From Akkermansiaceae bacterium (GTDB lineage Bacteria > Gemmatimonadota > Gemmatimonadetes > Palauibacterales > Palauibacteraceae): a DNA stretch of 64,000 nucleotides. The notes beneath the pieces are model-generated. The model searched no databases and had not been told where the DNA came from. It saw nothing but the letters and a program-made list of their open reading frames with translations. This document shows positions 1 through 64,000 of this stretch, in pieces. Location of the stretch: the NCBI GenBank assembly GCA_964195715.1, contig CAXMRU010000057.1, positions 5,015 through 69,014 of the forward strand. Direction: 5' to 3'. Numbering within the stretch: position 1 is the first letter of the stretch; every line of letters begins with the position of its first letter. A program made the position numbers and the translations under genes.

Positions 1-270
1 GACTCTGAATCACGAACATCTCAATCGGCTCCCCGTGGGTTCGGGCCCCCTCGGACCCGGCTGAGATCTGGTTTGATGACGGATCTAAAGTCTTTCAAAT
101 GACTATCAACAGTTTATCATCAACAGGAGGGTTGTGGGACCTTCGCTTGATCGCAATAGCAGAAGTGGTATCATCGGTCGCCTGGTCGGCAGTCTGAGAT
201 TCGAGACGGAGGAAGAGGCAACCGGCGACCTGAAGGCCTGTACATATTTCGACGGAGATCCAGGACCAGC

Positions 271-1452
271 ATGTCAAAGCACGAAGCTGTAATTCCCGGG
301 AACAGGTCTTCGAGGAGCGGCCGCTGGCTGGCAGTCTGCTTGCCCGCCCTGGCACTGTTCGCGCTGGCCTGTAGCCAGGAAGCCGAGCAGGGAGCGGCAG
401 TGTCAGCGAGCGATGAGCCGGCAGTAGAGATCTGGGCACACCCGGTCCGGAGCGGGATCAGAGTGTCCGCCCCTCTCGACCTCAAGGCGTCCTCCCGCAC
501 AGTCGTGTGGGGAATCGATGGAGTGGTGCGCGCCGTCATGCGGTATCAGCCCTCGAAGGGCGAGTACGCAGTGTTCGGATTCCGGGACCGTCAGCCTGTG
601 GAGGTGGCGAGCCCCGTACGTCTGGCTGTCGCGGAGAACACCGGCGTATTCGTGTTCGACGACTCCACGGGCATGCTGGATCTCTACTCACCTGGCGGCC
701 AGCATTTGCGCGGATTCGATCCCCATATGCGGCCGTCGATCCTCGAGATCTCTCGACGTCCCTTGCGGCTCACGTACGGGGTGCGGGCCTTCGGCGAGGA
801 CACGATTCCGACCCTGGCCGTCATTCAGACGAACTTCCTGGGGCAGGATCCGGACACGTTGCTCTCTCCCGATGTCGGGCCCGAGTCGCTGCGACAGGCA
901 CCTGCAGTACGCGGCAACCTCGTCGCCACACCCTCCGTGAGCGGCCTGTGGCTGTTCGCGAAGGCGATATCGGACACCGTATTCGAGGTGTCGGGCGTGG
1001 GGCCTTCCCGGAAACTGGTCCTGCCGGAGACCTTTGCCCTTCGGGCGGGCGTGATCGCAGATCTCCAGCAGCAGATTCTGTGGGTGGTCACGCCGCGCCC
1101 CACCGGCGGACTGGACTACGAGGGTTATGACATCTCCGACAGCGGCGATGGCGCCGAGATCATCGACGGGGCTACGGCCTACCTTGGCGCCCGGTCCACC
1201 CCTCAGTACTTCTCGGCCAAGGTCGCGTTCGACGGGACCGTGTCCGGTTGGTGGCGCTCGGAGAGAGGTGTGTTCTCTCCGAGAGGTTACGACATGCGGA
1301 TCGATGATCTGCGCACCGGCGCGGTTCAGGCTCGCGAAGGGCGCACGCAGAGGCGGGCTGTCAAACTTGAAACATGGGAACGCGAACTGCAGGCACTCGA
1401 AGAAGCACGTGAGGAGCGCGAGGTTCTCCGTAAGGAGGAAGAGCTCGAGTAG
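271..1452 (+). CDS. hypothetical lipoprotein with C-terminal coiled-coil
   Basis: 393-aa ORF. N-terminal signal with lipobox-like LALFALAC-S. Charged Glu/Arg-rich coiled-coil tail. No recognisable catalytic motif. Confidence 0.45.
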   Translation: MSKHEAVIPGNRSSRSGRWLAVCLPALALFALACSQEAEQGAAVSASDEPAVEIWAHPVRSGIRVSAPLDLKASSRTVVWGIDGVVRAVMRYQPSKGEYAVFGFRDRQPVEVASPVRLAVAENTGVFVFDDSTGMLDLYSPGGQHLRGFDPHMRPSILEISRRPLRLTYGVRAFGEDTIPTLAVIQTNFLGQDPDTLLSPDVGPESLRQAPAVRGNLVATPSVSGLWLFAKAISDTVFEVSGVGPSRKLVLPETFALRAGVIADLQQQILWVVTPRPTGGLDYEGYDISDSGDGAEIIDGATAYLGARSTPQYFSAKVAFDGTVSGWWRSERGVFSPRGYDMRIDDLRTGAVQAREGRTQRRAVKLETWERELQALEEAREEREVLRKEEELE

Positions 1453-1585
1453 GAGTAGGACAGCCCAGGCGTTTCCGGTGCGTTCCGGCCACAGATGACA
1501 AGAGGGCCCACCCCACACGGGACCGGCCCTCTTCTCCGATCGCTCCTCGGTACTTCTCGACGAGGCTCTCTGAAAAGTCCCTCTG

Positions 1586-3013
1586 TCAGATGCCGCCCTT
1601 GGCCACCTCGTCGTACAGGCGGGCGATCGTCTCGATGCCCTTGTGATACGTCGCCATGTCTATCCACTCGTTCGGTGCGTGCGCGTTCCCACCTGGTGGC
1701 GCGAAGCCAAGCAGCAGCACCGGCCCCTTGAATATTTCCTCGAACAGGGGAATGATCGGGATCGATCCCCCTTCGCCGATGTAGACCGGTCGCTGCCCGA
1801 ACGAATCCTCGAGCGCCTTCGCCGCCGCCTCGACCAGGGGACTGTCAGGATTCCCCGCCCAGGGCCAGCCGCCGTGCGATGGAACGACCTTCACGGTCAC
1901 GCCCTCGGGCGCTAGCGACTTGATGTACTTCGTGAACAGCTCTGCGATCTCGTCCGGGTCCTGGTCCGCCACGAGTCGCATTGAGATCTTGGCGCTCGCC
2001 TTGGCCGGCAGGACGGTCTTCGAGCCGTCCCCCGTGAAGCCGGAGATCATGCCGTTCACGTCAAGCGCCGGTCGGTACCACAGGCGTTCCAGCGTATTGT
2101 AGCCTTCCTCGCCGCCGAGGGATGGGGCGCCGGTTTCCTCCAGGAACTCCTCGTCCGTGTACGGGAGCGCGCTGACTTTCTCCCGCTCGCTGTCCGTCAT
2201 CGGGCGTACGCGATCGTAGAACCCGGGAATGGTCACGCGGCCCTCGTCGTCCTTGAGCCCGGCAATCATCCGGGCAAGGGCGATCGCCGGGTTCACGACC
2301 GCCCCTCCATAGCTGCCCGAGTGAAGGTCCGTGGCCGGCCCGTCCACGAACACTTCCAGGTAGGCGATGCCGCGCAGACCCGTACCGATCGAGGGAATGT
2401 CGATCCCCAGCATCCCGGTGTCGCTGACGATCACGGCGTCGCACGACAGACGCGCCGCCTGCTCATGCAGGAATCTCTCCAGGTGCGTGCTACCGACCTC
2501 TTCCTCTCCCTCGATGCACAGCTTCACATTGACCGGCATCCCGAATCCGCCCAGGAGACGAGTCTCGAGGGCCTTGATGTGCATGTGGACCTGTCCCTTG
2601 TCATCGTTCGTGCCGCGCGCGTACATACGGCCATCGCGCACGTCGGGCTCAAAAGGCGGCGAGTCCCAGAGATCGATCGGATCCACCGACTGCACGTCGT
2701 AGTGCCCGTACACGAGCAGCGTGGGCGCGTCCGGATCGACGATCTTTTCGGCCACGACGAATGGATTCCCGTCGGTCGGAATGATCTCGACGTTGTCCAT
2801 CCCCGCCGCACGGATGGCGTCCGCCAGCCACTCGGCGCAGCGAGCCAGGTCGCCCTCGAAACCCGTCTCCGTGCTTACGCTGGGAATGCTCAGGAACTCC
2901 ACGAGCTCTTTTTCAAATCGCTCACCGTTCGAGCGGAAGTATGCGGTCAGGTCTGCACTCACGATTCTACTCCGCTTGTTTAATGTTGCGTGAAGATTCG
3001 CCACTCCGCTCAA
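1586..3013 (-). CDS. M20 family dipeptidase / peptidase (ArgE/DapE/PepV-like)
   Basis: 475-aa ORF with M20 signatures (LLVYGHYDVQ, ARGTNDDKGQ, metal-binding His/Asp/Glu pattern). A GTG at 2962 preceded by GGAG would remove the 47-nt overlap with the upstream dehydrogenase, so the start is uncertain. Confidence 0.8.
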   Translation of the reverse strand: MSGVANLHATLNKRSRIVSADLTAYFRSNGERFEKELVEFLSIPSVSTETGFEGDLARCAEWLADAIRAAGMDNVEIIPTDGNPFVVAEKIVDPDAPTLLVYGHYDVQSVDPIDLWDSPPFEPDVRDGRMYARGTNDDKGQVHMHIKALETRLLGGFGMPVNVKLCIEGEEEVGSTHLERFLHEQAARLSCDAVIVSDTGMLGIDIPSIGTGLRGIAYLEVFVDGPATDLHSGSYGGAVVNPAIALARMIAGLKDDEGRVTIPGFYDRVRPMTDSEREKVSALPYTDEEFLEETGAPSLGGEEGYNTLERLWYRPALDVNGMISGFTGDGSKTVLPAKASAKISMRLVADQDPDEIAELFTKYIKSLAPEGVTVKVVPSHGGWPWAGNPDSPLVEAAAKALEDSFGQRPVYIGEGGSIPIIPLFEEIFKGPVLLLGFAPPGGNAHAPNEWIDMATYHKGIETIARLYDEVAKGGI

Positions 3014-4247
3014 GAGCCATTTCGAGAGCGGCAGCTAGAAGGCCGTGCTCCGCGTTTCCTGCCCGGCACACCACCTCATCCACGGCGTCTCCGACCGTGG
3101 CCTCGATTGATTCGAAGACGATATGAGGCTGCAGCGGGAAATCGGAGCGGCTCTGGCACGCGAAGGCGTGCGCCGTGCCACAGCTCGCTATGATGTCTGC
3201 CATTACGGTGAATCGCTCGTCGGCCTCTTGCTCAACCGACGTATCGCCCGGGGAATCTGCCGCGAACGGGTGATTGGCCCCGGCAACGATGGATCGGACT
3301 CCCGCGTCGTGCAATCGGTCGAGAACTGTACGGTCCAGCGTTCCGGACGCCGCAGCAGCGACGAGCATGTCGGCGGGGGTATCGAACAACCCCTCCGGCG
3401 ACACCCAAAGAGAACCATCGCGCACCGCCGGCAGCGTGTTTCCTTCCCGACGGAGCAACAGCTCCTCGATCTCGTTCACCGATAATCCCGCCTCGTCCAG
3501 GATGCCACCCCGCGCGTCCACGATGCCCACGATTCGGAATCCGGCTCGTACCATGTAGAGCGCCGTCGCTCCACCCACAGTCCCGAAGCCCTGGAGCAAC
3601 ACTCTGGTATCGGAGGGTTCATGTCCCTGATGGTGGAGAAGACGCAAGGCGGACTGGGTCACGCTGTACCCGGTCACGAGCGCGAAAACACGGGCCTCCT
3701 TGCCGGCCAGGCCGTACTCCGGTGGCACTGGCTGATCGAGGCCAATGTGCATGAGCTCACAGCGGCGGCCGAGAGCTTCGCCGTCCAGTCCAAAATGGCC
3801 GCGCAGCACGCCGATCTGCGGATGTCCGACCCCGATGTCGCGGCATATCGGGATCACCTCATCGATCTCGCTCACGTTCAGGTCACCGGCCGTGCCGTAC
3901 CGAGTAAGGAGCTCGGAGCGGATCGCGCCGAACCAGCGTTCCAGAACCTGCGCCTTGCGAGGGTCTGATGGATCGAAGTCGATGCCCGACTTCGCGCCAC
4001 CGATGTCCGGGCCGGCGAACGCGAATTTCAGCTCCATCGCCTTTGCCAGGAAGGTCACTTCGTCGCGGGTCAGCCCGACCCGCATGCGCGTGCCGCCGCC
4101 GGCCGCGCCTCCCTTGAGGCTGTTGATGACGAGCCATCCCCGGGCGGCGGTTTCCCTATCGTTCCACTCGAAAACGATCTCGGGCGCCGCCCGGAAGTAC
4201 TCCTGATAGTCCTGCCAGACCTCTTCGTCGCGCGTGTTGCCTGCCAT
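2967..4247 (-). CDS. Glu/Leu/Phe/Val-family amino-acid dehydrogenase
   Basis: Start set at the internal ATG (MAGNTRDEEV...). The ORF's upstream extension is Arg/Pro-rich junk. Motifs: LKGGAAGGGTRM (glycine-rich region of ELFV dehydrogenases) and NAD-binding GFGTVGG. Confidence 0.75.
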   Translation of the reverse strand: MAGNTRDEEVWQDYQEYFRAAPEIVFEWNDRETAARGWLVINSLKGGAAGGGTRMRVGLTRDEVTFLAKAMELKFAFAGPDIGGAKSGIDFDPSDPRKAQVLERWFGAIRSELLTRYGTAGDLNVSEIDEVIPICRDIGVGHPQIGVLRGHFGLDGEALGRRCELMHIGLDQPVPPEYGLAGKEARVFALVTGYSVTQSALRLLHHQGHEPSDTRVLLQGFGTVGGATALYMVRAGFRIVGIVDARGGILDEAGLSVNEIEELLLRREGNTLPAVRDGSLWVSPEGLFDTPADMLVAAAASGTLDRTVLDRLHDAGVRSIVAGANHPFAADSPGDTSVEQEADERFTVMADIIASCGTAHAFACQSRSDFPLQPHIVFESIEATVGDAVDEVVCRAGNAEHGLLAAALEMALERSGESSRNIKQAE

Positions 4248-4275
4248 CACCTGGCCGGGCTGCGCGAGACGCGGA

Positions 4276-6267
4276 TCAGCCTTCGACCGCCTCCCACTCG
4301 TTGTTCGATCGATCCAGATCCGGGTAGTAGCCGTCCGGATCGATCGTGACTTTCTGCAGGTCGCCCGAGGTGGCCACCGTACCGGTCGCCGTCCGTGTAC
4401 CGGCCCACACCGAGGCTGGCCACACAACCGTTTCGGACGAACCATCGGCGTACTCGAGCCTCATCTCCACGGGCATGACGCCGCTGGACAGGTTCGACAC
4501 GGTGATGTCGGCGGAACCGGCGCCAGGCAGGACTTGATCCAGCGCTTGATCCAGCGTCGCCTCGCCAAAGAACCAGGGCTGCCAGAACCAGTCGAGGTCC
4601 GCGGCGGCGGCTTCCGACATCATCGCGAAAAAGTCCCACGGCATGGGGTGCTTGAACGCCCAGGTCGCCGCGTAGTCCTTGTAGAACGCGTCGAACTTCT
4701 CCTGGCCGATCATGTGCCCAATGGTGTGGAGCAGCATCCCCGGCTTGCTGTACGCGGCGACATTCTGACCGAACATGTGCTCGGCGTAGTCCGCGTGACC
4801 CATGATGGGCTCCTGCATCTCCATCTGGACGACCATCTGGTAGCCCCGGTCGTCGCCCGGACGCGTGACAGGATTCTCGTAATAGTCGGCCATGGCGAGC
4901 GACGTATTGTACGTCGTCAGGCCTTCGTCCATCCAGGGATACGCCATCTCCTTCGTGCCGACGATCATCGGCATCCAGAAGTGGCTCAGCTCGTGCGTAA
5001 CGACGCCGTTGAGCCCCCGATCCTTGGCCTGGTGGGTGATGAACGTGATCATCGGGTATTCCATCCCGCTGACCTCGGGCGGACCCATGGCAGCCGTAGC
5101 CTGCGGATACGGATACGGAAGGATGTAGTCAGAGAAGAACTCGATGGCGTGCTTGGCATACAGGGTTGCCGGGGCCCAGTGGTCCATCGCCGGATCGAAC
5201 ACGTTCTGGATCAGCGCCCTGCCCCGCTCGTGCCCGGTCTCGGCGCCGGTGACGTGCCACACGTAGGTACCACCCGCGGCGAACGCGAAGTCGCGTACCA
5301 TCTCGGCTTCGAGGCGCCATGTATGCCAACCGTCGTCCGACGGGGCCGTCGCGTTGCCGGCTTCCCTGTCCTCGATGCTAACGACCTTAACGACCGTGTC
5401 GAGCGCGGCGGCAGACTCGAGAGTTTGCACAGCCTCGGGCCGCAGGACCTCGTCCGCGTTCGTGAGCATACCGGTGCCCACGACGAGCCATCCCTCGGGG
5501 ACCGTCACGTCCACCGTGAAGTTGCCGTAGTCCGTGTAGAACTCGCCGCTGCCCAGGTAGGGGGATTGGTCCTGCCCGAACACGTCGTCGAACACTGCAA
5601 CCTGGGGATACCACTGGGCGAGCTGGAAGATCTCGTTGTTCAGGTGGCCCATGCGGAAGCCGCCGCTTCCGGCGACGACGAACGACCAGTCCACCTCGAG
5701 CTCGATCACACCGCCGGAAGCGAGCGGCTCCGGAAGCGAGATCACCGCGAGCGTTCCGTTCACACGGTACCCGGGATCCTGCGGCCCGCGCTGCTGCTGT
5801 CCGAAGAATCGCCGGGACGGAAGCTCGTCGAGGTCCATGCCGCCGGCCGCGACGCGGTCAAGCGTCATACCGCCGGTGATAGTGGTACTCCGGCCGCGTG
5901 GCGAGCCTTCCGCGAACACATTCTGGTACAGGTGAAGTACGATGACCGGACGCTCGTGTGGCGTCTCGTTGCGGATCGTGATCGTCTCACTCGCCGTCAC
6001 GAGGGCGGTCTCCGGCTCGATCTTCACATCGATGTCGTAGTCTACCCACTGCTGCCAGTAGTCGGGGCCCGGTCGGCCATCCGCCGTGCGGGTGCCCGCC
6101 TCGATCGCGGCAACGTAGCCGTCGGGGGGCTGCACCGGGTTGAATACGGGATAGTCGACGACCAGTCCTTCCCCGTCCGCCGGGTTGCTAGCCTGAGCCG
6201 CGACCTGCGGCGCAGTGGCACCCACCATGATCGCGATCGCTGTGACTCGATAACTCCACACTTTCAT
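4276..6267 (-). CDS. secreted M1-family zinc metallopeptidase
   Basis: Signal peptide MKVWSYRVTAIAIMVGATAPQVAAQA. HExxH (VTHELSHFWM) followed by WMDEGLTTY, the gluzincin third-ligand Glu. About 664 aa. Confidence 0.7.
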   Translation of the reverse strand: MKVWSYRVTAIAIMVGATAPQVAAQASNPADGEGLVVDYPVFNPVQPPDGYVAAIEAGTRTADGRPGPDYWQQWVDYDIDVKIEPETALVTASETITIRNETPHERPVIVLHLYQNVFAEGSPRGRSTTITGGMTLDRVAAGGMDLDELPSRRFFGQQQRGPQDPGYRVNGTLAVISLPEPLASGGVIELEVDWSFVVAGSGGFRMGHLNNEIFQLAQWYPQVAVFDDVFGQDQSPYLGSGEFYTDYGNFTVDVTVPEGWLVVGTGMLTNADEVLRPEAVQTLESAAALDTVVKVVSIEDREAGNATAPSDDGWHTWRLEAEMVRDFAFAAGGTYVWHVTGAETGHERGRALIQNVFDPAMDHWAPATLYAKHAIEFFSDYILPYPYPQATAAMGPPEVSGMEYPMITFITHQAKDRGLNGVVTHELSHFWMPMIVGTKEMAYPWMDEGLTTYNTSLAMADYYENPVTRPGDDRGYQMVVQMEMQEPIMGHADYAEHMFGQNVAAYSKPGMLLHTIGHMIGQEKFDAFYKDYAATWAFKHPMPWDFFAMMSEAAAADLDWFWQPWFFGEATLDQALDQVLPGAGSADITVSNLSSGVMPVEMRLEYADGSSETVVWPASVWAGTRTATGTVATSGDLQKVTIDPDGYYPDLDRSNNEWEAVEG

Positions 6268-6411
6268 CACTCTCCACCTCCCCATCGTCCTCTACCTCCG
6301 TGTAGTGTTCTATCTGACGCCTGATCCCCTCCCGTCAGTAACAGATATGGTCCGGTTCCCGCTGCCTGTTCAACAGGCTGTTCAAGAGGTACAGCCATTA
6401 AGACGGGCAAC

Positions 6412-7803
6412 CTACTTCGGAGCCTCGAAGTCCGTCCAGTTGAGGAGAGGCAACAACTGGTGCCTGCCTTCGTGTCGCCAGTCAGGCGGTGGCCACGCCA
6501 CTGAGCCGAGTGGCGCGATTCGGCCCACACCCAGACGAGTCGCGAGCACAGCGAGTTTCCGGAGTCCTTCCGCGCCAGAGAATCCGAACGTCTGGATCCT
6601 CCCCTCCAGGGGCCTCAGCACCTCTTCAAGGGTCTCGAGGTCCGGAACCCGGTGAACCCAGACTACGCGAGGCAGTGATTCTGTCCGGGCCGCCGGGCTC
6701 TCGCTGACCAGGATCGTCCAGGCCAGGGACTCGCCCGGCGCTTCGACTCCCAATCCTCCGTCCCCGTACCCTCCGAATTCAAACATCGCACGCGCCGAGC
6801 GGATCGCCACGGCTTCCTCCGCCGTCGGATCGGGAGGAGGGTGATCCCGGGTTCGCTCCTCGAGAGCGCCGGCGAGACGGCTCACGAATGCACCGGTAGC
6901 CAAGCCAACCACGTACACAAGGCGAGGCGACACGCAACCCTGCTGATCGTAAGCACATACGTCCCTGGCGAGGGCCGCAGCCGCTTCCTCCTGTGGAGTG
7001 TCCGGCAGCAAGACGGCCACGCCGGTTCGGGGACCGTACGAAATCAGGTCTGTATGCGCCGGCAGCGCGCCCCGCACAGCCTCCACCGCCGCAGCACCGC
7101 CGTACACCACGACCTTACCGGCCCATTTAGTCCACTCACGCCACGCCGCCGGGAAGTGCGATCCGGGCCACCATGTCGCAGCGAGCGAGCGACCCAGCAG
7201 TGGATCTTCCTCGGCCAGCAGACGAGCGAACATCGGGAGCAGCCCGGGCTCGGCCTCTGGCAGCTTGCACAGAACACCCGAGCGGGCCAGAAGAGCCCGG
7301 ATCGTGGCCGTAATCGCTACGCCGGGAACGTTGCCGGCAAGTACCTGCAGCACCACGGGCGCGCCGACGGCTCTACGCCGCCGGACGCCCGGACCTTCCC
7401 ATCGCTCATCCCGCACGAAGCCGTCGAGCACTGCGGGGCCGCCCAGTTCCGAGTCGACCAGTCCCGCGAGTGCGTCGGTCGTCCACGTCCGGGCCATCCC
7501 GTCCAGGGTGTCACGTATCAGGCGGTCGTCCCACCCGAGTTCGGCGTGAAGGAGCTCCCTCGTGGCAATGCCCGCGCTCCCTTCGGCCGTGAGCCGCGCG
7601 GCGGCGGCCCCGATCGCCTGGATCACGTCTGTGGTCGCCCGATGAGCCCGCGCTTCGAGCGCTCCCTCCCTGATGTGCGCCGCCACGATCCCGGCCTCCG
7701 TGCCTGACAGGGACGGGGCCCGGAAGGCGCTCCCGGCATGTGTGCGTCCCTCCAACCACTCGGTGGGCGTCGGAAGCCCCGGAAGGTGCCAGGCTTCAAA
7801 CAT
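6412..7803 (-). CDS. LuxC-like acyl-CoA (fatty acyl) reductase
   Basis: About 463 aa, start chosen at MFEAWHLPG. Aldehyde-dehydrogenase-like fold with the LuxC-type catalytic Cys context (YDQQGCVSPRLVYVV) and GNVPG. Overlaps the upstream LuxE-like gene by 8 nt. Confidence 0.6.
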   Translation of the reverse strand: MFEAWHLPGLPTPTEWLEGRTHAGSAFRAPSLSGTEAGIVAAHIREGALEARAHRATTDVIQAIGAAAARLTAEGSAGIATRELLHAELGWDDRLIRDTLDGMARTWTTDALAGLVDSELGGPAVLDGFVRDERWEGPGVRRRRAVGAPVVLQVLAGNVPGVAITATIRALLARSGVLCKLPEAEPGLLPMFARLLAEEDPLLGRSLAATWWPGSHFPAAWREWTKWAGKVVVYGGAAAVEAVRGALPAHTDLISYGPRTGVAVLLPDTPQEEAAAALARDVCAYDQQGCVSPRLVYVVGLATGAFVSRLAGALEERTRDHPPPDPTAEEAVAIRSARAMFEFGGYGDGGLGVEAPGESLAWTILVSESPAARTESLPRVVWVHRVPDLETLEEVLRPLEGRIQTFGFSGAEGLRKLAVLATRLGVGRIAPLGSVAWPPPDWRHEGRHQLLPLLNWTDFEAPK

Positions 7804-8914
7804 GCTCCTGCGCCTCCAGAAGCTCCGCGGTCGCCAGCGAGCACCCACGGGGCGGCGCTCCCTCCGTGCGGCCGATCCATTCGATTCCCTCACCGACGAT
7901 GCGGCCCCTGTCTTCAGTGAGCACCGAGCACACGCTGCCCAGGTTCGCCAGATCGTAGTGACACAGGATTCCGGTCTGGCCGTCCGGGAGCTCCTCGAGT
8001 GTCACGGGATCAAGCACCCACGACCGCAGCCACGGCGGACCCAGCAGCGGCACGCCTGGATCGCCATGGCCGTAGCGCTGCGACAGCAGTTCGGTCATCC
8101 CGAACTCGTTGACGATCGTCTCGAGCCGGAGACCCAGCTGGCCGCACAGACCTGTCAGAACGGCGGCGCGCTCCAGGCCCTCACGCGCCTTCACGCCTCC
8201 CGTATCCATCAGTCTGGATCCCGATGGGAGCGGGGACGTGATGGATCGTCCGTCCGTCAGCCGCTCCAGCCATTCAGCGAATCCGAGCGTCGTCCCCAGA
8301 AGGCACAGCGGCAGGTCCAACCGGACGGCGTACGCCACCACGCCGTCCAGCGCCGTCCAGTCGACTCCGTCCGCGGTCGCAACGCTGCCTCCAAGCTCAC
8401 TCGCGAAGCCCGCGCGAACGTCATCCAGCATCCAGCCGAGCGATGATGTCGGATCATACGTAAAGGATGGTGGTAAAGTCACTATGTTTGCTGCGACTTC
8501 ACCCTCGAGGACGAATGCGCGGAACGTGGCGCGAAGCGAAGCACGATACAGCTCCAGAGACCGGACCAGGTGACGCCCCCTCCGTGAAGACCCACGGCTC
8601 GTCCCACTCGTCAGGAATGTGAGCTTCGCCCCACTGGAAGGTCCGACGATCAGGTCCACCGCGCGAAAGGCAGCCGTCGGAACCGGTGGCACGTCCCTCC
8701 ACCCGGACACATCGCCGGGCCTCACACGTCGGGTTTCGCAGTACTTGCGGTATGTCGAGTTCTCCGCGAACTGCAATGCGAACGCGCGCCGCGCCCACTC
8801 ATTCAGCCGATCGTCGTCCCATTCGCTCCCACCCGGCATCCACCGATCGAACGCGGCCGCACACTCGGCCGCCAGTGAGTCGAAGTCGTTCCCAACCGGC
8901 GTGTGTATCGTCAT
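7796..8914 (-). CDS. LuxE-like acyl-protein synthetase (acyl-AMP forming)
   Basis: Start set at MTIHTPVGNDF. Adenylate-forming signature FLTSGTSRGSS. Overall resemblance to the LuxE acyl-protein synthetase family. About 372 aa. Confidence 0.6.
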   Translation of the reverse strand: MTIHTPVGNDFDSLAAECAAAFDRWMPGGSEWDDDRLNEWARRAFALQFAENSTYRKYCETRRVRPGDVSGWRDVPPVPTAAFRAVDLIVGPSSGAKLTFLTSGTSRGSSRRGRHLVRSLELYRASLRATFRAFVLEGEVAANIVTLPPSFTYDPTSSLGWMLDDVRAGFASELGGSVATADGVDWTALDGVVAYAVRLDLPLCLLGTTLGFAEWLERLTDGRSITSPLPSGSRLMDTGGVKAREGLERAAVLTGLCGQLGLRLETIVNEFGMTELLSQRYGHGDPGVPLLGPPWLRSWVLDPVTLEELPDGQTGILCHYDLANLGSVCSVLTEDRGRIVGEGIEWIGRTEGAPPRGCSLATAELLEAQEHV

Positions 8915-9041
8915 ACGCGAAATGTGTGCGCGGGAACCCGGAGCGACAAGCGGAGGACCTGCGGTGGGGAGGAAGTTGCCGGCGCGGGCACGGTCATGGT
9001 CATGGGCCAACTGGTCCCGCGCCCGCCGCACGTGTGCTGAT

Positions 9042-10355
9042 TCAGTGCGTATCCAACCTACCTGTGTGATGTTCTCCTTTACGTACCCACTTTACCTCCA
9101 CGGCATCTTCGTGTTCCGCATCGGCCAACACCTGACGTAACGTCGCTACGCTACTACAGTTCACCTTATCTACCTCAACCACGACGTCCCCATCTCGCAG
9201 GCCCATCCGATCCGCCGGAGTGTCCCGGATCACGCGCATCACCAGGAGGCCATCGTCCACCCCTTCGAAGTATTCCGCCAGGCTTCCGCCGAGCTCCCGG
9301 AATTCCGCTCCGGCCACTCTCATATCGCTGAAAAGCAGCGTCCGCAACTGGCCCGGAACGGGGCGATGCGCAACGTAATAAGCCCATTCTCCGCGGGGAT
9401 CGGTGCGCGTCGTCACGGACAGGGTCAGGCCCAGCGAATCGGTTCCCAGCGTCCGGACCTCGGCGCGCAGGCGGACCAGCGAATCAAGGTGCACCCGGGC
9501 TGACCGAAACGATGAATCCCGCACCCTGACCAGGCGCCTTGCGAGCTCCTCGTTTTCCCACACGTAACGTGGCAGATCCACTCGCACTTCCACGCGTGCT
9601 CCACTCTCCTCATCCTGGGTCACGTCTGCTTCGGACCGCTGGCCCTCGACGACCCTGGCCTGCGCCAACCTTCCGTCGTGCTCCCGCATTCTCTGCAGGA
9701 TTACGCCTGCCTTCTCCGGGTCCCCGACCTCGATCTTGAAGCTGCCCTCATCATCTTCATGGAAGAAGACGAATGCGTTACCGTGCGTACGAAGTGATTC
9801 CAGGCGAACCTCGACCTCATTCAATCGGGCTCGGAGGGAGGGGATCCGCACCACGCGCACGCCTCCTGACGCGTCCTCTGCGAGCTCCTCCGGAAGACCG
9901 AAGAACATCGTCCGCACGTTCATCCACGGATCGGCGGGACGCATTTCGGGCGTGACCCGGATCGTCATTCGGCCGGACGCCCGAGCCAGGCCGAGCTGCA
10001 CCGGCACACCGGCCTCCAGTCCGAGCAGAGCCGCCCGCCCCTCCAGCGTCGTGACGTCCAGTCCATCCACCGACAGCAGCGTGTCCCTTGCCTGCACACC
10101 GGCGAGATCGGCCGGGCCATTCACGACCACCGAGCTCACGACGGGGGGCTGACCACACCTTTCCTCGGCCCTCATGAGCGCATCGCACCGTTCTTCCAGC
10201 AGGACACCGATGCGGGCTTTCTCCTCCTGGACCCAGTTGACCTCTGGCTCCTGCGCTGACAGGCGGCTCGTTCCCGCGACTGTCAAGATCAGCATCGTGG
10301 CGACGACGGCCAGACTCGCTGACAGGCGTCTCATGTTGTGTCGCAACGTCTCCAT
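9042..10355 (-). CDS. secreted PDZ-domain protein (two PDZ domains)
   Basis: Signal peptide. Two PDZ-like segments (GLDVTTLEGRAALLGLEAGVPVQLGLAR and GLRDGDVVVEVDKVNCSSVATLRQVL). No protease catalytic triad recognised. Confidence 0.55.
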   Translation of the reverse strand: METLRHNMRRLSASLAVVATMLILTVAGTSRLSAQEPEVNWVQEEKARIGVLLEERCDALMRAEERCGQPPVVSSVVVNGPADLAGVQARDTLLSVDGLDVTTLEGRAALLGLEAGVPVQLGLARASGRMTIRVTPEMRPADPWMNVRTMFFGLPEELAEDASGGVRVVRIPSLRARLNEVEVRLESLRTHGNAFVFFHEDDEGSFKIEVGDPEKAGVILQRMREHDGRLAQARVVEGQRSEADVTQDEESGARVEVRVDLPRYVWENEELARRLVRVRDSSFRSARVHLDSLVRLRAEVRTLGTDSLGLTLSVTTRTDPRGEWAYYVAHRPVPGQLRTLLFSDMRVAGAEFRELGGSLAEYFEGVDDGLLVMRVIRDTPADRMGLRDGDVVVEVDKVNCSSVATLRQVLADAEHEDAVEVKWVRKGEHHTGRLDTH

Positions 10356-10425
10356 CCTATATCCCCATGCGGATTTTCATCCACTCGTTCGTCAAACAGC
10401 GTCCGCTCCACAGCCCCACGCTCCC

Positions 10426-11124
10426 TCAGTACTCGGATCCTGTCATGCGCAGGGTCTGATCCAATTGACCGGCCAGGTCCTCTCTCTCGTCTACCAGCTG
10501 GAACAAGAAGTTGTTGAGCACGGGATCCGCTGGAGCCTCGCGTAGTGCGTCGCGAGATGCATCGATCATCGCATCGAGATGCGTGATTCTCTCAGCGACC
10601 GCCGCGGGCCCGGCTTCCCACCTGTTCGCTTCGAAATCACCGTCTCGAAGCTGCTGCAGGTCTGCAACCGTCCGCAGGTATGCCTCGGCCGGCTCAATCA
10701 CCATCAGGGATTCGGGGGACGCATCCGTCAGCGGCCCCACGCTTCCATTCCGGTCATCGGCTACGGTCGCCGCACCCTGTGCTCCATCGGGTCCGGCATC
10801 GATTCTCTGACCCACCATCAGACCGGCAGCGAACAACGCCACCACGGCCGCCGCCTGCAGCGGCCAGCTCATCGCCTTACGCCAGATCGGTGAGACGGTC
10901 GCCGCTCGCCGAGTTTCCAGGCCCAGCTGCTCCTCGATGCGATCCCACTCGCCCTCCGGTGGCTCGAGATCGGGCAGTCCGGATAAGGCCATCCGCATAC
11001 GGCTCATCTGCTCGTACTCGCGAGCGCACTCCTCACAGTCAGCCACGTGCTCCAGCCCGCCGGGTACGCTCCCAGGGTCGTCGAGCAGTGCCGAGATCCG
11101 TTCTCTATTCAGATGCTCAGGCAT
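10426..11124 (-). CDS. anti-sigma factor, zinc-binding (ZAS/ChrR-like) with one TM helix
   Basis: N-terminal HVADCEECAREY (HxxxCxxC zinc motif). Central TM segment WPLQAAAVVALFAAGLMVG. Its 8-nt overlap with the upstream ECF sigma gene is typical of sigma/anti-sigma pairs. Confidence 0.65.
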   Translation of the reverse strand: MPEHLNRERISALLDDPGSVPGGLEHVADCEECAREYEQMSRMRMALSGLPDLEPPEGEWDRIEEQLGLETRRAATVSPIWRKAMSWPLQAAAVVALFAAGLMVGQRIDAGPDGAQGAATVADDRNGSVGPLTDASPESLMVIEPAEAYLRTVADLQQLRDGDFEANRWEAGPAAVAERITHLDAMIDASRDALREAPADPVLNNFLFQLVDEREDLAGQLDQTLRMTGSEY

Positions 11125-11665
11125 GATTACCCGCTTCGTTTCTCTCCCGGGCCGGCGCCAGCAGATTTCGCATGCGCGCCCGGGCTTTGTGCAACTGCGA
11201 TTTCGACGTTCCCACGGCCACCCCCATCCGACCCGCGATCTCTTCGTGCGTCAGGCCTTCCACGTCGTGCAGTACGAGGACCTTTCTATAGCCCGGCGAC
11301 AACTGGTCCATCGCCTGGCTGAGCACTTTCTGGTTCAGCACCGTCTCGTCCGTCGGCGGTGGAGACGACCGCGGTTCGGCAGCAGCCTCCACGTCCGGCC
11401 TCTTGCTCTGTCGTCGCAGCCGGTTCAGAGCCGCGTTCACCGCCAGACGATGCATCCAGGTGCCGAATGACGACTCTCCCCGGAACAGGTGCAGCTTCTG
11501 AAATGCTCGCACCCAGGCGTCCTGCGACACGTCCTCCGCGAGGTGGTCGTCACCGACCATCCTCCGAACCACGGAGTACACGCGGCCACTGTGCGCCGAG
11601 TAGAGTGCTGCCATCGCGCGGCGGTCACCCTTCCTGGCCGCCGCGATCAGCTGAACGTCAGACAT
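11117..11665 (-). CDS. ECF (sigma-70 family, group 4) RNA polymerase sigma factor
   Basis: 182 aa. Region 2 (DVSQDAWVRAFQKLHLFRGESSFGTWMHRLAVNAALNRLR) and region 4 HTH (LTHEEIAGRMGVAVGTSKSQLHKAR). Confidence 0.85.
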   Translation of the reverse strand: MSDVQLIAAARKGDRRAMAALYSAHSGRVYSVVRRMVGDDHLAEDVSQDAWVRAFQKLHLFRGESSFGTWMHRLAVNAALNRLRRQSKRPDVEAAAEPRSSPPPTDETVLNQKVLSQAMDQLSPGYRKVLVLHDVEGLTHEEIAGRMGVAVGTSKSQLHKARARMRNLLAPARERNEAGNHA

Positions 11666-11734
11666 TCGCCTCGTTTCTCATGATCGTCGGTATTTGGACG
11701 GGTAGGGGAGTCCCACGGTTGTCTGCTCGGGGGG

Positions 11735-12637
11735 TCAGTCCGCGGTGGGGTCGCCTTCCAGCCGCCGCATCAGCCACGGCGTCGCCAGGTAAGCGGCCAT
11801 CGCCACCATCAGCCCGACCATCGCATCGATCCCGTAGTGGAATCGCCCGTATACCGTCCCGAGGGCTAGAGACACCGCGAAGGGCGCCATGATCCAGAAG
11901 ACTCGCTTGCTCTCGCGCCCGGTAGCGAACCATGCCGACATGGTGGCCGCCACATGCGAGGAGGGGAACGCTGTGCCCTTGGAGGATCCGGACTCGAGGA
12001 TCGTGTGTACGAGCAAGAACAGCTTCCCGTCCGACGCCTCGCCGGCGATCTGCGGGAAGTCGTAGCGGGGACCCGCCACAGGAAAGACCGAAAAGCACAA
12101 ATAGCAGACGAAGAAGGCCAGGGCGATCGTGAACGAGGCCCGCTCCAGCGCCCTGGGCCCCTTCAGCAGGAATGCGGCCACCGCCGCTCCCGGCACGATA
12201 AGGTAGTACGACAAATACCCGAGGTGCAGCATCTCGGAGAACCAGAGGCGGCCGTACCAGTCGCTGAACACCATGGCCAGCTGGGTCCCGAACAACAATT
12301 CCTCCCACATCATCACCGTGGGATCGAAGTAGCCTGTCACGTGGAGCTGGTTCAGTGGCGCCAGTTCCAGGTACAGCAGCGGTGTAAGCGCGACCGGATA
12401 GAACAGCCGGAAGAACAGCACGAATCCGTTCGTCGGGAGCGTGAACGACGCCATCCACCAGATGAGTCCCATGGCGGCCAGGTGCAGCACGGCGATCCCG
12501 ACACCGAAGCCCGTGATGCTCGTCAGGGCAACAACACCCGTCGCCGCCAGATACGCCATCGTGAGGTAATCGACTGCGAGCGGCCCGCGGCTGCGCATTT
12601 CCGTTTCGGCTCTGAATCCCTTGATCACCTGAGCCAT
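11735..12637 (-). CDS. PAP2 / sphingomyelin-synthase-like integral membrane protein (candidate sphingolipid head-group transferase)
   Basis: Polytopic membrane protein. PAP2/SMS-type catalytic motifs PSSHVAAT and RFHYGIDAMVG (an HYxxD-type motif). Part of the tightly packed lipid operon. Confidence 0.55.
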   Translation of the reverse strand: MAQVIKGFRAETEMRSRGPLAVDYLTMAYLAATGVVALTSITGFGVGIAVLHLAAMGLIWWMASFTLPTNGFVLFFRLFYPVALTPLLYLELAPLNQLHVTGYFDPTVMMWEELLFGTQLAMVFSDWYGRLWFSEMLHLGYLSYYLIVPGAAVAAFLLKGPRALERASFTIALAFFVCYLCFSVFPVAGPRYDFPQIAGEASDGKLFLLVHTILESGSSKGTAFPSSHVAATMSAWFATGRESKRVFWIMAPFAVSLALGTVYGRFHYGIDAMVGLMVAMAAYLATPWLMRRLEGDPTAD

Positions 12638-13623
12638 CCGTGTTCACGGTACCAGCGACCGGTCTCCTCCATCGCCTCGCGCAGTCGCGTGGTGGCGCGC
12701 CACCCGAGTGAGGCTTCGGCTTCTCGCGGATCGGCCGTCCAGTCCAATCGCGAGAGGTCGTCCGCCGTACGGCGATCGAATTGCGGGGGCATCCGGACGA
12801 GTCGCGCCGCGGCCTCCGCCACAGTCCCACCAACCTGCCAGAGCGCGTTCGGAATCTTCACAAGGCGGACGGGCTTTCCTACGGCGTTGCCCAGCGCCTC
12901 GCCCATGTCGGCCCAGCTCACGATCTCGGGGCCCACGATGGGGATTGGCTTGAGGTCCACATCCGGACGCGCCACGGCACGAATGACCGCATCGGCCACG
13001 TCCTTCACGTACACCGGCTGCAGCCGACCCTTGCTGGTCGGCACCGGCAGCAGGCCGGTCTTCGCCACCTTGAACAGGTTCAGCGAGTCCTCGTCTCTCG
13101 GACCGTAGATGCCTCCGGGCCGCAGGATCACACCCATCATCGCCCCGGTCTGCTCCGAGAGCACCTGGAACAGACGGCGTTCGCCGGCCAGCTTGCTCTC
13201 GCCGTATGCGCTCGTCGGCCGATCGGCGGCGGGGCCGCTGTCGCCGGCCCGACGGTCCGGGCCGCGCGCCGCCAGGCTGCTGACGAGGACGAAGCGGCGC
13301 ACTCCGGCGTCAACGGCCCCGAGCGCCAGCCCCTGCGTGCCCTCGGCGTTCACCGCGAAGTAGTCGGCATCCGACTTCGCGCGGGTCAGACCCGCCGAGT
13401 GCACCACGACATCAACTCCTTCGAGCGCAACTGCCAGTTCCGCGGCAGACCGCACGTCTGCCGTCACACGCTCTATTGGGAGAGACTCGATCCACCTGAG
13501 ATTGCTGGTCTTCCGCACAGTGCACCGAACAGCCCACCCCTCGACGAGGAGTGCCTCGGCCACGTGGCTGCCCAGAAATCCCGTAGCCCCGGTGAGCAGA
13601 ACGGTGTGGGAAGTGCCGGACAC
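12625..13623 (-). CDS. NAD(P)-dependent epimerase/dehydratase-family SDR (candidate 3-ketosphinganine / ceramide reductase)
   Basis: N-terminal Rossmann VLLTGATGFLGSHV and an extended-SDR fold. 5-nt gap to the upstream N-acyltransferase-like gene and 13-nt overlap with the downstream PAP2 gene. Confidence 0.75.
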   Translation of the reverse strand: MSGTSHTVLLTGATGFLGSHVAEALLVEGWAVRCTVRKTSNLRWIESLPIERVTADVRSAAELAVALEGVDVVVHSAGLTRAKSDADYFAVNAEGTQGLALGAVDAGVRRFVLVSSLAARGPDRRAGDSGPAADRPTSAYGESKLAGERRLFQVLSEQTGAMMGVILRPGGIYGPRDEDSLNLFKVAKTGLLPVPTSKGRLQPVYVKDVADAVIRAVARPDVDLKPIPIVGPEIVSWADMGEALGNAVGKPVRLVKIPNALWQVGGTVAEAAARLVRMPPQFDRRTADDLSRLDWTADPREAEASLGWRATTRLREAMEETGRWYREHGWLR

Positions 13624-13628
13624 CGGAC

Positions 13629-14762
13629 TCAGAGTTCCCTATCGTACATGCGGAATCGCTTGTACGCCGTCGAGCCCAGTTTCTCCAGCGGCTTTCGCAT
13701 CGGGTAGTTGTGCTCGAGGATCCACCCGAATTCCCCGGCGACTATGCCCTTCGCGGAGCCCTCACGAAAGATCCGCAGGTACAGGAGGTTGTCGATCCCC
13801 TTGTGCCGGAATTCCGGCACAAGGCCCAGCGTCAGCACCCGGCACATGTCGATGCTCTTCGCCCGGTGCAGCACTTTCAGAAGACCGAACGGAAACAAGC
13901 GACCACGCGCCTTGATCAGGGCCTGATTGTAGTCCTTCAGCCACAGGGCGAAGCCTATGGGCTCCCCGTCCTCGTTCTCCGCGAAGATGACCTGCTCGGG
14001 ATCCTTCATCACGGCCACCTTGAGCTCGTGGGCCATGAACCGGATCTCGTCATCCGTCATCGGAACGAAGCCCCAGTTCTCTTCCCACGCCTTGTTGTAC
14101 ACGTACAAGACGCGTTCGAGCTCGGCCGCGAAGTCTTCCTTGCGCAATGTGCGAAGGGACACGTTCAGTCTCTTCGAGAGCCGTTCCTCTCGCTTGAGCA
14201 GGAATTCCGGTGGACTGTTGTTGTCCAGGTAGTAGGCGACCATGCCCATGGCGGCGTGGAACCCCGCATTCTCGATCAGGTCCTCGTAGTAGTCGGGGTT
14301 GTACGGCATCATGATGGTCGGTGGACGATCGAACCCCTCGACCAGCAGCGCGGCGCTCTCGTTCGTAGAGAAGTTGGCCGGGCCCCGTATCACCTCGAGA
14401 CCGCGATCTCGCAGCCAATCGGATGCGGTGTCCAGGAGCTCGTTTGCCACTTTCTGCTCGTCCACGCACTCAAAGAACCCGAAGAACCCTACGGGCTCGT
14501 CGTGGTAGGCGACGTGGTTCCGATTATGGATTGCGACGATCCGACCGACCGTTTCGCCACCTCGCATGGCGATGTACGGCTGGACCTCGGAGTGCTTGTG
14601 GAAAGGGTGCTTCCCCCGATCGAACATGACCTTCATGTCGCGGAGCAGGGGCGCGACCCAGTTCGGGTCTCCCTCGTAGATGCGATACGGCAGGTCAAGA
14701 AACCGGCGGAACTCCTTCTTGCCGTCCGCCGGAATGACTTGTACGTCCGGCGACCCCGTCAC
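13629..14762 (-). CDS. N-acyltransferase-like protein (candidate bacterial ceramide synthase)
   Basis: About 377 aa if started at a GTG that overlaps the serine palmitoyltransferase (Spt) gene's TGA stop as GTGA. The longer ORF would overlap Spt by 300 nt. The function is inferred mainly from operon context with Spt and the reductase. The acyl-CoA N-acyltransferase fold was not verified. Confidence 0.45.
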   Translation of the reverse strand: MTGSPDVQVIPADGKKEFRRFLDLPYRIYEGDPNWVAPLLRDMKVMFDRGKHPFHKHSEVQPYIAMRGGETVGRIVAIHNRNHVAYHDEPVGFFGFFECVDEQKVANELLDTASDWLRDRGLEVIRGPANFSTNESAALLVEGFDRPPTIMMPYNPDYYEDLIENAGFHAAMGMVAYYLDNNSPPEFLLKREERLSKRLNVSLRTLRKEDFAAELERVLYVYNKAWEENWGFVPMTDDEIRFMAHELKVAVMKDPEQVIFAENEDGEPIGFALWLKDYNQALIKARGRLFPFGLLKVLHRAKSIDMCRVLTLGLVPEFRHKGIDNLLYLRIFREGSAKGIVAGEFGWILEHNYPMRKPLEKLGSTAYKRFRMYDREL

Positions 14763-15961
14763 GTCACCTCTATCCCGTGTCCGAGGACCCCGAACTTCTT
14801 GCCGACCCGTGCGAGTTGCTCGAGCACGAAGTCGAGTTGCTCGTCGGTGTGGGTCGCCATGTAGCTGGTACGCAGGCAGCACCTGCCCTCGGGGACGGCC
14901 GGTGGCGCCACCGGGTTCGTGAAGACCCCGGCGTCGAACAGTTCCCGCCAGATCAGGAACGTCTGCTCTACCGGACCGATGAGAATTGGAATGACGGGCG
15001 TTTCCGTGCGCCCGATATCGAAGCCCAGAATCGTAAGCTCCTTCATCATCCGGTGCGTATTGGCCCACAGCCGTTCCTGCCGCTCCGGCTCGGTACGGAT
15101 GATCTCCAGGGCCTTGATGACGGTCGCGACGGACGCAGGAGGCATGCTGGCGCTGAAGATCAGCGCCCGCGCGTTGTTCTGCAGGTAGTCGATAACCAGG
15201 GCATCACCTGCGACGAAGCCACCGATCGAGGCGAGCGACTTACTGAATGTACCGCTGATAAGGTCCACCTCGTCGGTCAGGCCGAAGTGGGCCGCCGTGC
15301 CCGCGCCGTGCGGCCCGAGCACGCCCAGGGAGTGAGCGTCATCCACCATGATGGCCGCCGAGTATTTCTTAGCCAGCGGGACCAGGTTGGGAAGATCGGC
15401 GATGTCGCCTTCCATGCTGTACACGCCGTCCACGACGATCATCTTGCCACGATCGCCCTTCACTGCCTCGAGCAGTCGCTCGAGATGGTCGAAGTCAGCA
15501 TGTCGGAACCGCTGGATGTCGCCGAAGCCAAGTCGCGCACCGTCCTGTATGCATGCGTGGTCCAGCTTGTCCAGGAAGACCGTGTCGTTGCGCGCTATCA
15601 GGGCCCCGATGGTACCGAGGTTTGTCTGATAGCCGGTGCTGAAGACGAGCGCCGCTTCCTTGTTTACGAAATCGGCCAGATCTTCTTCCAGCTGGTCGTG
15701 CAGATCGAGGTTCCCGTTCAGGAAACGGCTTCCCGTACAGCCGCTGCCGTACTTGTCGAGAGCCGCCTTGGCAGCCTCGATGATCCTGGGGTCGTGAGTA
15801 AGCCCCATGTAGTTGTTGGAACCCACCATGACCTTCGTGTGGCCGTCGATGACGACTTCGGTGTCGGCCGAAGACTCGATTCTCTGGAAGTACGGATACA
15901 GCCCCGCCGCCCGCAGCTCCCGGGTGATGGTGAAGTTCGCGCACTTCTCGAACACATGCAT
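14759..15961 (-). CDS. spt: serine palmitoyltransferase-like alpha-oxoamine synthase (PLP-dependent)
   Basis: Start set at MHVFEKCANF. Very close to Sphingomonas Spt by eye: GSNNYMGLTHDP, GSGCTGSRFLNGN, VFSTGYQTNLG, RFRHAD, GVYSMEGDIA, GTFSKSLASIGGFV (PLP-lysine). About 400 aa. Confidence 0.85.
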   Translation of the reverse strand: MHVFEKCANFTITRELRAAGLYPYFQRIESSADTEVVIDGHTKVMVGSNNYMGLTHDPRIIEAAKAALDKYGSGCTGSRFLNGNLDLHDQLEEDLADFVNKEAALVFSTGYQTNLGTIGALIARNDTVFLDKLDHACIQDGARLGFGDIQRFRHADFDHLERLLEAVKGDRGKMIVVDGVYSMEGDIADLPNLVPLAKKYSAAIMVDDAHSLGVLGPHGAGTAAHFGLTDEVDLISGTFSKSLASIGGFVAGDALVIDYLQNNARALIFSASMPPASVATVIKALEIIRTEPERQERLWANTHRMMKELTILGFDIGRTETPVIPILIGPVEQTFLIWRELFDAGVFTNPVAPPAVPEGRCCLRTSYMATHTDEQLDFVLEQLARVGKKFGVLGHGIEVT

Positions 15962-16104
15962 GCTGTGTCGACCCTTGAACGAGTGGCGGAGACTCGCGCT
16001 GCAGATTCGCAGGCTTGACCAAGTGAAAAAAAGGTACCTGAGGAAACGCGGGCGAGCAAGCAAGTTGCCCGTTCTGACGCGGCTCTCCGACGCGGCGAGA
16101 GCCC

Positions 16105-17250
16105 GTGGAGAGCAGCCGCTTGCCCACGCGACGGCATAGGCTCATCCTGCGCGTTGTGACTCGCAACCGATGCACCGACAGGCTTCGAGGGGCCCTCCCC
16201 TTTTCGCTCCTCACCCTCGCGCTGGGCGGCTGCGCCAGCACGGCCGGGCCGGTCGCGGGACCGGCTGGTGGCACTTCCGAAGAGGTGCTCTCCGCTCCGG
16301 TCGTGGACCCCGCGATCGAAGCGACCGCAGACACCCCGATTCCGGACGCGGTGGACTCCGTAGCCTCGCCGGGACTCGATCTCGATTCTCTCGTCGCCCT
16401 GATCCGGTCCGAGGCAGCACACGAGAGACCGCGTTCAATTCTTCCGTTCGGCGTCGCCTGGACGCCCGTCCAGCCGATCGAGGGATCGGCGATCGTCTTC
16501 AGGGTGATGCAACCCCGTGGCGGACTCGAGCCTGAAGCTGTCGCCGGCCGGTTCGCGGACGGCGTCGTCCGGTTCGGACGAGCCAGGCACACCTGGCTCG
16601 GCTTCGCAGCCGTGCCGATCGGCACGAGCGGCATTCTTCAACTCGATCTCGAGTTTCGGTTCGGCGACGGATCGATGTATCAGCAACAGGTTGGCATCGA
16701 AGTCGCGCCCAGGGTGTGGGAGCAGACTTCCCTGAGCGTCGCCCCGAGATTCTCCTCTCCACCGCCCGAGGTTCAGGATCGGATCGCCCGGGACCGGAAG
16801 CAGTTCCGCGCGGTGCTGGATTCCGCTTCGCCCGAATGGCTGCTCGACGGCCCCTTCGCTCTACCCAGGCCCTTCGACGTGACGGCCGAGTTCGGCCAGG
16901 AGCGCGTGTTCAACGGAGAGATGCAGAGCCGCCACACCGGACTCGACCTGCGGGGCCCGGTCGGTGAGCCCGTTCATGCAGCCGGTCGGGGCCGTGTCGT
17001 GCTGACAGGCGACTTCTACTTCTCGGGAAACGGCGTCTTCCTGGACCACGGCCTCGGGGTCTATACGGGGTACTTCCACCTGTCCGAGATTCTGGTGCCC
17101 GAGGGGGAGATGGTCGAGACCGGCGAGCTCATCGGTCGCGTCGGAGCGACGGGCCGCGTGACCGGACCTCACCTGCACTGGTCCTTGTGGGTGGACGGAA
17201 CCGGCCAGGACGCCGGCAGCCTGCTGGAAGTGGAGATACCGCTGCCCTGA
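16105..17250 (+). CDS. M23 (LytM) family peptidase lipoprotein
   Basis: Lipobox LLTLALGGCAS. C-terminal M23 motifs HTGLDLRGPVGEPVHAAGRGRVV and GPHLHWSLWVDG. Confidence 0.7.
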   Translation: MESSRLPTRRHRLILRVVTRNRCTDRLRGALPFSLLTLALGGCASTAGPVAGPAGGTSEEVLSAPVVDPAIEATADTPIPDAVDSVASPGLDLDSLVALIRSEAAHERPRSILPFGVAWTPVQPIEGSAIVFRVMQPRGGLEPEAVAGRFADGVVRFGRARHTWLGFAAVPIGTSGILQLDLEFRFGDGSMYQQQVGIEVAPRVWEQTSLSVAPRFSSPPPEVQDRIARDRKQFRAVLDSASPEWLLDGPFALPRPFDVTAEFGQERVFNGEMQSRHTGLDLRGPVGEPVHAAGRGRVVLTGDFYFSGNGVFLDHGLGVYTGYFHLSEILVPEGEMVETGELIGRVGATGRVTGPHLHWSLWVDGTGQDAGSLLEVEIPLP

Positions 17251-17476
17251 AACAAAAGCCGCCTGACGGCTCCGGCACGTGACGGCGAGGCTCATACCGT
17301 ATCGGCTCGAAACACGTCAGACGGCCATCTTCGGTCGTTCGATTGATTGAAACGCCACACCCCCTCCCAGTGTTCCCCACCATCCGATTCCCGATCTCGA
17401 TTCTTGCTTTCACCGCAGGCGAGGAACACTTTGGCTCCCCGGAATCAACCATGACAGGTCGCGGATTGGAAGGCTA

Positions 17477-19120
17477 ATGACACGGATCGCACTGGTGCTG
17501 GGTGGCGGCGCGTCGCTCGGCTCTTATATCGGCGGAGCGGTGACGGAGATCATCAGAGCCGTCGAGGGCAATCGTCAAAGAGAGACGGTCGTTATCGACG
17601 TGATCACGGGCGCCTCGGCAGGTGCGCTGAACGCAGCCCTCGCCGCACGTTGCCTGACGGTGAACCGACACTTGCTCCCGTGGATCGAGCGGGCGTGGGT
17701 CGACGGCGCGGATGCATCCGTTCTCCTGAACCCGGCTCGGCCGGAACGGGAGGGCTGGCTCGATATCTCGGTTCTCGACGAGCTCACGCGAACCCTCGTC
17801 GATTCGGACGCGGCTTCCGACGACGGCGCCTCGAAGGCGGCAGGCAAGTCTGTACGGCTGGGCTTCACCCTCGCCAATCTGTACGGTGTACCTTACGACT
17901 ACCGGTACCGCTTTCTGAATGAGCCCGAGCGGTCGTTCGGTGCGCGCGTTCACACCGACAACATCCGATTCGATCTGACTACGAAGAGTCGGGCCGGTAA
18001 TCCAGTATGGGGAGAGATTGCGGGTGCCGCTGTCGCTTCCGCGAGTTTTCCGTTCGCCTTCCCGTCTCGCCGGATCGGCCGACGCAAGGCCGACTATCCG
18101 GGAGCGCGGCTGAGTGCCGGACCCGACGGCAAAGTCGACATGTGGTACCTCGACGGAGGGCTGTTCGACAACGCTCCCCTCGGGCTCGCCCGCGACCTGG
18201 TCGAGCTCGAGACTGGCCACCGGAACGACGATCGGCGCTACCTGTTCGTAGAGCCGGGCTTCGAGAGCTCGGGCCCGGGTCCTCTCGGTTCCGACGGTCC
18301 ACCCGGCACGCTCACGGGCATGGCTTCAGCACTTGCGCGCGCGGTTCTCGGACAGGGCGCAGCCCGCGACTGGATGGTGGCCAACCGGATCAACTCGCGT
18401 CTCGAGATTCTGCAGGCTCTCGTGAAGCGGTTACCCGAGCTCGCTCCGGAACTGACCGATCCGCAGGCCCTGGCTCTTGGTCGGTATATCGGCGAGCTGG
18501 CGGAACACGTCGCCGAGATCCAGGTGGCTGCGGACGGAGGCGACGTCGAGGGCGCAGATGACCCGGTCGTGGACTATCTCGACTCGCAGGTCGAGCGCAT
18601 CGAGATCGATCCGGCTTACTCCGGGACCCTGTCGCGCATCGATTCGCGCGCCGGCCGTGCCCGTCTCGCGAAGCTGATTTTCGTGCTCGAAGCCGCGGGG
18701 GGACTGCAGGACAAGGACGTCCTGCCTCTCTACCTCGTCGCGCCGGAGACCAGCGAGTCGCTGTCGGGCGACTTCCTGGGCCACTTCGGCGGCTTTTTCA
18801 ACCGGGAGTGGCGCGCAAACGACTTCCGGGCCGGCAGGCGTGATGCCCGCCGGGTCATCGAGGAAACTCTGCCTGACGTGATTTCGTACGATCCGGGGGA
18901 CAAAGCTGATTACCGGGTCGAGAAGATCGACCCGAGTTTCGCTTCGATTCCCACCGCGGGCCGAGCCCGTCTGAAGGATCTGGTCGATGCCGAAGCGGAC
19001 CGCGTGTTGTCTGAGCTGCGGCCAGGACCGATCGCTGCCGCTTTCGGTTGGGCGTGGAAGCCCGTCGTTCGGCGGTGGGCGGCGGAGCGCACCATGACCG
19101 CCCTGCGCGGCGCGCGCTGA
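17477..19120 (+). CDS. patatin-like phospholipase family protein
   Basis: GGGASLGSYIGG oxyanion region, GASAG serine nucleophile (GxSxG), catalytic Asp in DGGLFDNAP. 547 aa with a long C-terminal extension. Confidence 0.8.
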   Translation: MTRIALVLGGGASLGSYIGGAVTEIIRAVEGNRQRETVVIDVITGASAGALNAALAARCLTVNRHLLPWIERAWVDGADASVLLNPARPEREGWLDISVLDELTRTLVDSDAASDDGASKAAGKSVRLGFTLANLYGVPYDYRYRFLNEPERSFGARVHTDNIRFDLTTKSRAGNPVWGEIAGAAVASASFPFAFPSRRIGRRKADYPGARLSAGPDGKVDMWYLDGGLFDNAPLGLARDLVELETGHRNDDRRYLFVEPGFESSGPGPLGSDGPPGTLTGMASALARAVLGQGAARDWMVANRINSRLEILQALVKRLPELAPELTDPQALALGRYIGELAEHVAEIQVAADGGDVEGADDPVVDYLDSQVERIEIDPAYSGTLSRIDSRAGRARLAKLIFVLEAAGGLQDKDVLPLYLVAPETSESLSGDFLGHFGGFFNREWRANDFRAGRRDARRVIEETLPDVISYDPGDKADYRVEKIDPSFASIPTAGRARLKDLVDAEADRVLSELRPGPIAAAFGWAWKPVVRRWAAERTMTALRGAR

Positions 19121-19150
19121 GCGACACACGGCGGAGCAAAGGAGGGACGC

Positions 19151-19474
19151 ATGGCCGACCTCAAGAAAATCGCTCTCTCGATGCAGCAGTTGTTCCTGCT
19201 GATCGTGGTGGTGGCCGTAGTGTTCTTCGCGTTCTTGAACCTGGATTCGGTCACGATTGACCTGTTCTTCACCACGGTAACCACGAGTATCGCCCTCCTC
19301 CTGCTCGTGCCCCTGGCCGCGGGAATGCTCCTCGGCTGGCTCGGCGGTCGCCTGCGCGGCAGGAAGAAGGAGCAGGCGAAGCTCGGCGCCGGCCCGGCGG
19401 AGTTGCCGGCCGGTGACGAGGCCGTGAAAGACGTGGACTGGGAGAACCTGGACCTCGACAAGATCGAGGTCTAG
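19151..19474 (+). CDS. LapA-family (DUF1049) small inner-membrane protein
   Basis: 107 aa with two TM helices and the typical LapA N-terminus LFLLIVVVAVVFFAFLN. Confidence 0.55.
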   Translation: MADLKKIALSMQQLFLLIVVVAVVFFAFLNLDSVTIDLFFTTVTTSIALLLLVPLAAGMLLGWLGGRLRGRKKEQAKLGAGPAELPAGDEAVKDVDWENLDLDKIEV

Positions 19475-19485
19475 CCGGTCGCCGC

Positions 19486-21498
19486 CTACTTCTCCTCGAA
19501 AGGCACGATCTTCCCCGCAAACGCTGACGCCAGCACTGTGTAGGGGCTGGCAAGATACACCTGCCCCGGCCCGCTTCGTCCGGGGAAATTCCGGTTGATC
19601 GAGCTGACCGTCACCGTGTCCGAATCGAAGCTCACACCCGGTCCGGCGTTGATACAGGCTCCGCATCCAGGTGGCAGCACGTCGATCCCGGCCTCCACGA
19701 ACAGGTCGTGATAGCCCCGGTCGCGCGCGAATTCTTCGACCTCGAGCGACCCGTACTGCAGCCAGGCCTGGACCCGCCCCGGAACCCGACGCCCGTCGCG
19801 CAGCGCTTGCCGCACAACGCGGGCTGCCATTTCGATGTCGTCCCATTTGGCACCGGTGCATGAACCCGCATACACGATGTCCACTTCTACGTCGCCCTCG
19901 AGCTCATCGATCGCCACGCCGTTCCCGGGATCGCCCGGGGTGGCGACCATGGGCCGCAGCTCGGAGGCGTCGATCGTCATTGTCCACTCGTAGATCGCGC
20001 CCTCATCACTGTACAGATCATCGGTCAGGGCTTCCGTCTCGCTGCGCCCCATGCCGCGGTGCGAGACCAGCCAGTCGATCGTGGTCTCGTCCGGCGCCAC
20101 GATTCCCGTAAACCCACCGACTTCGGCCGCCATGTTCGTGAGCGTGGCCCGTTCGTCAATGCTCAGCGCACGAACCGCCTCTCCGGTGTACTCGAGAATC
20201 TTCCCGATCGCGTCGCCGCTGCGCACGTACGGATGGCGCAGGACCTCCAGCATCATGTCCTTGGCCGTGACGTTGTCCGCCTTGCGACCGGTGATCTCGA
20301 TCCGCACCGAGGCGGGAACGCGCAGTCGGACGTCGCGCGTGGCCCACGAGTTCACGAGGGCTGTCGTGCCGACCCCGAACGCGAAGCAACCGAGAGCCCC
20401 GGAGTGCGGCGTGTGCGAATCGCTGCCCACCACAACCTGGCCGGGTAGGGCATAGTCACCCAGCACCTTCACGTGGCAGATAGCTTCGGACCCGATCCGG
20501 TCGGGAAGCTCTCCGTGCAGCCGAATTCCCTGCTTCGCCGCGAACTCGCGCTGCCGATCGTGGAGCCCGTGGGCCGCGTCGAGCAGGCCCGCTGCCTTCT
20601 TCTCCTCACTGATCACCTGATCCAGAAACGCGAGGTGATCGCGGAAGAAGTAGATGCTGCCAGGCTCGTTGAGTTCAGCATCCTCTCCGGCGAATGCCTC
20701 CCAGAACGTGGCGGCCATCGGGGTCACATACTCGTGGCTGAACCGGATGTCCGTCCGGATGAACCCCGCATCGCCCGGAGCCACCGCGTCTACACCGACG
20801 TTGTCGGCGGCCAGGTCCGCCACCCAGTGCCGGGCCAGGATCTTCTCGGAGACCGTCATCGGCCGGGTCGCCTCAGTAACGACGGCCGGTACCTGCACCA
20901 GGCTCTTCAGACGCGCCACGGCATAGTCCAGCAGGCCGCCATACTCGATGATGTCCCTCTGGATCTTGCCGGCCTCGCCGATGAAGGACTCGAGCGGAAT
21001 CTCTTCGCCCCTGCGGATGCGATCGATCAGCGAGAAATCCGTGGAAGTGAAGATGCCCAGATTCTCGCAGTTCTCACGGTAGATCCGCTCGATATTTTCG
21101 GCGATGACGACCCGGATGCCGGCGGCGCGCTCCGCGTACGGCGCGGCCTCACGACTCGACCCCTTCCCCCGGCGCTTGCCCGAAACGGCCGCCACGAAGC
21201 TTCCACCGATCACATCGCCCTTGCCGACCGGGTGCTCGCCCTCGCAGAGGAGGCCGACGTATGGATACTGCCCCAGCGTCTCGTCGTAGTAGTAGCACAC
21301 CCAGCCAGGTGTGATCTCATCGGTGCTGATATCGTTGCGGAGGGGAATGGACGGATCCCAATCCAGGTCCTCTCCGGCCAGTTGTCGTCGGATCAGCTCC
21401 GGGTCCTCGGTCAGAAACAGGACTCTGCCCTTCAGGCGCACCGTCGCCGGTCGTTTGCTCACCTCACGTGCCAGCAGTCTATCGAGCATCTGCACCAC
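19486..21498 (-). CDS. aconitase-family hydro-lyase (fused LeuD-like swivel + LeuC-like catalytic domains)
   Basis: The N-terminal 190 aa resemble the small-subunit swivel domain. The C-terminal part has the Fe-S cluster motifs GSDSHTPHSG and GCGACINAGPG. Large-subunit catalytic domain follows small-subunit swivel domain. Confidence 0.7.
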   Translation of the reverse strand: MVQMLDRLLAREVSKRPATVRLKGRVLFLTEDPELIRRQLAGEDLDWDPSIPLRNDISTDEITPGWVCYYYDETLGQYPYVGLLCEGEHPVGKGDVIGGSFVAAVSGKRRGKGSSREAAPYAERAAGIRVVIAENIERIYRENCENLGIFTSTDFSLIDRIRRGEEIPLESFIGEAGKIQRDIIEYGGLLDYAVARLKSLVQVPAVVTEATRPMTVSEKILARHWVADLAADNVGVDAVAPGDAGFIRTDIRFSHEYVTPMAATFWEAFAGEDAELNEPGSIYFFRDHLAFLDQVISEEKKAAGLLDAAHGLHDRQREFAAKQGIRLHGELPDRIGSEAICHVKVLGDYALPGQVVVGSDSHTPHSGALGCFAFGVGTTALVNSWATRDVRLRVPASVRIEITGRKADNVTAKDMMLEVLRHPYVRSGDAIGKILEYTGEAVRALSIDERATLTNMAAEVGGFTGIVAPDETTIDWLVSHRGMGRSETEALTDDLYSDEGAIYEWTMTIDASELRPMVATPGDPGNGVAIDELEGDVEVDIVYAGSCTGAKWDDIEMAARVVRQALRDGRRVPGRVQAWLQYGSLEVEEFARDRGYHDLFVEAGIDVLPPGCGACINAGPGVSFDSDTVTVSSINRNFPGRSGPGQVYLASPYTVLASAFAGKIVPFEEK

Positions 21499-21750
21499 CG
21501 CTCAGGGAACGCCGTAAGTTCTTTCCTGACGCTTTTTCGCCGGCGGCCTCTTCGCCTTCACGTCCGGAATCGGGGGCGGTCAATCTATTCAGGGCGACAC
21601 GGCGAGGCGACCCTGCCGGCGCGCGGACACGACGAGTCGCATCGGATCGCCCGAACCCGCTCCTCCCATTATACTCAACGCCCCTCGCGACCCTCGAATC
21701 AGAGGGGTGCGAGACTGTACCATAAGTGTACCATAATTGAGAGGTTCGTC

Positions 21751-22353
21751 ATGACTACCGTTTTCGTCCGCTTCACACTTGTGGCCTTCGTTGTCGTGGC
21801 GGCGGGGTGCAACAAGGTCAACCAGGACCAGTTCGACCAGTCGATGGCGCATATGCAGTCGCAGTTGGACGAGCAGGACGCCGGCATCGAGACCAACGCA
21901 GCAGGCATCGAGGCGCTACAGGCAGAACTGGACGCCTTGCAGGCAGATCTCGAGGAGCTGGCAGACGAGTATCAAGCGAGCGTGGAGCGGTTCCAGGATC
22001 ACATCCTGTTCGCGACGCCCGTCAACTTCGAGTTCGATTCATACGATGTGCGCGACGGCGACTATGTTTTCCTCGACCGCTTCGCCATGGTCGTGAGCCA
22101 CCACTACGGCAGCTCCGTCGTGACCATCCAGGGCTTCGCGGACCCGGCGGGTCCGGAGGACTACAACAGGCTTCTGTCGCAGAAGCGGGCCGAGAAAGTG
22201 GCCGCGTACCTCGTCGATCGGGGACTCGACGCCGGTTCGGTCCGTGCGGTAGGCCTGGGTGAGGTCCGGCCGGTGGCTCCCGGCGAGTGGGGGGAGGCCG
22301 AAGGAGGCTTGAAGAACCGGCGCGTCACGTTCGTGATCGAGTCAGCCGGATAA
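21751..22353 (+). CDS. OmpA-family lipoprotein (peptidoglycan-associated)
   Basis: ATG at 21751 preceded by GAGAGG. Lipobox VVAAGCN. Coiled-coil linker. OmpA C-terminal domain (TIQGFADPAGPEDYNRLLSQKRAEKVAAYLV ... NRRVTFVI). Confidence 0.8.
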   Translation: MTTVFVRFTLVAFVVVAAGCNKVNQDQFDQSMAHMQSQLDEQDAGIETNAAGIEALQAELDALQADLEELADEYQASVERFQDHILFATPVNFEFDSYDVRDGDYVFLDRFAMVVSHHYGSSVVTIQGFADPAGPEDYNRLLSQKRAEKVAAYLVDRGLDAGSVRAVGLGEVRPVAPGEWGEAEGGLKNRRVTFVIESAG

Positions 22354-22413
22354 TCGTCGCACACCGCGGGGCGGGGCCTCTCACGCCTCGCGGTTTCTTG
22401 CTGGGAGGGCCGT

Positions 22414-22752
22414 TTGAGCACGATCAGCTACGACGAGTTCGAAAAGGTCGACATCCGGGTCGGCACGATTGTCGAGGCCGAGGAGTTTCCCCGGGCCCGG
22501 AAACCACTGTACCGACTCCGAATCGATTTCGGCCCCGAAGTCGGGGAGCGGCAGTCGGCGGCCGGCCTTCCCGGACGTTACCTGCTGGAAGAGCTGGTCG
22601 GCAGGCAGGTGATCGCGGTCCTTAATCTCGGGGTCCGCAACATCGCGGGCTTCGAGTCGGAGTGTCTGACGCTCGGACTTCCGGACGAGGAAGGGGAGAC
22701 CATCCTCCTGGCACCCACCTGTGCCGTTCCGAACGGCGGCAAGATCTTCTGA
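22414..22752 (+). CDS. tRNA-binding protein (CsaA/EMAP/Myf-like)
   Basis: 112 aa. FEKVDIRVGTIVEAEEFP ... LTLG is a classic tRNA-binding OB fold. Confidence 0.8.
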   Translation: MSTISYDEFEKVDIRVGTIVEAEEFPRARKPLYRLRIDFGPEVGERQSAAGLPGRYLLEELVGRQVIAVLNLGVRNIAGFESECLTLGLPDEEGETILLAPTCAVPNGGKIF

Positions 22753-22773
22753 CCTTCCAGGCCAAGAGAAAGA

Positions 22774-23727
22774 ATGGAGAATCCGGAGCCCGGCGACGGC
22801 TACACGGCTCTCACCGAGAGCGTAGCGACCTGGACGGATCCTGACCGGGTCGTCATCCGAATCGGAGGGCCACGGGCCGACCGGATGCTCAACGGTCTGC
22901 TCAGCACGGATATCACGCTGCTGCAACCCGGCGATGCCGCTCTCTCTTTCGTCCTTACGTCGAAGGGGCGTCCGGTAGCCCTTCCGAGAGTCATTCGCAC
23001 GCAGGACGCGATTCTGCTCGATGTCAGTCGAGCTGCCCTGTCCGGCCTTCTCGACCACTTCGGGACGTATCTGCCGCCGAGATTCGCCACCGTCACGCTC
23101 CTCGAGGGAGCGAGACGGATCAGTCTTTTAGGTCCCCGCTCCGAAGGCGTGGCAGCCGAAGTGGCAGCCGCCTCGGGCTGTCTGTTCATCCCGAGGCACC
23201 TCTCCGACGGCGGAGGCGTGGATATATACTTGCTTTCGGATGAGGATCGATCGGCCGTGGTCACCATCGAGGTAGCCATCTCCGCCGCCGGTGGACTGAG
23301 CGCATCGGCCGCGGACTACAACACCTGGCGCATCGAGCGAGGGATCCCGGTCTTCGGGGCCGACATCACCGCGGACAATCTGCCGCAGGAGACGGGCCTA
23401 GTGGAACGCGCCGTGAGCTTCGACAAGGGGTGCTTTACTGGCCAGGAGGTGGTGGCTCGCATCCACTATCGCGGCCACGTCAACCGCCACCTGCGCGGCC
23501 TCCGGTCCACCGACCCGTCCACCCGATCATGCCTCCAGCCCGAAGTGGCCCTGTACTCGAAAGGGCGGGCCGTGGGCGCCGTGACGTCTTCGTGCGACTC
23601 GCCACGCTTTGGACCTATCTGCCTGGCCTACGTGCGGCGAGAGGTCGCCCCCGGCGATGAGATCGGAGTATCGCCGGACGTCCAGACCGGTTGGCTTGTG
23701 AGCGAGATTCCCTTTACGTCACCGTAA
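22774..23727 (+). CDS. YgfZ/GcvT-like folate-binding protein
   Basis: YNTWRIERGIPVFGADITADNLPQETGL..VSFDKGCFTGQEVVARIHYRGHVNR matches the YgfZ signature. Confidence 0.75.
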   Translation: MENPEPGDGYTALTESVATWTDPDRVVIRIGGPRADRMLNGLLSTDITLLQPGDAALSFVLTSKGRPVALPRVIRTQDAILLDVSRAALSGLLDHFGTYLPPRFATVTLLEGARRISLLGPRSEGVAAEVAAASGCLFIPRHLSDGGGVDIYLLSDEDRSAVVTIEVAISAAGGLSASAADYNTWRIERGIPVFGADITADNLPQETGLVERAVSFDKGCFTGQEVVARIHYRGHVNRHLRGLRSTDPSTRSCLQPEVALYSKGRAVGAVTSSCDSPRFGPICLAYVRREVAPGDEIGVSPDVQTGWLVSEIPFTSP

Positions 23728-23746
23728 AGCGCTTGGGTGGTGGCGT

Positions 23747-24895
23747 TTGCAGGTAGCCCGAGAGAGGCGTAGTTTGGCCCGCGGTTCCGGCATCTCTCCT
23801 TACCAGGATGGGCACCTGAAGGCGCTCGACAGACGGGACATGCGTTCTCTGTACCGACTCCTGTGGCTCACGCGGGCCCTGGAGGAACGGCTGGAGATCA
23901 TCTTCAAGCAGGGCCATGTGGTCGGAGGCCTCTATCGCAGCCTCGGCCAGGAGGCCACCGCCGTGGGCTGCGGGTACGCCCTCTCGGATGGCGACTGGAT
24001 CGCCCCCTCAATTCGCGACCTCGGAGCCCTGCTGGCCCGCGGTATCGAACCACGCGATATCCTCAGGCAGTACACCGCGCGAGGCACATCGCTGTGCGCC
24101 GGCAAGGACAACACCAATCACTTCACGGTTCCCGAGCTTGGCATTCTAGGACCGATCAGCCCTCTCGGGACCCAGCTATGCGTGCTGAACGGGGTGGCTC
24201 TGAGCTTCCGGACGCGAGGAGAGCCCCGGGTGTGCTTCACTTTCCAGGGTGATGGGGCGAGTCGCACGGGCACTTCGCACGAGGGCCTGGCGATGGCCGC
24301 GGCGCTGAATCTCCCGATCGTTGTCGTGCTCGAGCACAACCGGTGGGCTTTCGGCACTCCGAGTACCGCCGAGGCAGCGGTTGAGAACTGGGCCGATGTC
24401 GCGGGAGCATACGGCGTCCCGGCAGTCACCGTGGACGGCAACGACGTGCTGCAGGTCTACGACGCTGCCGCACAGGCGCTCGCCAGGGCCCGGGCGGGCG
24501 ACGGGATGACGATCATCGTTTCGGAGACGTATCGCATGCTTGGCCACGCCCAGCACGATGGCCAGCGTTACGTACCGGAAGACGAGCTGATCGAATGGCG
24601 TGACCACGACCCGATCCGCAGCTTCGAGATCTACCTGGTCGAATTCGGCTTCGAATCAGAGACCAGCCTCTCGGAAGTTCGAGCTGAGGTCGCCGCGGGA
24701 CTGGATGTAGCAACGGACGATGTGCTGGCCGAGCCGTATCCAGCGCCCGGTGAGGCACGCAGTCGGGTATACGGTAATGCGGAACTCGACGCGGCCATTC
24801 CGTGGACTCGCGGTGAGGTCCCGGGCTACGAAGGCCTGGTGAGGGCAAGGCCTTCAGCGACCCGCGCGACCACCCGGCAGTCGCAAGGAGCATGA
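23747..24895 (+). CDS. 2-oxoacid dehydrogenase E1 component alpha subunit (TPP-dependent)
   Basis: TPP-binding GDG...N motif (FQGDGASRTGTSHEGLAMAAALNLPIVVVLEHN). Overlaps the E1 beta gene start as ATGA. The start is uncertain; M32 is possible. Confidence 0.75.
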   Translation: MQVARERRSLARGSGISPYQDGHLKALDRRDMRSLYRLLWLTRALEERLEIIFKQGHVVGGLYRSLGQEATAVGCGYALSDGDWIAPSIRDLGALLARGIEPRDILRQYTARGTSLCAGKDNTNHFTVPELGILGPISPLGTQLCVLNGVALSFRTRGEPRVCFTFQGDGASRTGTSHEGLAMAAALNLPIVVVLEHNRWAFGTPSTAEAAVENWADVAGAYGVPAVTVDGNDVLQVYDAAAQALARARAGDGMTIIVSETYRMLGHAQHDGQRYVPEDELIEWRDHDPIRSFEIYLVEFGFESETSLSEVRAEVAAGLDVATDDVLAEPYPAPGEARSRVYGNAELDAAIPWTRGEVPGYEGLVRARPSATRATTRQSQGA

Positions 24896-25890
24896 TGACG
24901 AGCGGCGAGACCAGGGAAACGACCTACCTCACGGCGATCCGTGAAGCACTGCAGGAGGAGATGCGGGCTGACGAGACCGTCTTCATGCTCGGCGAGGACA
25001 TCGGCGTATACGGCGGTGCCTTCAAGGTCACCGAGGGCTTCCTGGAGGAATTCGGCCCGGATCGCGTGATCGATACACCGATCAGCGAGGCAGCGATCGT
25101 GGGCGCGGCGATCGGCGCAGCTCACATGGGATTGAAGCCCGTAGCGGAGATGCAGTTTATCGATTTCATCGCACCCGCATTCGACATGATCGTCAACTTC
25201 GCCGCCAAGTCGCGCTACCGGACGGGGATCGGCGCCGGACTGGTAATCCGCGGACCGTGTGGGGCAGGGGCCCGATCGGGTCCATTTCACTCGCAGTCCG
25301 TGGAATCCTATTTCGCCAACGTGCCGGGCCTGAAGATGGTTGCGCCCGCCCGCGCCTACGACGCCAAGGGTCTCTTGAGGGCCGCCATCCGCGATCCAGA
25401 CCCGGTCCTGTTCTTCGAGCACAAGTTTCTTTACCGAAGGATCAAGGAAGAGCTTCCGACGGAGGGCGAGGTGCTCGTCCCGCTGGGTGAGGCGCGCACA
25501 CACCGGCCGGGGAATGACCTGACGATCGTCACATACGGCGCGATGGTGTTCAAATCGGCCGACGCGGCGGATCGCGTTGCCGCAGAGGACGGCAGCGAGG
25601 TCGAAGTCATCGACCTTCGCACACTGCGGCCGCTCGATACGAAGAGCATCGTGGAGAGCGTCCGCCGCACGGGCAGACTGCTGATCGTTCACGAGGCACC
25701 CCGGTTCGGCGGTTTCGCGGGCGAAATCACGGCGCAGGTCTGTGAAGAAGCGTTCGAGTGGCTGGATGCGCCCATTCGGCGTGTCACGGCGATCGACACC
25801 CCGGTGCCGTACGCGCCGACGTTGGAGGACTACTACCTCCCGGGGGAAGAAGACATAGTGTCAGCCGCCCGGTGGCTGCTGGCGTATTGA
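24892..25890 (+). CDS. 2-oxoacid dehydrogenase E1 component beta subunit
   Basis: Transketolase-like pyrimidine-binding and C-terminal domains (TYLTAIREAL, GEDIGVYGGAFKVT, FQSQSVESYFANVPGLKMVAP). Confidence 0.9.
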   Translation: MMTSGETRETTYLTAIREALQEEMRADETVFMLGEDIGVYGGAFKVTEGFLEEFGPDRVIDTPISEAAIVGAAIGAAHMGLKPVAEMQFIDFIAPAFDMIVNFAAKSRYRTGIGAGLVIRGPCGAGARSGPFHSQSVESYFANVPGLKMVAPARAYDAKGLLRAAIRDPDPVLFFEHKFLYRRIKEELPTEGEVLVPLGEARTHRPGNDLTIVTYGAMVFKSADAADRVAAEDGSEVEVIDLRTLRPLDTKSIVESVRRTGRLLIVHEAPRFGGFAGEITAQVCEEAFEWLDAPIRRVTAIDTPVPYAPTLEDYYLPGEEDIVSAARWLLAY

Positions 25891-25976
25891 GGACCCGGCC
25901 TCGCGAAGGCTGTTGAACAATTACAGTCTTTCAGGGCCGGATAGTTGATCGTACCGACAGGAAAGAGGAACAAGAG

Positions 25977-27383
25977 ATGTCCAAGGTAGACGTAATCATG
26001 CCGCAGATGGGAGAGTCCATCGTCGAGGGTACGCTCACACGGTGGCTCAAGCAGGTGGGTGAGACCGTGGAGCGCGACGAGGATCTGTTCGAGATTTCCA
26101 CGGACAAGGTGGACGCCGACATTCCGGCCCCCGTAGGCGGAACGCTGGCCGAGATCCTCGTCGAGGAGGGCGCGACCGTCGAGGTCAACACGGTCGTGGC
26201 CAGGATCGACACCGAAGGAGGAGCGGCGAGCGCGCCAGAACCGGCGGCAGAGACGACTGAGACCGCTCCTGCGGCCGAGGCGGAGCCCGCTACAGCGCCA
26301 GAACCGGTAGTCGAGGCTCCGGTCGTCGCAACACCTGCCTCCCCCGTGGAGGATGAGCGACCGGCCACTCGCGAGGAGCGGCTTCAGACCAGGTCGACCC
26401 CGCTCGTTCGCAAGATCGCGGCGGAGCACGACGTCGACCTGTCCGACATCTCGGGCACGGGCATAGCGGGCCGCGTCACGCGGGACGACATCATGGCTCA
26501 CATCGAGGGCCGGGCCGCGGCTCCTGCGGTTGCCGCTGCGCCCGCAGCCGCGCCCGCAGTTCCGGCCGCGCCCGTCTCCACGCCGCCGGCCCCTCCCGGT
26601 CCGTCCGGCACGATGCAGGTTCCCATCCATGGCGCTACGCTCGAAATCCGCATCCCGGCCGCCCCGATCCGGGAAGGTGATACCATCGAAGAGATGAGTC
26701 GCGTGCGGCTCCGCACGATGGAACACATGTTGATGTCGAAGCGCATCTCGGCCCATGTGACGTCGGTCAACGAGATCGATTTCGAACACGTGGTTCGGCT
26801 GCGGAAGAAGTTTAGGCCGAGGTTCGCCGAGCAGGGCGTGAAGCTGACCTACGGTCCCTTCATCATGAAGGCCGTGACCGAGGCTCTGCGTGAGTATCCG
26901 ATCCTCAATGCCTCTGTAGACGGCACCCGGATCATCTATCACCGCGACATCAACCTCGGGATCGCCGTGGCCGTGGCGGACGGCAAGGAGCTCATCGTTC
27001 CGGTTCTCAAGAACGCCGACCAACTCAGCCTGATGGGGCTTACGACCGGGGCCAACGAACTGGCAGAGAAAGCGCGTACGAAGACACTGGACTTCGACGA
27101 TATCCAGGGCGGCAGTTTCACGATCACGAACGTGGGTGTATTCGGAAACCAGTTCGGCATGCCCATCATCAGCCAGCCGCAGGTCGCCATTCTCGGCACG
27201 GGCGTGATAGAGAAGCGACCCGTCGTTGTCCAGGACACGATGGGGAACGACGTGGTGGGCATCCGCCATATGTCGTACTTCGGCCTGAGCTACGACCACC
27301 GGGTCGTGGATGGGGCGATCGCCGCCTTCTGGCTGAACAAGGTGAAGGAGGTGATCGAGAACTTCCCGGAGGACGTGATCTAG
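25977..27383 (+). CDS. 2-oxoacid dehydrogenase E2 (dihydrolipoamide acyltransferase)
   Basis: Lipoyl domain (MPQMGESIVEGTL...EISTDKVDADIPAP), Ala/Pro linkers, E3-binding domain, catalytic DHRVVDG. Confidence 0.9.
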   Translation: MSKVDVIMPQMGESIVEGTLTRWLKQVGETVERDEDLFEISTDKVDADIPAPVGGTLAEILVEEGATVEVNTVVARIDTEGGAASAPEPAAETTETAPAAEAEPATAPEPVVEAPVVATPASPVEDERPATREERLQTRSTPLVRKIAAEHDVDLSDISGTGIAGRVTRDDIMAHIEGRAAAPAVAAAPAAAPAVPAAPVSTPPAPPGPSGTMQVPIHGATLEIRIPAAPIREGDTIEEMSRVRLRTMEHMLMSKRISAHVTSVNEIDFEHVVRLRKKFRPRFAEQGVKLTYGPFIMKAVTEALREYPILNASVDGTRIIYHRDINLGIAVAVADGKELIVPVLKNADQLSLMGLTTGANELAEKARTKTLDFDDIQGGSFTITNVGVFGNQFGMPIISQPQVAILGTGVIEKRPVVVQDTMGNDVVGIRHMSYFGLSYDHRVVDGAIAAFWLNKVKEVIENFPEDVI

Positions 27384-27617
27384 GAGCCTGTCCGGGAGTC
27401 CCGAGCTACCGGTTCACGGCGGTCTTCCACCCGGAAGGCCGCCGTTTCTTCTGTCCGACACACACTGCGCCGGCCCTTCATCCCACCCCTGAGGGGAACG
27501 AAAGTGTGCGGTTTCGGTACATATCGTCCCGCAGCCGCACACAACGCGCCGGTGAAACTGGCCAAGCAGTACCTTGTAATGGTAATGAAACAAACATGTT
27601 ATGGCGTTCGTGCGAGG

Positions 27618-27633
27618 TGGCACAAGCGTTGCA
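27618..27633 (+). promoter_or_regulatory. sigma-54 (RpoN) -24/-12 promoter
   Basis: TGGCAC-aagcg-TTGCA is an exact consensus GG-N10-GC element, about 120-170 nt upstream of the HlyD-family gene. A GTGTGCGG...CCGCACAC inverted repeat (27504-27542) about 80 bp upstream could be an enhancer (UAS). Confidence 0.55.
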
Positions 27634-27753
27634 ACTGAAACGCTACGCCGTATCGGTGCGTAAAGCAGGATCCAGATACGGTGGAGGGGCGATGTTTCTT
27701 CCTGCCGTAGCCCGTTCGCGAGAACGGGGCCTGAACCGGGCTTCCGGGCCGCC

Positions 27754-29232
27754 GTGGCGGTGGCGGTGAGGCGTTCGGCAACTCAGCATCGAGAGACGGA
27801 GATGGAGAAGACAAACGGTGATGCGGCGGGGACGCCGGTCGGCACGACGCGTGAACGAACACGTCCGCGCGTGATAGAGCGTGAAGGAAAGCCTCGTCTG
27901 TCGCTGAAGAAGGGCCGGGGCGGAGAGGGCTCCTCCACCACTTCCAGCAGTTCGGCGCGTTCCGAATCCGGGTCGCGCGTATCGCGCATGGATGTCAAGC
28001 GCGCCCCAAGAGGAAAGAAGAAGCGGAACATATACATCGGGGTCGGCGCCGTTGCGCTGCTCCTGGTGACCTATTTTCTGGCCCGCCTCGAACCAGCGGC
28101 TCCCACGGTGGACCGGAACGTCATCGTGCAGGGAACCGTCGAGCGCGGCGAAATGGTTCGCCAGGTGCGCGGCTCAGGCACGCTCGTTCCGGAACGGGTG
28201 CAATTCGTGGCCGCTCTTACCGCCGGTCGGGTGGAATCAGTGCACTTCGAGCCGGGCCAGGAGGTAAGCGCGACAGACATCCTCATGGTGATGTCCAATC
28301 CCGATGTCGAGCTCCAGGTGCTCGAAGCCGAGCAGCAGTGGACTGCGGCACAGGCTTCGCTCTTGTCGCTACGCCGGACCCTCGGGACGGGGCTGCTGGC
28401 CCAGGAGGCCGCGGTAGCCGACGCACGAGCCCGGTTCCTTGTGGCGGAGCGCCAGGCCGAAGCGTACGCACGGATGGTCGGTAGCGACTGGGTGTCGGAG
28501 AACGAGTATCAGAACGCACGGGACAACGCCAGCGCTCTCGGGGAGCGGCTGCGCACTGATCAGGCTCGACTGGATCTGATGAACCAGACGAATGACGAAC
28601 AGCTCGCCGTGCAGCGGGACCAGGTGGGCCGGCTGGCCAACATCTACCGCTACTACCAGGAGCGGGCGTCCAACATGCGGGTCAAGGCCGGCGCCGAGGG
28701 CGTTCTCCAGGACTTCGATCTCGAGGTAGGACAGTGGGTGCAGGCAGGCACGACGCTCGCCCGGGTGGCCAGACCCGAGAGACTCAAAGCCGAGATCAGA
28801 ATCCCACAGACGCAGGCACGCGACGTCCAGGTCGGACAGGCCGCCTTCGTGGACACACGCACCGACACGATTCCCGGACGTGTGCGCCGTGTCGATCCGA
28901 ACGTGCAGGGCGGCTCCGTCCTCGTAGAAGTCACGCTGGAGGGAGACCTTCCGACCGGGGCTCGCCCCGACCTCTCCGTCGACGGGACCATCGAGCTGGA
29001 ACGTCTCAACGATGTGCTCCACGTGGGCCGCCCGGCGTATGGCCAGAGCCACAGTACTGTCAGCCTGTTCAGGGTAACCGAAGACGGCAACGCTGCCGAG
29101 CGCGTAACCGTGCGGCTCGGCCGCAGCAGCGTGAACCAGATAGAAGTCGTGGAAGGTCTCCGAGAGGGAGACGTGATCGTCCTCTCGGACATGTCCCGGT
29201 ACGACGACGTAGACCGAGTGCGTATCAGGTAA
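27754..29232 (+). CDS. HlyD-family periplasmic adaptor (membrane fusion protein, MacA-like)
   Basis: N-terminal TM helix, long coiled-coil hairpin, beta-barrel and lipoyl-like domains. Start may be MEKTNGD (27802). Confidence 0.75.
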   Translation: MAVAVRRSATQHRETEMEKTNGDAAGTPVGTTRERTRPRVIEREGKPRLSLKKGRGGEGSSTTSSSSARSESGSRVSRMDVKRAPRGKKKRNIYIGVGAVALLLVTYFLARLEPAAPTVDRNVIVQGTVERGEMVRQVRGSGTLVPERVQFVAALTAGRVESVHFEPGQEVSATDILMVMSNPDVELQVLEAEQQWTAAQASLLSLRRTLGTGLLAQEAAVADARARFLVAERQAEAYARMVGSDWVSENEYQNARDNASALGERLRTDQARLDLMNQTNDEQLAVQRDQVGRLANIYRYYQERASNMRVKAGAEGVLQDFDLEVGQWVQAGTTLARVARPERLKAEIRIPQTQARDVQVGQAAFVDTRTDTIPGRVRRVDPNVQGGSVLVEVTLEGDLPTGARPDLSVDGTIELERLNDVLHVGRPAYGQSHSTVSLFRVTEDGNAAERVTVRLGRSSVNQIEVVEGLREGDVIVLSDMSRYDDVDRVRIR

Positions 29233-29273
29233 CGCCGACGCGACGCGTCGCCACGAGGAGAGAGAGTCACGGG

Positions 29274-29981
29274 ATGGACAACGGCACACCGCTGATCCGG
29301 ATGGAGGGCGTCAAGAAGGTTTTCTACACGGATGAGATGGAGACGCACGCCCTGGCGGACATTCACCTCGACATTCACGACGGTGAGTTCACGGAAGTGG
29401 TGGGCCCCTCGGGGTGCGGGAAGTCCACGCTCCTGTCGCTGGTCGGGCTGCTGGACACGGCCACGGAGGGTGACTACTGGCTGGACGGCGAGCCCGTGGT
29501 CAAGCTCACGGCCTCGGAGCGGGCCCGGGTCCGGAACCGGCACATCGGGTTCATATTCCAGGCCTTCAACCTGATCGGCGACCTCACGGTATACGAGAAC
29601 GTCGAACTGCCGCTCACATATCGCGGCATGGCCGCCCCCGAGCGCAAGGACCGAGTCCACCGCGCCCTCGAGCGCGTCGGCATGGGCCACCGCATGGATC
29701 ACTATCCGTCGCAGCTCTCAGGCGGTCAGCAGCAGAGGGTGGCCGCGGCGCGCGCCGTGGTCGGCGACCCCTTGATCCTCCTGGCCGACGAGCCCACGGG
29801 AAACCTCGACTCCACAAACGGTGAGGCAGTCATGGACCTCCTGAAGGAGCTCCACGCAGAGGGATCCACCATCCTGATGGTGACCCACGACCCCCGCTAT
29901 TCCAAGTACGCCGAGCGGACCATTCATCTGTTCGACGGGCGCATCGTCGAAGAGCGATCGGCCGAGACGAAGACCGAGTGA
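29274..29981 (+). CDS. ABC transporter ATP-binding protein (MacB/LolD/FtsE-like ATPase), stand-alone
   Basis: Walker A GPSGCGKST, Q-loop, signature LSGGQQQRV, Walker B ILLADEPT, H-loop. GAGGAG RBS. 235 aa with no fused or adjacent permease. Confidence 0.85.
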   Translation: MDNGTPLIRMEGVKKVFYTDEMETHALADIHLDIHDGEFTEVVGPSGCGKSTLLSLVGLLDTATEGDYWLDGEPVVKLTASERARVRNRHIGFIFQAFNLIGDLTVYENVELPLTYRGMAAPERKDRVHRALERVGMGHRMDHYPSQLSGGQQQRVAAARAVVGDPLILLADEPTGNLDSTNGEAVMDLLKELHAEGSTILMVTHDPRYSKYAERTIHLFDGRIVEERSAETKTE

Positions 29982-31351
29982 TCATGAGCGACTACAGAGC
30001 CAGCATTCTCGTCGCCGACGACCAGGCGGACGTCCTGGCGGCGCTTCGCCTGCTGTTGAAGGCAGAAGGTTACGATATCGCCACTGCGTCCTCGCCGGCA
30101 GAGGTCCTCGAGCTCCTGGATCTGGACGAGTTCGACTGCCTGCTGCTGGATCTCAACTACACGCGCGACACGACGTCCGGGCAGGAGGGGCTCGATCTGC
30201 TTCCCCGGATCCAGGCGCTCGACAGCACACTCCCCATCATCGTCATGACAGCGTGGGGAAGCATCGAGAGCACGGTAGAGGCAATGCGGCGCGGAGCCCG
30301 CGACTACATCGAGAAGCCGTGGGACAACGACCGACTGCTCGCCACGATTTCTTCACAGCTCGAGCTGGTGCAGGCGGTCCGGCGAGCGCAGTTCCTCGAG
30401 GCCGAGAACGAAATGCTCCGGGACGCAGATGTACCGGAGCTGATCGCGGATTCGCGAGCGATGCAGCCCGTGCTCCGGCTCATCGAGCGGGTCGGGCCAT
30501 CGGACGCCAACGTGCTGATCACAGGCCAGCCGGGGACCGGAAAAGAAGTAGTGGCCCGCTGGCTGCACTATCGCTCGAACCGGGCGGACCGTCCCCTCGT
30601 GACAGTGAACACGGGCGGATTGTCCGAGGGCGTGTTCGAGAGCGAAATGTTCGGGCACGTGAAGGGAGCGTTCACGGACGCGAAGGCCGACCGGGTCGGT
30701 TACTTCGAGCTCGCAGGCCACGGCACACTCTTCCTGGACGAGATCGGCAACCTGCCCCTCACACAGCAGGCCAAGCTGCTGCGCGTTCTCGAGTCGGGCG
30801 AGTTCCAGCGAGTCGGTACCTCCAAGGCTCGCAAGGTGGATGTGCGCATCCTCACGGCCACCAACTCGAACCTGGAGCGCTCCGTGGCGGACGGTACGTT
30901 CCGCGAGGATCTCTACTATCGGCTGAACACCGTGGAGATCAGCCTCCCGCCGCTTCGGGAGAGACGCGAGGACATCCCGCTGCTGGCAGCCCACTTCCTG
31001 AGGGTCAGCGGCGCAAAGTACGGACGCCCCGACCTGGCGTTCTCGCCCGCAGCTATGGACGCGCTTCTCAGGCACCCGTGGCCGGGTAACATCCGAGAGC
31101 TCAGACATTCTGTCGAGCGGGCGGTCCTTCTGACCGATAACCACCATGTCGAGGTCGAACATCTGGGGCTGCGCCAGGCTGCGGAAGGATCGCTCCGGCT
31201 CGAGGCCGTTCCGCTGGATGAAGCCGAGCGAATTCTGATCCGCAAGGCACTGTCGAGGAACCGGGGAAACGTGAGCCGCGCCGCAAACGACCTCGGCCTC
31301 AGCCGCAGCGCGCTGTACCGTCGCCTGAAGCGCCACGGCCTTCACGCCTGA
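29978..31351 (+). CDS. sigma-54-dependent response regulator (NtrC family)
   Basis: Receiver domain with phospho-acceptor Asp in DCLLLDLNY. AAA+ sigma54-interaction domain (GESGTGKE-like GQPGTGKEVV, GAFTDA, ESEMFGH). C-terminal Fis-type HTH. ATGA overlap with the ABC ATPase gene. Confidence 0.9.
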   Translation: MIMSDYRASILVADDQADVLAALRLLLKAEGYDIATASSPAEVLELLDLDEFDCLLLDLNYTRDTTSGQEGLDLLPRIQALDSTLPIIVMTAWGSIESTVEAMRRGARDYIEKPWDNDRLLATISSQLELVQAVRRAQFLEAENEMLRDADVPELIADSRAMQPVLRLIERVGPSDANVLITGQPGTGKEVVARWLHYRSNRADRPLVTVNTGGLSEGVFESEMFGHVKGAFTDAKADRVGYFELAGHGTLFLDEIGNLPLTQQAKLLRVLESGEFQRVGTSKARKVDVRILTATNSNLERSVADGTFREDLYYRLNTVEISLPPLRERREDIPLLAAHFLRVSGAKYGRPDLAFSPAAMDALLRHPWPGNIRELRHSVERAVLLTDNHHVEVEHLGLRQAAEGSLRLEAVPLDEAERILIRKALSRNRGNVSRAANDLGLSRSALYRRLKRHGLHA

Positions 31352-31372
31352 GGATCTGACAGGAGGCGGCAG

Positions 31373-32716
31373 ATGAACCAGCACGGCGCCAGGCGCCGAA
31401 TCCGCAAGCGACTCACCTACCAGCGAGCAATACCGCTCCTCGCCATGCTTTCTGGTTTACCTGCGGTGCTGGTGACTCTCGTTCTCGTGTGGACGGGCGA
31501 CCACGCCAGCCGGACGCAGTGGACCGTCACCGTCTTCGTTCTCGGCTCCTGGATCTCCCTCCTCATTGCGATGCGCGACCGGCTCGTCAGGCCTCTCCAT
31601 GCGGTCTCCAACATGCTCGAGGCACTGCGTGAGGGAGACTATTCGCTGCGTACCCGGGCACCAGCCAGGGACGACGCGCTGGGCCTCATTCTCCACGAAG
31701 TGAACGAGCTAGCCGGATCATTTCACAATCAGCGGCTGGATGCGCTCGAAGCTTCCAACCTCCTCACCAGAGTAATGACTGTCATCGACGTGGCGCTGTT
31801 CTCGTTCGACGACCAGGACCGTCTACGACTGATCAACCGGACAGGTGAGGACCTGCTCAGCCGCAAGGAAGACGAGGTGCTCGGACACACCGCAGAGGAC
31901 CTCGGACTCAGCGAGTGCCTTCTCGGTGAGACACCCCGGGTGATGGACGTGGCCGTGGCCGAAGGTTTCGGTCGCTGGGAGCTGCGCCGACGCAGCTTCC
32001 GATGGGAAGGACGACCGCACCGGCTGGTCGTTCTCGTGGACCTGAGTCAGGTGCTGCGAGACGAGGAGCGCGTCGCCTGGCAACGCCTGATTCGCGTGCT
32101 CAGCCACGAAATCAACAACTCGCTCACTCCCATCAAATCGATCGCCACGAGCTTAAGCGCCATGCTCGAGCGTGACGGCGACCGGACGGAGCGCGACGAG
32201 GATCTAAAGGAAGGACTACGGGTCATCTCCGGCAGGTCGGAGGCACTGGGTCGGTTCATGTCCTCGTACGCCCGACTGGCGAAACTGCCGCGGCCGCAGA
32301 AGCGAGAGATCAGCGTCCAGGAATGGGTGCAGCGGGTGGCCAGTCTCGAGTCACGGCTCGAAGTGGAGGTGATCGACAGCCAGGACGTTCGCATCGAGGC
32401 GGACGGCGACCAGCTGGACCAGCTGCTGATCAACCTGCTCGACAACGCAGTGGACGCGTCTCTCGAAACAGGTGGAACGGTGCGCATGGGATGGTGCGAG
32501 TCAGATGGATGCGTACAGGTGCGCGTGGAGGACGAAGGGCCCGGTCTCGCTCAGACGGCCAATCTGTTCGTGCCCTTCTTCACGACCAAGCCCAGGGGCT
32601 CCGGCATCGGTCTCGCTCTGAGCCGCCAGATCGCGGAGGCGCACGGCGGACGGGTACGGCTGCACAATCGCAAGGATGGTCCGGGCTGCGTGGCTGAGGT
32701 GCGATTGCCCCTCTAG
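31373..32716 (+). CDS. sensor histidine kinase
   Basis: Two TM helices, HisKA H-box (LSHEINNSLTPI), HATPase_c N/G1/G2 boxes (LINLLDNAVDAS, DEGPGL, GSGIGLALS). Confidence 0.85.
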   Translation: MNQHGARRRIRKRLTYQRAIPLLAMLSGLPAVLVTLVLVWTGDHASRTQWTVTVFVLGSWISLLIAMRDRLVRPLHAVSNMLEALREGDYSLRTRAPARDDALGLILHEVNELAGSFHNQRLDALEASNLLTRVMTVIDVALFSFDDQDRLRLINRTGEDLLSRKEDEVLGHTAEDLGLSECLLGETPRVMDVAVAEGFGRWELRRRSFRWEGRPHRLVVLVDLSQVLRDEERVAWQRLIRVLSHEINNSLTPIKSIATSLSAMLERDGDRTERDEDLKEGLRVISGRSEALGRFMSSYARLAKLPRPQKREISVQEWVQRVASLESRLEVEVIDSQDVRIEADGDQLDQLLINLLDNAVDASLETGGTVRMGWCESDGCVQVRVEDEGPGLAQTANLFVPFFTTKPRGSGIGLALSRQIAEAHGGRVRLHNRKDGPGCVAEVRLPL

Positions 32717-35163
32717 GGCCGCGCGCGGAGGGAGTTAAACAGGAGCGGGAAGGTCGCCAGAGACTGACCGCGGTACTGGGGTCGGATGCCAAAAAGCACC
32801 ACACGACCGCGACCGATGGGAACTTCGACGATGGCCGAGGCGCTGGACAGTACAGATACCCCGTGTACCCAGCCGCTTAGCACTCTCGGCCGTGCTCCAT
32901 ACGTCGCTATTGAAACGGCTGCACTCCCGGCGGGAAGGTCGAACGCGCCTCCGCCTTCGATCCACGCGGCCGGCTGCGGTGGCATGCCTCGCCCGACCGT
33001 CGTAGCCGTGTCTACGTGCAACTGCACTTGCGCACCCGGAGCCAAGAATACGTCTCCAGCCTGACCCCGAAGCCGATCTGTCACCGGAAGTCCGAGCCTT
33101 TCGATGACCCAGCCCGATGAGGCCCCGAGCGCTACGAGAGTTCCACCTTCCTCCACGAACGTTCTCAGCTCCTGCGCGCCGACCGCGCCGAGTCCACCCG
33201 TGTACTGGACCGGCATCGACCCTGTGGCCCAGCCTTCGTCCAGCACGGTCTCCGCGATCGACGGCAGCACGATGCTCGTGAACCTGTGGGCCAGGCCACC
33301 TTGCCTCACCTGTTGATCGTGCACCGTGGCATACGGAATCTCGTGGCGATCGAACAGCCAGCGAGTCCAGCCTTCGTCCGCTACCGGGACCCACGGCTGG
33401 TACAGGCCGACCAACAGTCCTGCCTCGCCTGACACGCCCGGCGCGCGCGGAGGAGACAGCACTGGTGGTCGGTCCATGCGGACCATCTCACCGGCCGGCA
33501 TGCCGCGCACCGCCTCGGCCTCAACGCCCAGAAGGAGCGGAAGGTTGTGCGCCGTGACATCGTACGGTTCTCTGGCGGGCCCACGACTTCCGTCTGGAAC
33601 GCCGGGGTACGCCTGGGGGGCCAGCAGCACCTGGGCGAACGCGGCATACGGCTGGCGCATGTCAACGACCAGACTACCCGGCCGGAACGTCGACGTCCCG
33701 ACACGCAATTCGCCGGTCGCCACCTGGATCTCCACCTGGCCCAACAGCAGAATCCGGGCGAGCTCGGCCATAGAGGCCTCGTTGTCCCGTCCTCCGGGAA
33801 TCACCCATGCCCGGGGCCATTCAGGCCATCCGGCCACTGCCCGCTCTCCGACTGTCACGAAGTTGTCGAGCCACGCCTCCCGGGAACCGGCGGCGCTCTT
33901 CAACAGCGCCAACGCTCCCGATTCCATGTAATCCAGGATGTCCGCCAGGTCCCACCGCCCGCCGGGCCACGGAACGGGCTGGTTCCACGCCGGATACGCC
34001 GGCCAGCCTCCGTCAGTCGCGCGAAGCTCCTCGGGCAGGATGTCGACCGGCGTGGCCATGCGTGCGCTGGCCGTCTCGCTCAAGAGGCGGACCGCAGCAT
34101 GGTAGTGGGCGTAGGCTCGGGCAGGGCCCCACGCGTCGTAGCTGGCGTTCACCACGACGCCCATCTTTCCCTGCTTAAGCAGCTCCCACGCGATGGCCGT
34201 GCCGAGGGCGTTCGCTGCCGCCGTAAGCAGCGGATCTACGTTCGGCTCGATCGGATCGAGCCAGGGCGGGACGAAGTAACGGCTCCCCGTCGGGTCCTGC
34301 TGGTGGATGTCGTGCACGATCTGCGGATGCCACTCGTTGTATACGCGCTCCACCACGCTGCGTGTCTCCACCTGTGTGAAGGCGTTCCAGTCACGGTTGT
34401 TGTCGTGGCCCGCGTAGTGGTGGTAGAGGAACGGGGGAGGGGACCCCTCCCACGGCATGCTCACTGACGCCCGATACCAATCTGCCACCATGTCCACGCC
34501 GTCGGGGTTCAAGGACGGCACGATGAGCACCACGCACTCCCGAAGCACTTTCAGCATCGTCGGATCGGTAGCCGAGGCCAACCGATACGCAAGCTCCAGC
34601 ACCGCCAGAGGCCCTCCAACCTCGGTCGGGTGGATCCCTGTTGTGATCAGGACGACGAGGCGCCCGTTACGAATCAACTCCGCGCGTTCAGCGGGATCGG
34701 CGATCCGGCGTGGATCCGCGAGCCGCGCCTGCACGGCCCTGATCTCTGCGAGGCTCGCCTGGTTCGCGGGGTCCGTGATCGTCGCCAGCACCATCGGGCG
34801 ATCCAGGGTGCTCCGACCGATCGTATCCAGGCGAACCCGATCGCTCTGGCGAGCCAGCGCTTCCAGGTAGCTCGTGGCCTGGTCCCAGTCCACGACGTGG
34901 TAGTCCTCGCCGGGCCGAAAACCGAGGTGCGCCTCGGGAGGATCCGGTGGCAGGCGCAACTCGCTCTCGCCGTCCGGCTCCTGCGCTGGCAGTGGTCCGA
35001 CGACAGCCAGGACGACGAGGAACGGAACAACCACGCGTGGCCACCGGCACGGACGGTTTCGCGGCCGGACTGCGCCGGCGACCGGCTCAGGAGACCAGTG
35101 CCGGAACATCGGCGAGCGAAGTGACGATGTAGTCCGGGCGCTCGGCAGGCATCGCTTCCTCAA
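32713..35163 (-). CDS. secreted M14-family zinc carboxypeptidase
   Basis: Signal peptide. Zn-ligand motifs HPTE and HYAGHDNNRDW of M14 carboxypeptidases. About 800 aa. An alternative start at MFRHW (35109) is possible. Confidence 0.7.
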   Translation of the reverse strand: MRKRCLPSARTTSSLRSPMFRHWSPEPVAGAVRPRNRPCRWPRVVVPFLVVLAVVGPLPAQEPDGESELRLPPDPPEAHLGFRPGEDYHVVDWDQATSYLEALARQSDRVRLDTIGRSTLDRPMVLATITDPANQASLAEIRAVQARLADPRRIADPAERAELIRNGRLVVLITTGIHPTEVGGPLAVLELAYRLASATDPTMLKVLRECVVLIVPSLNPDGVDMVADWYRASVSMPWEGSPPPFLYHHYAGHDNNRDWNAFTQVETRSVVERVYNEWHPQIVHDIHQQDPTGSRYFVPPWLDPIEPNVDPLLTAAANALGTAIAWELLKQGKMGVVVNASYDAWGPARAYAHYHAAVRLLSETASARMATPVDILPEELRATDGGWPAYPAWNQPVPWPGGRWDLADILDYMESGALALLKSAAGSREAWLDNFVTVGERAVAGWPEWPRAWVIPGGRDNEASMAELARILLLGQVEIQVATGELRVGTSTFRPGSLVVDMRQPYAAFAQVLLAPQAYPGVPDGSRGPAREPYDVTAHNLPLLLGVEAEAVRGMPAGEMVRMDRPPVLSPPRAPGVSGEAGLLVGLYQPWVPVADEGWTRWLFDRHEIPYATVHDQQVRQGGLAHRFTSIVLPSIAETVLDEGWATGSMPVQYTGGLGAVGAQELRTFVEEGGTLVALGASSGWVIERLGLPVTDRLRGQAGDVFLAPGAQVQLHVDTATTVGRGMPPQPAAWIEGGGAFDLPAGSAAVSIATYGARPRVLSGWVHGVSVLSSASAIVEVPIGRGRVVLFGIRPQYRGQSLATFPLLFNSLRARP

Positions 35164-35860
35164 GAAGGGCCGGGTCGAACTTCCCTGTCCGAACCTGGAT
35201 CGTGGTCAATCCCGCGGCCCTGCCACCCTGCACGTCTGTCTCGAAGTCGTCACCCACGACGGCGAGGCTCTCCCTCCGTATGCCGAGAAGAGAGGAAGCC
35301 GCGGCGAAGAAAGCGGCCGACGGCTTGCCAACAAGGGTGGCCTGCTGGCGACTGGCGTACTCGAGCGCCGCCACGAACGGGCCAGCGTCCAGCGTCGGCC
35401 CGTCGTCCGTGAGCCAGAACCGGTTACGATGGATCGCCACCAGACGGGCACCGGAGCGCAGGCTCTTGAAGCCCTCGTTGAGCCGCTGGAAAGTGAACCC
35501 GCTACCCAGGTCACCGACGAGAACCGCGTCCGGCCTGTCCTCGGTGATCTCGAAATCGGCAAAATCCGCACGAGTCGACTCGGATACCAACAGGTGCACC
35601 CGCCGCACACCCTCATCCCTCAGCCAGCGGGCGGCCGCCACCGGCGCACTGAAGATCTCCTTTTCCTCCACTACGAGGCCCAGGGAGCCGAGATACGCGA
35701 TGATGTCTGACCGGCACATCCTGCTCGTGTTGGTCGTAAACACGAACGGAATTGCGGAAGCCCGCAACCGATCGATCGCGGCGACGGAGCCGGAGATGAG
35801 CTCGCAGGCCAGATAGACCGTCCCATCCAGGTCTATCAGCAGACCCTCGATCGACCTCAT
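35087..35860 (-). CDS. HAD-IIA family hydrolase (NagD/UMPase-like)
   Basis: Motif I DLDGTVY, motif II FVFTTNTS, C-terminal GD...D motif (VVGDDFETDVQGG). Confidence 0.75.
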   Translation of the reverse strand: MRSIEGLLIDLDGTVYLACELISGSVAAIDRLRASAIPFVFTTNTSRMCRSDIIAYLGSLGLVVEEKEIFSAPVAAARWLRDEGVRRVHLLVSESTRADFADFEITEDRPDAVLVGDLGSGFTFQRLNEGFKSLRSGARLVAIHRNRFWLTDDGPTLDAGPFVAALEYASRQQATLVGKPSAAFFAAASSLLGIRRESLAVVGDDFETDVQGGRAAGLTTIQVRTGKFDPALLEEAMPAERPDYIVTSLADVPALVS

Positions 35861-36026
35861 CCCTCAGACCTCCGCGTCATTCTTCGCGTCCCCGGCAGAT
35901 TGCCGACGATGCCCGGGTTGCCGACGGCTTGCCTCCCCGGCGGCTCTTGCTGCGCGGCGACGGTCGCGCGATGCTTCCACTATAAGCTAGACGCTCTGAC
36001 AAGCCCATGAAACCCGGACGGAAACC

Positions 36027-37274
36027 GTGCCCGAACTGACTCCGTTTCCCGCCCTTCGCTTCACCGACTCCGCCGGTGACATCTCGTCTCTTCTCGCGCC
36101 GCCCTACGACGTCATCGACGACGTCGAGGCTGAGGCCCTGCGGCACCGAAGCGAGCATAATTGTGTACGCCTGATACTGCCCGAAGGCTCTCCGGGCGAG
36201 CGGTACGAAGCCGCCGCGCAGACCCTGCGCGCGTGGATTTCGGACCGTACCCTGGCCATCGACCCGAACCCCTCGGTATACGTGTACAGGCAGGTTTTCA
36301 CTTCCGACGGACAGAAACTCGACCGAATGGCCCTGTTCGCCTCCCTGCGCCTTACGCCGTATGAGGATGGCGAGGTCCTTCCGCACGAGCGAACACATGC
36401 CGGTCCGAAGAAGGACCGTCTCGCCCTCACGCTCGCTACCCGTACCCAACTCTCGCCAGTCTTCATGATCGCCCGGGATCGGGACGAGGAGTTTCTCTTT
36501 CTCGAGCGCGACGTTGTGGCCAGCCCCCCGGATGTCCGGGCCGTTACGCCCGATGGTACCCGGCACGAACTGTGGGTCGTAGGAGGTGAGCGAAGCAGGA
36601 AGCTCTGCGCAGCAGCCGGCTCACACCCACTGCTCATCGCGGACGGTCACCACCGCTACGAAACTGCGCTAGCCGTCGCAGAAACGCTTGGTGATGACGT
36701 AAAGGGGGCATATTTACTGACTTGTGTAGTAAGCCAACAGGACCCAGGGCTCATCGTACAGCCCACCCACAGGGTCCTCTCCCGGCAACCGGAAGCTGTG
36801 GGGGAGGAATTCGACTGGGTGGCCCGGCTCGCGGAGACCTTCGACCTGGAGGACCTGGGTCACATGGACCCGCTCGAGGCCCAGGCACGGGCGGCATCAG
36901 CAGATGGAGGTTCATTCGTTCTCCTCCCGAGCGGCGCAGACCATGCCTGGTTCGCGACGCCGTGCCAGGCGACGCTCGAATCGGCTGGATTTCAGGCAGA
37001 ACGTGGCAGAATCGCGGCCGTGGTCTTCGATGAGCTCGTCCTCGGGGCTCTCTATGGGCTGAGCGCAGACGAAGCCTCGCACTCCGGCGTGCTGTCGTAC
37101 GCTCGTGAACCGGTAGCAGCGGCAGCGCGGGCCGCCACAGGATGCGCGTTCATCCTGCCACCCGTGTCACTCGAGGATGTCTGGGATACAACCACGCGAG
37201 GCGGCCGGCTTCCCCCGAAATCGACGTACTTCGAGCCTAAGATGCCGTCCGGTCTTCTGTTTCGGCCTCTCTGA
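36027..37274 (+). CDS. DUF1015 family protein
   Basis: Conserved DUF1015 blocks (LLAPPYDVIDD, IADGHHRYETALA). Confidence 0.75.
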   Translation: MPELTPFPALRFTDSAGDISSLLAPPYDVIDDVEAEALRHRSEHNCVRLILPEGSPGERYEAAAQTLRAWISDRTLAIDPNPSVYVYRQVFTSDGQKLDRMALFASLRLTPYEDGEVLPHERTHAGPKKDRLALTLATRTQLSPVFMIARDRDEEFLFLERDVVASPPDVRAVTPDGTRHELWVVGGERSRKLCAAAGSHPLLIADGHHRYETALAVAETLGDDVKGAYLLTCVVSQQDPGLIVQPTHRVLSRQPEAVGEEFDWVARLAETFDLEDLGHMDPLEAQARAASADGGSFVLLPSGADHAWFATPCQATLESAGFQAERGRIAAVVFDELVLGALYGLSADEASHSGVLSYAREPVAAAARAATGCAFILPPVSLEDVWDTTTRGGRLPPKSTYFEPKMPSGLLFRPL

Positions 37275-37350
37275 CGAAGTATCACTTCAAGCGAGAGACC
37301 TGCGGATGCCTGTTTGCAGCCACCGGCCTCTCGGGATAGCTTCGGGCGCC

Positions 37351-38274
37351 ATGCATACTACAGAGTCGAGCCCGGACGAGCGCCGGGTCGTCCATGTCGC
37401 GCACAGCCCGGACTCCGACGATGCCTTCATGTTTTACGGACTGGCATCGGGAGCCGTCGAGACAGGCGAGCTGAGCTTCGAACACGAGCTGGAAGGGATC
37501 CAGGAGCTCAACGAGCGGGCCATGCGAGGCGAGCTGGAAGTGACAGCGGTGTCGATACATGCATACGCCTACCTGACTGATCGCTACGTACTCCTTCCGC
37601 ACGGGGCGAGCATGGGCGAGGGGTATGGTCCATGCCTGGTCGGTCGGGAGCCGATGGACAGGGAGGCGATCGCGTCGTCCACGGTTGCGGTGCCGGGCGA
37701 ACTCACGTCGGCCTACCTGGCTCTCAAGCTATGGGAACCGCGGGTCCGGACCGTGGTGATGCCTTTTGACGCCATTCTCGAGGCGGTTCGGGACGGAACC
37801 GTCGAGTTGGGACTCATCATCCACGAGGGTCAGCTCACCTACGCGGACGAGAAGCTCGTCCTTCTGGAAGACCTGGGCCGATGGTGGAAGGAGGACACAG
37901 GCCTTCCTCTCCCCCTCGGCGGTAACGTGATCCGGCGTGACCTGGGTCCGGAGCTGATTCCTCGGATCTCCGATTACCTGCGCAGAAGCATCGCGTTCGC
38001 CCTCGACCACAGGGAGCAGGCGATGGACTACGCCATGGGCTTCGCGAGAGGTCTGGATCGGCAGACCGCGGATGATTTCGTGAGCATGTATGTGAACAGC
38101 CGAACCCTCGACTACGGTGCGGATGGCAGAGAAGCGGTGCGCCTGTTTCTGGCACGGGGGGTCGAGGCCGGGCTCGTACCTGGGCCCGTCGCAGTCGAGT
38201 TCGTGGACCAGGATGTCGCTGGAGAGAATGCGGCGCCAGGTCAGGTACCCGGTTCTCAGGTCACGCTCACGTAG
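37351..38274 (+). CDS. MqnA/MqnD-family protein (futalosine-pathway menaquinone biosynthesis, 1,4-dihydroxy-6-naphthoate synthase-like)
   Basis: N-terminus RVVHVAHSPDSDDAFMFYGLA resembles the MqnD start (GxSPCPNDTFxFYAL). Periplasmic-binding-protein-like fold. Start uncertain (ATGs at 37306 and 37351). Confidence 0.55.
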   Translation: MHTTESSPDERRVVHVAHSPDSDDAFMFYGLASGAVETGELSFEHELEGIQELNERAMRGELEVTAVSIHAYAYLTDRYVLLPHGASMGEGYGPCLVGREPMDREAIASSTVAVPGELTSAYLALKLWEPRVRTVVMPFDAILEAVRDGTVELGLIIHEGQLTYADEKLVLLEDLGRWWKEDTGLPLPLGGNVIRRDLGPELIPRISDYLRRSIAFALDHREQAMDYAMGFARGLDRQTADDFVSMYVNSRTLDYGADGREAVRLFLARGVEAGLVPGPVAVEFVDQDVAGENAAPGQVPGSQVTLT

Positions 38275-38720
38275 GCGTCGAGCTGTTCGATCCCGAGCCC
38301 CGCGATACGCCGGAGAGCCGATCGTCGGGTGACGAAGAGTTCCGAGTTCCCGGCGAGGCCCGTGGCTATGTGAATCGCGCGGGTCAGGCTTCCACCGACC
38401 TGCGCCTTCACCTGGGCCGCTTGCCCCGCGATCGTCGCGGACAGCGCCACGACCTCGAGTCCTGGTAGCGCCGACAGCAGCATCTCGACCCGCACCGCCG
38501 TCGAATCGTGCCCCGATCGATAGGGCTCCGCCAGAAGCTGATACACGCTGATGGCCGACGTTCGCGCTTCGAACTCTCCATCGCGTACGCCGCCGAGAAC
38601 CACCCGGGTGAGAGGCACGTACCTGGGATCAGCAGCCAGATGCAGTGCCAGCACGGCCGCATCAATGTACACGACTCCTGCGTCCCCCAGGGCCTTGCGA
38701 AGACCAGCGGTGTCACTCAC
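38256..38720 (-). CDS. vapC: PIN-domain toxin (VapC-like)
   Basis: 154 aa from a GTG that overlaps the antitoxin stop and is preceded by GGAGGTG. N-terminal VVYIDAAVL (conserved PIN Asp), 8-nt overlap with the upstream AbrB-type gene. Confidence 0.5.
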   Translation of the reverse strand: MSDTAGLRKALGDAGVVYIDAAVLALHLAADPRYVPLTRVVLGGVRDGEFEARTSAISVYQLLAEPYRSGHDSTAVRVEMLLSALPGLEVVALSATIAGQAAQVKAQVGGSLTRAIHIATGLAGNSELFVTRRSALRRIAGLGIEQLDAYVSVT

Positions 38721-38940
38721 CGCGCACCTCCGGCCATAGTTCGCCTGCCGTACCGGCCGAGGCAGCGAGGATTCCCTCCAGCTCGACGACCACGTCGCGA
38801 GGCTCTCTGCGCATTTCGATGACTCCGTCACCTGTGACGGTAACGAGAAGACGGTCTCCCGGCCTGAGACCCAGCGCCGCTCGAGCTTCGCGTGGCACGA
38901 CGATCTGGTGTTTGCTGCTCATTTTCACGGATGAGGACAT
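38713..38940 (-). CDS. vapB: AbrB/MazE/SpoVT-family antitoxin (VapB-like)
   Basis: 75 aa. GGAGG RBS 7 nt upstream of the ATG. SSKHQIVVPREARAALGLRPGDRLLV is a swapped-hairpin (AbrB-type) DNA-binding motif. Confidence 0.6.
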   Translation of the reverse strand: MSSSVKMSSKHQIVVPREARAALGLRPGDRLLVTVTGDGVIEMRREPRDVVVELEGILAASAGTAGELWPEVRGE

Positions 38941-39085
38941 ATCTCCGCCTCCGCTCGGGGGTCCTTTACGGAACAACTTTACGGCGGCACCGTCCCGGCG
39001 CGAAAGGGCTCGAGCGCTGACAGATTACATGAAAACCCTGGATGGCGGCGCAGGGACGCGCATCAACCAGCGACCCTCAAGGAGA

Positions 39086-40042
39086 TCAGAGGACCCGGTA
39101 CAGGAATGCTGCGTACCCCACGAGGAGGAGGGCGCCCTCCCACCGGTTCACCTTCTTCCCGGTGTAGGCAAGAGGTATGAGGGCAAGGCAGAAGATCATG
39201 GCAGGCACGACCTGAGTCGCGACCGTATCCGACGACAGCTGCAGGGGGCTGAGCAGGGCTGCCGTGCCGAGCACCAGGCCCAGGTTGAATATGTTCGACC
39301 CGATCACGTTGCCGATCGCGATGTCTCCCATGCCACGGGCCGCGGCAGCGATCGTGGACGCGAGCTCAGGGAGCGATGTTCCAACGGCCACCATGGTCGC
39401 ACCGATAACTTCCTCGGGGACCTGGTACGCGATGGCGATCTTCGTGGCCGACTCGATCATCCAGGAGGCGCCTGCGAGAAGGAGTGCCGTCCCGAAGGCT
39501 ACCCTCAGCCAGTTCACGTACGGTCGGCGTATGGTGTTTCTATCGTGAGACTTAGCGTCGATACGGGCCGCCTGAAACTGACCGGTCTCCGTCTCCGACT
39601 TCCCCCAGCGGATCAGGTACGCCATGTACAGGGCGAAGCCGCTGACGAGGATCAGGCCTTCCACGAAGCCCAGCACGGCGTTCGAGGCGAATACCATCAC
39701 CGCGGCGAGAACGACCACCATCAGGGGCGCCTCTCGCTGCAACAGCTTCCGGTGGACGCTGATAGGCCGGATCATCGCGCCGAGGCCCACGATCAGGCCC
39801 ACGTTCGCCACCGTCGATCCGAACACGTTGCCGACTGCGATCCCAGTCTGGCCACGCAGAACTGCACCCGTTGAGACAACTAGCTCGGGAGCCGACGTGC
39901 CGAAGGCAACGACGGTCAGGCCGACGAGCAATGGGCTCACGCCACGGTGCTCCGCGACCCGGGAAGCTCCGGTCACCAACCAGTCCGCCCCGAGGGTCAG
40001 GGCGGTCAAGCTGACCAGGAATAGAAGGGCCTCAACCACCAT
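39086..40042 (-). CDS. Ca2+/Na+ antiporter (CaCA family, YrbG-like)
   Basis: Two internal alpha-repeats with GTSAPEL and GTSLPELA signature motifs. About 10 TM helices. Confidence 0.85.
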   Translation of the reverse strand: MVVEALLFLVSLTALTLGADWLVTGASRVAEHRGVSPLLVGLTVVAFGTSAPELVVSTGAVLRGQTGIAVGNVFGSTVANVGLIVGLGAMIRPISVHRKLLQREAPLMVVVLAAVMVFASNAVLGFVEGLILVSGFALYMAYLIRWGKSETETGQFQAARIDAKSHDRNTIRRPYVNWLRVAFGTALLLAGASWMIESATKIAIAYQVPEEVIGATMVAVGTSLPELASTIAAAARGMGDIAIGNVIGSNIFNLGLVLGTAALLSPLQLSSDTVATQVVPAMIFCLALIPLAYTGKKVNRWEGALLLVGYAAFLYRVL

Positions 40043-40063
40043 GACGGTTCCTCACACCATTAA

Positions 40064-40124
40064 TGTGGAAAACCGTCCCCTCGGTCGACACACCACGGGC
40101 ACCCCTGTGGACAACTGTGGATAA
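40064..40124 (+). promoter_or_regulatory. cluster of three DnaA-box-like 9-mers
   Basis: TGTGGAAAA (40064-40072), TGTGGACAA (40106-40114) and a perfect TGTGGATAA (40116-40124), all in the same orientation. They lie in the promoter region of the antiporter gene, downstream of the bactofilin gene. Confidence 0.4.
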
Positions 40125-40178
40125 TTGGCCACTCGAAGTGCGAGTAAGCAAGTACAAGTCCGTGAACCGGTTACGACG

Positions 40179-40637
40179 TCATGTCAGCTGGCTCTGGACT
40201 GATCCGGCGTCGTGTTGAGCCGGCTTCTCCCCATGTTTGGTCGCGCCAACGGGCTTTTCCGCGCCCTGTCCACCCATGTGGAATTGTCCGTCCACCTGAC
40301 CACCTTCGTCGAGCTTGATTCTCCTGCTGCGAATGTCGCCTTGAATGCGGCACGAAGCCTGTAATTCGATGCGGCTGTCGGCGCTGATGCTGCCGTTGAC
40401 CCGACCGGCCACGATTGCATCCTGGGTGACGACGTCCCCCAGAACGACCCCTTCCTTGCCGATCACAACGCTCTTGGCCGCCTTGACCGAACCTTCGATC
40501 TGACCTTCGACACGAATTGTGCCGTCGCTCGTGCAATCCCCGACTACTTTCATGCCGGGCCCGATGATCGATACGACGTCAGCGACGTCCCTCGTCGAGG
40601 CGTCCGTCCGGTTCCTCGTCTTCGTCATCTCGCTCAT
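40179..40637 (-). CDS. bactofilin (DUF583 polymer-forming cytoskeletal protein)
   Basis: Start MSEMTK, with AAAGGA 5-10 nt upstream. Core repeat-like beta-helix sequence (SIIGPGMKVVGDCTSDGTIRVEGQIEGSVKAAKSVVIGKEGVVLGDVV...). Pro/Gly-rich basic C-tail. Confidence 0.75.
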   Translation of the reverse strand: MSEMTKTRNRTDASTRDVADVVSIIGPGMKVVGDCTSDGTIRVEGQIEGSVKAAKSVVIGKEGVVLGDVVTQDAIVAGRVNGSISADSRIELQASCRIQGDIRSRRIKLDEGGQVDGQFHMGGQGAEKPVGATKHGEKPAQHDAGSVQSQLT

Positions 40638-40705
40638 TCCTTTCACTGTCCCTTCCGGGTCGCCGCGGCTCGACCCACCTTTATCAGGTCGCTGAAGAAC
40701 CCTGT

Positions 40706-41491
40706 TCAGGTCCCTTCCACAAGATAATCGAGCGGGTCCACGGGTACGCCCTGTCGCTCGATCTCGACGTGCAGGTGCGGAGCGGTCGATCGGCCGCTGT
40801 TTCCCGACAGGGCAATCACCTCTCCTACCTCCACCGAGTCGCCCGGGCCTACGAACAGCCATGAGTTGTGCGCGTACAAGCTGCTCAGTTCATCATCGTG
40901 TGCGACTCGAACGTATAGTCCGTACTCCGGGTCGTCCCCCGTCTCGGAGACCCGCCCGGTACGAGACGTGCGCACGTACGAACCCACCGGCACGGCGATG
41001 TCCACGCCCACATGCCCGTCCGGCGGAGCGGCAGTCGTGTCCCCGAAATTCCGCGTCACGAAGCCCTGTTCGACCACGGGCCACACAAAGCCCGCGCTGG
41101 CTTCCTGTTCACTTACGCGGCGCTCGCTCGCTTCCTTCTCAGACAATGGAGGGAGCAGAATGTCACGTTGCGACCTTCCAAGCTCTCCTCCCATCACCAC
41201 TCTCAGCTGCCGGTACTCGGCCTCGAGGCGCTCAACACGCTCTGCTACGACCCTCATCGCCGCATTTTCACGCTGCAAGTCGGAGACCTCCGCTTCCAGA
41301 GCCGCAATTTCGTCCCCGGAAGCCAGGTTGCCTACCCACCGGCCGGCGCCGAAGAAGGCTGCGCCGAGGGCGGTCAACAGCACCGTTGCCAGCAGTGTCA
41401 CCTTCGCGCGCGACAGCGCCACTGTGCGGGACTGCACTTCTCCTTCCCGCACCACGATCAGCGTCCAGCGCCGGCGTCCTTCCGCGTTCAT
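40706..41491 (-). CDS. M23 (LytM) peptidase with N-terminal TM helix and coiled coil
   Basis: TM segment TLLATVLLTALGAAFFGAG. Coiled coil. M23 motifs HVGVDIAVPVGSYV and SGRSTAPHLHVEI. ATGA overlap with the parB gene's stop. Confidence 0.75.
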   Translation of the reverse strand: MNAEGRRRWTLIVVREGEVQSRTVALSRAKVTLLATVLLTALGAAFFGAGRWVGNLASGDEIAALEAEVSDLQRENAAMRVVAERVERLEAEYRQLRVVMGGELGRSQRDILLPPLSEKEASERRVSEQEASAGFVWPVVEQGFVTRNFGDTTAAPPDGHVGVDIAVPVGSYVRTSRTGRVSETGDDPEYGLYVRVAHDDELSSLYAHNSWLFVGPGDSVEVGEVIALSGNSGRSTAPHLHVEIERQGVPVDPLDYLVEGT

Positions 41492-42387
41492 CGTTCTCCG
41501 AACAGCTCGCCGGCGTCAGCCGCGTCGAGAAGTGCGCGCGTCACGCGTTCGAATTCGTCCGGATCATGAAACGGAATTCGGATTTCGCCCTGGTTGCGCG
41601 CGCGCAGCGTCACCTTGACGTTCGTCCCATACGCGCGGGACAGCAGCACGGCCGCCTTGCGGGCGACTGGGTCTTCGCGCGCCGGTCCTCGCTTACCGCC
41701 CGGGGGTCCTCGCTTCTTGCCAGTTCGTGCCCGGGACTCGGTCTCGCGTACCGACAGCCCCTTCGCTGCAACTTCCCGCGCGAGCGCTACCTGATCCGCC
41801 TCTCCCTCAACCGACAGAATGGCCCGGGCGTGCCCGGCGGTGATCGCCCCTTCGCTCAGCAGGTCACGAACTGCAGCGGGAAGCGTGAGAAGCCGCAGCG
41901 CGTTCGCCACGGTCGAGCGGTCCCGTCCCACTCGCTTCGCCGCTTCTTTCTGAGTGAGACCGAAACCGTCGATCAACTGCTGGTAACCCACGGCCTCCTC
42001 GAGCGGGCCCAGATCCTCCCTCTGGAGGTTCTCCACGAGTGCCACGACCAGCATCTGTTCGTCGCTGAGTGGCCTGACTATCGTGGGCGCCTTTTCCCAA
42101 CCGAGGCGCGTGAGCACCCGCCACCTACGCTCGCCCGCCACCAGCTCGAAATCGAGGCCGGCCGGCCGGACTACCAGGGGCTGCAGCAAGCCGTTTTCAC
42201 GGATCGACGCCTCGAGCTCGTCGAGGGCCTCGCCCTCGAATTGCCTGCGCGGCTGGAACGGGTTGGGTCGGATACGGCCTACCTCGATCTCCCGGATCGG
42301 CATTTTGCCGGACGCCGGCTCCTCGAGGTATTCCCCGAGAAGGGCTCCGAGTCCTTTGCCGAGACGCCGTGCTTCAGGTTTGGGCAA
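41488..42387 (-). CDS. parB: chromosome partitioning protein ParB/Spo0J
   Basis: TTG start preceded by AAGGGGG. It overlaps the parA stop. ParB box I/II (RLGKGLGALL; PIREIEVGRIRPNPFQPRR; GLLQPLVVRP; GERRWRV). HTH. 299 aa. Confidence 0.85.
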   Translation of the reverse strand: MPKPEARRLGKGLGALLGEYLEEPASGKMPIREIEVGRIRPNPFQPRRQFEGEALDELEASIRENGLLQPLVVRPAGLDFELVAGERRWRVLTRLGWEKAPTIVRPLSDEQMLVVALVENLQREDLGPLEEAVGYQQLIDGFGLTQKEAAKRVGRDRSTVANALRLLTLPAAVRDLLSEGAITAGHARAILSVEGEADQVALAREVAAKGLSVRETESRARTGKKRGPPGGKRGPAREDPVARKAAVLLSRAYGTNVKVTLRARNQGEIRIPFHDPDEFERVTRALLDAADAGELFGER

Positions 42388-43171
42388 CGACGGCCCCCTT
42401 CCTCTCTTCGTCCCGGCGCACGATCTCCGACGCCAGGCTGAGGTATCCCCGGGCGCCGGTCGACAGCACATCGTACAGCGCGATCGGCTGTCCGAAGCTC
42501 GGCGCCTCGGCGAGTCGAACATTCCGGGGAATCCAGGTCTTGAAAACCTTCGCCCCGAAGTACTCCTCCGCCTCTCCCTTCACCTGCTTAGACAGGTTGA
42601 GGCGCGAGTCGAACATCGTCAGTAGCACCCCTTCAATGCCCAGTTCCGGATTGATGCTCCGCTGAACGATCCGCACCGTGTTCAGCAACTGGCTCAGCCC
42701 CTCGAGCGCGTAGAACTCGCACTGGATAGGGATCAGTACGGTGTCTGCCGCTACAAGGGCGTTGAGCGTGAGCAGGCCGAGCGAAGGAGGAGAGTCGATG
42801 AGGACGTACTCGTATCGGTCCCGGATCGGCTCCATGATCTCACGCAGTACGCGCTCCCGCCGTGGCCGCTCGATCAATTCGACCTCAGCTCCGGCAAGAT
42901 CTCGGCTCGCCGGGACCACATCCAGCATGGGGAAGTGGATCGCCGGTCGAATTGCGTCTTCCAAGGCCTGCCCATCCACGAGACAGTCGTACACATCCGG
43001 CGCGCCGCTTTCTCTGGCGATCCCGAGGCCGCTGGATGCGTTGCCCTGCGGATCACAATCGATGACAAGCGTTTTCTTCTCCGCGATCGCCAGGGAAGCA
43101 CCCAGGTTGATGGCGGTGGTGGTCTTGCCGACTCCGCCCTTCTGGTTAGCTATGGCGATGACTCGCGACAT
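42374..43171 (-). CDS. parA: chromosome partitioning ATPase ParA/Soj
   Basis: Deviant Walker A KGGVGKTT. ParA family throughout. Confidence 0.9.
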   Translation of the reverse strand: MSRVIAIANQKGGVGKTTTAINLGASLAIAEKKTLVIDCDPQGNASSGLGIARESGAPDVYDCLVDGQALEDAIRPAIHFPMLDVVPASRDLAGAEVELIERPRRERVLREIMEPIRDRYEYVLIDSPPSLGLLTLNALVAADTVLIPIQCEFYALEGLSQLLNTVRIVQRSINPELGIEGVLLTMFDSRLNLSKQVKGEAEEYFGAKVFKTWIPRNVRLAEAPSFGQPIALYDVLSTGARGYLSLASEIVRRDEERKGAVVAQT

Positions 43172-43327
43172 CTGTACTCCGCACTAAAACGTTGTTATTA
43201 AACAAGTTACCGCTACGTCTATGTCGGGGCAGCGTCGCCTCGAGAACCTCAACCCGCTCGGAGTGGATCTTCCTGTTCCACGGGGCGAGGAATATACGGC
43301 GGGTCCGTGTGTGAGCCAAGAAAACAA

Positions 43328-43343
43328 TGTTGCACGTGAAACA
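43328..43343. promoter_or_regulatory. parS site (ParB-binding centromere), copy 1
   Basis: TGTTGCACGTGAAACA matches the parS consensus TGTTNCACGTGAAACA. It is immediately upstream of parA. Confidence 0.7.
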
Positions 43344-43365
43344 TCTTGCGACTCCGCCGTTCCTG

Positions 43366-43381
43366 TGTTGCACGTGAAACA
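43366..43381. promoter_or_regulatory. parS site, copy 2
   Basis: Identical 16-mer TGTTGCACGTGAAACA, 38 bp from copy 1. Confidence 0.7.
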
Positions 43382-43388
43382 ACTGCAA

Positions 43389-45281
43389 TCAAGTGATCTC
43401 GCAGTCTCCCGGGACCATCCTCCGTCCGCGCTTCCGTACCTCCACGAGAAGGTTCTGAAGATCGGAGGGAGACACTCCTGGAATGCGTGCCGCCTGACCC
43501 ATGGTCTGCGGCCGAACCGTTGACAGTTTCTGCCGAGCTTCAAGTGACAACGACCGAAAATCCAGGTATGGGGCATCCGGAGGCAGCAGCAAACCCTCCC
43601 GCTCGGCCAGAGCAGTCGCTCGTTCTTCCTCGCGACGTATGTAGCCGTCGTACTTCACCTCCATCTCAACGACCGCGAGCGCATCAAGCCCCAGGCCCGG
43701 ATCACGAACGGGACCGTCTTCCGCCACCAGCGCCCGAAGCGTCACCTCTGGCCGGCGTACGAGACGGATCAGAGGTTTTCGCTCGGTAAGCGGGCTGCTA
43801 CTGCGGTCAACCAGCCACTCGTTGGCTTCGGCAGGATCAATCCGCTCCTCTCGAATCCACTTACGGGTTCGCTCGAGGTCCTCCAGATGCCCGTCCAGAC
43901 GCACCAACTCCTCCTCCGACAGCAGACCAAGCCGCTCCGCTACCGGGCCCATGCGTAACAGCGCATTGTCCTGTCTGAGCATGAGCCGGAATTCAGCTCT
44001 TGACGTGAACAGTCGATATGGCTCGTCTACTCCACGAGTCACGAGGTCGTCCACGAGGACTCCGATGTACGCTTCGTCCCGCCCGGGTACCCACGGTTCC
44101 CGATCAAGCGCCGCGTGGGCTGCATTCACCCCTGCGACCACGCCCTGTGCGGCGGCCTCTTCGTAACCCGTCGTGCCGTTCACTTGACCCGCCAGGTACA
44201 GTCCATGCAAGCACTTGAGCGCCAGTGTTCGCCCGAGCTGCAAAGGAGGGAAGAAGTCGTACTCGATTGCATAACCGGGTTGAGTCATACGGGCGTTCTC
44301 CAGGCCCGGCACCGCACGCAGGAATTCACGTTGAACATCCGGGGGCAACGACGTGGAGAGACCGTTTACGTACAGCTCTGAGGTTTCCAACCCTTCCGGT
44401 TCGAGAAATACCTGGTGTCCACTCGCCTCAGGGAACTTGACGATCTTGTCTTCGATCGACGGGCAGTACCGCGGACCCTGTGAAGCGAGCACCCCTCCGT
44501 ACAGAGCCGATCGATCCAGGTTGGATTGGACAATCTCCTTTACTTCCTCACCCGCGCGCGCTATCCAGCATGGCCGCCTCTCGAGTCCGCCGCTCACCTC
44601 CCAGTGCGAGAACCTGTATCCGTCCTCCTCGCCGTCCTGCCGCTCCAGGCGGTCAAGGTCCACACTCCGGCCATCCACTCGGGGTGGCGTGCCTGTCTTG
44701 AAGCGTCGCGCCTCCAGCCCCAGGTCGCGCATCTGATCCGCCAGCGCCACGGAAGGAGCATCTCCCGCCCTACCTGCAGCAAACTCCCTCTCGACACCGA
44801 TCCGAATGCTGCCACGCAGGAACGTGCCGGCCGTGAGCACGACGCTGCGTGCTGCGAACTCACTGCCGTCCGCACATACGACTCCCGAGACCCGCTCTCC
44901 TTCCATGCGCAGCACGGAAACAGTCCCCTGGAACATCTCCAGCCCGCGCTGCTCCTCCAGCAGCGAGCGGATCTCTCGCGAATAGAGACCCCTGTCGCAC
45001 TGGGCCCTCGGCGCCCAGACCGCCGGCCCCTTGCTGCGATTCAGCATTCGGAAGTGCAGCGTGGTACGATCAGCGGCTCGTCCCATAAGTCCGCCCAGCG
45101 CATCTACTTCCCGCACCACGGTTCCCTTCGCAACACCGCCGATCGCCGGGTTGCAGGACATCTGTCCGACCCGTGCAAGGAACGACGTCACGAGCAGCGT
45201 CTTCGCGCCGGCCCTCGCGGACGCATTCGCAGCCTCCGAGCCCGCGTGGCCCCCGCCGATGACGATCACGTCGTAGTACAT
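43389..45281 (-). CDS. mnmG: tRNA uridine-5-carboxymethylaminomethyl modification enzyme MnmG (GidA)
   Basis: Start MYYDVIVIGGGHAGSEAA (FAD Rossmann), with AGGAGAGGA RBS. The ORF's upstream extension was rejected. 631 aa. Confidence 0.9.
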   Translation of the reverse strand: MYYDVIVIGGGHAGSEAANASARAGAKTLLVTSFLARVGQMSCNPAIGGVAKGTVVREVDALGGLMGRAADRTTLHFRMLNRSKGPAVWAPRAQCDRGLYSREIRSLLEEQRGLEMFQGTVSVLRMEGERVSGVVCADGSEFAARSVVLTAGTFLRGSIRIGVEREFAAGRAGDAPSVALADQMRDLGLEARRFKTGTPPRVDGRSVDLDRLERQDGEEDGYRFSHWEVSGGLERRPCWIARAGEEVKEIVQSNLDRSALYGGVLASQGPRYCPSIEDKIVKFPEASGHQVFLEPEGLETSELYVNGLSTSLPPDVQREFLRAVPGLENARMTQPGYAIEYDFFPPLQLGRTLALKCLHGLYLAGQVNGTTGYEEAAAQGVVAGVNAAHAALDREPWVPGRDEAYIGVLVDDLVTRGVDEPYRLFTSRAEFRLMLRQDNALLRMGPVAERLGLLSEEELVRLDGHLEDLERTRKWIREERIDPAEANEWLVDRSSSPLTERKPLIRLVRRPEVTLRALVAEDGPVRDPGLGLDALAVVEMEVKYDGYIRREEERATALAEREGLLLPPDAPYLDFRSLSLEARQKLSTVRPQTMGQAARIPGVSPSDLQNLLVEVRKRGRRMVPGDCEIT

Positions 45282-45399
45282 TCCTCTCCTGGTTCCTATC
45301 CCCGGTTCCGGGCGCCCCGCCAAATCCGAGGCTCCCGCTCCCGCGGACCCTTCTTCAGCTTCGGGCCGCGCGGCCCGCCAAACTAGGGACGATAGGTCG

Positions 45400-45687
45400 A
45401 TGCAGCCAAGTATGGATGAGTCACGGGTCGGCTTTGTCATCGAGGGCCGCGTACAGGCGGTCGGATTCCGGTGGTGGGCCCGGTGCTCGGCAATCCGGCT
45501 TGGCCTGCGCGGAACCGTGCGTAACCGAACGGATGGTTCGGTGGAAATACATGCCTCCGGCTCTCCTGATGCGCTGCAGATATTCGTCGCGGCACTCCGT
45601 ACGGGGCCGCCGGGCGCCCGGGTGGATGTCGTGCGCCCCATCACGTCCACCGGCGAGTTACCCGCGGACTTCCGCGCGATTCTCTGA
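45400..45687 (+). CDS. acyP: acylphosphatase
   Basis: VIEGRVQAVGFRWWA..GLRGTVRNRTDGSVEIHASG is the acylphosphatase signature. Confidence 0.8.
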   Translation: MQPSMDESRVGFVIEGRVQAVGFRWWARCSAIRLGLRGTVRNRTDGSVEIHASGSPDALQIFVAALRTGPPGARVDVVRPITSTGELPADFRAIL

Positions 45688-45760
45688 GGCCGGCACTTTT
45701 TCACTTTGCAGGTGTATCCCCGTAGCATTCTGACACCTACCGCGCGAGGATGAACGCATC

Positions 45761-46558
45761 ATGATAGAGCTGCCAGACGTCGAGCGAATGATCGACGCCT
45801 TTGCCGGATACGCCACCGGGAAGACCGTGTCCGTTGTCCTCATTGACGACAAGGAGACCGTCGACCTGGATGCCGATCAGGCCGCCGAGCACATCCAGGG
45901 CCATGCCATCGACACCGTCGAACGGCGCGGAAAGTACGTCGTTCTCCGTTTCCGCTCCGAAGTAAGCCTTATCTTCGACATGGGATCCGACGGCGAAGTG
46001 TATCTCGAGTCGCAGACGGCGCCGCCCCGTGAAACTAGCAAGATCCGGCTTCAGTTCGCCGCCGGCCGCGAGCTTCGCTTCGCCTCCAGTGGCACCAACG
46101 GCGATGTTCATCTCCTTGAAGGTGAGGACCTTTCGGGTTTCGGCCTCCTCAACAATCTCGGCCTCGATCCGCTCAGCGAGGAACTCACGCCGGACCGATT
46201 CATACACATGGCACGCCAGCGTACACGTAGCACTCTGAAGGGTCTCCTGATGAACGAGGAGGTCGTGGCGGGCATCGGAAACGAGTACGCGGACGAGATC
46301 TGCTTCCAGGCCAGTATCCGGCCCGACTGCAAGGTCGGGGACCTGTCCGACGAGCAGCTCGCCCGGATTCAGAAGTACCTGAGGCGTGTGCTGCGCCGGG
46401 CGACTCTGCACTGGCAGGCGGCGCATTCCGACCCGGGGTGGCTCATCAACCGGCGGCATCCGGGGCATACGTGTCCCCGATGCATGAGCGAGCTGGAATC
46501 CCTGAGTGTAGTGGGAAAGCGGACGTATCTCTGTCCCAGGTGCCAGCGAGCAGCCTGA
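45761..46558 (+). CDS. Fpg/Nei-family DNA glycosylase (H2TH + zinc finger), atypical N-terminus
   Basis: N-terminal IELPDVE. H2TH GIGNEYADEICFQASIRP. C4 zinc finger CPRC...CPRC. Residue 2 is Ile, not the canonical catalytic Pro. Confidence 0.8.
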   Translation: MIELPDVERMIDAFAGYATGKTVSVVLIDDKETVDLDADQAAEHIQGHAIDTVERRGKYVVLRFRSEVSLIFDMGSDGEVYLESQTAPPRETSKIRLQFAAGRELRFASSGTNGDVHLLEGEDLSGFGLLNNLGLDPLSEELTPDRFIHMARQRTRSTLKGLLMNEEVVAGIGNEYADEICFQASIRPDCKVGDLSDEQLARIQKYLRRVLRRATLHWQAAHSDPGWLINRRHPGHTCPRCMSELESLSVVGKRTYLCPRCQRAA

Positions 46559-46577
46559 CAGGCTCCTGCTGGCCGGA

Positions 46578-47942
46578 CTACTTGCCCACGCAGAATGAGC
46601 TGAACACGACGTCCAGAACGTCGTCGGTGGTAACAGTTCCGAGCAGATCTTCCAGGGCGAGTGTGGCATCCTGAACGTGTGTGCCGGCGACTTCGCTCGG
46701 CAGCCCGCCGACGCGGGCTGCCTGGAAGGCCTCCACGTCCTCCCAGGCCTTCGTCAGACACCTCACCTGGCGCTCCCTCGTGACGATCGGAACTTCCTCT
46801 TCTCCTCGGACTCCCGAGAAAGCTCTCTGCAGAAGGGCTTCCCGCAATTCCGGTATCCCTTCGCCCGTGTGAGCGGAGATGCACACCTCCATCTCCAACC
46901 CGACGGTCGTCGCTTTCCCGCAATCCGGGTGTAGGTCGGCCTTCGTGCGCAGTACGAGGATGCGTGATCCGTCCGTTCGCCCGTATTCGGCAAGGAAATC
47001 CGTCTCGTCAGCTCCTGGTTGCCTTCCCGCCTCCACGCACAGCAACACGATGTCCGCCCGATCCAGGTAGCTCCGCGCTACTTCGATTCCCATCTTCGCA
47101 ACGCGTCCCGGGTCTTCTCCAAGACCCGCTGTGTCGACCACGCGAAACGGATACCCTGCAACGCTCACGAGAGCCTCGATCGCGTCCCTCGTGGTGCCGG
47201 GTTCCTCTGTCACGATCGCGCGCTCGAAACCCAGTAACGCGTTGAAAAGACTAGACTTACCTGCGTTGGGCCTGCCCGCCATCACGGTGAGCGCACCGTC
47301 GCGGAGAAGTTCCCCTTCGGGCACGAGGTCGAGCATGCGGGCGAGTTGATCACTGAGCTGGATCGCGGTCCCGTCGATTCGCTCTGCCGGAACCGGTCCG
47401 TCGTCCTCCTCGGGAAAGTCTATGTCGTAGGCGAGCAGGGCCTGAAGCTCAAGCAGTCCTTGCCGCAGGTCTTCGATCCGTCGCGACAGACCCCGCTCCA
47501 ACTGAAAGAGGGCCGCTCGATGCATGGCTGGTGATCGGGCTTCGATCAGATCCAGCGTCGCTTCGACCTGCATGAGGTCCATCTTGCCGTTGAGGAAGGC
47601 CCGACGAGTAAACTCTCCGGGCTCCGCCGGCCGCGACCCGGCCGCACACACCGCCTCGAGCACGAGCTGGGGAGCCAGGGCCCCGCCATGGCAGCTGAGC
47701 TCCAGCATGTCTTCTCCCGTATAGGACGCGGGCGCCTTGAAACGCACGGCGACCACTTCGTCTACGGGAAGCCCCGTCCCCGGATGACGAACGGTCGCGT
47801 GCTGCGTCACCCGAGGCTCTGCAGGGGGAAGCCCAAGCTCCGTGGCGATGGCAAACGAGCCCGGGCCGCTGACACGGACCACCGCGAGCGCACTCCTCCC
47901 AGGAGGCGTCGAGATGGCCGCGATCGTGTTCTGGTGAGGCAT
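46578..47942 (-). CDS. mnmE: tRNA modification GTPase MnmE (TrmE)
   Basis: N-terminal IAAISTPPGRSALAVVRVSG, G-domain GRPNAGKSSLFNAL, C-terminal CIGK-like ...FCVGK. Confidence 0.9.
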   Translation of the reverse strand: MPHQNTIAAISTPPGRSALAVVRVSGPGSFAIATELGLPPAEPRVTQHATVRHPGTGLPVDEVVAVRFKAPASYTGEDMLELSCHGGALAPQLVLEAVCAAGSRPAEPGEFTRRAFLNGKMDLMQVEATLDLIEARSPAMHRAALFQLERGLSRRIEDLRQGLLELQALLAYDIDFPEEDDGPVPAERIDGTAIQLSDQLARMLDLVPEGELLRDGALTVMAGRPNAGKSSLFNALLGFERAIVTEEPGTTRDAIEALVSVAGYPFRVVDTAGLGEDPGRVAKMGIEVARSYLDRADIVLLCVEAGRQPGADETDFLAEYGRTDGSRILVLRTKADLHPDCGKATTVGLEMEVCISAHTGEGIPELREALLQRAFSGVRGEEEVPIVTRERQVRCLTKAWEDVEAFQAARVGGLPSEVAGTHVQDATLALEDLLGTVTTDDVLDVVFSSFCVGK

Positions 47943-47989
47943 GCCCGGGCTCGCTGGAGGGCGCGCAGACGGCTCGAGCGGCGGGATTC

Positions 47990-49768
47990 CTATCCGCCGC
48001 CCCGATCGTTCTTCTTGCTGACCGTCTTGTTCTGGTCCGCCTTGCGCTTCGCCGCCATCCGCTCCTTCGACAGGTACAACTGCTGCGGCAGAGAGGCCAG
48101 GTTGCTCGTGGCGTAGTACAGGTTCAGTCCCGACGGGAAGTTGGCGAACATAACGGTGAACACGAGCGGCATAACGTACGTCATCATCTTCATCTGCGGG
48201 TTCGCCTCCATCCCGCGCTGCCCGATCCAGGAGAGCAGGAACATCGAGGCGCCCATGAGGAGCGGAATGATGTAGAGCGGATCCTTGAGCGACAGATCAG
48301 GAAGCCACAGGAACGGCACGCCCCGGAGTTCGATCGTGCTCCGGAAAACGAAGAACAGAGCGAACAGGATGGGCATCGGGACTAGCATGGGAAGACACCC
48401 GCCTAGCGGGTTCACGTTGTGCTCCTTGTACAGCTTCATCATCTCGGACTGGAGCTTCTGCGGCTCGTCCTTGTACTTTGCCTGCAGCTCCTTCATCAGA
48501 GGCTGCACCTGCATCTGCGCGAGCTGCGCGCGCATCGACTTCTGGTACAGAGGGAACAGCACCACCCGCATCGCTACGCCGAAAATTATGAGCACCCATC
48601 CGTAGGCGATTCCCAGGAATCCGTGCATCCATGTCAGGACGACCATTACGATCCCGACGAGAGGCCGGATAATCGGCCGCATCCACCGCCAGCCGTACGG
48701 GTTGACGTTCTCGAGGTCCCGGGAGTGTCCGACGGCCTCCAACCGCCGGTACTCCTGCGGTCCGAGGTAGGCCTGAAAAGCGAACCCCTCGGTACCGGCC
48801 GGGACCGGGAGCGAGGTTACCATTCCCGCGGTGTTCTCGGCTGGCTCGCCGATCGCGAGGAACCCCCCGAATTGCGGCCCCTCCTCCTGAGACACGAGCG
48901 CGATCAGGAAGTACTTGTTCCTCACGGCAACCCAGTCGAACGGGCCTCCCTCCGCCGCCTGCACATCGCCCGGATGCACTTTGCTCAGGTTCACCGATCG
49001 GATGGCGCCGCCCTGGCCGCGCACTACGTACGCGAGCTGACGGTAGTCGTCCACCTCGTCCTTTTCGTTGGTCTTGAGGCCGTGCCCGAGCGAGGTGAGG
49101 ATGGAATAGCCCCGGTCGCCGATGCCCTGGACACGCCCGGACACGTCCACGATGTACGTGTCCAGCGCGAAGCCATACGTCACGATCAGTTCGGCCGCAC
49201 CCGACGGGAACGGGTATCGGAAGACGATCGAGTCCCTCGGATTGTTCTCAGTGAGGGTCAGGTCCGTGCGGTCGACGGTGAAGGTCTGACCATCGACACG
49301 CACCGTATCTCCCCCGACCGTGATCCTGTAGCCTAACACGCGGTCGCCGTCGCGGATGAGCTGGGCGCGAGGATCACCATCCCCATTATCCACGTACGAC
49401 GCATACTTCAGGAGTTCCGCCGATATCAGCGCCGCTCCCCGGGTCGAGAACCGGAGCTTGAGCAGGTCGGTGGTAACCGTGACCGTGGCCGCTTCTGGCT
49501 CCGACAGGTCCACGCGTTCCTGTCCATCCCCCTGTTCACCCGCCACCGCTCCGGCGAGCCCCCGTCCGCCGTCTTCCACGGGAAGTGTCGGCTCCGCACC
49601 GCCCGGGTTCAAATCCCTTTCGAGACCCTCGACCGGAGATTCTTCAGCCACCAGGGCCGAGTCCGGCGCCACGGAACCCAGCGGCGGCTCCGGACTCGGG
49701 AACAGCACGTTGCTCAGGAAGATCACCCCGATCGTGAGGACCACGGCCAGGACTACTCGCTTCTCCAT
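47990..49768 (-). CDS. yidC: membrane protein insertase YidC
   Basis: Start MEKRVVLAVVLTIGVIF, with GAGG RBS. Large periplasmic domain, then a conserved 5-TM core (…MKELQAKYKDEPQKLQSEMMKLYKEHNVNPLGGCLPMLVPMPILFALF…). The ORF's upstream extension was rejected. Confidence 0.85.
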   Translation of the reverse strand: MEKRVVLAVVLTIGVIFLSNVLFPSPEPPLGSVAPDSALVAEESPVEGLERDLNPGGAEPTLPVEDGGRGLAGAVAGEQGDGQERVDLSEPEAATVTVTTDLLKLRFSTRGAALISAELLKYASYVDNGDGDPRAQLIRDGDRVLGYRITVGGDTVRVDGQTFTVDRTDLTLTENNPRDSIVFRYPFPSGAAELIVTYGFALDTYIVDVSGRVQGIGDRGYSILTSLGHGLKTNEKDEVDDYRQLAYVVRGQGGAIRSVNLSKVHPGDVQAAEGGPFDWVAVRNKYFLIALVSQEEGPQFGGFLAIGEPAENTAGMVTSLPVPAGTEGFAFQAYLGPQEYRRLEAVGHSRDLENVNPYGWRWMRPIIRPLVGIVMVVLTWMHGFLGIAYGWVLIIFGVAMRVVLFPLYQKSMRAQLAQMQVQPLMKELQAKYKDEPQKLQSEMMKLYKEHNVNPLGGCLPMLVPMPILFALFFVFRSTIELRGVPFLWLPDLSLKDPLYIIPLLMGASMFLLSWIGQRGMEANPQMKMMTYVMPLVFTVMFANFPSGLNLYYATSNLASLPQQLYLSKERMAAKRKADQNKTVSKKNDRGGG

Positions 49769-50028
49769 CTGTCCTCTGTCAGGTATGGTGTTGCCACCCC
49801 GTGCACTCCTCCCTCGGCCTCTGGCACCGGGTCGATCCCGTGTCCGCCGAACGGGTGGCACCTGCCCACGCGCCTGACTGCCAGCCAGGAGCCTCGCGCC
49901 GCGCCGTGACGCTCGACCGCGATGCGCGCGTACTCCGAGCAGCTCGGGGTGTAACGACAGCTCGCCGGGAACAACGGGGAAAGGCCCGCCTGATACGCTC
50001 GGATCCAGAACAGGAGGAAGTGCTTCAT
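49753..50028 (-). CDS. yidD: membrane protein insertion efficiency factor YidD
   Basis: LIRAYQAGLSPLFPASCRYTPSCSEYARIAVERHG is the YidD signature. ATGA-type overlap with rnpA. Confidence 0.85.
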   Translation of the reverse strand: MKHFLLFWIRAYQAGLSPLFPASCRYTPSCSEYARIAVERHGAARGSWLAVRRVGRCHPFGGHGIDPVPEAEGGVHGVATPYLTEDRWRSE

Positions 50029-50384
50029 TCAGCCGCCGTGCACCGACCGAGCGCACTCCGCAACGCGTCGAATCCCAGCTCGTATGCTCCCGGCCGTGCC
50101 CGAATCAGGATTTCAGGCGGTGGCGTCTCGTCTCGAGCCCCCGGAAGCCAGGTCGTGCGAACGCACTCCCTCAACCGCCGTTTGAGACGGTTACGCTCCA
50201 CAATCGTATGTCCGTAGCGAGGAACGACGATGCCCGCGCGGGCCCGGTGCGTCCGCGAGACCGCGCGATACACCTCCAGCGGCCCGCAACGCCGCCGCGA
50301 ACCCTGTTTAACGAGGGTCCGGATCTCGGGCCCGCGTCGAAGGCGGGCCGACCTTGGATACCGAAAACGGCGTCCGTCACCCAA
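50025..50384 (-). CDS. rnpA: ribonuclease P protein component RnpA
   Basis: RnpA core (LRRGPEIRTL..., GIVVPRYGHTIVERNRLKRRLRE, LIRARPGA). There is no in-frame ATG after the rpmH stop. Proposed TTG start at 50384; the start is uncertain. Confidence 0.6.
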   Translation of the reverse strand: MGDGRRFRYPRSARLRRGPEIRTLVKQGSRRRCGPLEVYRAVSRTHRARAGIVVPRYGHTIVERNRLKRRLRECVRTTWLPGARDETPPPEILIRARPGAYELGFDALRSALGRCTAAE

Positions 50385-50410
50385 GGGTCGGGCGATCGCG
50401 CTCGGGGGGC

Positions 50411-50578
50411 CTACCGGCGGTGCTTCGGACTGATTTCGTCGCTCACCGTCAGGGAGTGGCGTCCCTTTCGGCGACGACGGGCAAGGACCTTGCGACCCGC
50501 CTTCGTCTTCATGCGGGCACGGAAGCCATGGTCCTTCAGTCTTTTGCGTCGGCTTGGATTCCTGAACGTCGGCTGCAT
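50411..50578 (-). CDS. rpmH: 50S ribosomal protein L34
   Basis: Not in the supplied ORF list (<60 aa). Hand translation gives [55 protein letters not shown]. Classical rpmH-rnpA-yidD-yidC-mnmE order. Confidence 0.8.
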
Positions 50579-50635
50579 TCTTCTCTCGCTCGTGCATCGG
50601 GGTTCTTGCCCCGCTCATTTGATAGAAAGCCTCTA

Positions 50636-50664
50636 AGACTAGGTGCACTCCGGTGTTCTGTCAA
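50636..50664 (-). promoter_or_regulatory. sigma70-like promoter for rpmH
   Basis: On the minus strand: TTGACA - 17 nt - TAGTCT, about 60 nt upstream of the rpmH ATG. Confidence 0.45.
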
Positions 50665-50713
50665 TCGTTTTCCGCTTGACGACGCGTATATATTCCAGGT
50701 GTCCGTGTCCTCG

Positions 50714-50742
50714 TTGACAGTGTCTGGCGTGATCTCTACAAT
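50714..50742 (+). promoter_or_regulatory. sigma70-like promoter for dnaA
   Basis: TTGACA - 17 nt - TACAAT (consensus -35/-10), about 40 nt upstream of the dnaA ATG. Divergent from the rpmH promoter. Confidence 0.5.
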
Positions 50743-50779
50743 GGACGGCCCCGTTTACCTCCCGATCAACTGGGCATTC

Positions 50780-52171
50780 ATGGAGCTGACGGCTACCGAA
50801 GTCTGGTCTTCGATCATTACCGCCGCGCGGGACGTGCTGCCTGAGCAGACGTTTCGTACGTGGCTTGCATCTACCGAGGCGGTCGGCCTGTCCGACGACA
50901 CGCTGGTCGTCGCCGCCCCGACCCGCTTCGCGGTAGAGTGGATTGAGGACAAGTACGGAGATCTGCTCCGGGACCTGGCCAGCAGGTCGATGGGCAGGCC
51001 CCTCGAGTTGCGCTTCGAGCACCACGGTACTGGCAACCGACTCGTGTTTCCAGAGATCGTAGCGGATAGCGGCGCTCTCGTGCCGGAAACCCCGGCGCTT
51101 CAACCGACAGCAAAACCGGACGCGCGTACGGCTGTCGAGGGAGCGAAACATGCGGGGCTGAACCAGCGCTACACATTTGAGCGGTTCGTGATCGGTGGGA
51201 ACAGCCAGCTCGCGGCTGCGGCATGCCGCGGAGTTGCCGACTCGCCGGCGCAGCTCTACAACCCGTTGTTCATCTACGGCGATACGGGACTCGGCAAGAC
51301 CCACCTGATGCACGCGATCGGCCACGAAATCCTCGGGCGATCGCCCGAGACCCAGATCGCGTACGTCCCATCCGAACAATTCACGAACGAGATGATCTCG
51401 GCGATCAGGAGCGGGCGCACTCCCGAGTTCCGGCAGCGATATCGGCGTATCGACATCCTTCTCGTGGACGACGTTCACTTCCTCGGGAACAAGGAAGGAA
51501 CACAGGAAGAGTTCTTCCACACATTCAATTCGCTATACGACGCTCACCGGCAGATCGTCATCACGAGCGATCGCCCTCCTCAAGAGATTCCCGGTCTCCA
51601 GGAGCGGTTGGTCTCCCGGTTCGAGTGGGGACTGGTCACCGACATCAAACCGCCGGACTTTGAGACGCGCGTCGCGATCCTGCAGAAGAAGGCCACTGAA
51701 GACCGGCTCACGTTGGACGAGGAAGTCATAGAATTTATTGCCCGCAACCGGAAGTCCTCCGTCAGACAGCTCGAGGGCGCCGTCATCAAGCTCCTGGCCT
51801 ACAGTTCACTTACCCGCCGCGAGATCAACCTTGACCTGGCACGTGAGGCGCTTGGACCACGGCTCGAGGATGAGATTGGCCTACGCGTCACAGCGGTCGA
51901 GATTCGGCAGAAGACGGCACAAGCGTGGGGCGTAACGGTAGAAAACCTCGTATCCAAGCGGCGGACGAAGCCCCTCACTGTTCCACGTCAGGTAGCCATG
52001 TACCTGATCAAGACGACCCTGGATCTCCCTTATACGGAAATCGGTGTGCTGTTCGGTGGCAGAGATCACTCGACTGTGATCCACTCCGTTAATAAGGTCG
52101 AAGCGGACATGGCCTCGAATCCGGAGTTTCGAGCACGAGTCCGGCGGCTACAGGACGAGCTTATACGCTGA
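50780..52171 (+). CDS. dnaA: chromosomal replication initiator DnaA
   Basis: Start MELTATEVWSSI (DnaA domain I). AAA+ Walker A GDTGLGKTHL, sensor motifs, C-terminal DNA-binding domain (RQVAMYLIK...). 463 aa. Confidence 0.9.
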   Translation: MELTATEVWSSIITAARDVLPEQTFRTWLASTEAVGLSDDTLVVAAPTRFAVEWIEDKYGDLLRDLASRSMGRPLELRFEHHGTGNRLVFPEIVADSGALVPETPALQPTAKPDARTAVEGAKHAGLNQRYTFERFVIGGNSQLAAAACRGVADSPAQLYNPLFIYGDTGLGKTHLMHAIGHEILGRSPETQIAYVPSEQFTNEMISAIRSGRTPEFRQRYRRIDILLVDDVHFLGNKEGTQEEFFHTFNSLYDAHRQIVITSDRPPQEIPGLQERLVSRFEWGLVTDIKPPDFETRVAILQKKATEDRLTLDEEVIEFIARNRKSSVRQLEGAVIKLLAYSSLTRREINLDLAREALGPRLEDEIGLRVTAVEIRQKTAQAWGVTVENLVSKRRTKPLTVPRQVAMYLIKTTLDLPYTEIGVLFGGRDHSTVIHSVNKVEADMASNPEFRARVRRLQDELIR

Positions 52172-52471
52172 GTCACGCGGTCAATACTTATCACCAGAGT
52201 CTCTGTTGAAATGGAGTTGACTCCTGGGCATTTCGTCTGCCTCAGCCAGTCGGACGGTGGATTGATGTGGACGCCGAAGCTACTTTCCCCGGATGATGCA
52301 CATGGGGTGCGGGAGATGGCCCGGCGGCTTCTTGCAGCCTTCCGGCTAGCTGCGACTTATTGTCCACGTTTCCACGGCCCCTACTAATACTACTGTAGAT
52401 GAAATTATTAGAGTAGGAGAAAACGTCTTTCCCCGGCCCTGTGCGGGTCGAAGGAGCGAAAGAGGACCTCC
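52172..52471. other. dnaA-dnaN intergenic region with AT-rich stretch (candidate oriC / DNA-unwinding element)
   Basis: 52381-52426 (CTACTAATACTACTGTAGATGAAATTATTAGAGTAGG) is strikingly AT-rich in a ~67% GC genome. Several degenerate DnaA-box-like 9-mers with 2 mismatches (TTATCACCA, TTGTCCACG). Confidence 0.4.
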
Positions 52472-53575
52472 ATGAAGCTTTCCGTAACACGCGACAGCCT
52501 GCACACCGGAATGGGAGCCGTTTCTGCTACCATACCGACGAAGACCACCTTGCCTGTCCTCTCGAACATCCTGCTCGACGCAAAGGATGGAAAACTCACG
52601 CTGAGCGGTACGGACCTCGATATTTCTGTGTCTGTTTCGATCGATGCGGAAATTGAAGTGGAGGGATCGGTGACGGTACCGGCGAAGAAGTTTGCTGAGA
52701 TCGCCCGAGAACTCCCGGCAGCACCCGTGCATATCCAGGCGGATGGAGTGGAAATCCGCATCGAGAGCGGTAAGAGCCGTTTCAAGCTGTTCGGGCTGCC
52801 GACAGAGGAGTTCCCGAGCTTCCCGGAGGTTGATTCCGGAGAGGCCTGGACGATGCAGGCAACGGACCTGCACGAGCTGATCAGTAAGACGTCGTTCGCT
52901 GCTTCCACCGAAGAAAGTCGGCCCATCCTGAACGGTGTACTCTGGCAGCTCGGGAAAGGGAAGGCGTCGATGGTTGCAACGAACGGTCACCGGCTGGCGC
53001 GCCTGACCGTTCCCCTGGAAGGTGGAGGTGCGCCGGAAGCTGATCTGATTGTTCCACCGAAGGCTCTACAGCAGGTAAGCCGGCTATTTCAGAAAGAGGG
53101 AGAGATCGCAGTATCGAAATCTCGCAACCACCTCGCTTTTCGAACGGACAGCCGCGCGGTATTCACTCGCTTGATAGAGGGTCCGTATCCGAACTATCAG
53201 CAGGTAATTCCGGCCGATAACGATAAGAAGGCAATAGTGAGCCGGGATGGCCTCGCCGCCGCAATTCGTCGTATGGCTGTCGTAGCAAGTGACCAGACGC
53301 ACCGCGTCCGCATGAGCTTCAGCGAGGGAAGTCTCTCCTTCCGCGTCCAGACTCCGGATCTCGGAGAGGCCGAGGAGGAGATGGTCGTCGACTACGAGGG
53401 CGAGAAGATCGAGATCGGGTTTAACGCCAATTACTTGTTGGAGGTGCTCCGATACATGCCGGAGGAAGATGTCCTGGTGGAATTCAAGGCTCCAGAAAGA
53501 GCCGCCACCTTCAAGCCGGCGAGTGGAAAGCTTGACTACCTCTGTCTGGTGATGCCCCTGCGGCTGCTGGACTGA
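52472..53575 (+). CDS. dnaN: DNA polymerase III beta subunit (sliding clamp)
   Basis: 367 aa. Three-domain beta-clamp pattern (MKLSVTRDSL..., LLDAKDGKLTLSGTDLDISV...). Confidence 0.9.
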   Translation: MKLSVTRDSLHTGMGAVSATIPTKTTLPVLSNILLDAKDGKLTLSGTDLDISVSVSIDAEIEVEGSVTVPAKKFAEIARELPAAPVHIQADGVEIRIESGKSRFKLFGLPTEEFPSFPEVDSGEAWTMQATDLHELISKTSFAASTEESRPILNGVLWQLGKGKASMVATNGHRLARLTVPLEGGGAPEADLIVPPKALQQVSRLFQKEGEIAVSKSRNHLAFRTDSRAVFTRLIEGPYPNYQQVIPADNDKKAIVSRDGLAAAIRRMAVVASDQTHRVRMSFSEGSLSFRVQTPDLGEAEEEMVVDYEGEKIEIGFNANYLLEVLRYMPEEDVLVEFKAPERAATFKPASGKLDYLCLVMPLRLLD

Positions 53576-53611
53576 TATACGACAGAAACCTTCATCTCGG
53601 ACGGAACGGGC

Positions 53612-54028
53612 TCAACCTCCCCCGTAGTCGGCCCACAGGTCCCGGTCCTCGTGAACTCTCACGAGGACGAGAGCGCAGGAATCGGGAAGCGTTGAAGCAA
53701 GCCGATTCCACACGACACGAGCGAGGTTCTCGCTCGTCGGAATCACCCCGACGCGGAATTCGGGGAGATCGTTCAGGAAGGCGTGATCCATCGGCTCTAC
53801 AACGGCTTTCTGGAGAAGCCGATCGAGCACCGCCAGGTCTATGACCATGCCTGTATCCGGGTGGATCTCGCCCCGCACGGTGACTTCTACGCGATAGTTA
53901 TGGCCGTGACCGGGCGCGCGGGCACAGCGACCGAAGGTGGTCTCGTTGCGGGCCGCATCCCACTCGGGTCGGTAGTATTGATGACCGGCCGGGAACTCCA
54001 CGGCTCGAGTGAGGCTCGCTCTGGACAT
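53612..54028 (-). CDS. queD: 6-carboxy-5,6,7,8-tetrahydropterin synthase QueD (PTPS family)
   Basis: GHGHNY, CxxxHGH-type motif (RCARAPGHGHNYRVEV) and the catalytic region of PTPS/QueD. Confidence 0.85.
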   Translation of the reverse strand: MSRASLTRAVEFPAGHQYYRPEWDAARNETTFGRCARAPGHGHNYRVEVTVRGEIHPDTGMVIDLAVLDRLLQKAVVEPMDHAFLNDLPEFRVGVIPTSENLARVVWNRLASTLPDSCALVLVRVHEDRDLWADYGGG

Positions 54029-54083
54029 GCCTCAAGATAACGATTGCCGCGTCCGACGAAACGCGGAGAAGGGATAGAAGACC

Positions 54084-56207
54084 ATGCTGGACAGCTTGCT
54101 GCGACCGAAGTCGATCGCAGTCGTCGGCGCCAGCCGGCGGGCCGGGAGTATTGGAAACGGGATGCTCCGGCACCTGGTGGAGAGTGGCTTCACGGGACCG
54201 GTGTATCCGGTGAACCCGACGGCGGACTCGGTGAATTCCGTGCCGGCGTATCCCTCCATCAAGGCCCTCCCCGCAGTGCCTGACCTCGCGGTGATTATCG
54301 TTCCGAAGGACCTGGTCATCGGTGTGGTCCGGGAGTGCGTCGAGACCGGGATTAAGGGGCTCGTAATAATCACCGCGGGCTTCCGGGAGGTCGGCGGCGA
54401 GGGTGTGGAGCTCGAAAGAGAGCTCCTTGCTCTCGTGCGCGAGAACGGGCTGCGCATGGTCGGGCCCAACTGCATGGGCGTGATGAACACGTCGCCTGCC
54501 GTATCCATGAATGCCACGTTCGCACCGGCGATGCCTCCGAACGGGGGAATCGCGTTCATGAGCCAGTCGGGTGCGATGGGCATGACGATCCTCGACTACG
54601 CCATGGAGTACGGCATAGGGATCAGTCAGTTCGTGTCGATGGGAAACAAGGCTGATGTTTCCGGTAACGACCTGATCGAGTACTGGCAGGACGACGACGA
54701 GGTCGGCGTGATTCTCATGTACATCGAAGGCTTTGGGAATCCGCGCCACTTCACGACGCTCGCGAGGCGAGTCACGCGTCGGAAGCCGGTCCTGGCCGTG
54801 AAGGCGGGCCGCTCCGAGGCCGGGGCGAAGGCGGCCTCGAGCCACACCGGGGCCCTGGCGCAGGTGGACATAGCCACGGATGCGCTGTTCGCGCAGTGCG
54901 GTGTGCTGAGGGCAGATACGGTCGAGAGTCTGTTCGACGCGGCGATTGCGTTCAGCAAGGCGCCGCTTCCCCGGGGACCGAGAGTGGCCATCCTCACGAA
55001 CGCCGGCGGGCCCGGGATCATCATCGCGGACGCGTGCGAGGGGTTTGGCCTGGACGTGGCGCCACTTTCAGAGGAAACGCAGGACAAGCTGCGCGACCAC
55101 TTGCCGGCCGAAGCCAGCGTGGCCAACCCCGTGGACATGATCGCCAGCGCAACGCCGGGACAGGTGGAGCGTGCGATGCGGATCATCGCTGCCGATCCGG
55201 GGATCGACTCGGTGATCGCCTCGTATGTGCCACTCGGGTTGGAAGCGCCCGTGATCGCCGCCTCGATCAAGCGCGGCGCTGAAGGGTGCGGAAAGCCGGT
55301 CCTGGCCGTGCTGATGAGCAAGCGGGGTCTCCCGCAAGGGATGGCTGAGCTACAGGACTCGCCTATCCCGGCGTACCGGTTTCCCGAATCGGCTGCACGG
55401 GCACTGGGTGAGATGTGGCGATACAAGCAATGGCTGGACCGACCGGCTGCCGAGGTTCGCCGCTTTGACGTCGACGCTGCGCGCGTGCACGAGCTCGTCG
55501 CCGCAGCGATCCGTGACGGTCGGGAGGGGCTCAGCGTAACCGAAGCGTTCGAGGTTCTCGAGTGCTACGGCATTCCGGTCGCGCCGTTTCGGATCGCCAC
55601 ACAGGAGGAGGATGTCCTTGGCGCCGCGGTCGAGATGGGATACCCGATCGTGCTCAAGGCTGTGTCGCAGGACATCGTGCACAAGACGGAAGCGGGTGCC
55701 GTGAAGCTCGACCTTCGGGACGAGGACAGCCTGCGCACAGCGTGGCAAGAGATCTCGGCTGCTCTGGAGGGCGAGAGCGACGAGGCCCGGCAGGCCGGGG
55801 TGCTGGTGCAACGCATGTGGACGCGCGGTCGCGAGACGATCGTGGGCATGACGATGGAGCCGCAATTCGGACCGATCGTCATGTTCGGCCTCGGAGGCGT
55901 GTACGTCGAAGTGCTGCGGGACGTGGCTTTCCGGGTGCAGCCCGTAAGCACGGTGGACGCGGCCGAGATGATCCGCTCGTTGCGGGGCTACCGGATCCTC
56001 GAGGGTGTGCGTGGCGAGAAGGGAGTAGATCTGGAGCAACTGGCCGAAGTGATCGGGCGTGTGAGCCAGCTCGTAGGCGACCAGCCCGAGATCCTGGAGA
56101 TGGACATCAATCCGTTCCTGGCGTTTCCGAAGGGGCAGGACAGCGTGGCGGTGGACGCCCGGTTCCGCGTAGGGCCGGCCGACTCCACGGAAGGCAGAAG
56201 CTGGTGA
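54084..56207 (+). CDS. ADP-forming acyl-CoA synthetase (fused alpha/beta; acetate--CoA ligase [ADP-forming]-like)
   Basis: N-terminal CoA-binding domain (SIAVVGASRRAGSIG), succinyl-CoA-synthetase-like ligase-CoA domain, C-terminal ATP-grasp. 707 aa and no GNAT domain, so not a Pat acetyltransferase. Confidence 0.8.
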   Translation: MLDSLLRPKSIAVVGASRRAGSIGNGMLRHLVESGFTGPVYPVNPTADSVNSVPAYPSIKALPAVPDLAVIIVPKDLVIGVVRECVETGIKGLVIITAGFREVGGEGVELERELLALVRENGLRMVGPNCMGVMNTSPAVSMNATFAPAMPPNGGIAFMSQSGAMGMTILDYAMEYGIGISQFVSMGNKADVSGNDLIEYWQDDDEVGVILMYIEGFGNPRHFTTLARRVTRRKPVLAVKAGRSEAGAKAASSHTGALAQVDIATDALFAQCGVLRADTVESLFDAAIAFSKAPLPRGPRVAILTNAGGPGIIIADACEGFGLDVAPLSEETQDKLRDHLPAEASVANPVDMIASATPGQVERAMRIIAADPGIDSVIASYVPLGLEAPVIAASIKRGAEGCGKPVLAVLMSKRGLPQGMAELQDSPIPAYRFPESAARALGEMWRYKQWLDRPAAEVRRFDVDAARVHELVAAAIRDGREGLSVTEAFEVLECYGIPVAPFRIATQEEDVLGAAVEMGYPIVLKAVSQDIVHKTEAGAVKLDLRDEDSLRTAWQEISAALEGESDEARQAGVLVQRMWTRGRETIVGMTMEPQFGPIVMFGLGGVYVEVLRDVAFRVQPVSTVDAAEMIRSLRGYRILEGVRGEKGVDLEQLAEVIGRVSQLVGDQPEILEMDINPFLAFPKGQDSVAVDARFRVGPADSTEGRSW

Positions 56208-56884
56208 GCTATGCCGGGGAGCCGGTGGCGTGGGAGGACGACTCCGTACCGTTTCCAGCGAATCTCGGTCTCACGTGGTGGGACTGTCTCACGTCGCCGG
56301 ACCGGTTCTTCTCGCGCCTGTCCTGGGAGGGAACGTTCGCGCGCCCCATCCTCTACTACCTGATCGTAGCCATCCTTGGCGGGACGCTCAGCCTGTTCTG
56401 GCTCGTCTGGGGCCCGTGGGGGGCCGCGAGCCAACTCGGACTCACGCTCGAATGGCAGCTGCTGATCTTCTTCCTCACGCCGTTCGCCGTGCTTCTGGCA
56501 CTGGGGTTGGCTACCTCGATCCAGCACTTGTTCGTACTCATGCTTGCGCAGGAACGGAGGGGTTTCGGCGCCACAGCCACCGTGTTCTGCTACTCGAGCG
56601 GAGTCGGGTTGCTCACGGCCGTGCTCCCGCCGGCGTTCGGGTTCGGTGCGGCAGCCGGGGGGCTCTTCGGGTCGTTCTACCTCGTCGTGTATTCCATGCT
56701 TGCTGTCGCGGTGCAGCTCTGGTACGTCGCCGTCCTGGTGTTCGGCATGCGCCGGGCCCACTCTACGACGACCGGCCGGGCGATTGCCATCGTACTGCTT
56801 CCGATAGGCGTCGGGTTCGCGCTTGCCCTCGGCCTGGCGATCGTGGCCGCCGCCCTCATAGCCCTCGCGGAGCTTCCCGTTTGA
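56204..56884 (+). CDS. Yip1-domain membrane protein
   Basis: GTG start overlapping the upstream TGA (GTGA), with GGAAGG RBS. Five TM helices with Yip1/DUF1282 topology. The N-terminal part of the longer ORF lies antisense inside the upstream gene and was rejected. Confidence 0.55.
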   Translation: MSYAGEPVAWEDDSVPFPANLGLTWWDCLTSPDRFFSRLSWEGTFARPILYYLIVAILGGTLSLFWLVWGPWGAASQLGLTLEWQLLIFFLTPFAVLLALGLATSIQHLFVLMLAQERRGFGATATVFCYSSGVGLLTAVLPPAFGFGAAAGGLFGSFYLVVYSMLAVAVQLWYVAVLVFGMRRAHSTTTGRAIAIVLLPIGVGFALALGLAIVAAALIALAELPV

Positions 56885-57696
56885 GCAACCTGCGCCACGT
56901 CACGGAGCGCATCGAACGCGAAGAGTTCGCCCGCGGACACATTGCGCTCGGCGACACACCCGCCGTGCCACGCCCGGCGGCAACGATCGTCCTGGCCTGG
57001 CCTGAGCCGGGCACGACGACGTATCGCGTGCTCCTGCTCAAGCGCCCCGACGCGGCCCGTTTCGCGGCTGGAGCGTACGTCTTCGCCGGCGGTGTGATCG
57101 ATAAGGCCGACGCATCACCGGAAGCACTCTGCCTGCTGCCGCCTGACCTGCGACAGCCCGAGGGCCCCGCGGCCGTGGCGGCGCTCAGGGAGTTGTTCGA
57201 GGAGACCGGATTTCTGATCGCCGATAGGCCAGTGAACGCGGAGCGGGCGGCCCGCGTCCGGGGATCGCTGCTGCGCGGGGAACTGGGCTTTGCGGAGGCC
57301 GCGGCGGAGCTTGGCGCCACATTCCGTAACGTTCGGGCCGCCTATCTGTCGCGCTGGGTGACTCCGGCCCGCTTCGCGCGCCGGTATGATACGCGCTTCT
57401 TTCTCACGATCCTCGACGCGGAGACCCCTCCGGACCCGGAGCTCACGCAGGAGCTGGTGGGGCATGTGTGGATCACGCCGGCCGAAGCGGTGCGGGCGTT
57501 CGCCGCCGCCGAGCTCCCGATGCTGTTTCCGACGCGAAGTACCCTCCAGCAGCTGGCGGAAGAGACCGACATCGCGGCCTTGCTGAGCTCCTGCCATGGC
57601 AGCGAGCCGGAGGCTGTGGAACCACGCCTCGTCGTGCGGGGAGATTCGGTCCGGCCCGTGCTGCCCGGGGATCCGGAGTACGATGAGGCAGAGTGA
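56881..57696 (+). CDS. NUDIX hydrolase, CoA-pyrophosphatase-like
   Basis: TTGA overlap start. NuCoA-like motif LLLKRPDAARFAAGAYVFAGGVID upstream of Nudix box REx2EETG (AAVAALRELFEETGF). Confidence 0.65.
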   Translation: MSNLRHVTERIEREEFARGHIALGDTPAVPRPAATIVLAWPEPGTTTYRVLLLKRPDAARFAAGAYVFAGGVIDKADASPEALCLLPPDLRQPEGPAAVAALRELFEETGFLIADRPVNAERAARVRGSLLRGELGFAEAAAELGATFRNVRAAYLSRWVTPARFARRYDTRFFLTILDAETPPDPELTQELVGHVWITPAEAVRAFAAAELPMLFPTRSTLQQLAEETDIAALLSSCHGSEPEAVEPRLVVRGDSVRPVLPGDPEYDEAE

Positions 57697-58519
57697 ATCG
57701 TTCCGCGTCCCCGAGCCGGTCTCCTGGTTCGTTGCGTCCAATCCAGGACCTCTTACGCTGGATGGAACACGCTGCTACCGGGTGGGCGACAAGCGTGTTG
57801 TGCTCGTGGATCCCGGTCCCGCAATGCCGGGGCAGCTGGATCGACTCGAGAAGCTGGTGGACGGCCGTCCGGTCGAAGCGATCTGCCTGACACATGCCCA
57901 CGCGGATCACTCGGGCATCGCCGCTGGGGCCGCGGAGTGTTTCGGAGCGTCGGTCGCCGCGTCGGTGGATACGCTGTCTCGGCTTGGCATCGTCGGCCGT
58001 GCCCTGGCGGGTGGTGACACGATCCCGGTGGATGGGGGAGCCCTCCGCTTGAGGGCACTCGAGGCGCCCGGCCATTCGGCGGACCACCTGGCGTATCTGC
58101 TGGAGCCAGGCCGGTGCGTGTTCACCGGAGATCTCGTTCTGGGGGCGGGAAGCAGTGTAGTTCTGCACCCGGACGGCGAGGTGAGGGCTTGCCTCGCGAG
58201 CTTCAGTCGTATTCTGTCCCTGCGTCCGGGCTGCCTCTATCCGGGGCACGGCCCACCGGTCGACGATGGGGAGGCGCGCGTGAGGGACTACCGGGAACAC
58301 CGGATCGAGAGACACGGGCAGGTGATCGAAGCAGTGCAGACAGGTGCTCGCACGGTCGAGAACGTGCGGAAGCTCGTGTACGGTGACCTGGCCCCGGATC
58401 TTGAGAAGGCGGCCGACGCCGCCATTCGGGCCCACATCGTGTATATGCGAGAGCAGGGCGACGACGTACCACCGATCGCCGGCCTGGATGATTCGAGTCC
58501 TGGGCCCGAAGAATCATGA
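57683..58519 (+). CDS. MBL-fold metallo-hydrolase
   Basis: HxHxDH motif LTHAHADHSG plus downstream His/Asp ligands (APGHSADH, GDLV, YPGHG). 14-nt overlap with the NUDIX gene. Confidence 0.75.
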   Translation: MRQSESFRVPEPVSWFVASNPGPLTLDGTRCYRVGDKRVVLVDPGPAMPGQLDRLEKLVDGRPVEAICLTHAHADHSGIAAGAAECFGASVAASVDTLSRLGIVGRALAGGDTIPVDGGALRLRALEAPGHSADHLAYLLEPGRCVFTGDLVLGAGSSVVLHPDGEVRACLASFSRILSLRPGCLYPGHGPPVDDGEARVRDYREHRIERHGQVIEAVQTGARTVENVRKLVYGDLAPDLEKAADAAIRAHIVYMREQGDDVPPIAGLDDSSPGPEES

Positions 58520-59754
58520 CGGCCAGGAAAGCCGGGCCCATGGCTTTGGGGATCATCTTCTTCACCGTCTTCCTCGATCTCGTCGGGTTCGGGATCGTTC
58601 TTCCGCTCCTGCCGTTCTACGCGACCGAGTTAGGAGCCTCTCCGTTCGAGGTGGGACTGATCATCGCGTCGTACTCGGCGATGCAGTTCCTGTTCGCGCC
58701 GATCTGGGGTGCTCTCTCGGATCGATACGGAAGGCGATCGTTGTTGCTCATCGGACTCTTCGGCTCGGCCATGTCCTACGTAGTGTTCGGGCTGGCCCGG
58801 TCCCTCGAGGTACTCCTGTTCTCGAGGGTGATCGCCGGTATCATGGGTGCCACCATCCCGGTGGCGCAGGCTTACATCGCCGATTCCACGACGGCGGAGC
58901 GCCGAGCGCGTGGCATGGGTCTGATTGGAGCTGCGTTCGGCCTCGGTTTCATCTTCGGCCCTGCGATCGGGGGCGGCCTCAGCACGTGGGGGTACAGCCT
59001 GCCGGGATTCGCCGCGGCCGGACTCAGCCTTGCGGCGGCCGTTGCGGCGTGGGTGTGGCTTCCCGAGTCACTCTCACCCGAGAATCGCGTGCGTGGCGGA
59101 TTCGGTGTGCTCTCGACCGTCACCGGACGGGCGCGCGCAGCGGTTCGCGTGCTTGGCCGAAAGAGACTTCGGGATCCGATCACCGTGTTCTTCCTCGGGA
59201 CGATGGGGTTCGCCGGATTCACCACGATCTTCCCGCTATTCCTGGAGAACCCGCTCGGCCTGACCGCCGTGTATGCCGGAGGGATGTTCGCGCTGGTCGG
59301 CATGGTGTCGGCCGGGATGCAGGGCGCCCTGATCGGACCGATGGTCGAACGTTACGGCGAACGCGCGATGGCCGCCCTCGGAGGGCTGTCGCTGGCGGCC
59401 GGAGTGATCTTCATGGGGCTGGTGCAGACGATTGTCGCGACCATGATCAGTCTGCTGTTCGTGGGGATCGGTTGGGGACTCATGGCGCCGTCCCTCCAGA
59501 GCCTCGTGTCGCGCCGGGCGATGGCGAACGAGCAGGGCGAAGTTCTCGGCGTAAACCAGTCGGCCAGCGCCCTGGCGAGGGTCATCGGGCCGGTGACCGC
59601 CGGGTGGGCCTACGGAGCTCTCGGTGCGGGGATGGGATTCGCAGCGGGCGGCATGCTGATCGCCATCGCAGCGATGTGGGTTCGGGCCATGCGCGACCAG
59701 CCGGAGTCTTTCAACGACCCGCCAGACCTCACGGTGAACGCTCCTTCCGGCTGA
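58516..59754 (+). CDS. MFS transporter (Tet/TCR-like, 12 TM)
   Basis: MFS motif A GALSDRYGRR, 12 predicted TM helices. ATGA overlap with the MBL gene. Confidence 0.85.
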   Translation: MTARKAGPMALGIIFFTVFLDLVGFGIVLPLLPFYATELGASPFEVGLIIASYSAMQFLFAPIWGALSDRYGRRSLLLIGLFGSAMSYVVFGLARSLEVLLFSRVIAGIMGATIPVAQAYIADSTTAERRARGMGLIGAAFGLGFIFGPAIGGGLSTWGYSLPGFAAAGLSLAAAVAAWVWLPESLSPENRVRGGFGVLSTVTGRARAAVRVLGRKRLRDPITVFFLGTMGFAGFTTIFPLFLENPLGLTAVYAGGMFALVGMVSAGMQGALIGPMVERYGERAMAALGGLSLAAGVIFMGLVQTIVATMISLLFVGIGWGLMAPSLQSLVSRRAMANEQGEVLGVNQSASALARVIGPVTAGWAYGALGAGMGFAAGGMLIAIAAMWVRAMRDQPESFNDPPDLTVNAPSG

Positions 59755-60571
59755 CCAGGCCCGGCCGCTCGACCGGGAAATGGCCGTCGAACAGGTGCAT
59801 GGCGGGCCCGGCGAGACGAAGGCGGTAATCACCGTCCGGGTGCGGCTCGTCGGGCACCTGGATGCGGAGGTCGCACCCGCCCCGAACCCGCAGGTCGAGA
59901 CCGGGTTCGCACACCCCCGCTGCCCTGAGCGCGAACACAGAGGCCATCGCGCCACTGCCGCACGCCAGGGTCTCTCCTTCCACTCCCCGCTCGAACGTGC
60001 GGATCGAACCGTGGGTGCGCGTGTCGAGAGTGACCAGGTTGATGTTCGCGCCCTCGGGCCCCAGAGCCGGGTCGTGGCGTATGCGCCGACACACTTCGTC
60101 GATCGAGCCCTCGGGCTGCGAGTCGAGCGGCACCACGAAATGGGGGACCCCGATGTGGACAAGCCAGCCCTCCGCGGGTCCGAACGGTCCTTCCACCGGG
60201 ATGCGCTTGACCACCTCGACGGGCATACGGTACTCGAGCTCGACCCAGTCGCCGTCCACCACGGCCGTGATCTCGGAGTCCGAGGTCTCGATGATGAACG
60301 GCGACCCGTCCACCATGTCCCGGTCGGCGGCAAATCTAGCGGCGCATCGCGTACCGTTGCCGCACGTACCGTACGCAGAGCCGTCGGGGTTGAAGAAGCG
60401 AACGCCGACACGGTTCGAATCCCCGCGCCACACGAGGACGAGTCCGTCGACACCCACGCCGGTGGCGCGATCGCACACGTAGCGGGCTACTGAGGCGCCT
60501 TCTTCATCCGGCCACCGGGCTTCTGTAATAACGAAGTCGTTCCCGGCTCCCGTGTATTTGCCGAAATTCAC
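59729..60571 (-). CDS. dapF: diaminopimelate epimerase
   Basis: GAGNDFV N-terminus, both catalytic Cys motifs (GTCGNGTRC, ACGSGAMAS). Confidence 0.9.
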   Translation of the reverse strand: MNFGKYTGAGNDFVITEARWPDEEGASVARYVCDRATGVGVDGLVLVWRGDSNRVGVRFFNPDGSAYGTCGNGTRCAARFAADRDMVDGSPFIIETSDSEITAVVDGDWVELEYRMPVEVVKRIPVEGPFGPAEGWLVHIGVPHFVVPLDSQPEGSIDEVCRRIRHDPALGPEGANINLVTLDTRTHGSIRTFERGVEGETLACGSGAMASVFALRAAGVCEPGLDLRVRGGCDLRIQVPDEPHPDGDYRLRLAGPAMHLFDGHFPVERPGLVSRKERSP

Positions 60572-60619
60572 CTGTCTCCACTCTCACGCGGATGGTGTTT
60601 GAACGAGAATCGAGGTCCC

Positions 60620-60657
60620 ACAGAAAAGGCCGCGGACTCGACCACGAGTCCACGGCC
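60620..60657 (-). terminator. intrinsic-terminator-like hairpin (minus-strand orientation) in the dapF 5' leader
   Basis: Minus strand: GGCCGTGGACTCG-tggt-CGAGTCCGCGGCC followed by TTTTCTGTG. 13-bp GC-rich stem. No upstream CDS on that strand. Confidence 0.3.
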
Positions 60658-60805
60658 CTCTCTTCGACCTGACTCGACGCGGCTCCACGGCGGCTCCGCT
60701 CGTGCGGCAGGGCCTGACTCGAAGTTGAGTACACATACGCCGGCGCGCAACAGGCGCTGTCAGGGGTTCTTCGGCGACCTGTCAGAGCTCCGCGTCTCAA
60801 CGTGA

Positions 60806-61573
60806 ATGCATCAGGCCGGCCGGCGGCCTATCTTGGGGCGGCCGAACGTGGGTGGTGTGCCCGATCCCGCTCTCAACAAGCCCGGAGACAGGACTGCAAT
60901 GACGGACGCACCAAAACCTCTGGTTCCCTTGCAGCGCGAACGCGAGCAGGCTGTGCAGGTTCTCATCGATCACTACGCCGCAGACAACCTGACGGTGGAG
61001 GAATTCGAGGTGCGCCTCGACGCGGCGTACGCCGCCGCGTCGAGGGTAGAGTTGGAAGGTCTGCTTTCGGGACTGCCGGTCCTGGCTTCGACGACAGATC
61101 AGGCCCAGATTTCCCCGGTGCAGCGCGTCGCGGCGGACGCCGTGCGCGACCACGGCTTTCAGCTCGCGATCATGGGCGGCTACGAGAAGAAGGGGGAGTG
61201 GACACCACCTCGGAAGCTGTACTCGTTGGCCATCATGGGTGGTGCCGGGCTGGACTTCAGGGAGGCCAGGATGCCTCCCGGGGTCACGGAAGTGAACATT
61301 CTGGCCGTGATGGGAGGCGTCGAGGTCCTGGTACCACCGGGGCTGGCGGTCGAGACGCACGGCTTCGGGCTCATGGGTGGATTCGAAGGGGTCGACCAGG
61401 CGGGGGTCGACACGGATCCGGACGCGCCGCGTCTCGTGATCCGAGGCATGGCCTGCATGGGTGGAGTGGAGGTCGCGGTGCGAGAGCCCGGAGAGTCGGC
61501 GCGTGACGCACGTCAGCGGCGCAAGCTGGAGCGAAAAGAACGACGCCAGTTGCGGCGAGGTCAGAAGGAGTAG
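60806..61573 (+). CDS. DUF1707 / LiaF-C-like domain protein
   Basis: N-terminal DUF1707-like region (REREQAVQVLIDHYAADNLTVEEFEVRLD). C-terminal repeated xMGG blocks (IMGG, AIMGG, AVMGGVEVLV, LMGG, CMGGVEVAV) typical of LiaF-like C-terminal domains. Start may be MTDAPKP (60899). Confidence 0.55.
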   Translation: MHQAGRRPILGRPNVGGVPDPALNKPGDRTAMTDAPKPLVPLQREREQAVQVLIDHYAADNLTVEEFEVRLDAAYAAASRVELEGLLSGLPVLASTTDQAQISPVQRVAADAVRDHGFQLAIMGGYEKKGEWTPPRKLYSLAIMGGAGLDFREARMPPGVTEVNILAVMGGVEVLVPPGLAVETHGFGLMGGFEGVDQAGVDTDPDAPRLVIRGMACMGGVEVAVREPGESARDARQRRKLERKERRQLRRGQKE

Positions 61574-61677
61574 AAGCCCGCGGATCTTGAGCCCCGAGCC
61601 GCGGCTCGATATAGTCCCCTCCCGGACGGCGAGGGCGCCGGACGGAATACCACACGCGAACGATTGCGAGGGCTGAC

Positions 61678-62070
61678 ATGTCAGGGATCCCGGAAGGATT
61701 CCAGTATACCGAGGAGCACGAGTACGTCCGGGAGGCCGGCGCGGAGGGCGAGTTTCTGATCGGGATCACGGACTACGCGCAGGGCGAGCTGGGCGACGTG
61801 GTGTTCGTCGAGCTCCCGTCTCCAGGTGACGCGTTCGAGAAGATGGAAGTCTTCGGCACGATCGAGGCGGTCAAGGCCGTATCCGACCTCTACGCTCCGA
61901 TCTCCGGCGAGATCGTGGCCGTCAACGAGACGCTCGATGAAGACCCCGCGCTCGTGAACTCGGATCCGTACGGTGAAGGCTGGATGATTCGCATCCGGGT
62001 GACCGATCCCTCGGAGCTCGACGATCTCCTCACGGCGGAGGCCTACGCCAGTCTGATCGACGAGGGCTAG
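61678..62070 (+). CDS. gcvH: glycine cleavage system H protein
   Basis: Lipoyl-lysine motif IEAVKAVSDLYAP. 130 aa. Confidence 0.9.
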   Translation: MSGIPEGFQYTEEHEYVREAGAEGEFLIGITDYAQGELGDVVFVELPSPGDAFEKMEVFGTIEAVKAVSDLYAPISGEIVAVNETLDEDPALVNSDPYGEGWMIRIRVTDPSELDDLLTAEAYASLIDEG

Positions 62071-62185
62071 CCGGCCGCAGGCCCGGCTCCGGACCCGGTC
62101 CTTCGGGCCCGGCCGGCAGCGCCAGCATTACCGACCGAAGCCTGCGCAGATCTTCGACAGGTTTCCAACGAGGGCAGGAAAACCG

Positions 62186-63520
62186 ATGTCTTTCATTCCG
62201 CACAGCGAAGCCGACCGGCGGGAAATGCTCGACCGGATCGGTGTTTCGGATGTCCGGGATCTGTACGACGATGTCCCGGAAGAGCTGATCCTGGAGGGCG
62301 ACCTCGACATTCCCGGGGCCCTGTCCGAATGGGAAGCGGTCCGCGAGCTGAACCGTCTCGCGGGCGAGAACCGATCACTCGTGTGCTTCGCGGGGGCCGG
62401 CCAGTACGATCACCACGTGCCCGCGGCGGTCGATCACCTGATCCGCCGCAGCGAATTCTATACCGCGTATACTCCGTACCAGCCGGAAGTGTCACAGGGC
62501 ACTCTGCAGGTCATCTACGAGTTCCAGACGATGGTTTGCGAGCTCACGGGGATGGACGTGGCCAACGCTTCCATGTATGACGGGCCGTCCGCGGCGGCCG
62601 AGGCGGCCGTGATGTCCCGGGCCGTGACACGGCGTGGGCGGGTACTGGCCGCGCGGACCGTTCATCCTCACTACAGAAAAGTCACCGACACGTACCTGCG
62701 CGGGCTGGGGGGCGAGCTGGAGCTGGTGCCGGCGGGACCGGACGGCCTCGTTGACCTGGAGGCGCTCTCGGCAGCGCTGGACGGAGACACGGCCTGCTTC
62801 CTGGTCCAATACCCGAACTTCTTCGGCTGCATCGAGGAGTTGGAGCCGATCGCCGAGGTCGTGCACGAGGCGGGAGCGTTGCTCGTTGTGGCCGCCGACG
62901 CGGTGGCGCAGGTGCTGCTACGCTCACCGGGAGAGCTCGGCGCCGACATCGTCGTGGCCGAGGGGCAGCCGTTCGGAAATGCGCCCAGCTTCGGCGGACC
63001 GGTCGTGGGCCTGTTTGCCGCCCGCCAGAAGCTCGTGCGGAAGATGCCCGGGCGGATCGTGGGCGCGACCGTGGACACGGAGGACCGTCGCGGTTACGTG
63101 CTAACCCTGCAGACGCGGGAGCAGCAGATCCGCCGAGCCAAGGCGACCAGCAACATCTGCACGAACCAGGGACTGAACGCCCTCGCCGCTACGATTCACC
63201 TCAGCCTGTTGGGGCGAGAGGGCCTGCGAGACGTAGCCGAATCGTCGGTGCAGAACGCGCACTACGCGTGGCGCAAGCTGCAGGACGTGGACGGCGTCAC
63301 ACCCCTGTTTCCCGATACCCCCTTCGCGCGCGAGTTCGCCGTTGCGACCCGGGAGAATTCCCGGTCCATCCTGGAGCGCGGCTTCGAGGCCGGCATCCTG
63401 GCCGGGGTCTCACTGAGCCGGTTCGCATCGCTCGAGGCGCCGGACGGCCTGCTGCTCGCGTTCACCGAGAAGCGGAGCCGGGAGGAGATCGACCGATTGG
63501 TCGATGTGCTCGCCGGCTGA
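62186..63520 (+). CDS. gcvPA: glycine dehydrogenase (decarboxylating) subunit 1
   Basis: N-terminal MSFIPHSEADRREMLDRIG, PLP-fold, typical 444-aa GcvPA. Confidence 0.9.
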   Translation: MSFIPHSEADRREMLDRIGVSDVRDLYDDVPEELILEGDLDIPGALSEWEAVRELNRLAGENRSLVCFAGAGQYDHHVPAAVDHLIRRSEFYTAYTPYQPEVSQGTLQVIYEFQTMVCELTGMDVANASMYDGPSAAAEAAVMSRAVTRRGRVLAARTVHPHYRKVTDTYLRGLGGELELVPAGPDGLVDLEALSAALDGDTACFLVQYPNFFGCIEELEPIAEVVHEAGALLVVAADAVAQVLLRSPGELGADIVVAEGQPFGNAPSFGGPVVGLFAARQKLVRKMPGRIVGATVDTEDRRGYVLTLQTREQQIRRAKATSNICTNQGLNALAATIHLSLLGREGLRDVAESSVQNAHYAWRKLQDVDGVTPLFPDTPFAREFAVATRENSRSILERGFEAGILAGVSLSRFASLEAPDGLLLAFTEKRSREEIDRLVDVLAG

Positions 63521-63530
63521 GGAGGGACCT

Positions 63531-64000
63531 ATGGGCAAGCTGATCTTTCACGGGCAGTCATGCATTGAGATCGTGACAGGGGATGGCACCCGGCTCCTGG
63601 TCGATCCGTTCCTGACGGACAACCCCATCGCCGACGTCGGCCGCGAGCACTTTCACGACCGGCTCGACTACATCCTCCTCACGCACGGACACTTCGATCA
63701 CGTGGCCGACGCGTGGCCGCTGCTGGACGAAACGGACGCGACATTGATCGCGTCGTTCGAGATCGTGAGCTACGCGCAGGATGTGCTGGGTCACGAGAAG
63801 GCGCATCCGATGCACATCGGCGGCGGGTTCGACTTTCCGTTCGGGCGCGTGAAGATGACGGCGGCGCTACACGGTGGGCAGGTGGCCGGCGAGGGGGCAG
63901 AGGGCTACACGACCTGTCCCGCCGGTCTGCTGATCACGTTGGCTGGCACGGGAATCTACCACGCGGGAGACACGGCGCTCCTCACCGACATGTCGCTGCT
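63531..64000 (+). CDS. UPF0173-type metal-dependent hydrolase (MBL fold), 3'-truncated by window end
   Basis: GAGGAGGGA RBS, then ATG at 63531. MGKLIFHGQSCIEIV...LLTHGHFDHV. The ORF runs off the window and is not in the supplied list. Confidence 0.65.
   Translation, partial: MGKLIFHGQSCIEIVTGDGTRLLVDPFLTDNPIADVGREHFHDRLDYILLTHGHFDHVADAWPLLDETDATLIASFEIVSYAQDVLGHEKAHPMHIGGGFDFPFGRVKMTAALHGGQVAGEGAEGYTTCPAGLLITLAGTGIYHAGDTALLTDMSL

Follow-up and report, generated by a model that had tools for sequence, protein, structure and literature searches.

A LuxE/LuxC-type gene pair, putatively a two-protein carboxylic-acid reductase, beside sphingolipid-type and envelope-stress genes in Gemmatimonadota

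The window, by which we mean the whole stretch of 64,000 nucleotides analysed here, carries two adjoining genes on the minus strand whose products belong to the families of the lux fatty-acid reductase. The upstream gene (7796..8914) encodes a LuxE-like acyl-protein synthetase of 372 amino acids, an adenylate-forming protein with a PaaK-like fold and a C-terminal cysteine tail, which matched PF04443 with 39 bits (Pfam gathering cut-off, 24.9). The downstream gene (6412..7803) encodes a LuxC-like acyl-thioester reductase of 463 amino acids with an ALDH fold, which matched PF05893 with 178 bits (gathering cut-off, 21). Both genes had been proposed in an earlier reading of the letters (the sequence-only reading), and the family matches confirmed them, together with the motifs FLTSGTSRGSS in the LuxE-like and YDQQGCVSP in the LuxC-like protein. 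The two genes overlap by 8 nt (7796..7803, minus strand), as that reading had it: the LuxC ATG occupies 7803-7801 and the LuxE TGA 7798-7796, so that the junction reads ATGTTTGA, and a GGAGG precedes the LuxC start by 9 nt, an arrangement of translational coupling.

This arrangement is common to the relatives. Among 49 related loci, most had a distance of -8 or -4 between the two genes, and LuxC directly followed LuxE in 41/42 loci of the clade to which the window belongs (clade A), in 30/30 loci of a sister Gemmatimonadota clade (clade B), and in 68/80 loci of a broad outside clade (clade C), the remainder being contig ends. Four proteins of the same LuxE subfamily are LuxE-LuxC fusions (P0279, P0293, P0311, and P0321). 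In two further relatives (P0273 and P0348) a zinc alcohol dehydrogenase is fused to LuxE, and some relatives carry an SDR within the LuxE-LuxC operon; both features fit the order acid, aldehyde, alcohol. When about 55 ORFs of the window were scanned against Pfam, neither luciferase (Bac_luciferase) nor LuxD-type families were detected, in agreement with the first reading, and the luxA/luxB and luxD genes that accompany luxC/luxE in a bacterial lux system are thus missing from the window.

To place the LuxE-like protein, a profile of 23 relatives was compared with the PDB; the sole match was Photobacterium phosphoreum LuxE (7XC6_E, E=1.7e-27, residues 40-363), and the single sequence reached the same chain with an E-value of 1e-10. 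The two proteins are nearly equal in length (372 and 373 amino acids). With the residue roles described for the Photobacterium LuxC-LuxE complex (PDB 7XC6; PMC9157457) as reference, the P-loop T102-S-G-T105 aligned with its P. phosphoreum counterpart, K242 with the catalytic Lys238, G348-R349 with R354/R355, and R356-G-C358-S with KGC364S, and each of these elements was kept in 80/80 loci. The tail motif R356-G-C358-S-L, aligned to KGC364SLS, stands 15 residues before the C-terminus; this short cysteine tail (compare TRxxKGCxLS) replaces the C-terminal subdomain of ANL enzymes, and its motif is conserved across the LuxE proteins of clades A, B, and C. An AF2 model of the LuxE-like protein (pLDDT 88) had PaaK1/2 as its best structural matches; Foldseek against the PDB returned PaaK-type ligases, and 7XC6_E was absent from the top 50. 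Structure thus confirms no more than the superfamily, and the LuxE assignment rests on sequence.

The LuxC-like protein aligned with 7XC6_A (E=5e-23), placing YDQQGC290VSP on YDQQAC(296)FST and hence C290 on Cys296 in the numbering of PMC9157457. Residues Q287, G289, C290, V291, S292, and P293 reached at least 95% conservation among 47 sequences of clade A and at least 90% among 30 of clade B. Among the residues at the cleft entry (PMC9157457 numbering), T169, Y291, Q402, and H442 are kept and S166 and D443 are replaced by V and E, the distal cleft lying outside the alignment. As judged from these alignments, the window pair conserves every catalytic residue identified in the solved complex from Photobacterium.

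The pair thus resembles the Photobacterium/Vibrio LuxC-LuxE system (7XC6; PMC9157457) in having a synthetase of about 370 amino acids that lacks the usual C-terminal subdomain and bears the [KR]GCxL tail cysteine, the catalytic Lys, and the Arg, as well as an ALDH-fold reductase with the YDQQxC cysteine in which Q402, H442, and Y291 also align. It differs in that LuxE precedes LuxC and overlaps it, luxA, luxB, and luxD are missing, the host is a non-luminous member of the Gemmatimonadota, and the sequence similarity is distant. The scores against the NCBIfam equivalogs for the true lux proteins (NF052244/NF052251 pair) were 45.9 for the LuxE-like protein (cut-off 550) and 93.8 for the LuxC-like protein (cut-off 750), so far below the cut-offs that the pair is not orthologous to the light-organ enzymes. 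LuxE/LuxC-type enzymes also occur outside bioluminescence close to envelope or surface genes, in the flagellin glycosylation islands of Aeromonas (PMC7874193) and as the LuxE domain of Vibrio cholerae RfbN (PMC4772473). Compared by description, the neighbours in those cases are ACP, ketoreductase, and glycosyltransferase genes, whereas in the window they are an ECF module and sphingolipid-type genes.

These neighbours lie upstream of the pair on the same strand, in the order that the first reading had given. Next to LuxE is a gene for a secreted PDZ protein (9042..10355) with a signal-like segment at the N-terminus and two PDZ domains (PDZ_6 and PDZ_2 at residues 363-431; a weaker match at 65-130), without a protease domain. 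It is preceded by genes for an anti-sigma factor (10426..11124; NF052375 at 38 bits, under its cut-off) and an ECF sigma factor (11117..11665; Sigma70_r2, Sigma70_r4_2, and Sigma70_ECF), which overlap by 8 nt. Farther upstream, on the minus strand as well, are a PAP2_3 membrane protein, a candidate head-group transferase or phosphatase (11735..12637; PF14378, 56.5 bits), an NAD-dependent epimerase-type SDR in a CerR-like position (12625..13623; PF01370, 102 bits), a GNAT-fold acyltransferase of 377 amino acids in the position of a bacterial ceramide synthase (13629..14762; weak matches to Acetyltransf_1 and Acetyltransf_6), and an Spt-like alpha-oxoamine synthase (14759..15961). The best NCBIfam model for the last was NF047600, serine palmitoyltransferase, with 553.7 bits (cut-off 640), ahead of BioF and Kbl, and its best score came from a Bacteroidota-type model. 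The GTG start of the GNAT gene overlaps the TGA of spt (GTGA), and its closest homologue, P0121, likewise has 377 amino acids; the genomic context makes the GNAT protein a candidate bCerS.

Gaps inside this nine-gene block do not exceed 127 nt, which leaves no space for an ACP gene within it, and the Pfam scan found neither an ACP gene nor an AMP-binding synthetase in the block, the means of acyl supply in clusters of the Caulobacter type. The Caulobacter-type ceramide cluster (Spt, bCerS, and CerR; PMC11087976, PMC11334938) similarly groups Spt with a GNAT-type acyltransferase and an SDR; it differs from the block in that the latter has no ACP and in that the LuxE-like protein, which is no AMP-binding acyl-ACP synthetase, comes with a dedicated reductase attached. 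Downstream of LuxC the window continues with an M1 peptidase gene, and the neighbourhood also holds a patatin-like lipase and a LapA-domain protein.

About 50 Gemmatimonadota genomes at species level share the order Spt, GNAT, SDR, PAP2, ECF sigma, anti-sigma, PDZ, LuxE, LuxC, over a deep clade (clade A) in which identities go down to 46% for LuxE and 71% for Spt. In the 10-kb flanks from which the relatives' neighbourhoods were read, 30/31 testable clade-A loci had Spt no farther than 9 kb from LuxE. The reverse search, anchored on the GNAT gene, reached no other clade (at least 59% identity); two of its four loci end before LuxE, and L081 and L082 also carry the LuxE-LuxC pair. The sigma, anti-sigma, PDZ, LuxE, and LuxC genes were never more than 1.5 kb apart (41/41 loci), with sigma and anti-sigma genes adjoining and the PDZ gene at most 1.5 kb before LuxE in all 41. 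The junction between PAP2 and the ECF gene was found within 5 kb in 32/32 loci, compared with 18/26 for that between LuxC and the M1 peptidase (Fisher p=0.0008, the loci not being independent). Clade-A synteny nevertheless runs for more than 30 kb on either side (2-oxoacid dehydrogenase E1/E2, aconitase, patatin, M1 peptidase, and GDH), so the adjacency of Spt and LuxE may be an inherited order near the replication origin. The neighbourhood comparison that the sequence-only reading had called for gave a divided answer: the pair is kept beside Spt in clade A, but Spt was near LuxE-LuxC in 0/30 clade-B and 0/80 clade-C loci, and the pairs of those clades had neither sigma nor PDZ neighbours. In clade B, the pair stands between an Amidohydro_3 gene and an ABC-2 exporter.

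Promoter-like elements divide the block further. The element TTGTCG-N17-CACATT (8921..8949, minus strand) ends 6 nt before the LuxE ATG (8914) and is not accompanied by a Shine-Dalgarno sequence. In 31/50 loci the related pattern TGTCGC-N17-18-CA[CG]ATT-N6-7-ATG had its end precisely on the start of LuxE, against a background rate of 0.005 per 180 nt, and the whole window holds only three matches. We infer that the element is a promoter giving a leaderless transcript start. An ECF-type promoter, GACAACC-N16-CGTCCAA (11694..11723, minus strand), precedes the sigma start by about 30-55 nt, and at least 25 loci have the motif CAAC-N-GTC[CG]A[AC] at 51-70 nt before the sigma gene, which suggests probable autoregulation. 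To place LuxE-LuxC in the sigma regulon, the ECF motif of the sigma gene was also sought upstream of LuxE; it is missing there, and the different -35/-10-like element is found.

L020, L043, L047, and L050 have insertions of unrelated genes, in part on the other strand, between PAP2 and sigma; in L042, the 3 kb before the sigma gene contain a Ser/Thr kinase but lack PAP2. The nine-gene block would accordingly be split into at least three transcription units, as far as sequence patterns can indicate. The LuxE element, the ECF promoter at the sigma gene, and the insertions between PAP2 and sigma speak against the sequence-only reading where it had counted the pair into a sphingolipid operon; judged by these separate elements and insertions, the pair is probably not co-transcribed with the spt genes. 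No convincing intrinsic terminators were detected between the units, their counts lying below shuffle expectation, so read-through from PDZ into LuxE is possible, and the overlap of LuxE with the PDZ gene in L015, L027, and L037 indicates co-transcription with upstream genes at least sometimes.

We consider that the pair probably forms a self-contained, translationally coupled two-protein carboxylic-acid reductase of the LuxE/LuxC type, a unit of its own whose product would be an aldehyde. By analogy with the solved complex, LuxE would adenylate a free acid with ATP and move the acyl group onto Cys358 of its flexible C-terminal tail; the tail would then swing into LuxC and pass the acyl group to Cys290, where the thioester would be reduced by NADPH to the free aldehyde. 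Self-acylation of LuxE and NADPH-dependent reduction by LuxC are thus predicted activities. In most relatives the pair apparently has a promoter of its own, placed immediately at the start codon of LuxE, which would make the pair a unit distinct from both the ECF/anti-sigma/PDZ genes and the Spt-GNAT-SDR-PAP2 genes. A long-chain fatty acid is the most likely substrate, a suggestion drawn from the analogy with Lux and from the lipid and envelope genes nearby. As it stands, the window pair is an ordinary enzyme couple of a known kind in an interesting, unproven context.

That context raises the question of whether the pair serves the adjoining genes. It could be a working accessory of the sphingolipid or outer-membrane lipid pathway, feeding a fatty aldehyde or alcohol into the lipid made by Spt, GNAT, SDR, and PAP2 or modifying that lipid with it, which was the second suggestion of the sequence-only reading. 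The retention of the nine-gene order over a deep clade, with Spt close by in 30 of 31 loci, agrees with this, as do the two GNAT-anchored loci that also carry the pair and the firmer PAP2-ECF than LuxC-M1 peptidase junction. The separate promoters, the unrelated genes inserted between modules, the locus without PAP2, the long synteny on both sides, and the lack of a nearby Spt in clades B and C all argue against it, and we regard the accessory role as unlikely. Nor is any bacterial sphingolipid step known to require a free aldehyde. Outright dedication of the pair to outer-membrane sphingolipid biology, whether by incorporation of a long-chain aldehyde or alcohol into, or its attachment to, a ceramide-type lipid (e.g. 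alkyl/alkenyl or acetal-type) or by recycling of fatty acids set free under an envelope stress that the ECF/PDZ proteins sense, appears doubtful to a greater degree, although it would constitute a lipid step new to bacteria. The link of LuxE-LuxC to sphingolipids is accordingly weak; a functional link, should one be proven, would nonetheless extend bacterial sphingolipid or envelope-lipid metabolism by a further, new step, and this in a phylum about whose lipids little has been learned.

The substrate might instead be a small soluble carboxylic acid, with the adjacency to lipid genes incidental, and to this we give about the same low weight as to the accessory role. The clade-C operons with their ThiXYZ-like genes and TPP riboswitches, the clade-B pairs placed after Amidohydro_3 and before an exporter, and the use of a LuxE domain in V. 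cholerae O-antigen tetronate synthesis (cited in PMC4772473) are compatible with it. Since the nearest large outside clade is under TPP riboswitches, a small non-fatty acid is suggested there, which weakens the analogy for a fatty substrate. On the other side, a ThiXYZ-like transporter or an SDR beside the pair was found neither in the window nor in clade B, and Rfam matches were absent from the window and from four clade-B loci; clade A forms a branch separate from clade C (median identity 33%); and the 4HBT_2 thioesterase inserted directly beside LuxE in L032, L038, and L039, together with the lipid neighbours, fits an acyl substrate.

Less probable again is a reading in which the ECF sigma/anti-sigma/PDZ module has the pair as its output and induces it to remodel lipids under envelope stress. 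The five genes stay together in every one of the 41 loci, insertions fall before the sigma gene, and in three loci the LuxE and PDZ genes overlap; set against this are the other -35/-10-like element at LuxE in place of the ECF motif of the sigma gene and the clade-B and clade-C pairs, which do without sigma or PDZ neighbours. Finally, the proposal of the sequence-only reading that LuxE activates and carries acyl groups for Spt and/or the ceramide synthase in place of ACP and acyl-ACP synthetase draws on the block without either gene and on an acyl thioester held, formally like that of an acyl carrier, on a flexible tail (PMC9157457), but it is very improbable, because bacterial Spt can use acyl-CoA (PMC11087976) and the missing ACP thus leaves no gap to fill, the window Spt scores best with a Bacteroidota-type model, Spt association is missing in all other clades tested, and the reductase always follows LuxE, coupled or even fused to it, so that LuxC is the most likely recipient of the acyl group.

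The pair therefore remains, in our reading, a probable aldehyde-forming couple for which the residues and the promoter to be tested are now defined. LuxE-LuxC pairs outside luminous bacteria are frequent in databases and hardly characterised, and in Gemmatimonadota from marine and sediment settings one of their clades keeps a constant place beside genes of sphingolipid type and of envelope stress. In the literature, no paper linking LuxC/LuxE with sphingolipids, Gemmatimonadota, TPP riboswitches, or thiamin was found, and Gemmatimonadota go unmentioned in a Black Sea sphingolipid paper and its available supplements.

A separate observation concerns the clade-C operons themselves. Their gene order is LuxE, LuxC, ABC ATPase, permease, NMT1/THI5-type binding protein, and SDR, the transporter being ThiXYZ-like, and a TPP riboswitch lies upstream in 20/25 loci. 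They share with the window pair the LuxE subfamily (27-46% identity), the conserved Lys and RGCS tail, and the order of LuxE before LuxC, and they differ from it in the riboswitch, the NMT1-type transporter, and the adjoining SDR, as well as in their branch. No description of TPP-riboswitch LuxE-LuxC-ThiXYZ-like-SDR operons was found in the literature, and the riboswitch control of these related pairs is a more surprising result than the window pair.

The LuxE-like gene (7796-8914) and the LuxC-like gene (6412-7803) of the window, both on the minus strand, overlap by 8 nt (ATGTTTGA). This overlap and the motifs described in the sequence-only reading were both found in the window sequence; the lack of a luciferase that it had reported also held, as none of the approximately 55 ORFs matched a luciferase or LuxD family. 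The LuxE-like protein scored 39 bits against its Pfam family (cut-off 24.9), and when a profile of 23 relatives was searched against the whole PDB, the sole match was the LuxE chain of Photobacterium phosphoreum (E=1.7e-27, near full length). The cryo-EM study of this enzyme (PMC9157457) names as functional elements Lys238 paired with Arg355 and a tail motif, TRxxKGCxLS, whose Cys364 is acylated; the window protein has K242, R349, and RGC358SL at the matching positions. Together with the P-loop, these residues were kept in 80/80 Gemmatimonadota loci and also in distant LuxE relatives. The AlphaFold model (pLDDT 88) featured a PaaK-like adenylating fold. The LuxC-like protein scored 178 bits against its Pfam family. 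Its alignment to the solved LuxC spans 350 residues and places the catalytic cysteine, which nearly all of 77 aligned sequences keep, within YDQQGC290. At the family level, the two proteins are LuxE and LuxC; because both score far under the cut-offs of the NCBIfam models for true lux LuxE and LuxC, they are distant members and not orthologues of the light-organ enzymes.

In Lux acid reduction (PMC9157457, PMC12041015), an acid is converted to an aldehyde by the two enzymes in turn. If the window pair functions similarly, LuxE would use ATP to convert the acid to an acyl-AMP, the acyl group would be transferred to Cys358 of LuxE and from there to Cys290 of LuxC, and the LuxC-bound thioester would be reduced by NADPH to the aldehyde. 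Chemistry of this type is made highly probable by residue conservation, by a strict gene order in which LuxE comes first and is translationally coupled to LuxC, and by fusions of the two proteins. Such fusions of about 790-820 aa (homologous proteins P0279, P0293, P0311, and P0321) occur within the LuxE subfamily, which comprises 491 cluster representatives at E<=1e-30. In P0273, P0348, and P0272, a zinc alcohol dehydrogenase is fused to the LuxE N-terminus; these fusions, and the SDR that some relatives have in the operon, fit a route from acid via aldehyde to alcohol.

In the window (GC about 64%), assigned to an uncultured Gemmatimonadota bacterium from its nearest protein and contig matches, seven minus-strand genes precede the pair in transcription order: a Spt-like alpha-oxoamine synthase (14759-15961), a GNAT-fold acyltransferase (13629-14762), an epimerase-type SDR (12625-13623), a PAP2_3 protein (11735-12637), an ECF sigma factor (11117-11665), an anti-sigma factor (10426-11124), and a secreted two-PDZ protein (9042-10355). 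An M1 peptidase gene (4276-6285, minus strand) follows. The genes for an M23 peptidase, a DUF3376-tailed patatin-like phospholipase, and a small LapA-domain protein run divergently from spt (16105-19474, plus strand) and add to the envelope or lipid genes of the sphingolipid-type block, which they accompany in many relatives.

A scan with one genome per species yielded 80 Gemmatimonadota loci, the closest (L001, 92% LuxE identity) from a Gemmatimonadota MAG. Fifty with LuxE identity of at least 46% form the window's own clade A, a separate branch in a neighbour-joining tree with median identities of 41% to the sister clade B and 33% to clade C from outside phyla. Clade A retained the whole nine-gene order wherever the contig was long enough: LuxC directly followed LuxE in 41/42 loci, PDZ lay less than 1.5 kb away in 41/41, and PAP2 was less than 5 kb from the sigma gene in 32/32. 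Two additional loci found starting from GNAT carry the same block. The remaining 30 loci (clade B, LuxE identity 40-46%, many labelled Longimicrobiales) retained the pair in an entirely different context, with no Spt, sigma, or PDZ neighbour, an Amidohydro_3 gene 5' and an ABC-2 transporter 3'. The Amidohydro_3 gene overlapped the LuxE start in 18/30 of these loci (L051-L080; e.g., L051, 3183-4892, plus strand), and a divergent Pyr_redox_3 flavoprotein was present in 21/30. Clade C, 80 loci (L085-L164) from many phyla with GC of 36-74%, was obtained by a metagenome scan seeded with distant subfamily members; LuxC again came next after LuxE, and the seven upstream genes had no homologue there. 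The neighbourhood analysis proposed in the sequence-only reading thus placed Spt within 9 kb of LuxE in 30/31 clade A loci and in none of clades B and C, so the association is real but limited to one Gemmatimonadota clade; the observation was sound, and the more exciting interpretation was not borne out.

In closer clade A genomes, gene order was kept over tens of kilobases in either direction, with 2-oxoacid dehydrogenase E1/E2 genes, aconitase, patatin, and M23 peptidase upstream and M1 peptidase, GDH, and M20 peptidase downstream. Junctions inside the block were steadier than those of the downstream flank (32/32 vs 18/26, p=0.0008), which is only suggestive because the loci are phylogenetically related.

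Neighbouring genes from Spt to PAP2 overlap or almost touch. No gap in the block is wider or more variable than the one between PAP2 and the sigma gene (median 130 nt, maximum 4.7 kb), which unrelated genes, some on the opposite strand, interrupt in loci L020, L043, L047, and L050. About 55 nt 5' of the sigma gene, at least 25 loci share an ECF-type promoter, GCAACC-N17-CGTCCAA (in the window GACAACC-N16-CGTCCAA, 11694-11723, minus strand), which makes autoregulation of the sigma factor probable. A different -35/-10-like element, TGTCGC-N17-18-CA[CG]ATT-N6-7-ATG, precedes LuxE and terminates exactly at its start codon in 31/50 clade A loci (background rate, 0.005 per 180 nt); the window copy occupies 8921-8949 (minus strand), and no Shine-Dalgarno sequence precedes the ATG. 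In three loci, LuxE overlaps the PDZ gene instead. The variable gap, the ECF promoter, the inserted genes, and LuxE's own element argue that the pair is probably not in one operon with the sphingolipid genes. We infer a sigma-70-like promoter producing a leaderless luxE-luxC transcript. One relative, L042, has a Ser/Thr kinase gene (1112-2923, plus strand; long C-terminal regulatory region) in the usual place of PAP2 5' of the sigma gene; its contig ends 3 kb upstream.

[quoted passage not shown] Between PDZ and LuxE, loci L032, L038, and L039 carry a small membrane protein and a 4HBT_2 thioesterase (95 bits; L032, 8769-9344, minus strand); such a thioesterase would play the part of LuxD as the source of free acid. 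Clade C, the best-sampled outside clade, has an operon of LuxE, LuxC, an ABC ATPase, a BPD_transp_1 permease, an NMT1/THI5-like binding protein (ThiXYZ-like), and an SDR. Its LuxE proteins are 27-46% identical to that of the window, and human-gut contigs are among the sources. A TPP riboswitch (RF00059) was found upstream on the same strand in 20/25 tested clade C loci, mostly 70-200 nt before LuxE (e.g., L098, 9792-9921; L089, 9795-9910; L105, 4633-4758; L116, 904-1034), which suggests that the acid there is small and thiamin-related; one possibility is salvage of a thiamin-pyrimidine carboxylic acid via the aldehyde to HMP. The same search found none in the window and four clade B loci, and we found no published description of a TPP-riboswitch LuxE-LuxC operon.

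A working link of the window pair to a sphingolipid or envelope-lipid pathway is unlikely. That LuxE donates acyl groups to Spt, as had been suggested, is very improbable: the acyl-LuxE intermediate already has a dedicated, coupled acceptor in LuxC, making delivery to Spt or ceramide synthase the less economical reading, and bacterial Spt can use acyl-CoA anyway (PMC11087976). These estimates for chemistry, substrate, lipid link, and Spt donor overlap and need not sum to unity.

LuxE/LuxC homologues have been described apart from luciferase in Aeromonas flagellin glycosylation islands (PMC7874193), as has a LuxE domain in V. cholerae RfbN (cited in PMC4772473). No publication was found tying such homologues to sphingolipid genes or to Gemmatimonadota. 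The window pair belongs to a known type of enzyme couple, in a clade-specific neighbourhood. The region lies about 35 kb from dnaA (50354-52171), which is part of a replication-origin region (41488-53575) that also holds parB (41488-42522), parA (42374-43171), gidA/mnmG (43389-45728), mnmE, yidC, and dnaN (52472-53575); near 50-52 kb, cumulative GC skew is at its minimum.

Follow-up and report, generated by a model that had tools for sequence, protein, structure and literature searches.

Can a bacterium encode the whole route from serine to a membrane phosphosphingolipid in one compact operon? The question is raised by four minus-strand genes in the window, the complete 64-kb stretch of Gemmatimonadota DNA that was analysed. 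The three-enzyme ceramide route of bacteria was reportedly defined in Caulobacter only in 2021-2022. To our knowledge, bacterial head-group attachment has been described in few cases, the kinase/Cpg route of Caulobacter and the inositol route of Bacteroides that involves BT_1522. We consider it likely that the genes reported here form a translationally coupled operon, spt–bcerS–cerR–aur1-like, that makes a complete phosphosphingolipid.

Layout of the four-gene operon

All four ORFs are present between positions 15961 and 11735, as read from the sequence. They are listed below in gene order, after the intergenic region that precedes them.

15962–16104, no strand assigned: divergent intergenic region between spt and an M23-peptidase gene, 143 bp, read from sequence
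14759–15961, minus strand: spt, ATG at 15961, TGA stop at 14761–14759, 400 aa
13629–14762, minus strand: bcerS (GNAT), GTG start at 14762–14760, stop at 13631–13629, 377 aa
12625–13623, minus strand: cerR (SDR), GTG start at 13623, stop at 12627–12625, 332 aa
11735–12637, minus strand: gene for an Aur1-like PAP2_3 protein, ATG start at 12637, stop at 11737–11735, 300 aa

The tight packing described in the original prediction can be read directly at every junction. The spt stop codon is overlapped by the GTG start of bcerS as GTGA, a 5-nt gap separates the bcerS stop from the cerR GTG, and cerR and the PAP2 gene overlap by 13 nt. An in-frame ATG also occurs at codon 14 of the PAP2 gene, and its use would leave a 26-nt gap in place of the 13-nt overlap; starts downstream of codon 23 are excluded because conserved residues begin at that codon. 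At the other end, the upper limit of 16063 first given for the operon corresponds only to the longest possible, TTG-started spt ORF, and in the 400-aa form similarity to known Spt proteins starts at residue 5.

All four ORFs are genuine genes, as opposed to reading frames that arose by chance. Their GC3 is 0.74–0.85 against a GC2 of 0.41–0.52 in each case, homologue matches of the GNAT and PAP2 proteins reach E values of 1e-150 to 1e-255, and the identical gene order, with overlaps of 4–41 nt, is found again in many independent contigs. Upstream of the operon, non-coding DNA is confined to the 143-bp region at 15962–16104, where the promoter presumably lies. Between the four genes, sigma-70 consensus matches and terminator-like sites do not exceed the number expected by chance, and a search for Rfam elements returned none.

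Three candidate ceramide enzymes

By homology, the product of the first gene is a serine palmitoyltransferase that falls in the Spt clade of the alpha-oxoamine synthases. It matches Pfam Aminotran_1_2 (E 1e-55), and among NCBIfam models the top score, 553.7 bits, goes to NF047600, serine palmitoyltransferase (CFB), ahead of bioF (395.7), Kbl (373.7), ALAS (256.8) and CqsA-type (228.6) models. The score lies below the equivalog cut-offs of the Spt models (553.7 against 640 for NF047600, 415.9 against 500 for NF047599), which were built for particular lineages (CFB, beta- and alpha-proteobacteria) that do not include Gemmatimonadota. Among PDB entries, the best match is the Spt of Sphingobacterium multivorum (3A2B/8GUH, 470.6 bits), to which the protein is 56% identical over a 385-aa alignment with zero gaps; CFAT (262 bits), Kbl (257), SulA (236) and BioF (232) follow. 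The PLP lysine is K241, in GTFSKSLAS, and this motif, DDAH and FSASM are identical or nearly so to those of the S. multivorum enzyme. The Spt-like character first proposed for the 400-aa protein thus survives a comparison with BioF and Kbl, both outscored by Spt models and structures. The suggested resemblance to Sphingomonas Spt does not: the nearest type is that of Sphingobacterium and other Bacteroidota (56%), and identity to the alphaproteobacterial, Caulobacter-type Spt is about 40% (E 3e-102). A Bacteroidota-type Spt would account for the lack of an acyl carrier protein (ACP) gene in the operon.

The second gene product, proposed earlier as a candidate ceramide synthase, is by alignment a homologue of the bacterial ceramide synthase of the CCNA_01212 type, a predicted GNAT-type N-acyltransferase. 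BLASTP aligns it end to end with the bCerS of Caulobacter vibrioides (34% identity, E 8e-71, 383 columns; the proteins are 377 and 384 aa long). The reference, L003:2150-3304, was found through the published ccna_01212 primer (PMC11087976). The match passes the filter of PMC11334938 (E ≤ 1e-30, coverage ≥ 50%), for which database sizes differ. The protein has a weak Pfam GNAT match and, like the Caulobacter reference, matches no NCBIfam model. Its gene adjoins spt and cerR, and the 4-nt overlap with spt is also seen at L025, L026 and L028.

For the third gene, the evidence supports a homologue of the ceramide (3-keto) reductase CerR, of the CCNA_01222 type. The original suggestion of an SDR with this role is borne out to the extent that BLASTP returned full-length matches to two CerR references, one at L009:1400-2353 (31% identity, E 4e-37) and one from a Caulobacter MAG, locus L016 (33%, E 2e-40). 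The former carries the exact NA1000 primer and was located with primers taken from PMC11087976. The protein has an extended SDR/NAD-dependent epimerase fold (Pfam Epimerase, E 4.6e-29), the Rossmann motif TGATGFLG, which the reference shares, and a YxxxK motif (YGESK; YAASK in the reference). Its best NCBIfam match is HpnA, at 121 bits over the full length against a cut-off of 367.65, and the Caulobacter CerR reference likewise has a sub-threshold HpnA match as its best. The assignment combines pairwise homology with synteny because no curated CerR model exists, and it leans on synteny since the SDR scores about equally against the HpnA model and CerR.

The Aur1-like protein and the proposed product of the operon

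The fourth gene encodes a membrane protein of about eight helices. Its best Pfam family is PAP2_3 rather than the general PAP2 model PF01569, and PAP2_3 also holds Aur1 and Ipt1. The catalytic triad is formed by H228 (PSSH), H267 and D271 (HYGID). Together with S226, these residues are invariant in 28 orthologues and 105 divergent relatives, and they align to S253, H255, H294 and D298 of Aur1; in the alignment of the 105 relatives, the sole invariant residues are Y141, P186, P225, S226, H228, H267 and D271. The profile of these relatives matches yeast Aur1 over nearly its whole length (E 4.5e-10), with AFPSSH aligned to AFPSLH (H255) and VYgrfHYavD to MYLTHHYFVD (H294, D298). The homology covers about 270 residues, N-terminal helices included, and so is not confined to the PAP2 core common to the superfamily. 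Aur1 also ranks first among the fold matches, and the fold may be closer to IPC synthase than to lipid phosphatases. Pairwise identity to Aur1 is only about 13–17%. H228 and H267 are 39 residues apart, as are H255 and H294 of Aur1 (PMC13133130).

These features support assigning the protein to the branch of the PAP2 superfamily whose members transfer phospho-head groups onto sphingolipids. The original prediction of an SMS-like head-group transferase holds for the branch, and the resemblance is to Aur1/IPC synthase and not to SMS: Pfam PAP2_C, the C-terminal SMS domain, scores 22.1 bits against a cut-off of 27, and the family profile of the 105 relatives has no sequence match in SMSr. We regard the protein as a candidate ceramide phospho-head-group transferase, which would probably work by transferase rather than hydrolase chemistry. 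Ceramide has no phosphate group and the cassette encodes no kinase to add one, so a PAP2-type enzyme could act on the product of the first three genes only as a transferase.

Might the protein be a lipid phosphate phosphatase that follows a ceramide-forming trio? Its substrate could be ceramide-1-phosphate, a sphingoid-base phosphate or a phosphorylated head-group intermediate, or else an unrelated lipid such as PGP or undecaprenyl-PP, with co-transcription serving envelope homeostasis. The C1/C3 motif separates phosphatases from transferases in the LPT family. The phosphatase C1 motif (KxxxxxxRP) is absent from the protein, which has no Lys seven residues before R191, and in the 105-relative alignment neither Lys nor Arg is invariant at a C1- or C3-type (SR) site; R191 and K220 are invariant among the 28 close orthologues only and are lost in the larger set. 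The family profile does match PAP2 phosphatases, but only in the last 60–80 residues, which hold C2 and C3, at E 7e-6 or worse, and the count of about eight helices agrees with Aur1. With no kinase in or beside the cassette at any locus examined, we judge a phosphatase unlikely.

Returning to the transferase, the pathway that we infer, including its substrates, step order, membrane side and head group, would begin with condensation of L-serine and a long-chain acyl thioester to 3-ketosphinganine by Spt. The GNAT-type bCerS would N-acylate this product, and the SDR CerR would reduce the 3-keto group to give dihydroceramide, with acylation placed before reduction by analogy with the Caulobacter model. 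The logic of condensation, N-acylation and keto-reduction that had been recognised at the outset is reinforced by the homology of the first three genes to proven Caulobacter enzymes. The Aur1-like enzyme would then act through its His-His-Asp triad, removing a phospho-alcohol from a donor glycerophospholipid and attaching it at the C1 hydroxyl of ceramide, with diacylglycerol set free. PE or PG would be the most plausible donor; a marine Gemmatimonadota isolate is reported to have them as its main lipids. PI is another possibility. TLC, the only method used on the cultured marine Gemmatimonadota, gave PE, PG, DPG and an aminolipid, with no sphingolipid noted (PMC11651109). The 64-kb window contains no inositol-phosphate synthase (MIPS) and no PI synthase. 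The cassette probably gives a complete membrane sphingolipid. More tentatively, and with confidence somewhat short of even, we suggest that the PAP2_3 subfamily found immediately after cerR in several phyla could be an unrecognised ceramide phospho-head-group synthase, one that may draw on an abundant bacterial phospholipid such as PE or PG to form ceramide phosphoethanolamine or ceramide phosphoglycerol.

A capnine-type sulfonolipid, in which cysteate replaces serine before reduction and N-acylation, would be built by enzymes of these same three types. The condensing enzymes of the two pathways share homology, and SulA and CFAT are among the PDB matches to the first protein. However, these cysteate acyltransferases score 236 and 262 bits against 471 for Spt, and a Lys at position 281 of SulA, 30 residues after the PLP lysine, has been proposed to discriminate SulA from Spt. 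The protein carries Ala271 at this position, within FSASMPP (FSASMTP in S. multivorum Spt), and this motif also occurs in cassettes of other lineages. Capnine has a sulfonate in place of the C1 hydroxyl of ceramide, so an Aur1-type transferase would find no acceptor. No cysteate synthase gene was found nearby. The SulA/CapB pathway, which had been offered as an alternative reading of the locus, was rejected on the missing Lys and on a best match to Spt and not to a cysteate acyltransferase; we consider it highly improbable. That the first enzyme is BioF-, Kbl- or CqsA-like and the cluster makes some other amino-ketone or acylated amine is just as remote: the sub-cut-off Spt score would fit, as would the strong BioF and Kbl scores expected inside one superfamily, but Spt models and structures outrank these families and ALAS by 150–250 bits, the alignment with a biochemically characterised Spt is gapless at 56% identity, and the partner genes are homologous to proteins required specifically for ceramide synthesis.

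Conservation, implications and known systems

The cassette is conserved across lineages. Within Gemmatimonadota, the four-gene order is kept at 51–58% PAP2 identity while the flanks change, and at 34–37% PAP2 identity it recurs in unrelated contexts in Candidatus Eisenbacteria and three other assemblies. The order spt–bcerS–cerR is unchanged in five further lineages. Distant PAP2_3 relatives were found immediately after a CerR homologue in seven of nine cases, five of the nine in the identical four-gene cassette (one being Candidatus Eisenbacteria); the other two stand alone, away from sphingolipid genes. At L034 the SDR–PAP2 pair occurs by itself, and at L036 a C-terminal CerR fragment lies beside the PAP2 gene.

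Gene overlap ties the Aur1-like family to cerR in at least two phyla, and the cassette offers a concrete and easily tested candidate for the ceramide head-group step. Probable sphingolipid production is extended to Gemmatimonadota, an abundant and little-cultured phylum of soil and sea. If the PAP2_3 subfamily does attach the head group, phosphosphingolipids would be made in Gemmatimonadota, in Eisenbacteria and in related uncultured lineages, and the four genes would be a self-contained, portable cassette for a complex sphingolipid. Such a unit needs no ACP gene of its own and could be transferred to E. coli for production of that kind of lipid. Routine annotation misses the pathway because NCBIfam has no model matching the bCerS-type or PAP2_3 protein, and its models for the CerR-type SDR all score below cut-off. 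Public annotations of bcerS, cerR and the fourth gene read only 'N-acetyltransferase', 'epimerase' and 'PAP2 phosphatase'.

How does the operon compare with known systems? It follows the enzyme logic of the Caulobacter ceramide pathway, and it encodes homologues, over their full length, of Spt (CCNA_01220), bCerS (CCNA_01212) and CerR (CCNA_01222) of Caulobacter crescentus (40%, 34% and 31–33% identity). Caulobacter-type Spt, however, depends on an ACP of its own (AcpR) and on the acyl-ACP synthetase AasR; the genes for both lie next to it, and both are missing from this operon. Caulobacter bcerS lies about ten genes from spt (CC_1154 and CC_1162), whereas the genes overlap here, and Caulobacter attaches its head group with a set of enzymes (the Cpg genes) that includes a ceramide kinase and a CDP-alcohol transferase, where this operon has an Aur1-like enzyme. 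The closest characterised Spt, that of S. multivorum and the Bacteroidota, has identical PLP-lysine and FSASM motifs and is likewise without a dedicated ACP gene, although it belongs to another phylum and the operon Spt stays under the cut-off of its model. The three ceramide genes are scattered in Bacteroidota (PMC11334938) and clustered here.

For the head-group step, animal SMS1/2 and SMSr are the more distant comparison, given the sub-cut-off PAP2_C match and the failure of the family profile to detect SMSr, which has fewer helices aligned and extra catalytic residues that Aur1 lacks (PMC13133130). Yeast Aur1, the catalytic subunit of IPC synthase, shares the PAP2_3/LPT fold, about eight helices, the H-H-D triad, AFPS(S/L)H and HY..D, albeit at low pairwise identity, and no Kei1-type partner is known here. 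BT_1522 is encoded apart from spt, in a cluster for inositol lipids that includes MIPS and PIP synthase, whereas this operon has no inositol-lipid genes nearby. Nevertheless, BT_1522 is an AUR1 homologue required for phosphoinositol-dihydroceramide in Bacteroides thetaiotaomicron (PMC9246714) and, by its published description, provides a precedent for a bacterial Aur1 homologue that adds a phospho-head group to dihydroceramide.

Gene layout, conservation and setting

The prediction of four tightly packed minus-strand genes is confirmed by direct reading of the sequence and by codon-position GC. The spt stop overlaps the next start in the tetranucleotide GTGA, a 5-nt gap separates the GNAT and SDR genes, and the SDR and PAP2 genes overlap by 13 nt. 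GC3 is 0.74-0.85 in all four ORFs (genome GC 64%), and the codon-position GC pattern is typical of real genes.

15961 (ATG) to 14759 (TGA), minus strand: gene 1, spt, 400 aa, as read from the sequence
14762-14760 (GTG start) to 13629, minus strand: gene 2, GNAT gene (bcerS), 377 aa
13623 (GTG) to 12625, minus strand: gene 3, SDR gene (cerR), 332 aa
12637 (ATG) to 11735, minus strand: gene 4, PAP2 gene, 300 aa

The lower end of the span originally given, 11735-16063, stands. The upper end does not, as 16063 merely marks the longest TTG-started ORF and the 400-aa form is homologous to Spt from residue 5 onwards. Codon 14 of the PAP2 gene, also an in-frame ATG, could be the start instead, which would replace the overlap with a 26-nt gap; starts beyond codon 23 are excluded because residues are conserved from position 23 in 28 orthologues. 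Promoter, terminator and Rfam scans of the operon region gave no usable result. Close GNAT and PAP2 homologues come from MAGs annotated as Gemmatimonadota or 'marine benthic group'.

The Spt-GNAT-SDR-PAP2_3 order, with 4-16-nt overlaps, is kept in Gemmatimonadota contigs with 57-58% identical PAP2 proteins. At the Gemmatimonadota locus L026, the upstream neighbours differ (an HD-domain protein and an alpha/beta hydrolase), and two additional ORFs, one of 149 aa and one encoding a Ser/Thr protein kinase that carries a BTAD domain, separate the PAP2 gene from an ECF sigma factor (9229-11547). Because this lineage differs on both sides, the four genes form a stable unit.

We also examined the contigs that encode nine PAP2_3 relatives further removed (≤51% identity to the window PAP2). 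The complete cassette occurs in five of them, in otherwise unrelated surroundings (L031, L033, L035, L037 and L039); L031 is from Candidatus Eisenbacteria, with a PAP2_3 of ~36% identity. By BLASTP, the unannotated middle ORFs of L031 and L035 are homologues of the Caulobacter ceramide synthase bCerS (33-37% identity), and the Spt proteins checked, from L031, L033 and L035, contain FSASMPP. L034 (6046-7951) carries the CerR-like SDR and PAP2_3 pair alone, with a 41-nt overlap and no adjoining Spt or bCerS, which suggests that reductase and head-group enzyme are the tightest functional pair of the cassette. In L036 the contig end cuts the locus, and a C-terminal CerR fragment abuts PAP2. The remaining two PAP2_3 genes (L030, 8001-8870; L038, 6001-6846; ~36-37% identity) are isolated: one belongs to a 4.7-Mb genome, and the other sits directly upstream of an mraZ/dcw cluster. 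Neither has Spt, bCerS or CerR genes within 6-8 kb, so the PAP2_3 family is not exclusively tied by position to ceramide genes.

Genes flank the cassette on both sides.

6412-7893, minus strand: LuxC-like acyl-CoA reductase
7796-9031, minus strand: LuxE-like acyl-protein synthetase
9042-10355, minus strand: PDZ-domain protein
10426-11124, minus strand: putative anti-sigma protein without a Pfam match, overlapping the ECF sigma gene
11117-11665, minus strand: ECF sigma factor, starting 70 nt downstream of the PAP2 gene
16105-17250, plus strand: M23 peptidase, divergent from spt
17477-19120, plus strand: patatin-like phospholipase with a DUF3376 segment, divergent from spt
19151-19474, plus strand: small LapA-domain membrane protein, divergent from spt

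The ECF sigma, anti-sigma and PDZ trio follows the cassette in L025, L028 and L033, and lies two genes further on in L026. This trio is a possible envelope-stress module with a link to the lipid operon. We leave it out of the cassette, as its conservation is limited to Gemmatimonadota and it is missing from cassettes elsewhere. LuxE and LuxC are a fatty-aldehyde-forming enzyme pair. They keep their position in several Gemmatimonadota loci (L025, L026, L028/L029), but we rejected them as an acyl-donor supply within the cassette because they are missing from L033 and from every cassette outside Gemmatimonadota. The M23 peptidase and patatin genes occupy the same position in L025 and L028, and it may not be by chance that a phospholipase gene adjoins a membrane-lipid operon.

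Further along, positions 40706-53575 look like the chromosomal origin region.

40706-53575: yidD and rnpA lie within this interval
41488-42522: parB
42374-43171: parA
46578-47942: mnmE
47990-50056: yidC
50411-50578: rpmH
50354-52171: ORF containing dnaA
52472-53575: dnaN

The cumulative GC-skew minimum falls at ~50-52 kb, and GC drops to 0.578 at 52-54 kb. Gene content and skew together therefore place the sphingolipid operon ~35 kb from the replication origin and dnaA.

The probable ceramide-forming enzymes

Gene 1 had been predicted to be a serine palmitoyltransferase rather than BioF or Kbl, and the comparisons bear this out. Its best NCBIfam model is NF047600, the Bacteroidota-type serine palmitoyltransferase, at 553.7 bits (below the model's equivalog cut-off of 640), versus 395.7 for bioF and 373.7 for Kbl. 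Of the solved structures, Sphingobacterium multivorum Spt scores highest (470.6 bits; 56% identity over 385 gapless residues), followed by alphaproteobacterial Spt (~304), cysteate acyltransferases (262 and 236), Kbl (257) and BioF (232). Identity to Caulobacter-type Spt is 40% (E 3e-102). The proposed Sphingomonas-type affiliation is thus replaced by the Sphingobacterium/Bacteroidota type. No ACP gene (PF00550) is present in any cassette locus examined, which fits a Bacteroidota-type Spt, not the alpha-/beta-/gammaproteobacterial type that requires AcpR and AasR.

Could the product be a sulfonolipid (capnine), as the original prediction allowed? According to Radka et al. (PMC9304779), the active sites of the cysteate acyltransferase SulA and of Spt differ at a single residue: SulA has Lys281, 30 residues past the PLP lysine, where Spt has Ala. 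Gene 1 has its PLP lysine at K241 and an Ala at position 271, within FSASMPP (FSASMTP in S. multivorum Spt). The sulfonolipid pathway is not supported because gene 1 matches Spt best, far above the cysteate acyltransferases, and carries Ala271; additionally, capnine lacks the C1 hydroxyl that a head-group transferase would need.

For genes 2 and 3, Caulobacter references were located via the cloning primers for ccna_01212, ccna_01222 and ccna_01220 (supplement, Uchendu et al., PMC11087976). The bcerS primer matched Caulobacter vibrioides DSM 9893 (L003:2150-3304, 384 aa), and the cerR reverse primer had no match in the metagenome collection. A degenerate spt-start pattern led to further Caulobacter-type loci, L016, with an aasR-cerR-acpR-spt block, and L009, whose cerR carries the exact NA1000 primer; locus L001 has neither spt nor cerR within its extent.

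Gene 2, put forward as a candidate ceramide synthase, aligns end to end with Caulobacter bCerS (34% identity, E 8e-71). Gene 3, the candidate ceramide reductase, aligns over its full length with two CerR references (31%, E 4e-37; 33%, E 2e-40), including TGATGFLG and YxxxK. Both proposals are upheld at the level of homology. The assignment of gene 2 as a putative bCerS is solid, and that of gene 3 as a putative CerR is good, drawing partly on synteny because extended SDRs are alike. Neither bCerS nor CerR has a curated model. In NCBIfam (release 20), neither the window GNAT nor Caulobacter bCerS matches a family, and the best match of both the window SDR and Caulobacter CerR is sub-threshold HpnA. 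The public names are therefore merely 'N-acetyltransferase' for the GNAT and 'phosphatase PAP2 family protein' for gene 4.

The Aur1-like fourth protein

Gene 4 had been described as a PAP2/SMS-like head-group transferase. The PAP2-type membrane protein stands; the likeness to animal sphingomyelin synthases does not. Its Pfam family is PAP2_3 (PF14378, 56.5 bits), which also contains Aur1/Ipt1, and general PAP2 and SMS-type PAP2_C fall below cut-off. FPVAGPRY, GSSKGTAFPSSH and GTVYGRFHYGID are unchanged across 28 Gemmatimonadota orthologues. Searched exhaustively, a set of 1.84 billion representatives yielded 2,289 relatives. When 105 of them (27-49% identity) are aligned, solely Y141, P186, P225, S226, H228, H267 and D271 are invariant; they include the His-His-Asp triad of the lipid phosphatase/phosphotransferase superfamily, and no phosphatase C1/C3 Lys or Arg is conserved.

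Single-sequence and shallow-alignment searches against PDB sequences found nothing meaningful; Aur1 was reached by the 105-sequence profile alone. The best solved protein for this profile is yeast Aur1 (E 4.5e-10, profile 12-279 versus Aur1 42-313), with AFPSSH aligned to AFPSLH (H255) and the HY..D motif to H294/D298; the spacing between the two histidines, 39 residues, is the same in both proteins. PAP2 phosphatases match over just the C-terminal 60-80 residues (E 7e-6 or worse), and SMSr was undetected among solved proteins. An AlphaFold model (pLDDT 78, pTM 0.80, ~8 helices) has Aur1 as its top Foldseek match (probability 1.0, 303 columns), ahead of another IPC synthase entry and of SMSr.

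Proposed pathway and known systems

Because ceramide is free of phosphate and the cassette comes without a kinase, transfer is a more plausible activity for gene 4 than hydrolysis. From the observed homology, motifs and gene linkage we infer the substrates, order of steps, membrane side and head group of a candidate pathway. Spt would condense serine with a long-chain acyl thioester to 3-ketosphinganine, bCerS would then N-acylate it, and CerR would reduce the product to dihydroceramide. The Aur1-like enzyme would form a phospho-histidine intermediate from a glycerophospholipid, then pass the phospho-alcohol to the ceramide C1-OH and release diacylglycerol, the two-step scheme described for Aur1 (PMC13133130). 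Phosphoethanolamine or phosphoglycerol are first guesses for the head group, because a cultured marine Gemmatimonadota isolate contains PE, PG, cardiolipin and an aminolipid (PMC11651109) and the window encodes no inositol-phosphate synthase or PI synthase. We consider it very probable that genes 1-3 make ceramide, and likely, with less assurance, that gene 4 is the head-group transferase; the two together seem reasonably likely. The phospho-sphingolipid reading of the operon is thus supported with three corrections: the Spt subtype, an Aur1-like rather than SMS-like fourth enzyme, and no sulfonolipid.

The ceramide trio is a known bacterial pathway, and frequent clustering of its genes has been reported (PMC11334938). 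In a partial library, and thus as a weak negative, we found no description of an spt(-bcerS-cerR) operon that includes a PAP2- or Aur1-like gene, none of sphingolipids in Gemmatimonadota, and no identified bacterial ceramide-phosphoethanolamine synthase. The cassette, unsurprising to a specialist, reveals a pathway overlooked by routine annotation and is a compact, directly testable candidate for an under-characterised head-group step. In Caulobacter that step follows a kinase/CDP-alcohol route, unrelated to an Aur1-like enzyme. The precedent is BT_1522 of Bacteroides thetaiotaomicron, an AUR1 homologue that acts on dihydroceramide but, unlike gene 4, belongs to an inositol-lipid cluster, away from spt (PMC9246714).

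Follow-up and report, generated by a model that had tools for sequence, protein, structure and literature searches.

An operon encoding a HlyD-family adaptor, an ABC ATPase and a sigma-54-type two-component system, with no linked permease, in Gemmatimonadota

Gene content and layout of the operon

A 64-kb stretch of genomic DNA from a member of the Gemmatimonadota (here called the window) carries four closely packed genes that lie 3′ of a −24/−12 promoter element and encode a HlyD-family adaptor, an ABC ATPase, a sigma-54 response regulator and a histidine kinase. This gene content had been proposed in a preliminary description of the locus, and Pfam searches confirmed each assignment. The features are listed in order of position.

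27416-27445, + strand: intrinsic terminator, a 13-bp stem with 9 GC pairs followed by TTTCTTCTG
27505-27521, + strand: enhancer site 1, TGTGCGGTTTCGGTACA, a TGT-N11-ACA dyad that is nearly invariant in all E2-linked relatives
27525-27541, + strand: enhancer site 2, CGTCCCGCAGCCGCACA, a conserved (c)GT-N11-ACA block beside site 1 in relatives
27566-27604, + strand: AT-rich spacer from enhancer to promoter, 36% GC compared to 64% for the window
27618-27633, + strand: sigma-54 −24/−12 promoter, TGGCAC-N5-TTGCA, exact, unique in the window and kept in relatives
27644-27801, + strand: 5′ leader of ∼158 nt with predicted hairpins, kept among close relatives (alignment A3)
27802-29232, + strand: HlyD-family periplasmic adaptor, 476 aa (Pfam HlyD_3 and HlyD_D23)
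29274-29981, + strand: stand-alone ABC ATPase of the MacB/LolD/DarD type, 235 aa (Pfam ABC_tran, 1.6e-32)
29984-31351, + strand: NtrC-family sigma-54 response regulator, 455 aa (Pfam Response_reg, Sigma54_activat and HTH_8)
31373-32716, + strand: histidine kinase, 447 aa (Pfam HisKA and HATPase_c)

The adaptor begins with ∼75 cytoplasmic residues that form an N-terminal extension, crosses the membrane with a single helix (approximately residues 77 to 97) and continues with the adaptor domains, and its score against the NCBIfam model RND_mfp (TIGR01730; 117.6, cutoff of 94.9) places it in the HlyD/MFP family. Protein-level conservation of the N-terminal extension with a related locus (L001) supports the ATG at 27802 as the start codon. 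In the ATPase, the Walker A, Q-loop, signature, Walker B and H-loop motifs are all intact; the top NCBIfam models are DarD, MacB, LolD and FtsE, and each score falls under the respective equivalog cutoff. The length of only 235 aa, considered anomalous in the preliminary description, is normal for stand-alone ATPases of the LolD/FtsE/DevA/DarD type.

The regulator has the architecture receiver, AAA+ and Fis-type helix-turn-helix (Response_reg, 2e-24; Sigma54_activat, 7e-65; HTH_8, 2e-13). Its sigma-54 contact loop reads GAFTDA in place of GAFTGA, and GAFTDA is among the variants that keep activation (PMC4641369). The protein fits no named equivalog (NtrC, AtoC, ZraR, NtrX or PrsR), scoring 360 to 382 bits against cutoffs of 503 to 760, and as judged from its sequence it belongs to an unnamed subfamily. 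The kinase contains two transmembrane helices (approximately residues 20 to 41 and 50 to 67) joined by a loop of ∼8 residues, followed by a HAMP domain, a PAS-like region, HisKA and HATPase. This two-helix, minimal-loop topology, which includes no extracytoplasmic sensor domain, is shared by 12 orthologues representing all operon types.

The strong terminator that follows the upstream pyruvate dehydrogenase E1/E2 operon indicates that the adaptor-ATPase-regulator-kinase operon is transcriptionally isolated. No internal sigma-70-like site or terminator was found within the four genes, and the adaptor, ATPase, activator and kinase are probably encoded on a single transcript. The ATPase/regulator junction had been described as an ATGA overlap, which is incorrect: the sequence is GAG TGA TC ATG. 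The junction is instead either a GTGA overlap, if the regulator starts at an alternative GTG (29978) that overlaps the ATPase stop codon, or a 2-nt gap before the ATG at 29984. The other two gene pairs are separated by 41 and 21 nt, and both of these gaps contain a Shine-Dalgarno-like sequence. At the 3′ end of the operon, the kinase stop codon overlaps that of a convergent M14 peptidase gene.

Promoter, enhancer and autoregulation

The −24/−12 element is as well formed as had been claimed. An exact TGGCACAAGCGTTGCA is present at 27618-27633 on the + strand, with no other match at ≤1 mismatch in the 64-kb window; by our own arithmetic, ∼0.015 exact matches per window would be expected by chance. 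The element is intergenic and correctly oriented, its GG and GC doublets are exactly 10 nt apart, and it is separated from the ATG at 27802 by 168 nt, with the terminator on its upstream side. Transcription is predicted to start near 27644. Within a comparison set of ∼100 related Gemmatimonadota loci, the element lies upstream of the adaptor gene in >30, with ≤1 mismatch in nearly all. No rpoN gene was seen among the scanned ORFs of the 64-kb window. A second conserved sigma-54-like site downstream in three relatives (L024, L025 and L064) was rejected as a promoter: in L024 it falls inside an M23 peptidase gene and encodes a TGRSTAPHLH motif, and the near-identical matches in L025 and L064 were read in the same way.

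The 5′ leader gave an RNAalifold energy of −35 kcal/mol, with a covariation term of only −0.38, and matches no Rfam family. A short upstream ORF following a Shine-Dalgarno-like GGAGGGGC in the leader was also rejected, protein-level conservation being absent.

Upstream of the promoter, an inverted repeat had been noted. Its arms, GTGTGCGG (27504-27511) and CCGCACAC (27535-27542), are indeed present, but the repeat itself is not the conserved unit. Complementarity between the arms is lost in relatives, and the arms are the outer halves of two adjacent tandem TGT-N11-ACA dyads. Site 1 is centred ∼131 bp upstream of the predicted start and is separated from the promoter by a constant 96 nt (n = 14 loci). 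The centre of site 2 is 20 bp from that of site 1, which places the two sites on the same face of the helix. The AT-rich spacer is likely a bending or looping region, and similar spacers are visible in relatives; no exact IHF consensus was found within 27566-27604. The bipartite enhancer and the promoter also occur in more distant, permease-containing operons, in which the counterpart of site 1 is TGT-N10-ACA.

The suggestion that the enhancer-binding protein acts on its own promoter is supported through comparison of related loci. The sigma-54 promoter is retained in nearly all relatives with a linked regulator and kinase (the regulator-linked L057 and L063 have no clear promoter). It is absent, even with two mismatches allowed, from nine adaptor-ATPase-permease loci without regulators, and two further loci of this regulator-less kind have only poor matches that lack the TTGC. 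Retention of the promoter with linked regulator and kinase genes, and its absence without them, fits activation by the operon's own regulator, which is predicted to bind the enhancer dyads.

Alternatively, the promoter may be activated by another enhancer-binding protein, with the linked two-component system merely co-transcribed and directed at other targets. Binding of the enhancer by the activator is a prediction from sequence, and the same type of enhancer is found before unrelated exported-protein genes in metagenome contigs, such that this activator, or paralogous activators, may have other targets. Nevertheless, the enhancer and promoter accompany the linked activator even in deeply diverged loci and are absent where it is absent, and the dyad spacing (N11 versus N10) varies by clade in step with the clade of the linked activator. 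Activation by an unlinked protein is therefore improbable, and autoregulation is the preferred reading.

The permease-less layout and permeases of related loci

The operon encodes no permease, as had been reported, and none is present in the rest of the window. Large ORFs scanned across the 64 kb contain no FtsX or MacB_PCD domain, a tblastn search of the window with three ADOP permeases gave a best E value of 0.04 and no permease remnant, and an ADOP permease of ∼800 aa (two MacB_PCD+FtsX units; TIGR03434) is absent. The convergent 816-aa ORF (32713-35163), which has the size of a duplicated permease, was dismissed as a candidate on its Pfam match to M14 peptidase. No OEP/TolC domain was found among the scanned window ORFs, and the gene tables of two relatives with permeases list none. 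In Escherichia coli, tolC lies apart from its exporter genes, and a TolC-like factor could likewise be encoded elsewhere. Of the components of a MacB-type (type VII ABC) tripartite exporter, adaptor and ATPase are present in the window, whereas no permease or TolC-like factor was found among the scanned ORFs.

The permease-less layout occurs in at least 10 independent assemblies, always beside the pyruvate dehydrogenase E2 gene, with adaptor identities of 64 to 98%. All four genes are present in this layout in L001, L010, L024, L025, L064 and L085, and in L073, L089 and L096 it could be followed as far as the contig end. Two MAG contigs (L111 and L112) have an identical kinase and the same regulator-kinase-M14 neighborhood; L111, which apparently is the window's own contig, has all four genes.

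This distribution bears on whether the operon is a decaying remnant or an assembly artefact, its permease having been lost recently or lying in an assembly gap and its remaining genes being nonfunctional. Relatives do have permeases 3′ of the ATPase gene, and the ATPase gene of one metagenome contig (L001) is frameshifted. However, only 0 to 2 nt separate the ATPase stop from the activator start, too few to accommodate a gap, and at least 10 independent assemblies show this junction. In L002 and L003, which represent the same locus as L001, the ATPase gene is unsplit as far as the contig end. Further, strong purifying selection acts on the four genes: dN/dS against the closest relatives is 0.03 to 0.14 across all of them (0.10 to 0.14 for the adaptor and 0.03 to 0.08 for the ATPase), and values for the neighboring E2 gene are similar or higher. 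Recurrence in at least 10 assemblies together with strong purifying selection indicates that the layout is neither artefact nor decay, and we regard an explanation of this kind as effectively refuted, with almost no probability left to it.

Acidobacteria, Gemmatimonadota and some Bacteroidota have large paralogous families of ADOP permeases, which are annotated as orphans. To our knowledge, no ATPase, function or substrate is known for them. Their genes are typically not adjacent to ATPase genes. The ADOP without an adjacent ATPase mirrors the ATPase without a permease in the window, which holds the nonpermease parts only. The family was first noted in Acidobacteria, and a ten-paralogue cluster is present in Psychroflexus torquis (PMC3914696).

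In relatives of the window operon, the genes 3′ of the ATPase gene encode ADOP-family duplicated permeases, with TIGR03434 scores of 817 to 921 (cutoff of 622). An adaptor/ATPase pair of the same type adjoins from zero to at least four ADOP genes, which in complete operons are placed between the ATPase and the regulators. Orthologues of the adaptor, the first ATPase, the activator and the kinase occur in the same gene order in a group of Gemmatimonadota operons (L027/L103, L034/L102, L037, L040, L041 and L042), which share the sigma-54 promoter and a bipartite TGT…ACA enhancer before the adaptor gene. Unlike the window operon, these operons have one to three tandem ADOPs and a second, catalytically intact ATPase before the activator, have TGT-N10-ACA rather than N11 dyads and are not located beside E2.

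A permease encoded elsewhere had been one of the options raised in the preliminary description, and it is the best reading of these comparisons, given that relatives' ADOPs follow the ATPase gene and that close orthologues of them are orphans. One group of orphan ADOPs, on five distinct contigs, occupies a conserved DUF819 locus, and its members are 80 to 83% identical to the permease linked with a sister-clade adaptor-ATPase pair. At L087, L030 and, less clearly, L047, the same enhancer and sigma-54 promoter accompany ADOP genes that are orphans or are transcribed divergently. No sigma-54 promoter was found at the two examined orphan ADOP loci closest to the sister-clade permease, so co-regulation of orphan ADOPs is not general.

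We found no ADOP gene assignable to the source genome or to any genome carrying the permease-less operon, and the orphan ADOP loci (in MAGs JAIVXB, JAUVPT and CAJIAC and in JGI/ENA contigs) share no MAG with that operon. The sole link between an orphan ADOP and the operon type is indirect: MAG CAJIAC01 carries an orphan ADOP (L117) and also an N11-type enhancer and sigma-54 promoter before exported-protein genes (L071). On a contig of the permease-less type (L099), half of an ADOP-like gene lies 6.4 kb upstream of E2. Because the ORF also matches an amino acid transporter fragment at the contig end, it may be chimeric, and this weak candidate was not accepted.

Proposed mechanism and comparison with known systems

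We propose that the operon encodes a positively autoregulated sigma-54 envelope-export module whose ADOP permease partner is supplied in trans, a reading to which we assign a probability of roughly 0.6. The kinase, which spans the membrane twice and lacks a periplasmic sensor domain, would phosphorylate the NtrC-type activator. The activator would then occupy the two tandem TGT-N11-ACA dyads, ∼130 and ∼110 bp upstream of the start, loop over the AT-rich spacer and open the sigma-54 promoter at 27618-27633, and the adaptor, ATPase, activator and kinase would be expressed from one transcript. A MacB-type (type VII ABC) tripartite exporter has three inner-membrane parts, of which the operon would supply two, the adaptor and the ATPase. 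The remaining one, a duplicated FtsX permease of the ADOP family, would have been split from the operon in this lineage and would be supplied from another locus, in which case one ATPase/adaptor pair may serve one or more orphan permeases. The partnership in trans between the ATPase/adaptor pair and an ADOP permease is inferred from the related loci.

The ATPase and adaptor might instead transport nothing and act as signaling accessories that modulate the kinase, or sense through it, in the way that transporter components serve intramembrane-sensing kinases in Bce-type modules. The extracytoplasmic loop of the kinase, just 8 residues, is conserved in all operon types, and an ABC ATPase gene is directly upstream of the activator gene in every layout but L057 and L063, this being the first ATPase in the window and the second paralogue in permease-containing operons. 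However, the orthologue of the window ATPase in permease-containing operons is their first ATPase and not the paralogue beside the regulator, and the adaptor retains its full periplasmic architecture and exceeds the RND_mfp cutoff. Sensing could be performed by the HAMP and PAS-like regions of the kinase alone. Coupling to the kinase in Bce systems runs through the permease and not through the ATPase by itself. A purely signaling role is consequently unlikely, and an export function with a permease in trans is preferred.

Three features of these loci lead to a testable model of one ATPase/adaptor pair with exchangeable permeases: (i) the number of adjoining ADOP genes varies, (ii) a dedicated sigma-54 activator with a recognizable enhancer appears to control the regulator-linked versions, and (iii) one clade stably retains the adaptor and ATPase without a linked permease. 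More tentatively, a shared, sigma-54-switched ATPase/adaptor engine might energize one or several orphan ADOPs encoded elsewhere, while the kinase, as in Bce-type flux sensing, might monitor from inside the membrane how active the transporter is. Such an arrangement, if real, would identify the ATPase behind the orphan ADOP family and would constitute a diderm, sigma-54 counterpart of transporter-coupled signaling.

Among known exporters, MacAB-TolC of E. coli and Salmonella (type VII ABC) shares the HlyD-family adaptor and the MacB-type nucleotide-binding domain; the window ATPase scores 229.9 bits against the MacB model, over the N-terminal part only. MacB itself joins the ATPase and one FtsX-type membrane domain in a single fusion protein, whereas the window ATPase stands alone and the permease partner in its relatives is internally duplicated. 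The window operon also differs from macAB in its sigma-54/NtrC-type regulation. The macAB genes are not known to be sigma-54-dependent, and a literature search found no paper linking MacAB with RpoN/sigma-54. The DarBCD darobactin and DevBCA glycolipid exporters combine an adaptor, a stand-alone ATPase and an FtsX-type permease. DarD is the best NCBIfam model for the window ATPase (258.5 bits, under the cutoff of 375) and DarC gave only 48.9 (cutoff of 450); in contrast to these systems, neither dar nor dev genes lie near the operon, and a permease is lacking.

BceRS-BceAB of Firmicutes likewise couples a two-component system to an FtsX-family ABC transporter, and its kinase, like that of the window, has two transmembrane helices and nearly no extracytoplasmic loop. 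The Bce regulator is of the OmpR type, in contrast to the NtrC-type sigma-54 activator of the window, and further differences are the HAMP and PAS-like regions of the window kinase, the periplasmic adaptor, the lack of a BceB-type permease and the diderm phylum.

So far, the connection of sigma-54 with FtsX-type ABC systems is documented only statistically and in other phyla: sigma-54 promoters are enriched before COG0577 (FtsX-like permease) and COG1136 (ATPase) in Opitutia, Bacteroidia and gamma-Proteobacteria (PMC12316311, 2025). The window shares this general link, but the study does not mention Gemmatimonadota and describes no cognate activator, enhancer or permease-less operon. We found no other paper on sigma-54 and ABC transporters in Gemmatimonadota, and ABC exporters are unmentioned by Francke et al. 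(2011).

The regulatory region also resembles the classical sigma-54 two-component systems NtrBC at glnAp2, ZraSR and AtoSC, which have a receiver-AAA+-HTH activator, a −24/−12 promoter and tandem upstream dyads ∼110 to 140 bp from the start, and in which the activator gene lies inside the operon that it presumably activates. The window regulator scores below the corresponding cutoffs (NtrC, 382 versus 559; AtoC, 377 versus 714; ZraR, 360 versus 760), and its predicted target is an export system rather than nitrogen, zinc or acetoacetate metabolism. The arrangement of TGTNCGGNNTCGGNACA, then 96 nt and then TGGCAC-N5-TTGC offers a pattern for regulon prediction in uncultured sediment bacteria.

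Operon, promoter and leader

The preliminary description proposed that a sigma-54 promoter drives genes for an HlyD adaptor, an ABC ATPase, an NtrC-type response regulator and a histidine kinase, without a permease. That observation is confirmed, and the interpretation appears largely right, now with comparative support and with the enhancer redefined. All four genes were recovered by Pfam and are co-directional.

Features of the operon and its upstream region
27416-27445, strong terminator closing the pyruvate dehydrogenase genes
27505-27521, dyad 1, ~131 bp upstream of the predicted start
27525-27541, dyad 2, ~111 bp upstream of the predicted start
27618-27633, sigma-54 promoter element
27802-29232, + strand, HlyD-family adaptor
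29274-29981, + strand, ABC ATPase, 235 aa
29984-31351, + strand, response regulator (receiver, sigma-54 AAA+, HTH_8)
31373-32716, + strand, histidine kinase

The upstream neighbors are the pyruvate dehydrogenase E1-alpha, E1-beta and E2 genes, and a convergent M14 peptidase gene follows the kinase gene. The GC content of the window is 64%, and its genes are of the Gemmatimonadota type. Each component protein belongs to a known family without standing out in it, and no equivalog cutoff was reached. The kinase is identical to a protein on CAXMPU010000071.1 (65.6 kb; MAG GCA_964195305.1), where the gene neighborhood is also the same. The stop codons of the kinase and 816-aa M14 peptidase genes overlap in a CTAG palindrome (32713-32716), and this neighbor is also retained in the related loci L001, L010 and L085.

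The promoter element, TGGCACAAGCGTTGCA, matches the sigma-54 consensus exactly, is the sole site at ≤1 mismatch in the 64 kb of the window, and is kept in every E2-linked relative; it was also found in more distant permease-containing operons. Transcription is predicted to start at ~27644, giving a leader of ~158 nt. The ATG at 27802 is supported as the adaptor start by protein-level conservation of approximately the first 60 codons with L001, with changes of the synonymous type. The first and third gene junctions are gaps of 41 and 21 nt, and the second is either an overlap or a gap of 2 nt (GAG TGA TC ATG); the previously reported “ATGA overlap” between the ATPase and regulator genes is therefore literally incorrect, but the genes are nonetheless tightly packed. 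Neither a terminator nor a sigma-70-like site was found inside the operon.

The leader (27644-27801) is strongly conserved among close relatives, with three predicted hairpins, one pairing a GGAGGG stretch with CUUCCU; covariation was weak, and there was no matching Rfam family. Adaptor residues 1 to 75 (27802-28030) form a cytoplasmic N-terminal extension that is basic, rich in serine and marked by the conserved pattern RER.RPRV..RE..PRLSLK.G. As tblastn matches to most more distant adaptors start only at residue ~55 to 63, the extension seems largely restricted to its own clade and the nearest sister clade.

Operon types and absence of a permease

A scan with an adaptor alignment, using one genome per species, gave 60 Gemmatimonadota loci, which were classified by phmmer with the window proteins and one permease of the duplicated FtsX-type family ADOP (TIGR03434) as queries. 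Four layouts were distinguished.

Operon layouts among classified Gemmatimonadota loci and metagenome contigs (L numbers)
Type A: adaptor, ATPase1, one to three ADOP, (ATPase2), activator, kinase; L027, L034, L037, L040, L041, L042, L057 (without ATPase2), L062
Type B: adaptor, ATPase, one ADOP, without regulators; L004, L018, L020, L021, L026, L031, L035 and others
Type C: E2, then adaptor, ATPase, activator, kinase, without permease; window, L001, L010, L024, L025, L064; from the metagenome scan, L085, L073, L089 and L096 (the last three as far as the contig end) and many truncated contigs
Type D: adaptor, ATPase1, ATPase2, activator, kinase, without permease; L033

Independent gene calls upheld type A in L027 and L034. 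At least four ADOP genes, in arrays running off the contig, follow one adaptor/ATPase pair in L029, L030, L047, L048 and L061. The relatives' permeases are true ADOP members (817 to 921 bits versus the TIGR03434 cutoff of 622). In a neighbor-joining tree of adaptors, E2-linked type C formed one large clade, with a type B subclade (L018-L021, L065) nested within it.

No permease was found in the window by tblastn with three ADOP proteins. The ATPase and activator genes leave no space for an assembly gap between them, and this junction is the same in at least 10 independent assemblies, with adaptor identities of 64% to 98%. Relative to the closest relatives, dN/dS was 0.14 for the adaptor, 0.03 to 0.07 for the ATPase, 0.045 for the activator and 0.07 to 0.08 for the kinase (versus L085 and L010), compared with 0.11 to 0.14 for the adjacent E2 gene, and all ATPase catalytic motifs are intact.

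ADOP clusters have already been described, without known function (PMC3914696), and sigma-54 promoters are reported to be statistically linked to genes for FtsX-type permeases and ATPases in Opitutia, Bacteroidia and gamma-Proteobacteria (PMC12316311, 2025). Literature searches returned no report of the regulator, the enhancer or a conserved permease-less operon.

In the permease-containing operons L027, L034, L037, L040, L041 and L042, and likewise in L033, the gene immediately before the activator gene always encodes a second ABC ATPase paralogue, catalytically intact in its motifs; it may be a heterodimer partner of the first or have a regulatory role. L033 has an additional enhancer and sigma-54 promoter (16136-16151, minus strand), located 3.8 kb beyond its kinase gene on the downstream side and facing an 82-aa ORF with a hydrophobic N terminus.

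Enhancer dyads, proposed autoregulation and kinase

Upstream regions of 15 relatives were aligned by hand, anchored on the promoter. They share a block that reads TGTTCGGTTTCGGTACA-cat-CGTcCCG-nnn-CCGGACA in consensus and consists of two TGT-N11-ACA dyads of 17 bp each, which in the window are 20 bp apart (center to center) and are followed by a 36%-GC spacer. Dyad 1 and the promoter were separated by a constant 96 nt in 14 fetched loci; in permease-containing operons the dyads are TGT-N10-ACA. The inverted repeat originally noted combines the left half of dyad 1, GTGTGCGG, with the right half of dyad 2, CCGCACAC; complementarity between these is not kept in relatives (e.g., TGTTCGG...CCGGACA), whereas each dyad is. 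The tandem layout resembles classical NtrC-type upstream sites, as at glnAp2.

Types A, C and D have the enhancer and promoter ahead of the adaptor gene, although L057 and L063 give no clear case. In type B, nine loci had no promoter match even at 2 mismatches, and two further loci had only poor matches lacking TTGC. The strongest evidence at hand for an action of the linked activator on the promoter comes from this co-occurrence of promoter and regulator genes and from a dyad spacing that differs by clade. Comparison favors the suggested autoregulation, in which the activator would control its own operon. The activator loop is GAFTDA rather than GAFTGA, a variant listed as functional (PMC4641369).

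The kinase has two membrane helices separated by a loop of ~8 residues, then HAMP, a PAS-like region, HisKA and HATPase, a topology conserved in 12 orthologues covering all operon types. This topology would be compatible with intramembrane or transporter-mediated sensing of the kind seen in Bce systems, to which it bears a resemblance.

Candidate permeases and other possible targets

The preliminary description took the membrane partner to be missing or noncanonical, for example a permease encoded elsewhere. Comparison identifies the absent component as an ADOP permease; orphan ADOPs occur in relatives, and partnership with the window operon would be in trans. A protein search was run with the ADOP following the sister-clade adaptor/ATPase pair of L026 (80% adaptor identity to the window). 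At 86% to 89% identity to this ADOP, linkage to adaptor and ATPase was retained (L107, L108); at 80% to 83%, the ADOP was an orphan in a conserved DUF819-ADOP locus on five distinct contigs (L104, L109/L110, L115, L116 and L117); and at 70% it was likewise an orphan (L105, L106). The picture from the adaptor tree is similar: the type B subclade, with its linked permease, neighbors the main group of type C. On these identity groups and the tree, the type C pair could have its partner, since detached, in the orphan ADOP. None of the orphan loci located could be assigned to the same genome as a type C operon, and the sigma-54 promoter was absent at both orphan loci examined.

Scanning metagenome contigs for the enhancer-plus-promoter pattern gave 35 loci, ~17 of them type C orthologues. 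In one other, L087, an orphan ADOP gene is preceded by both dyads and by the promoter, ~35 nt before the start codon, and L030 and, less clearly, L047 have divergently transcribed ADOP genes with the same elements. ATPase-unlinked ADOP permeases under the same enhancer type therefore exist, but in other genomes. On the permease-less-type contig L099, the C-terminal half of the ADOP model is matched (349 bits) by an ORF (2-1303) that lies 6.4 kb upstream of E2. Over its first 70 residues this ORF instead resembles an amino acid transporter; located at the contig end, it may be chimeric or a pseudogene.

The bipartite enhancer and promoter also precede the gene for a conserved ~155-aa exported or membrane-anchored protein (MYYGA.RKREGLKAL...; no Pfam match) on metagenome contigs L072, L079, L084, L088, L090, L098, L091 and L093; this protein may be a further regulon member or cargo. 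In L071, L075 and L082 they are followed by genes for a ~195-aa secreted protein and a protein whose peptidoglycan-binding domain is weak, and in L071 next by one for a patatin-like protein (≥710 aa). MAG CAJIAC01 is the source of both L071 and the orphan ADOP L117.

The conserved sequence CGGCAC-N5-TTGCA (L024, 20189; L025, 14785; L064, 20333; minus strand) was rejected as a promoter: in L024 it lies within an M23 peptidase gene and encodes the active-site motif TGRSTAPHLH, making it a repeated false positive in sigma-54 promoter scans. Elsewhere in the window, 40706-50056 holds an origin-region-type cluster (M23 peptidase, parB, parA, mnmE and yidC), and 6412-9031 (minus strand) encodes a neighboring LuxC-like acyl-CoA reductase and LuxE-like acyl-protein synthetase, unexpected for sediment Gemmatimonadota.
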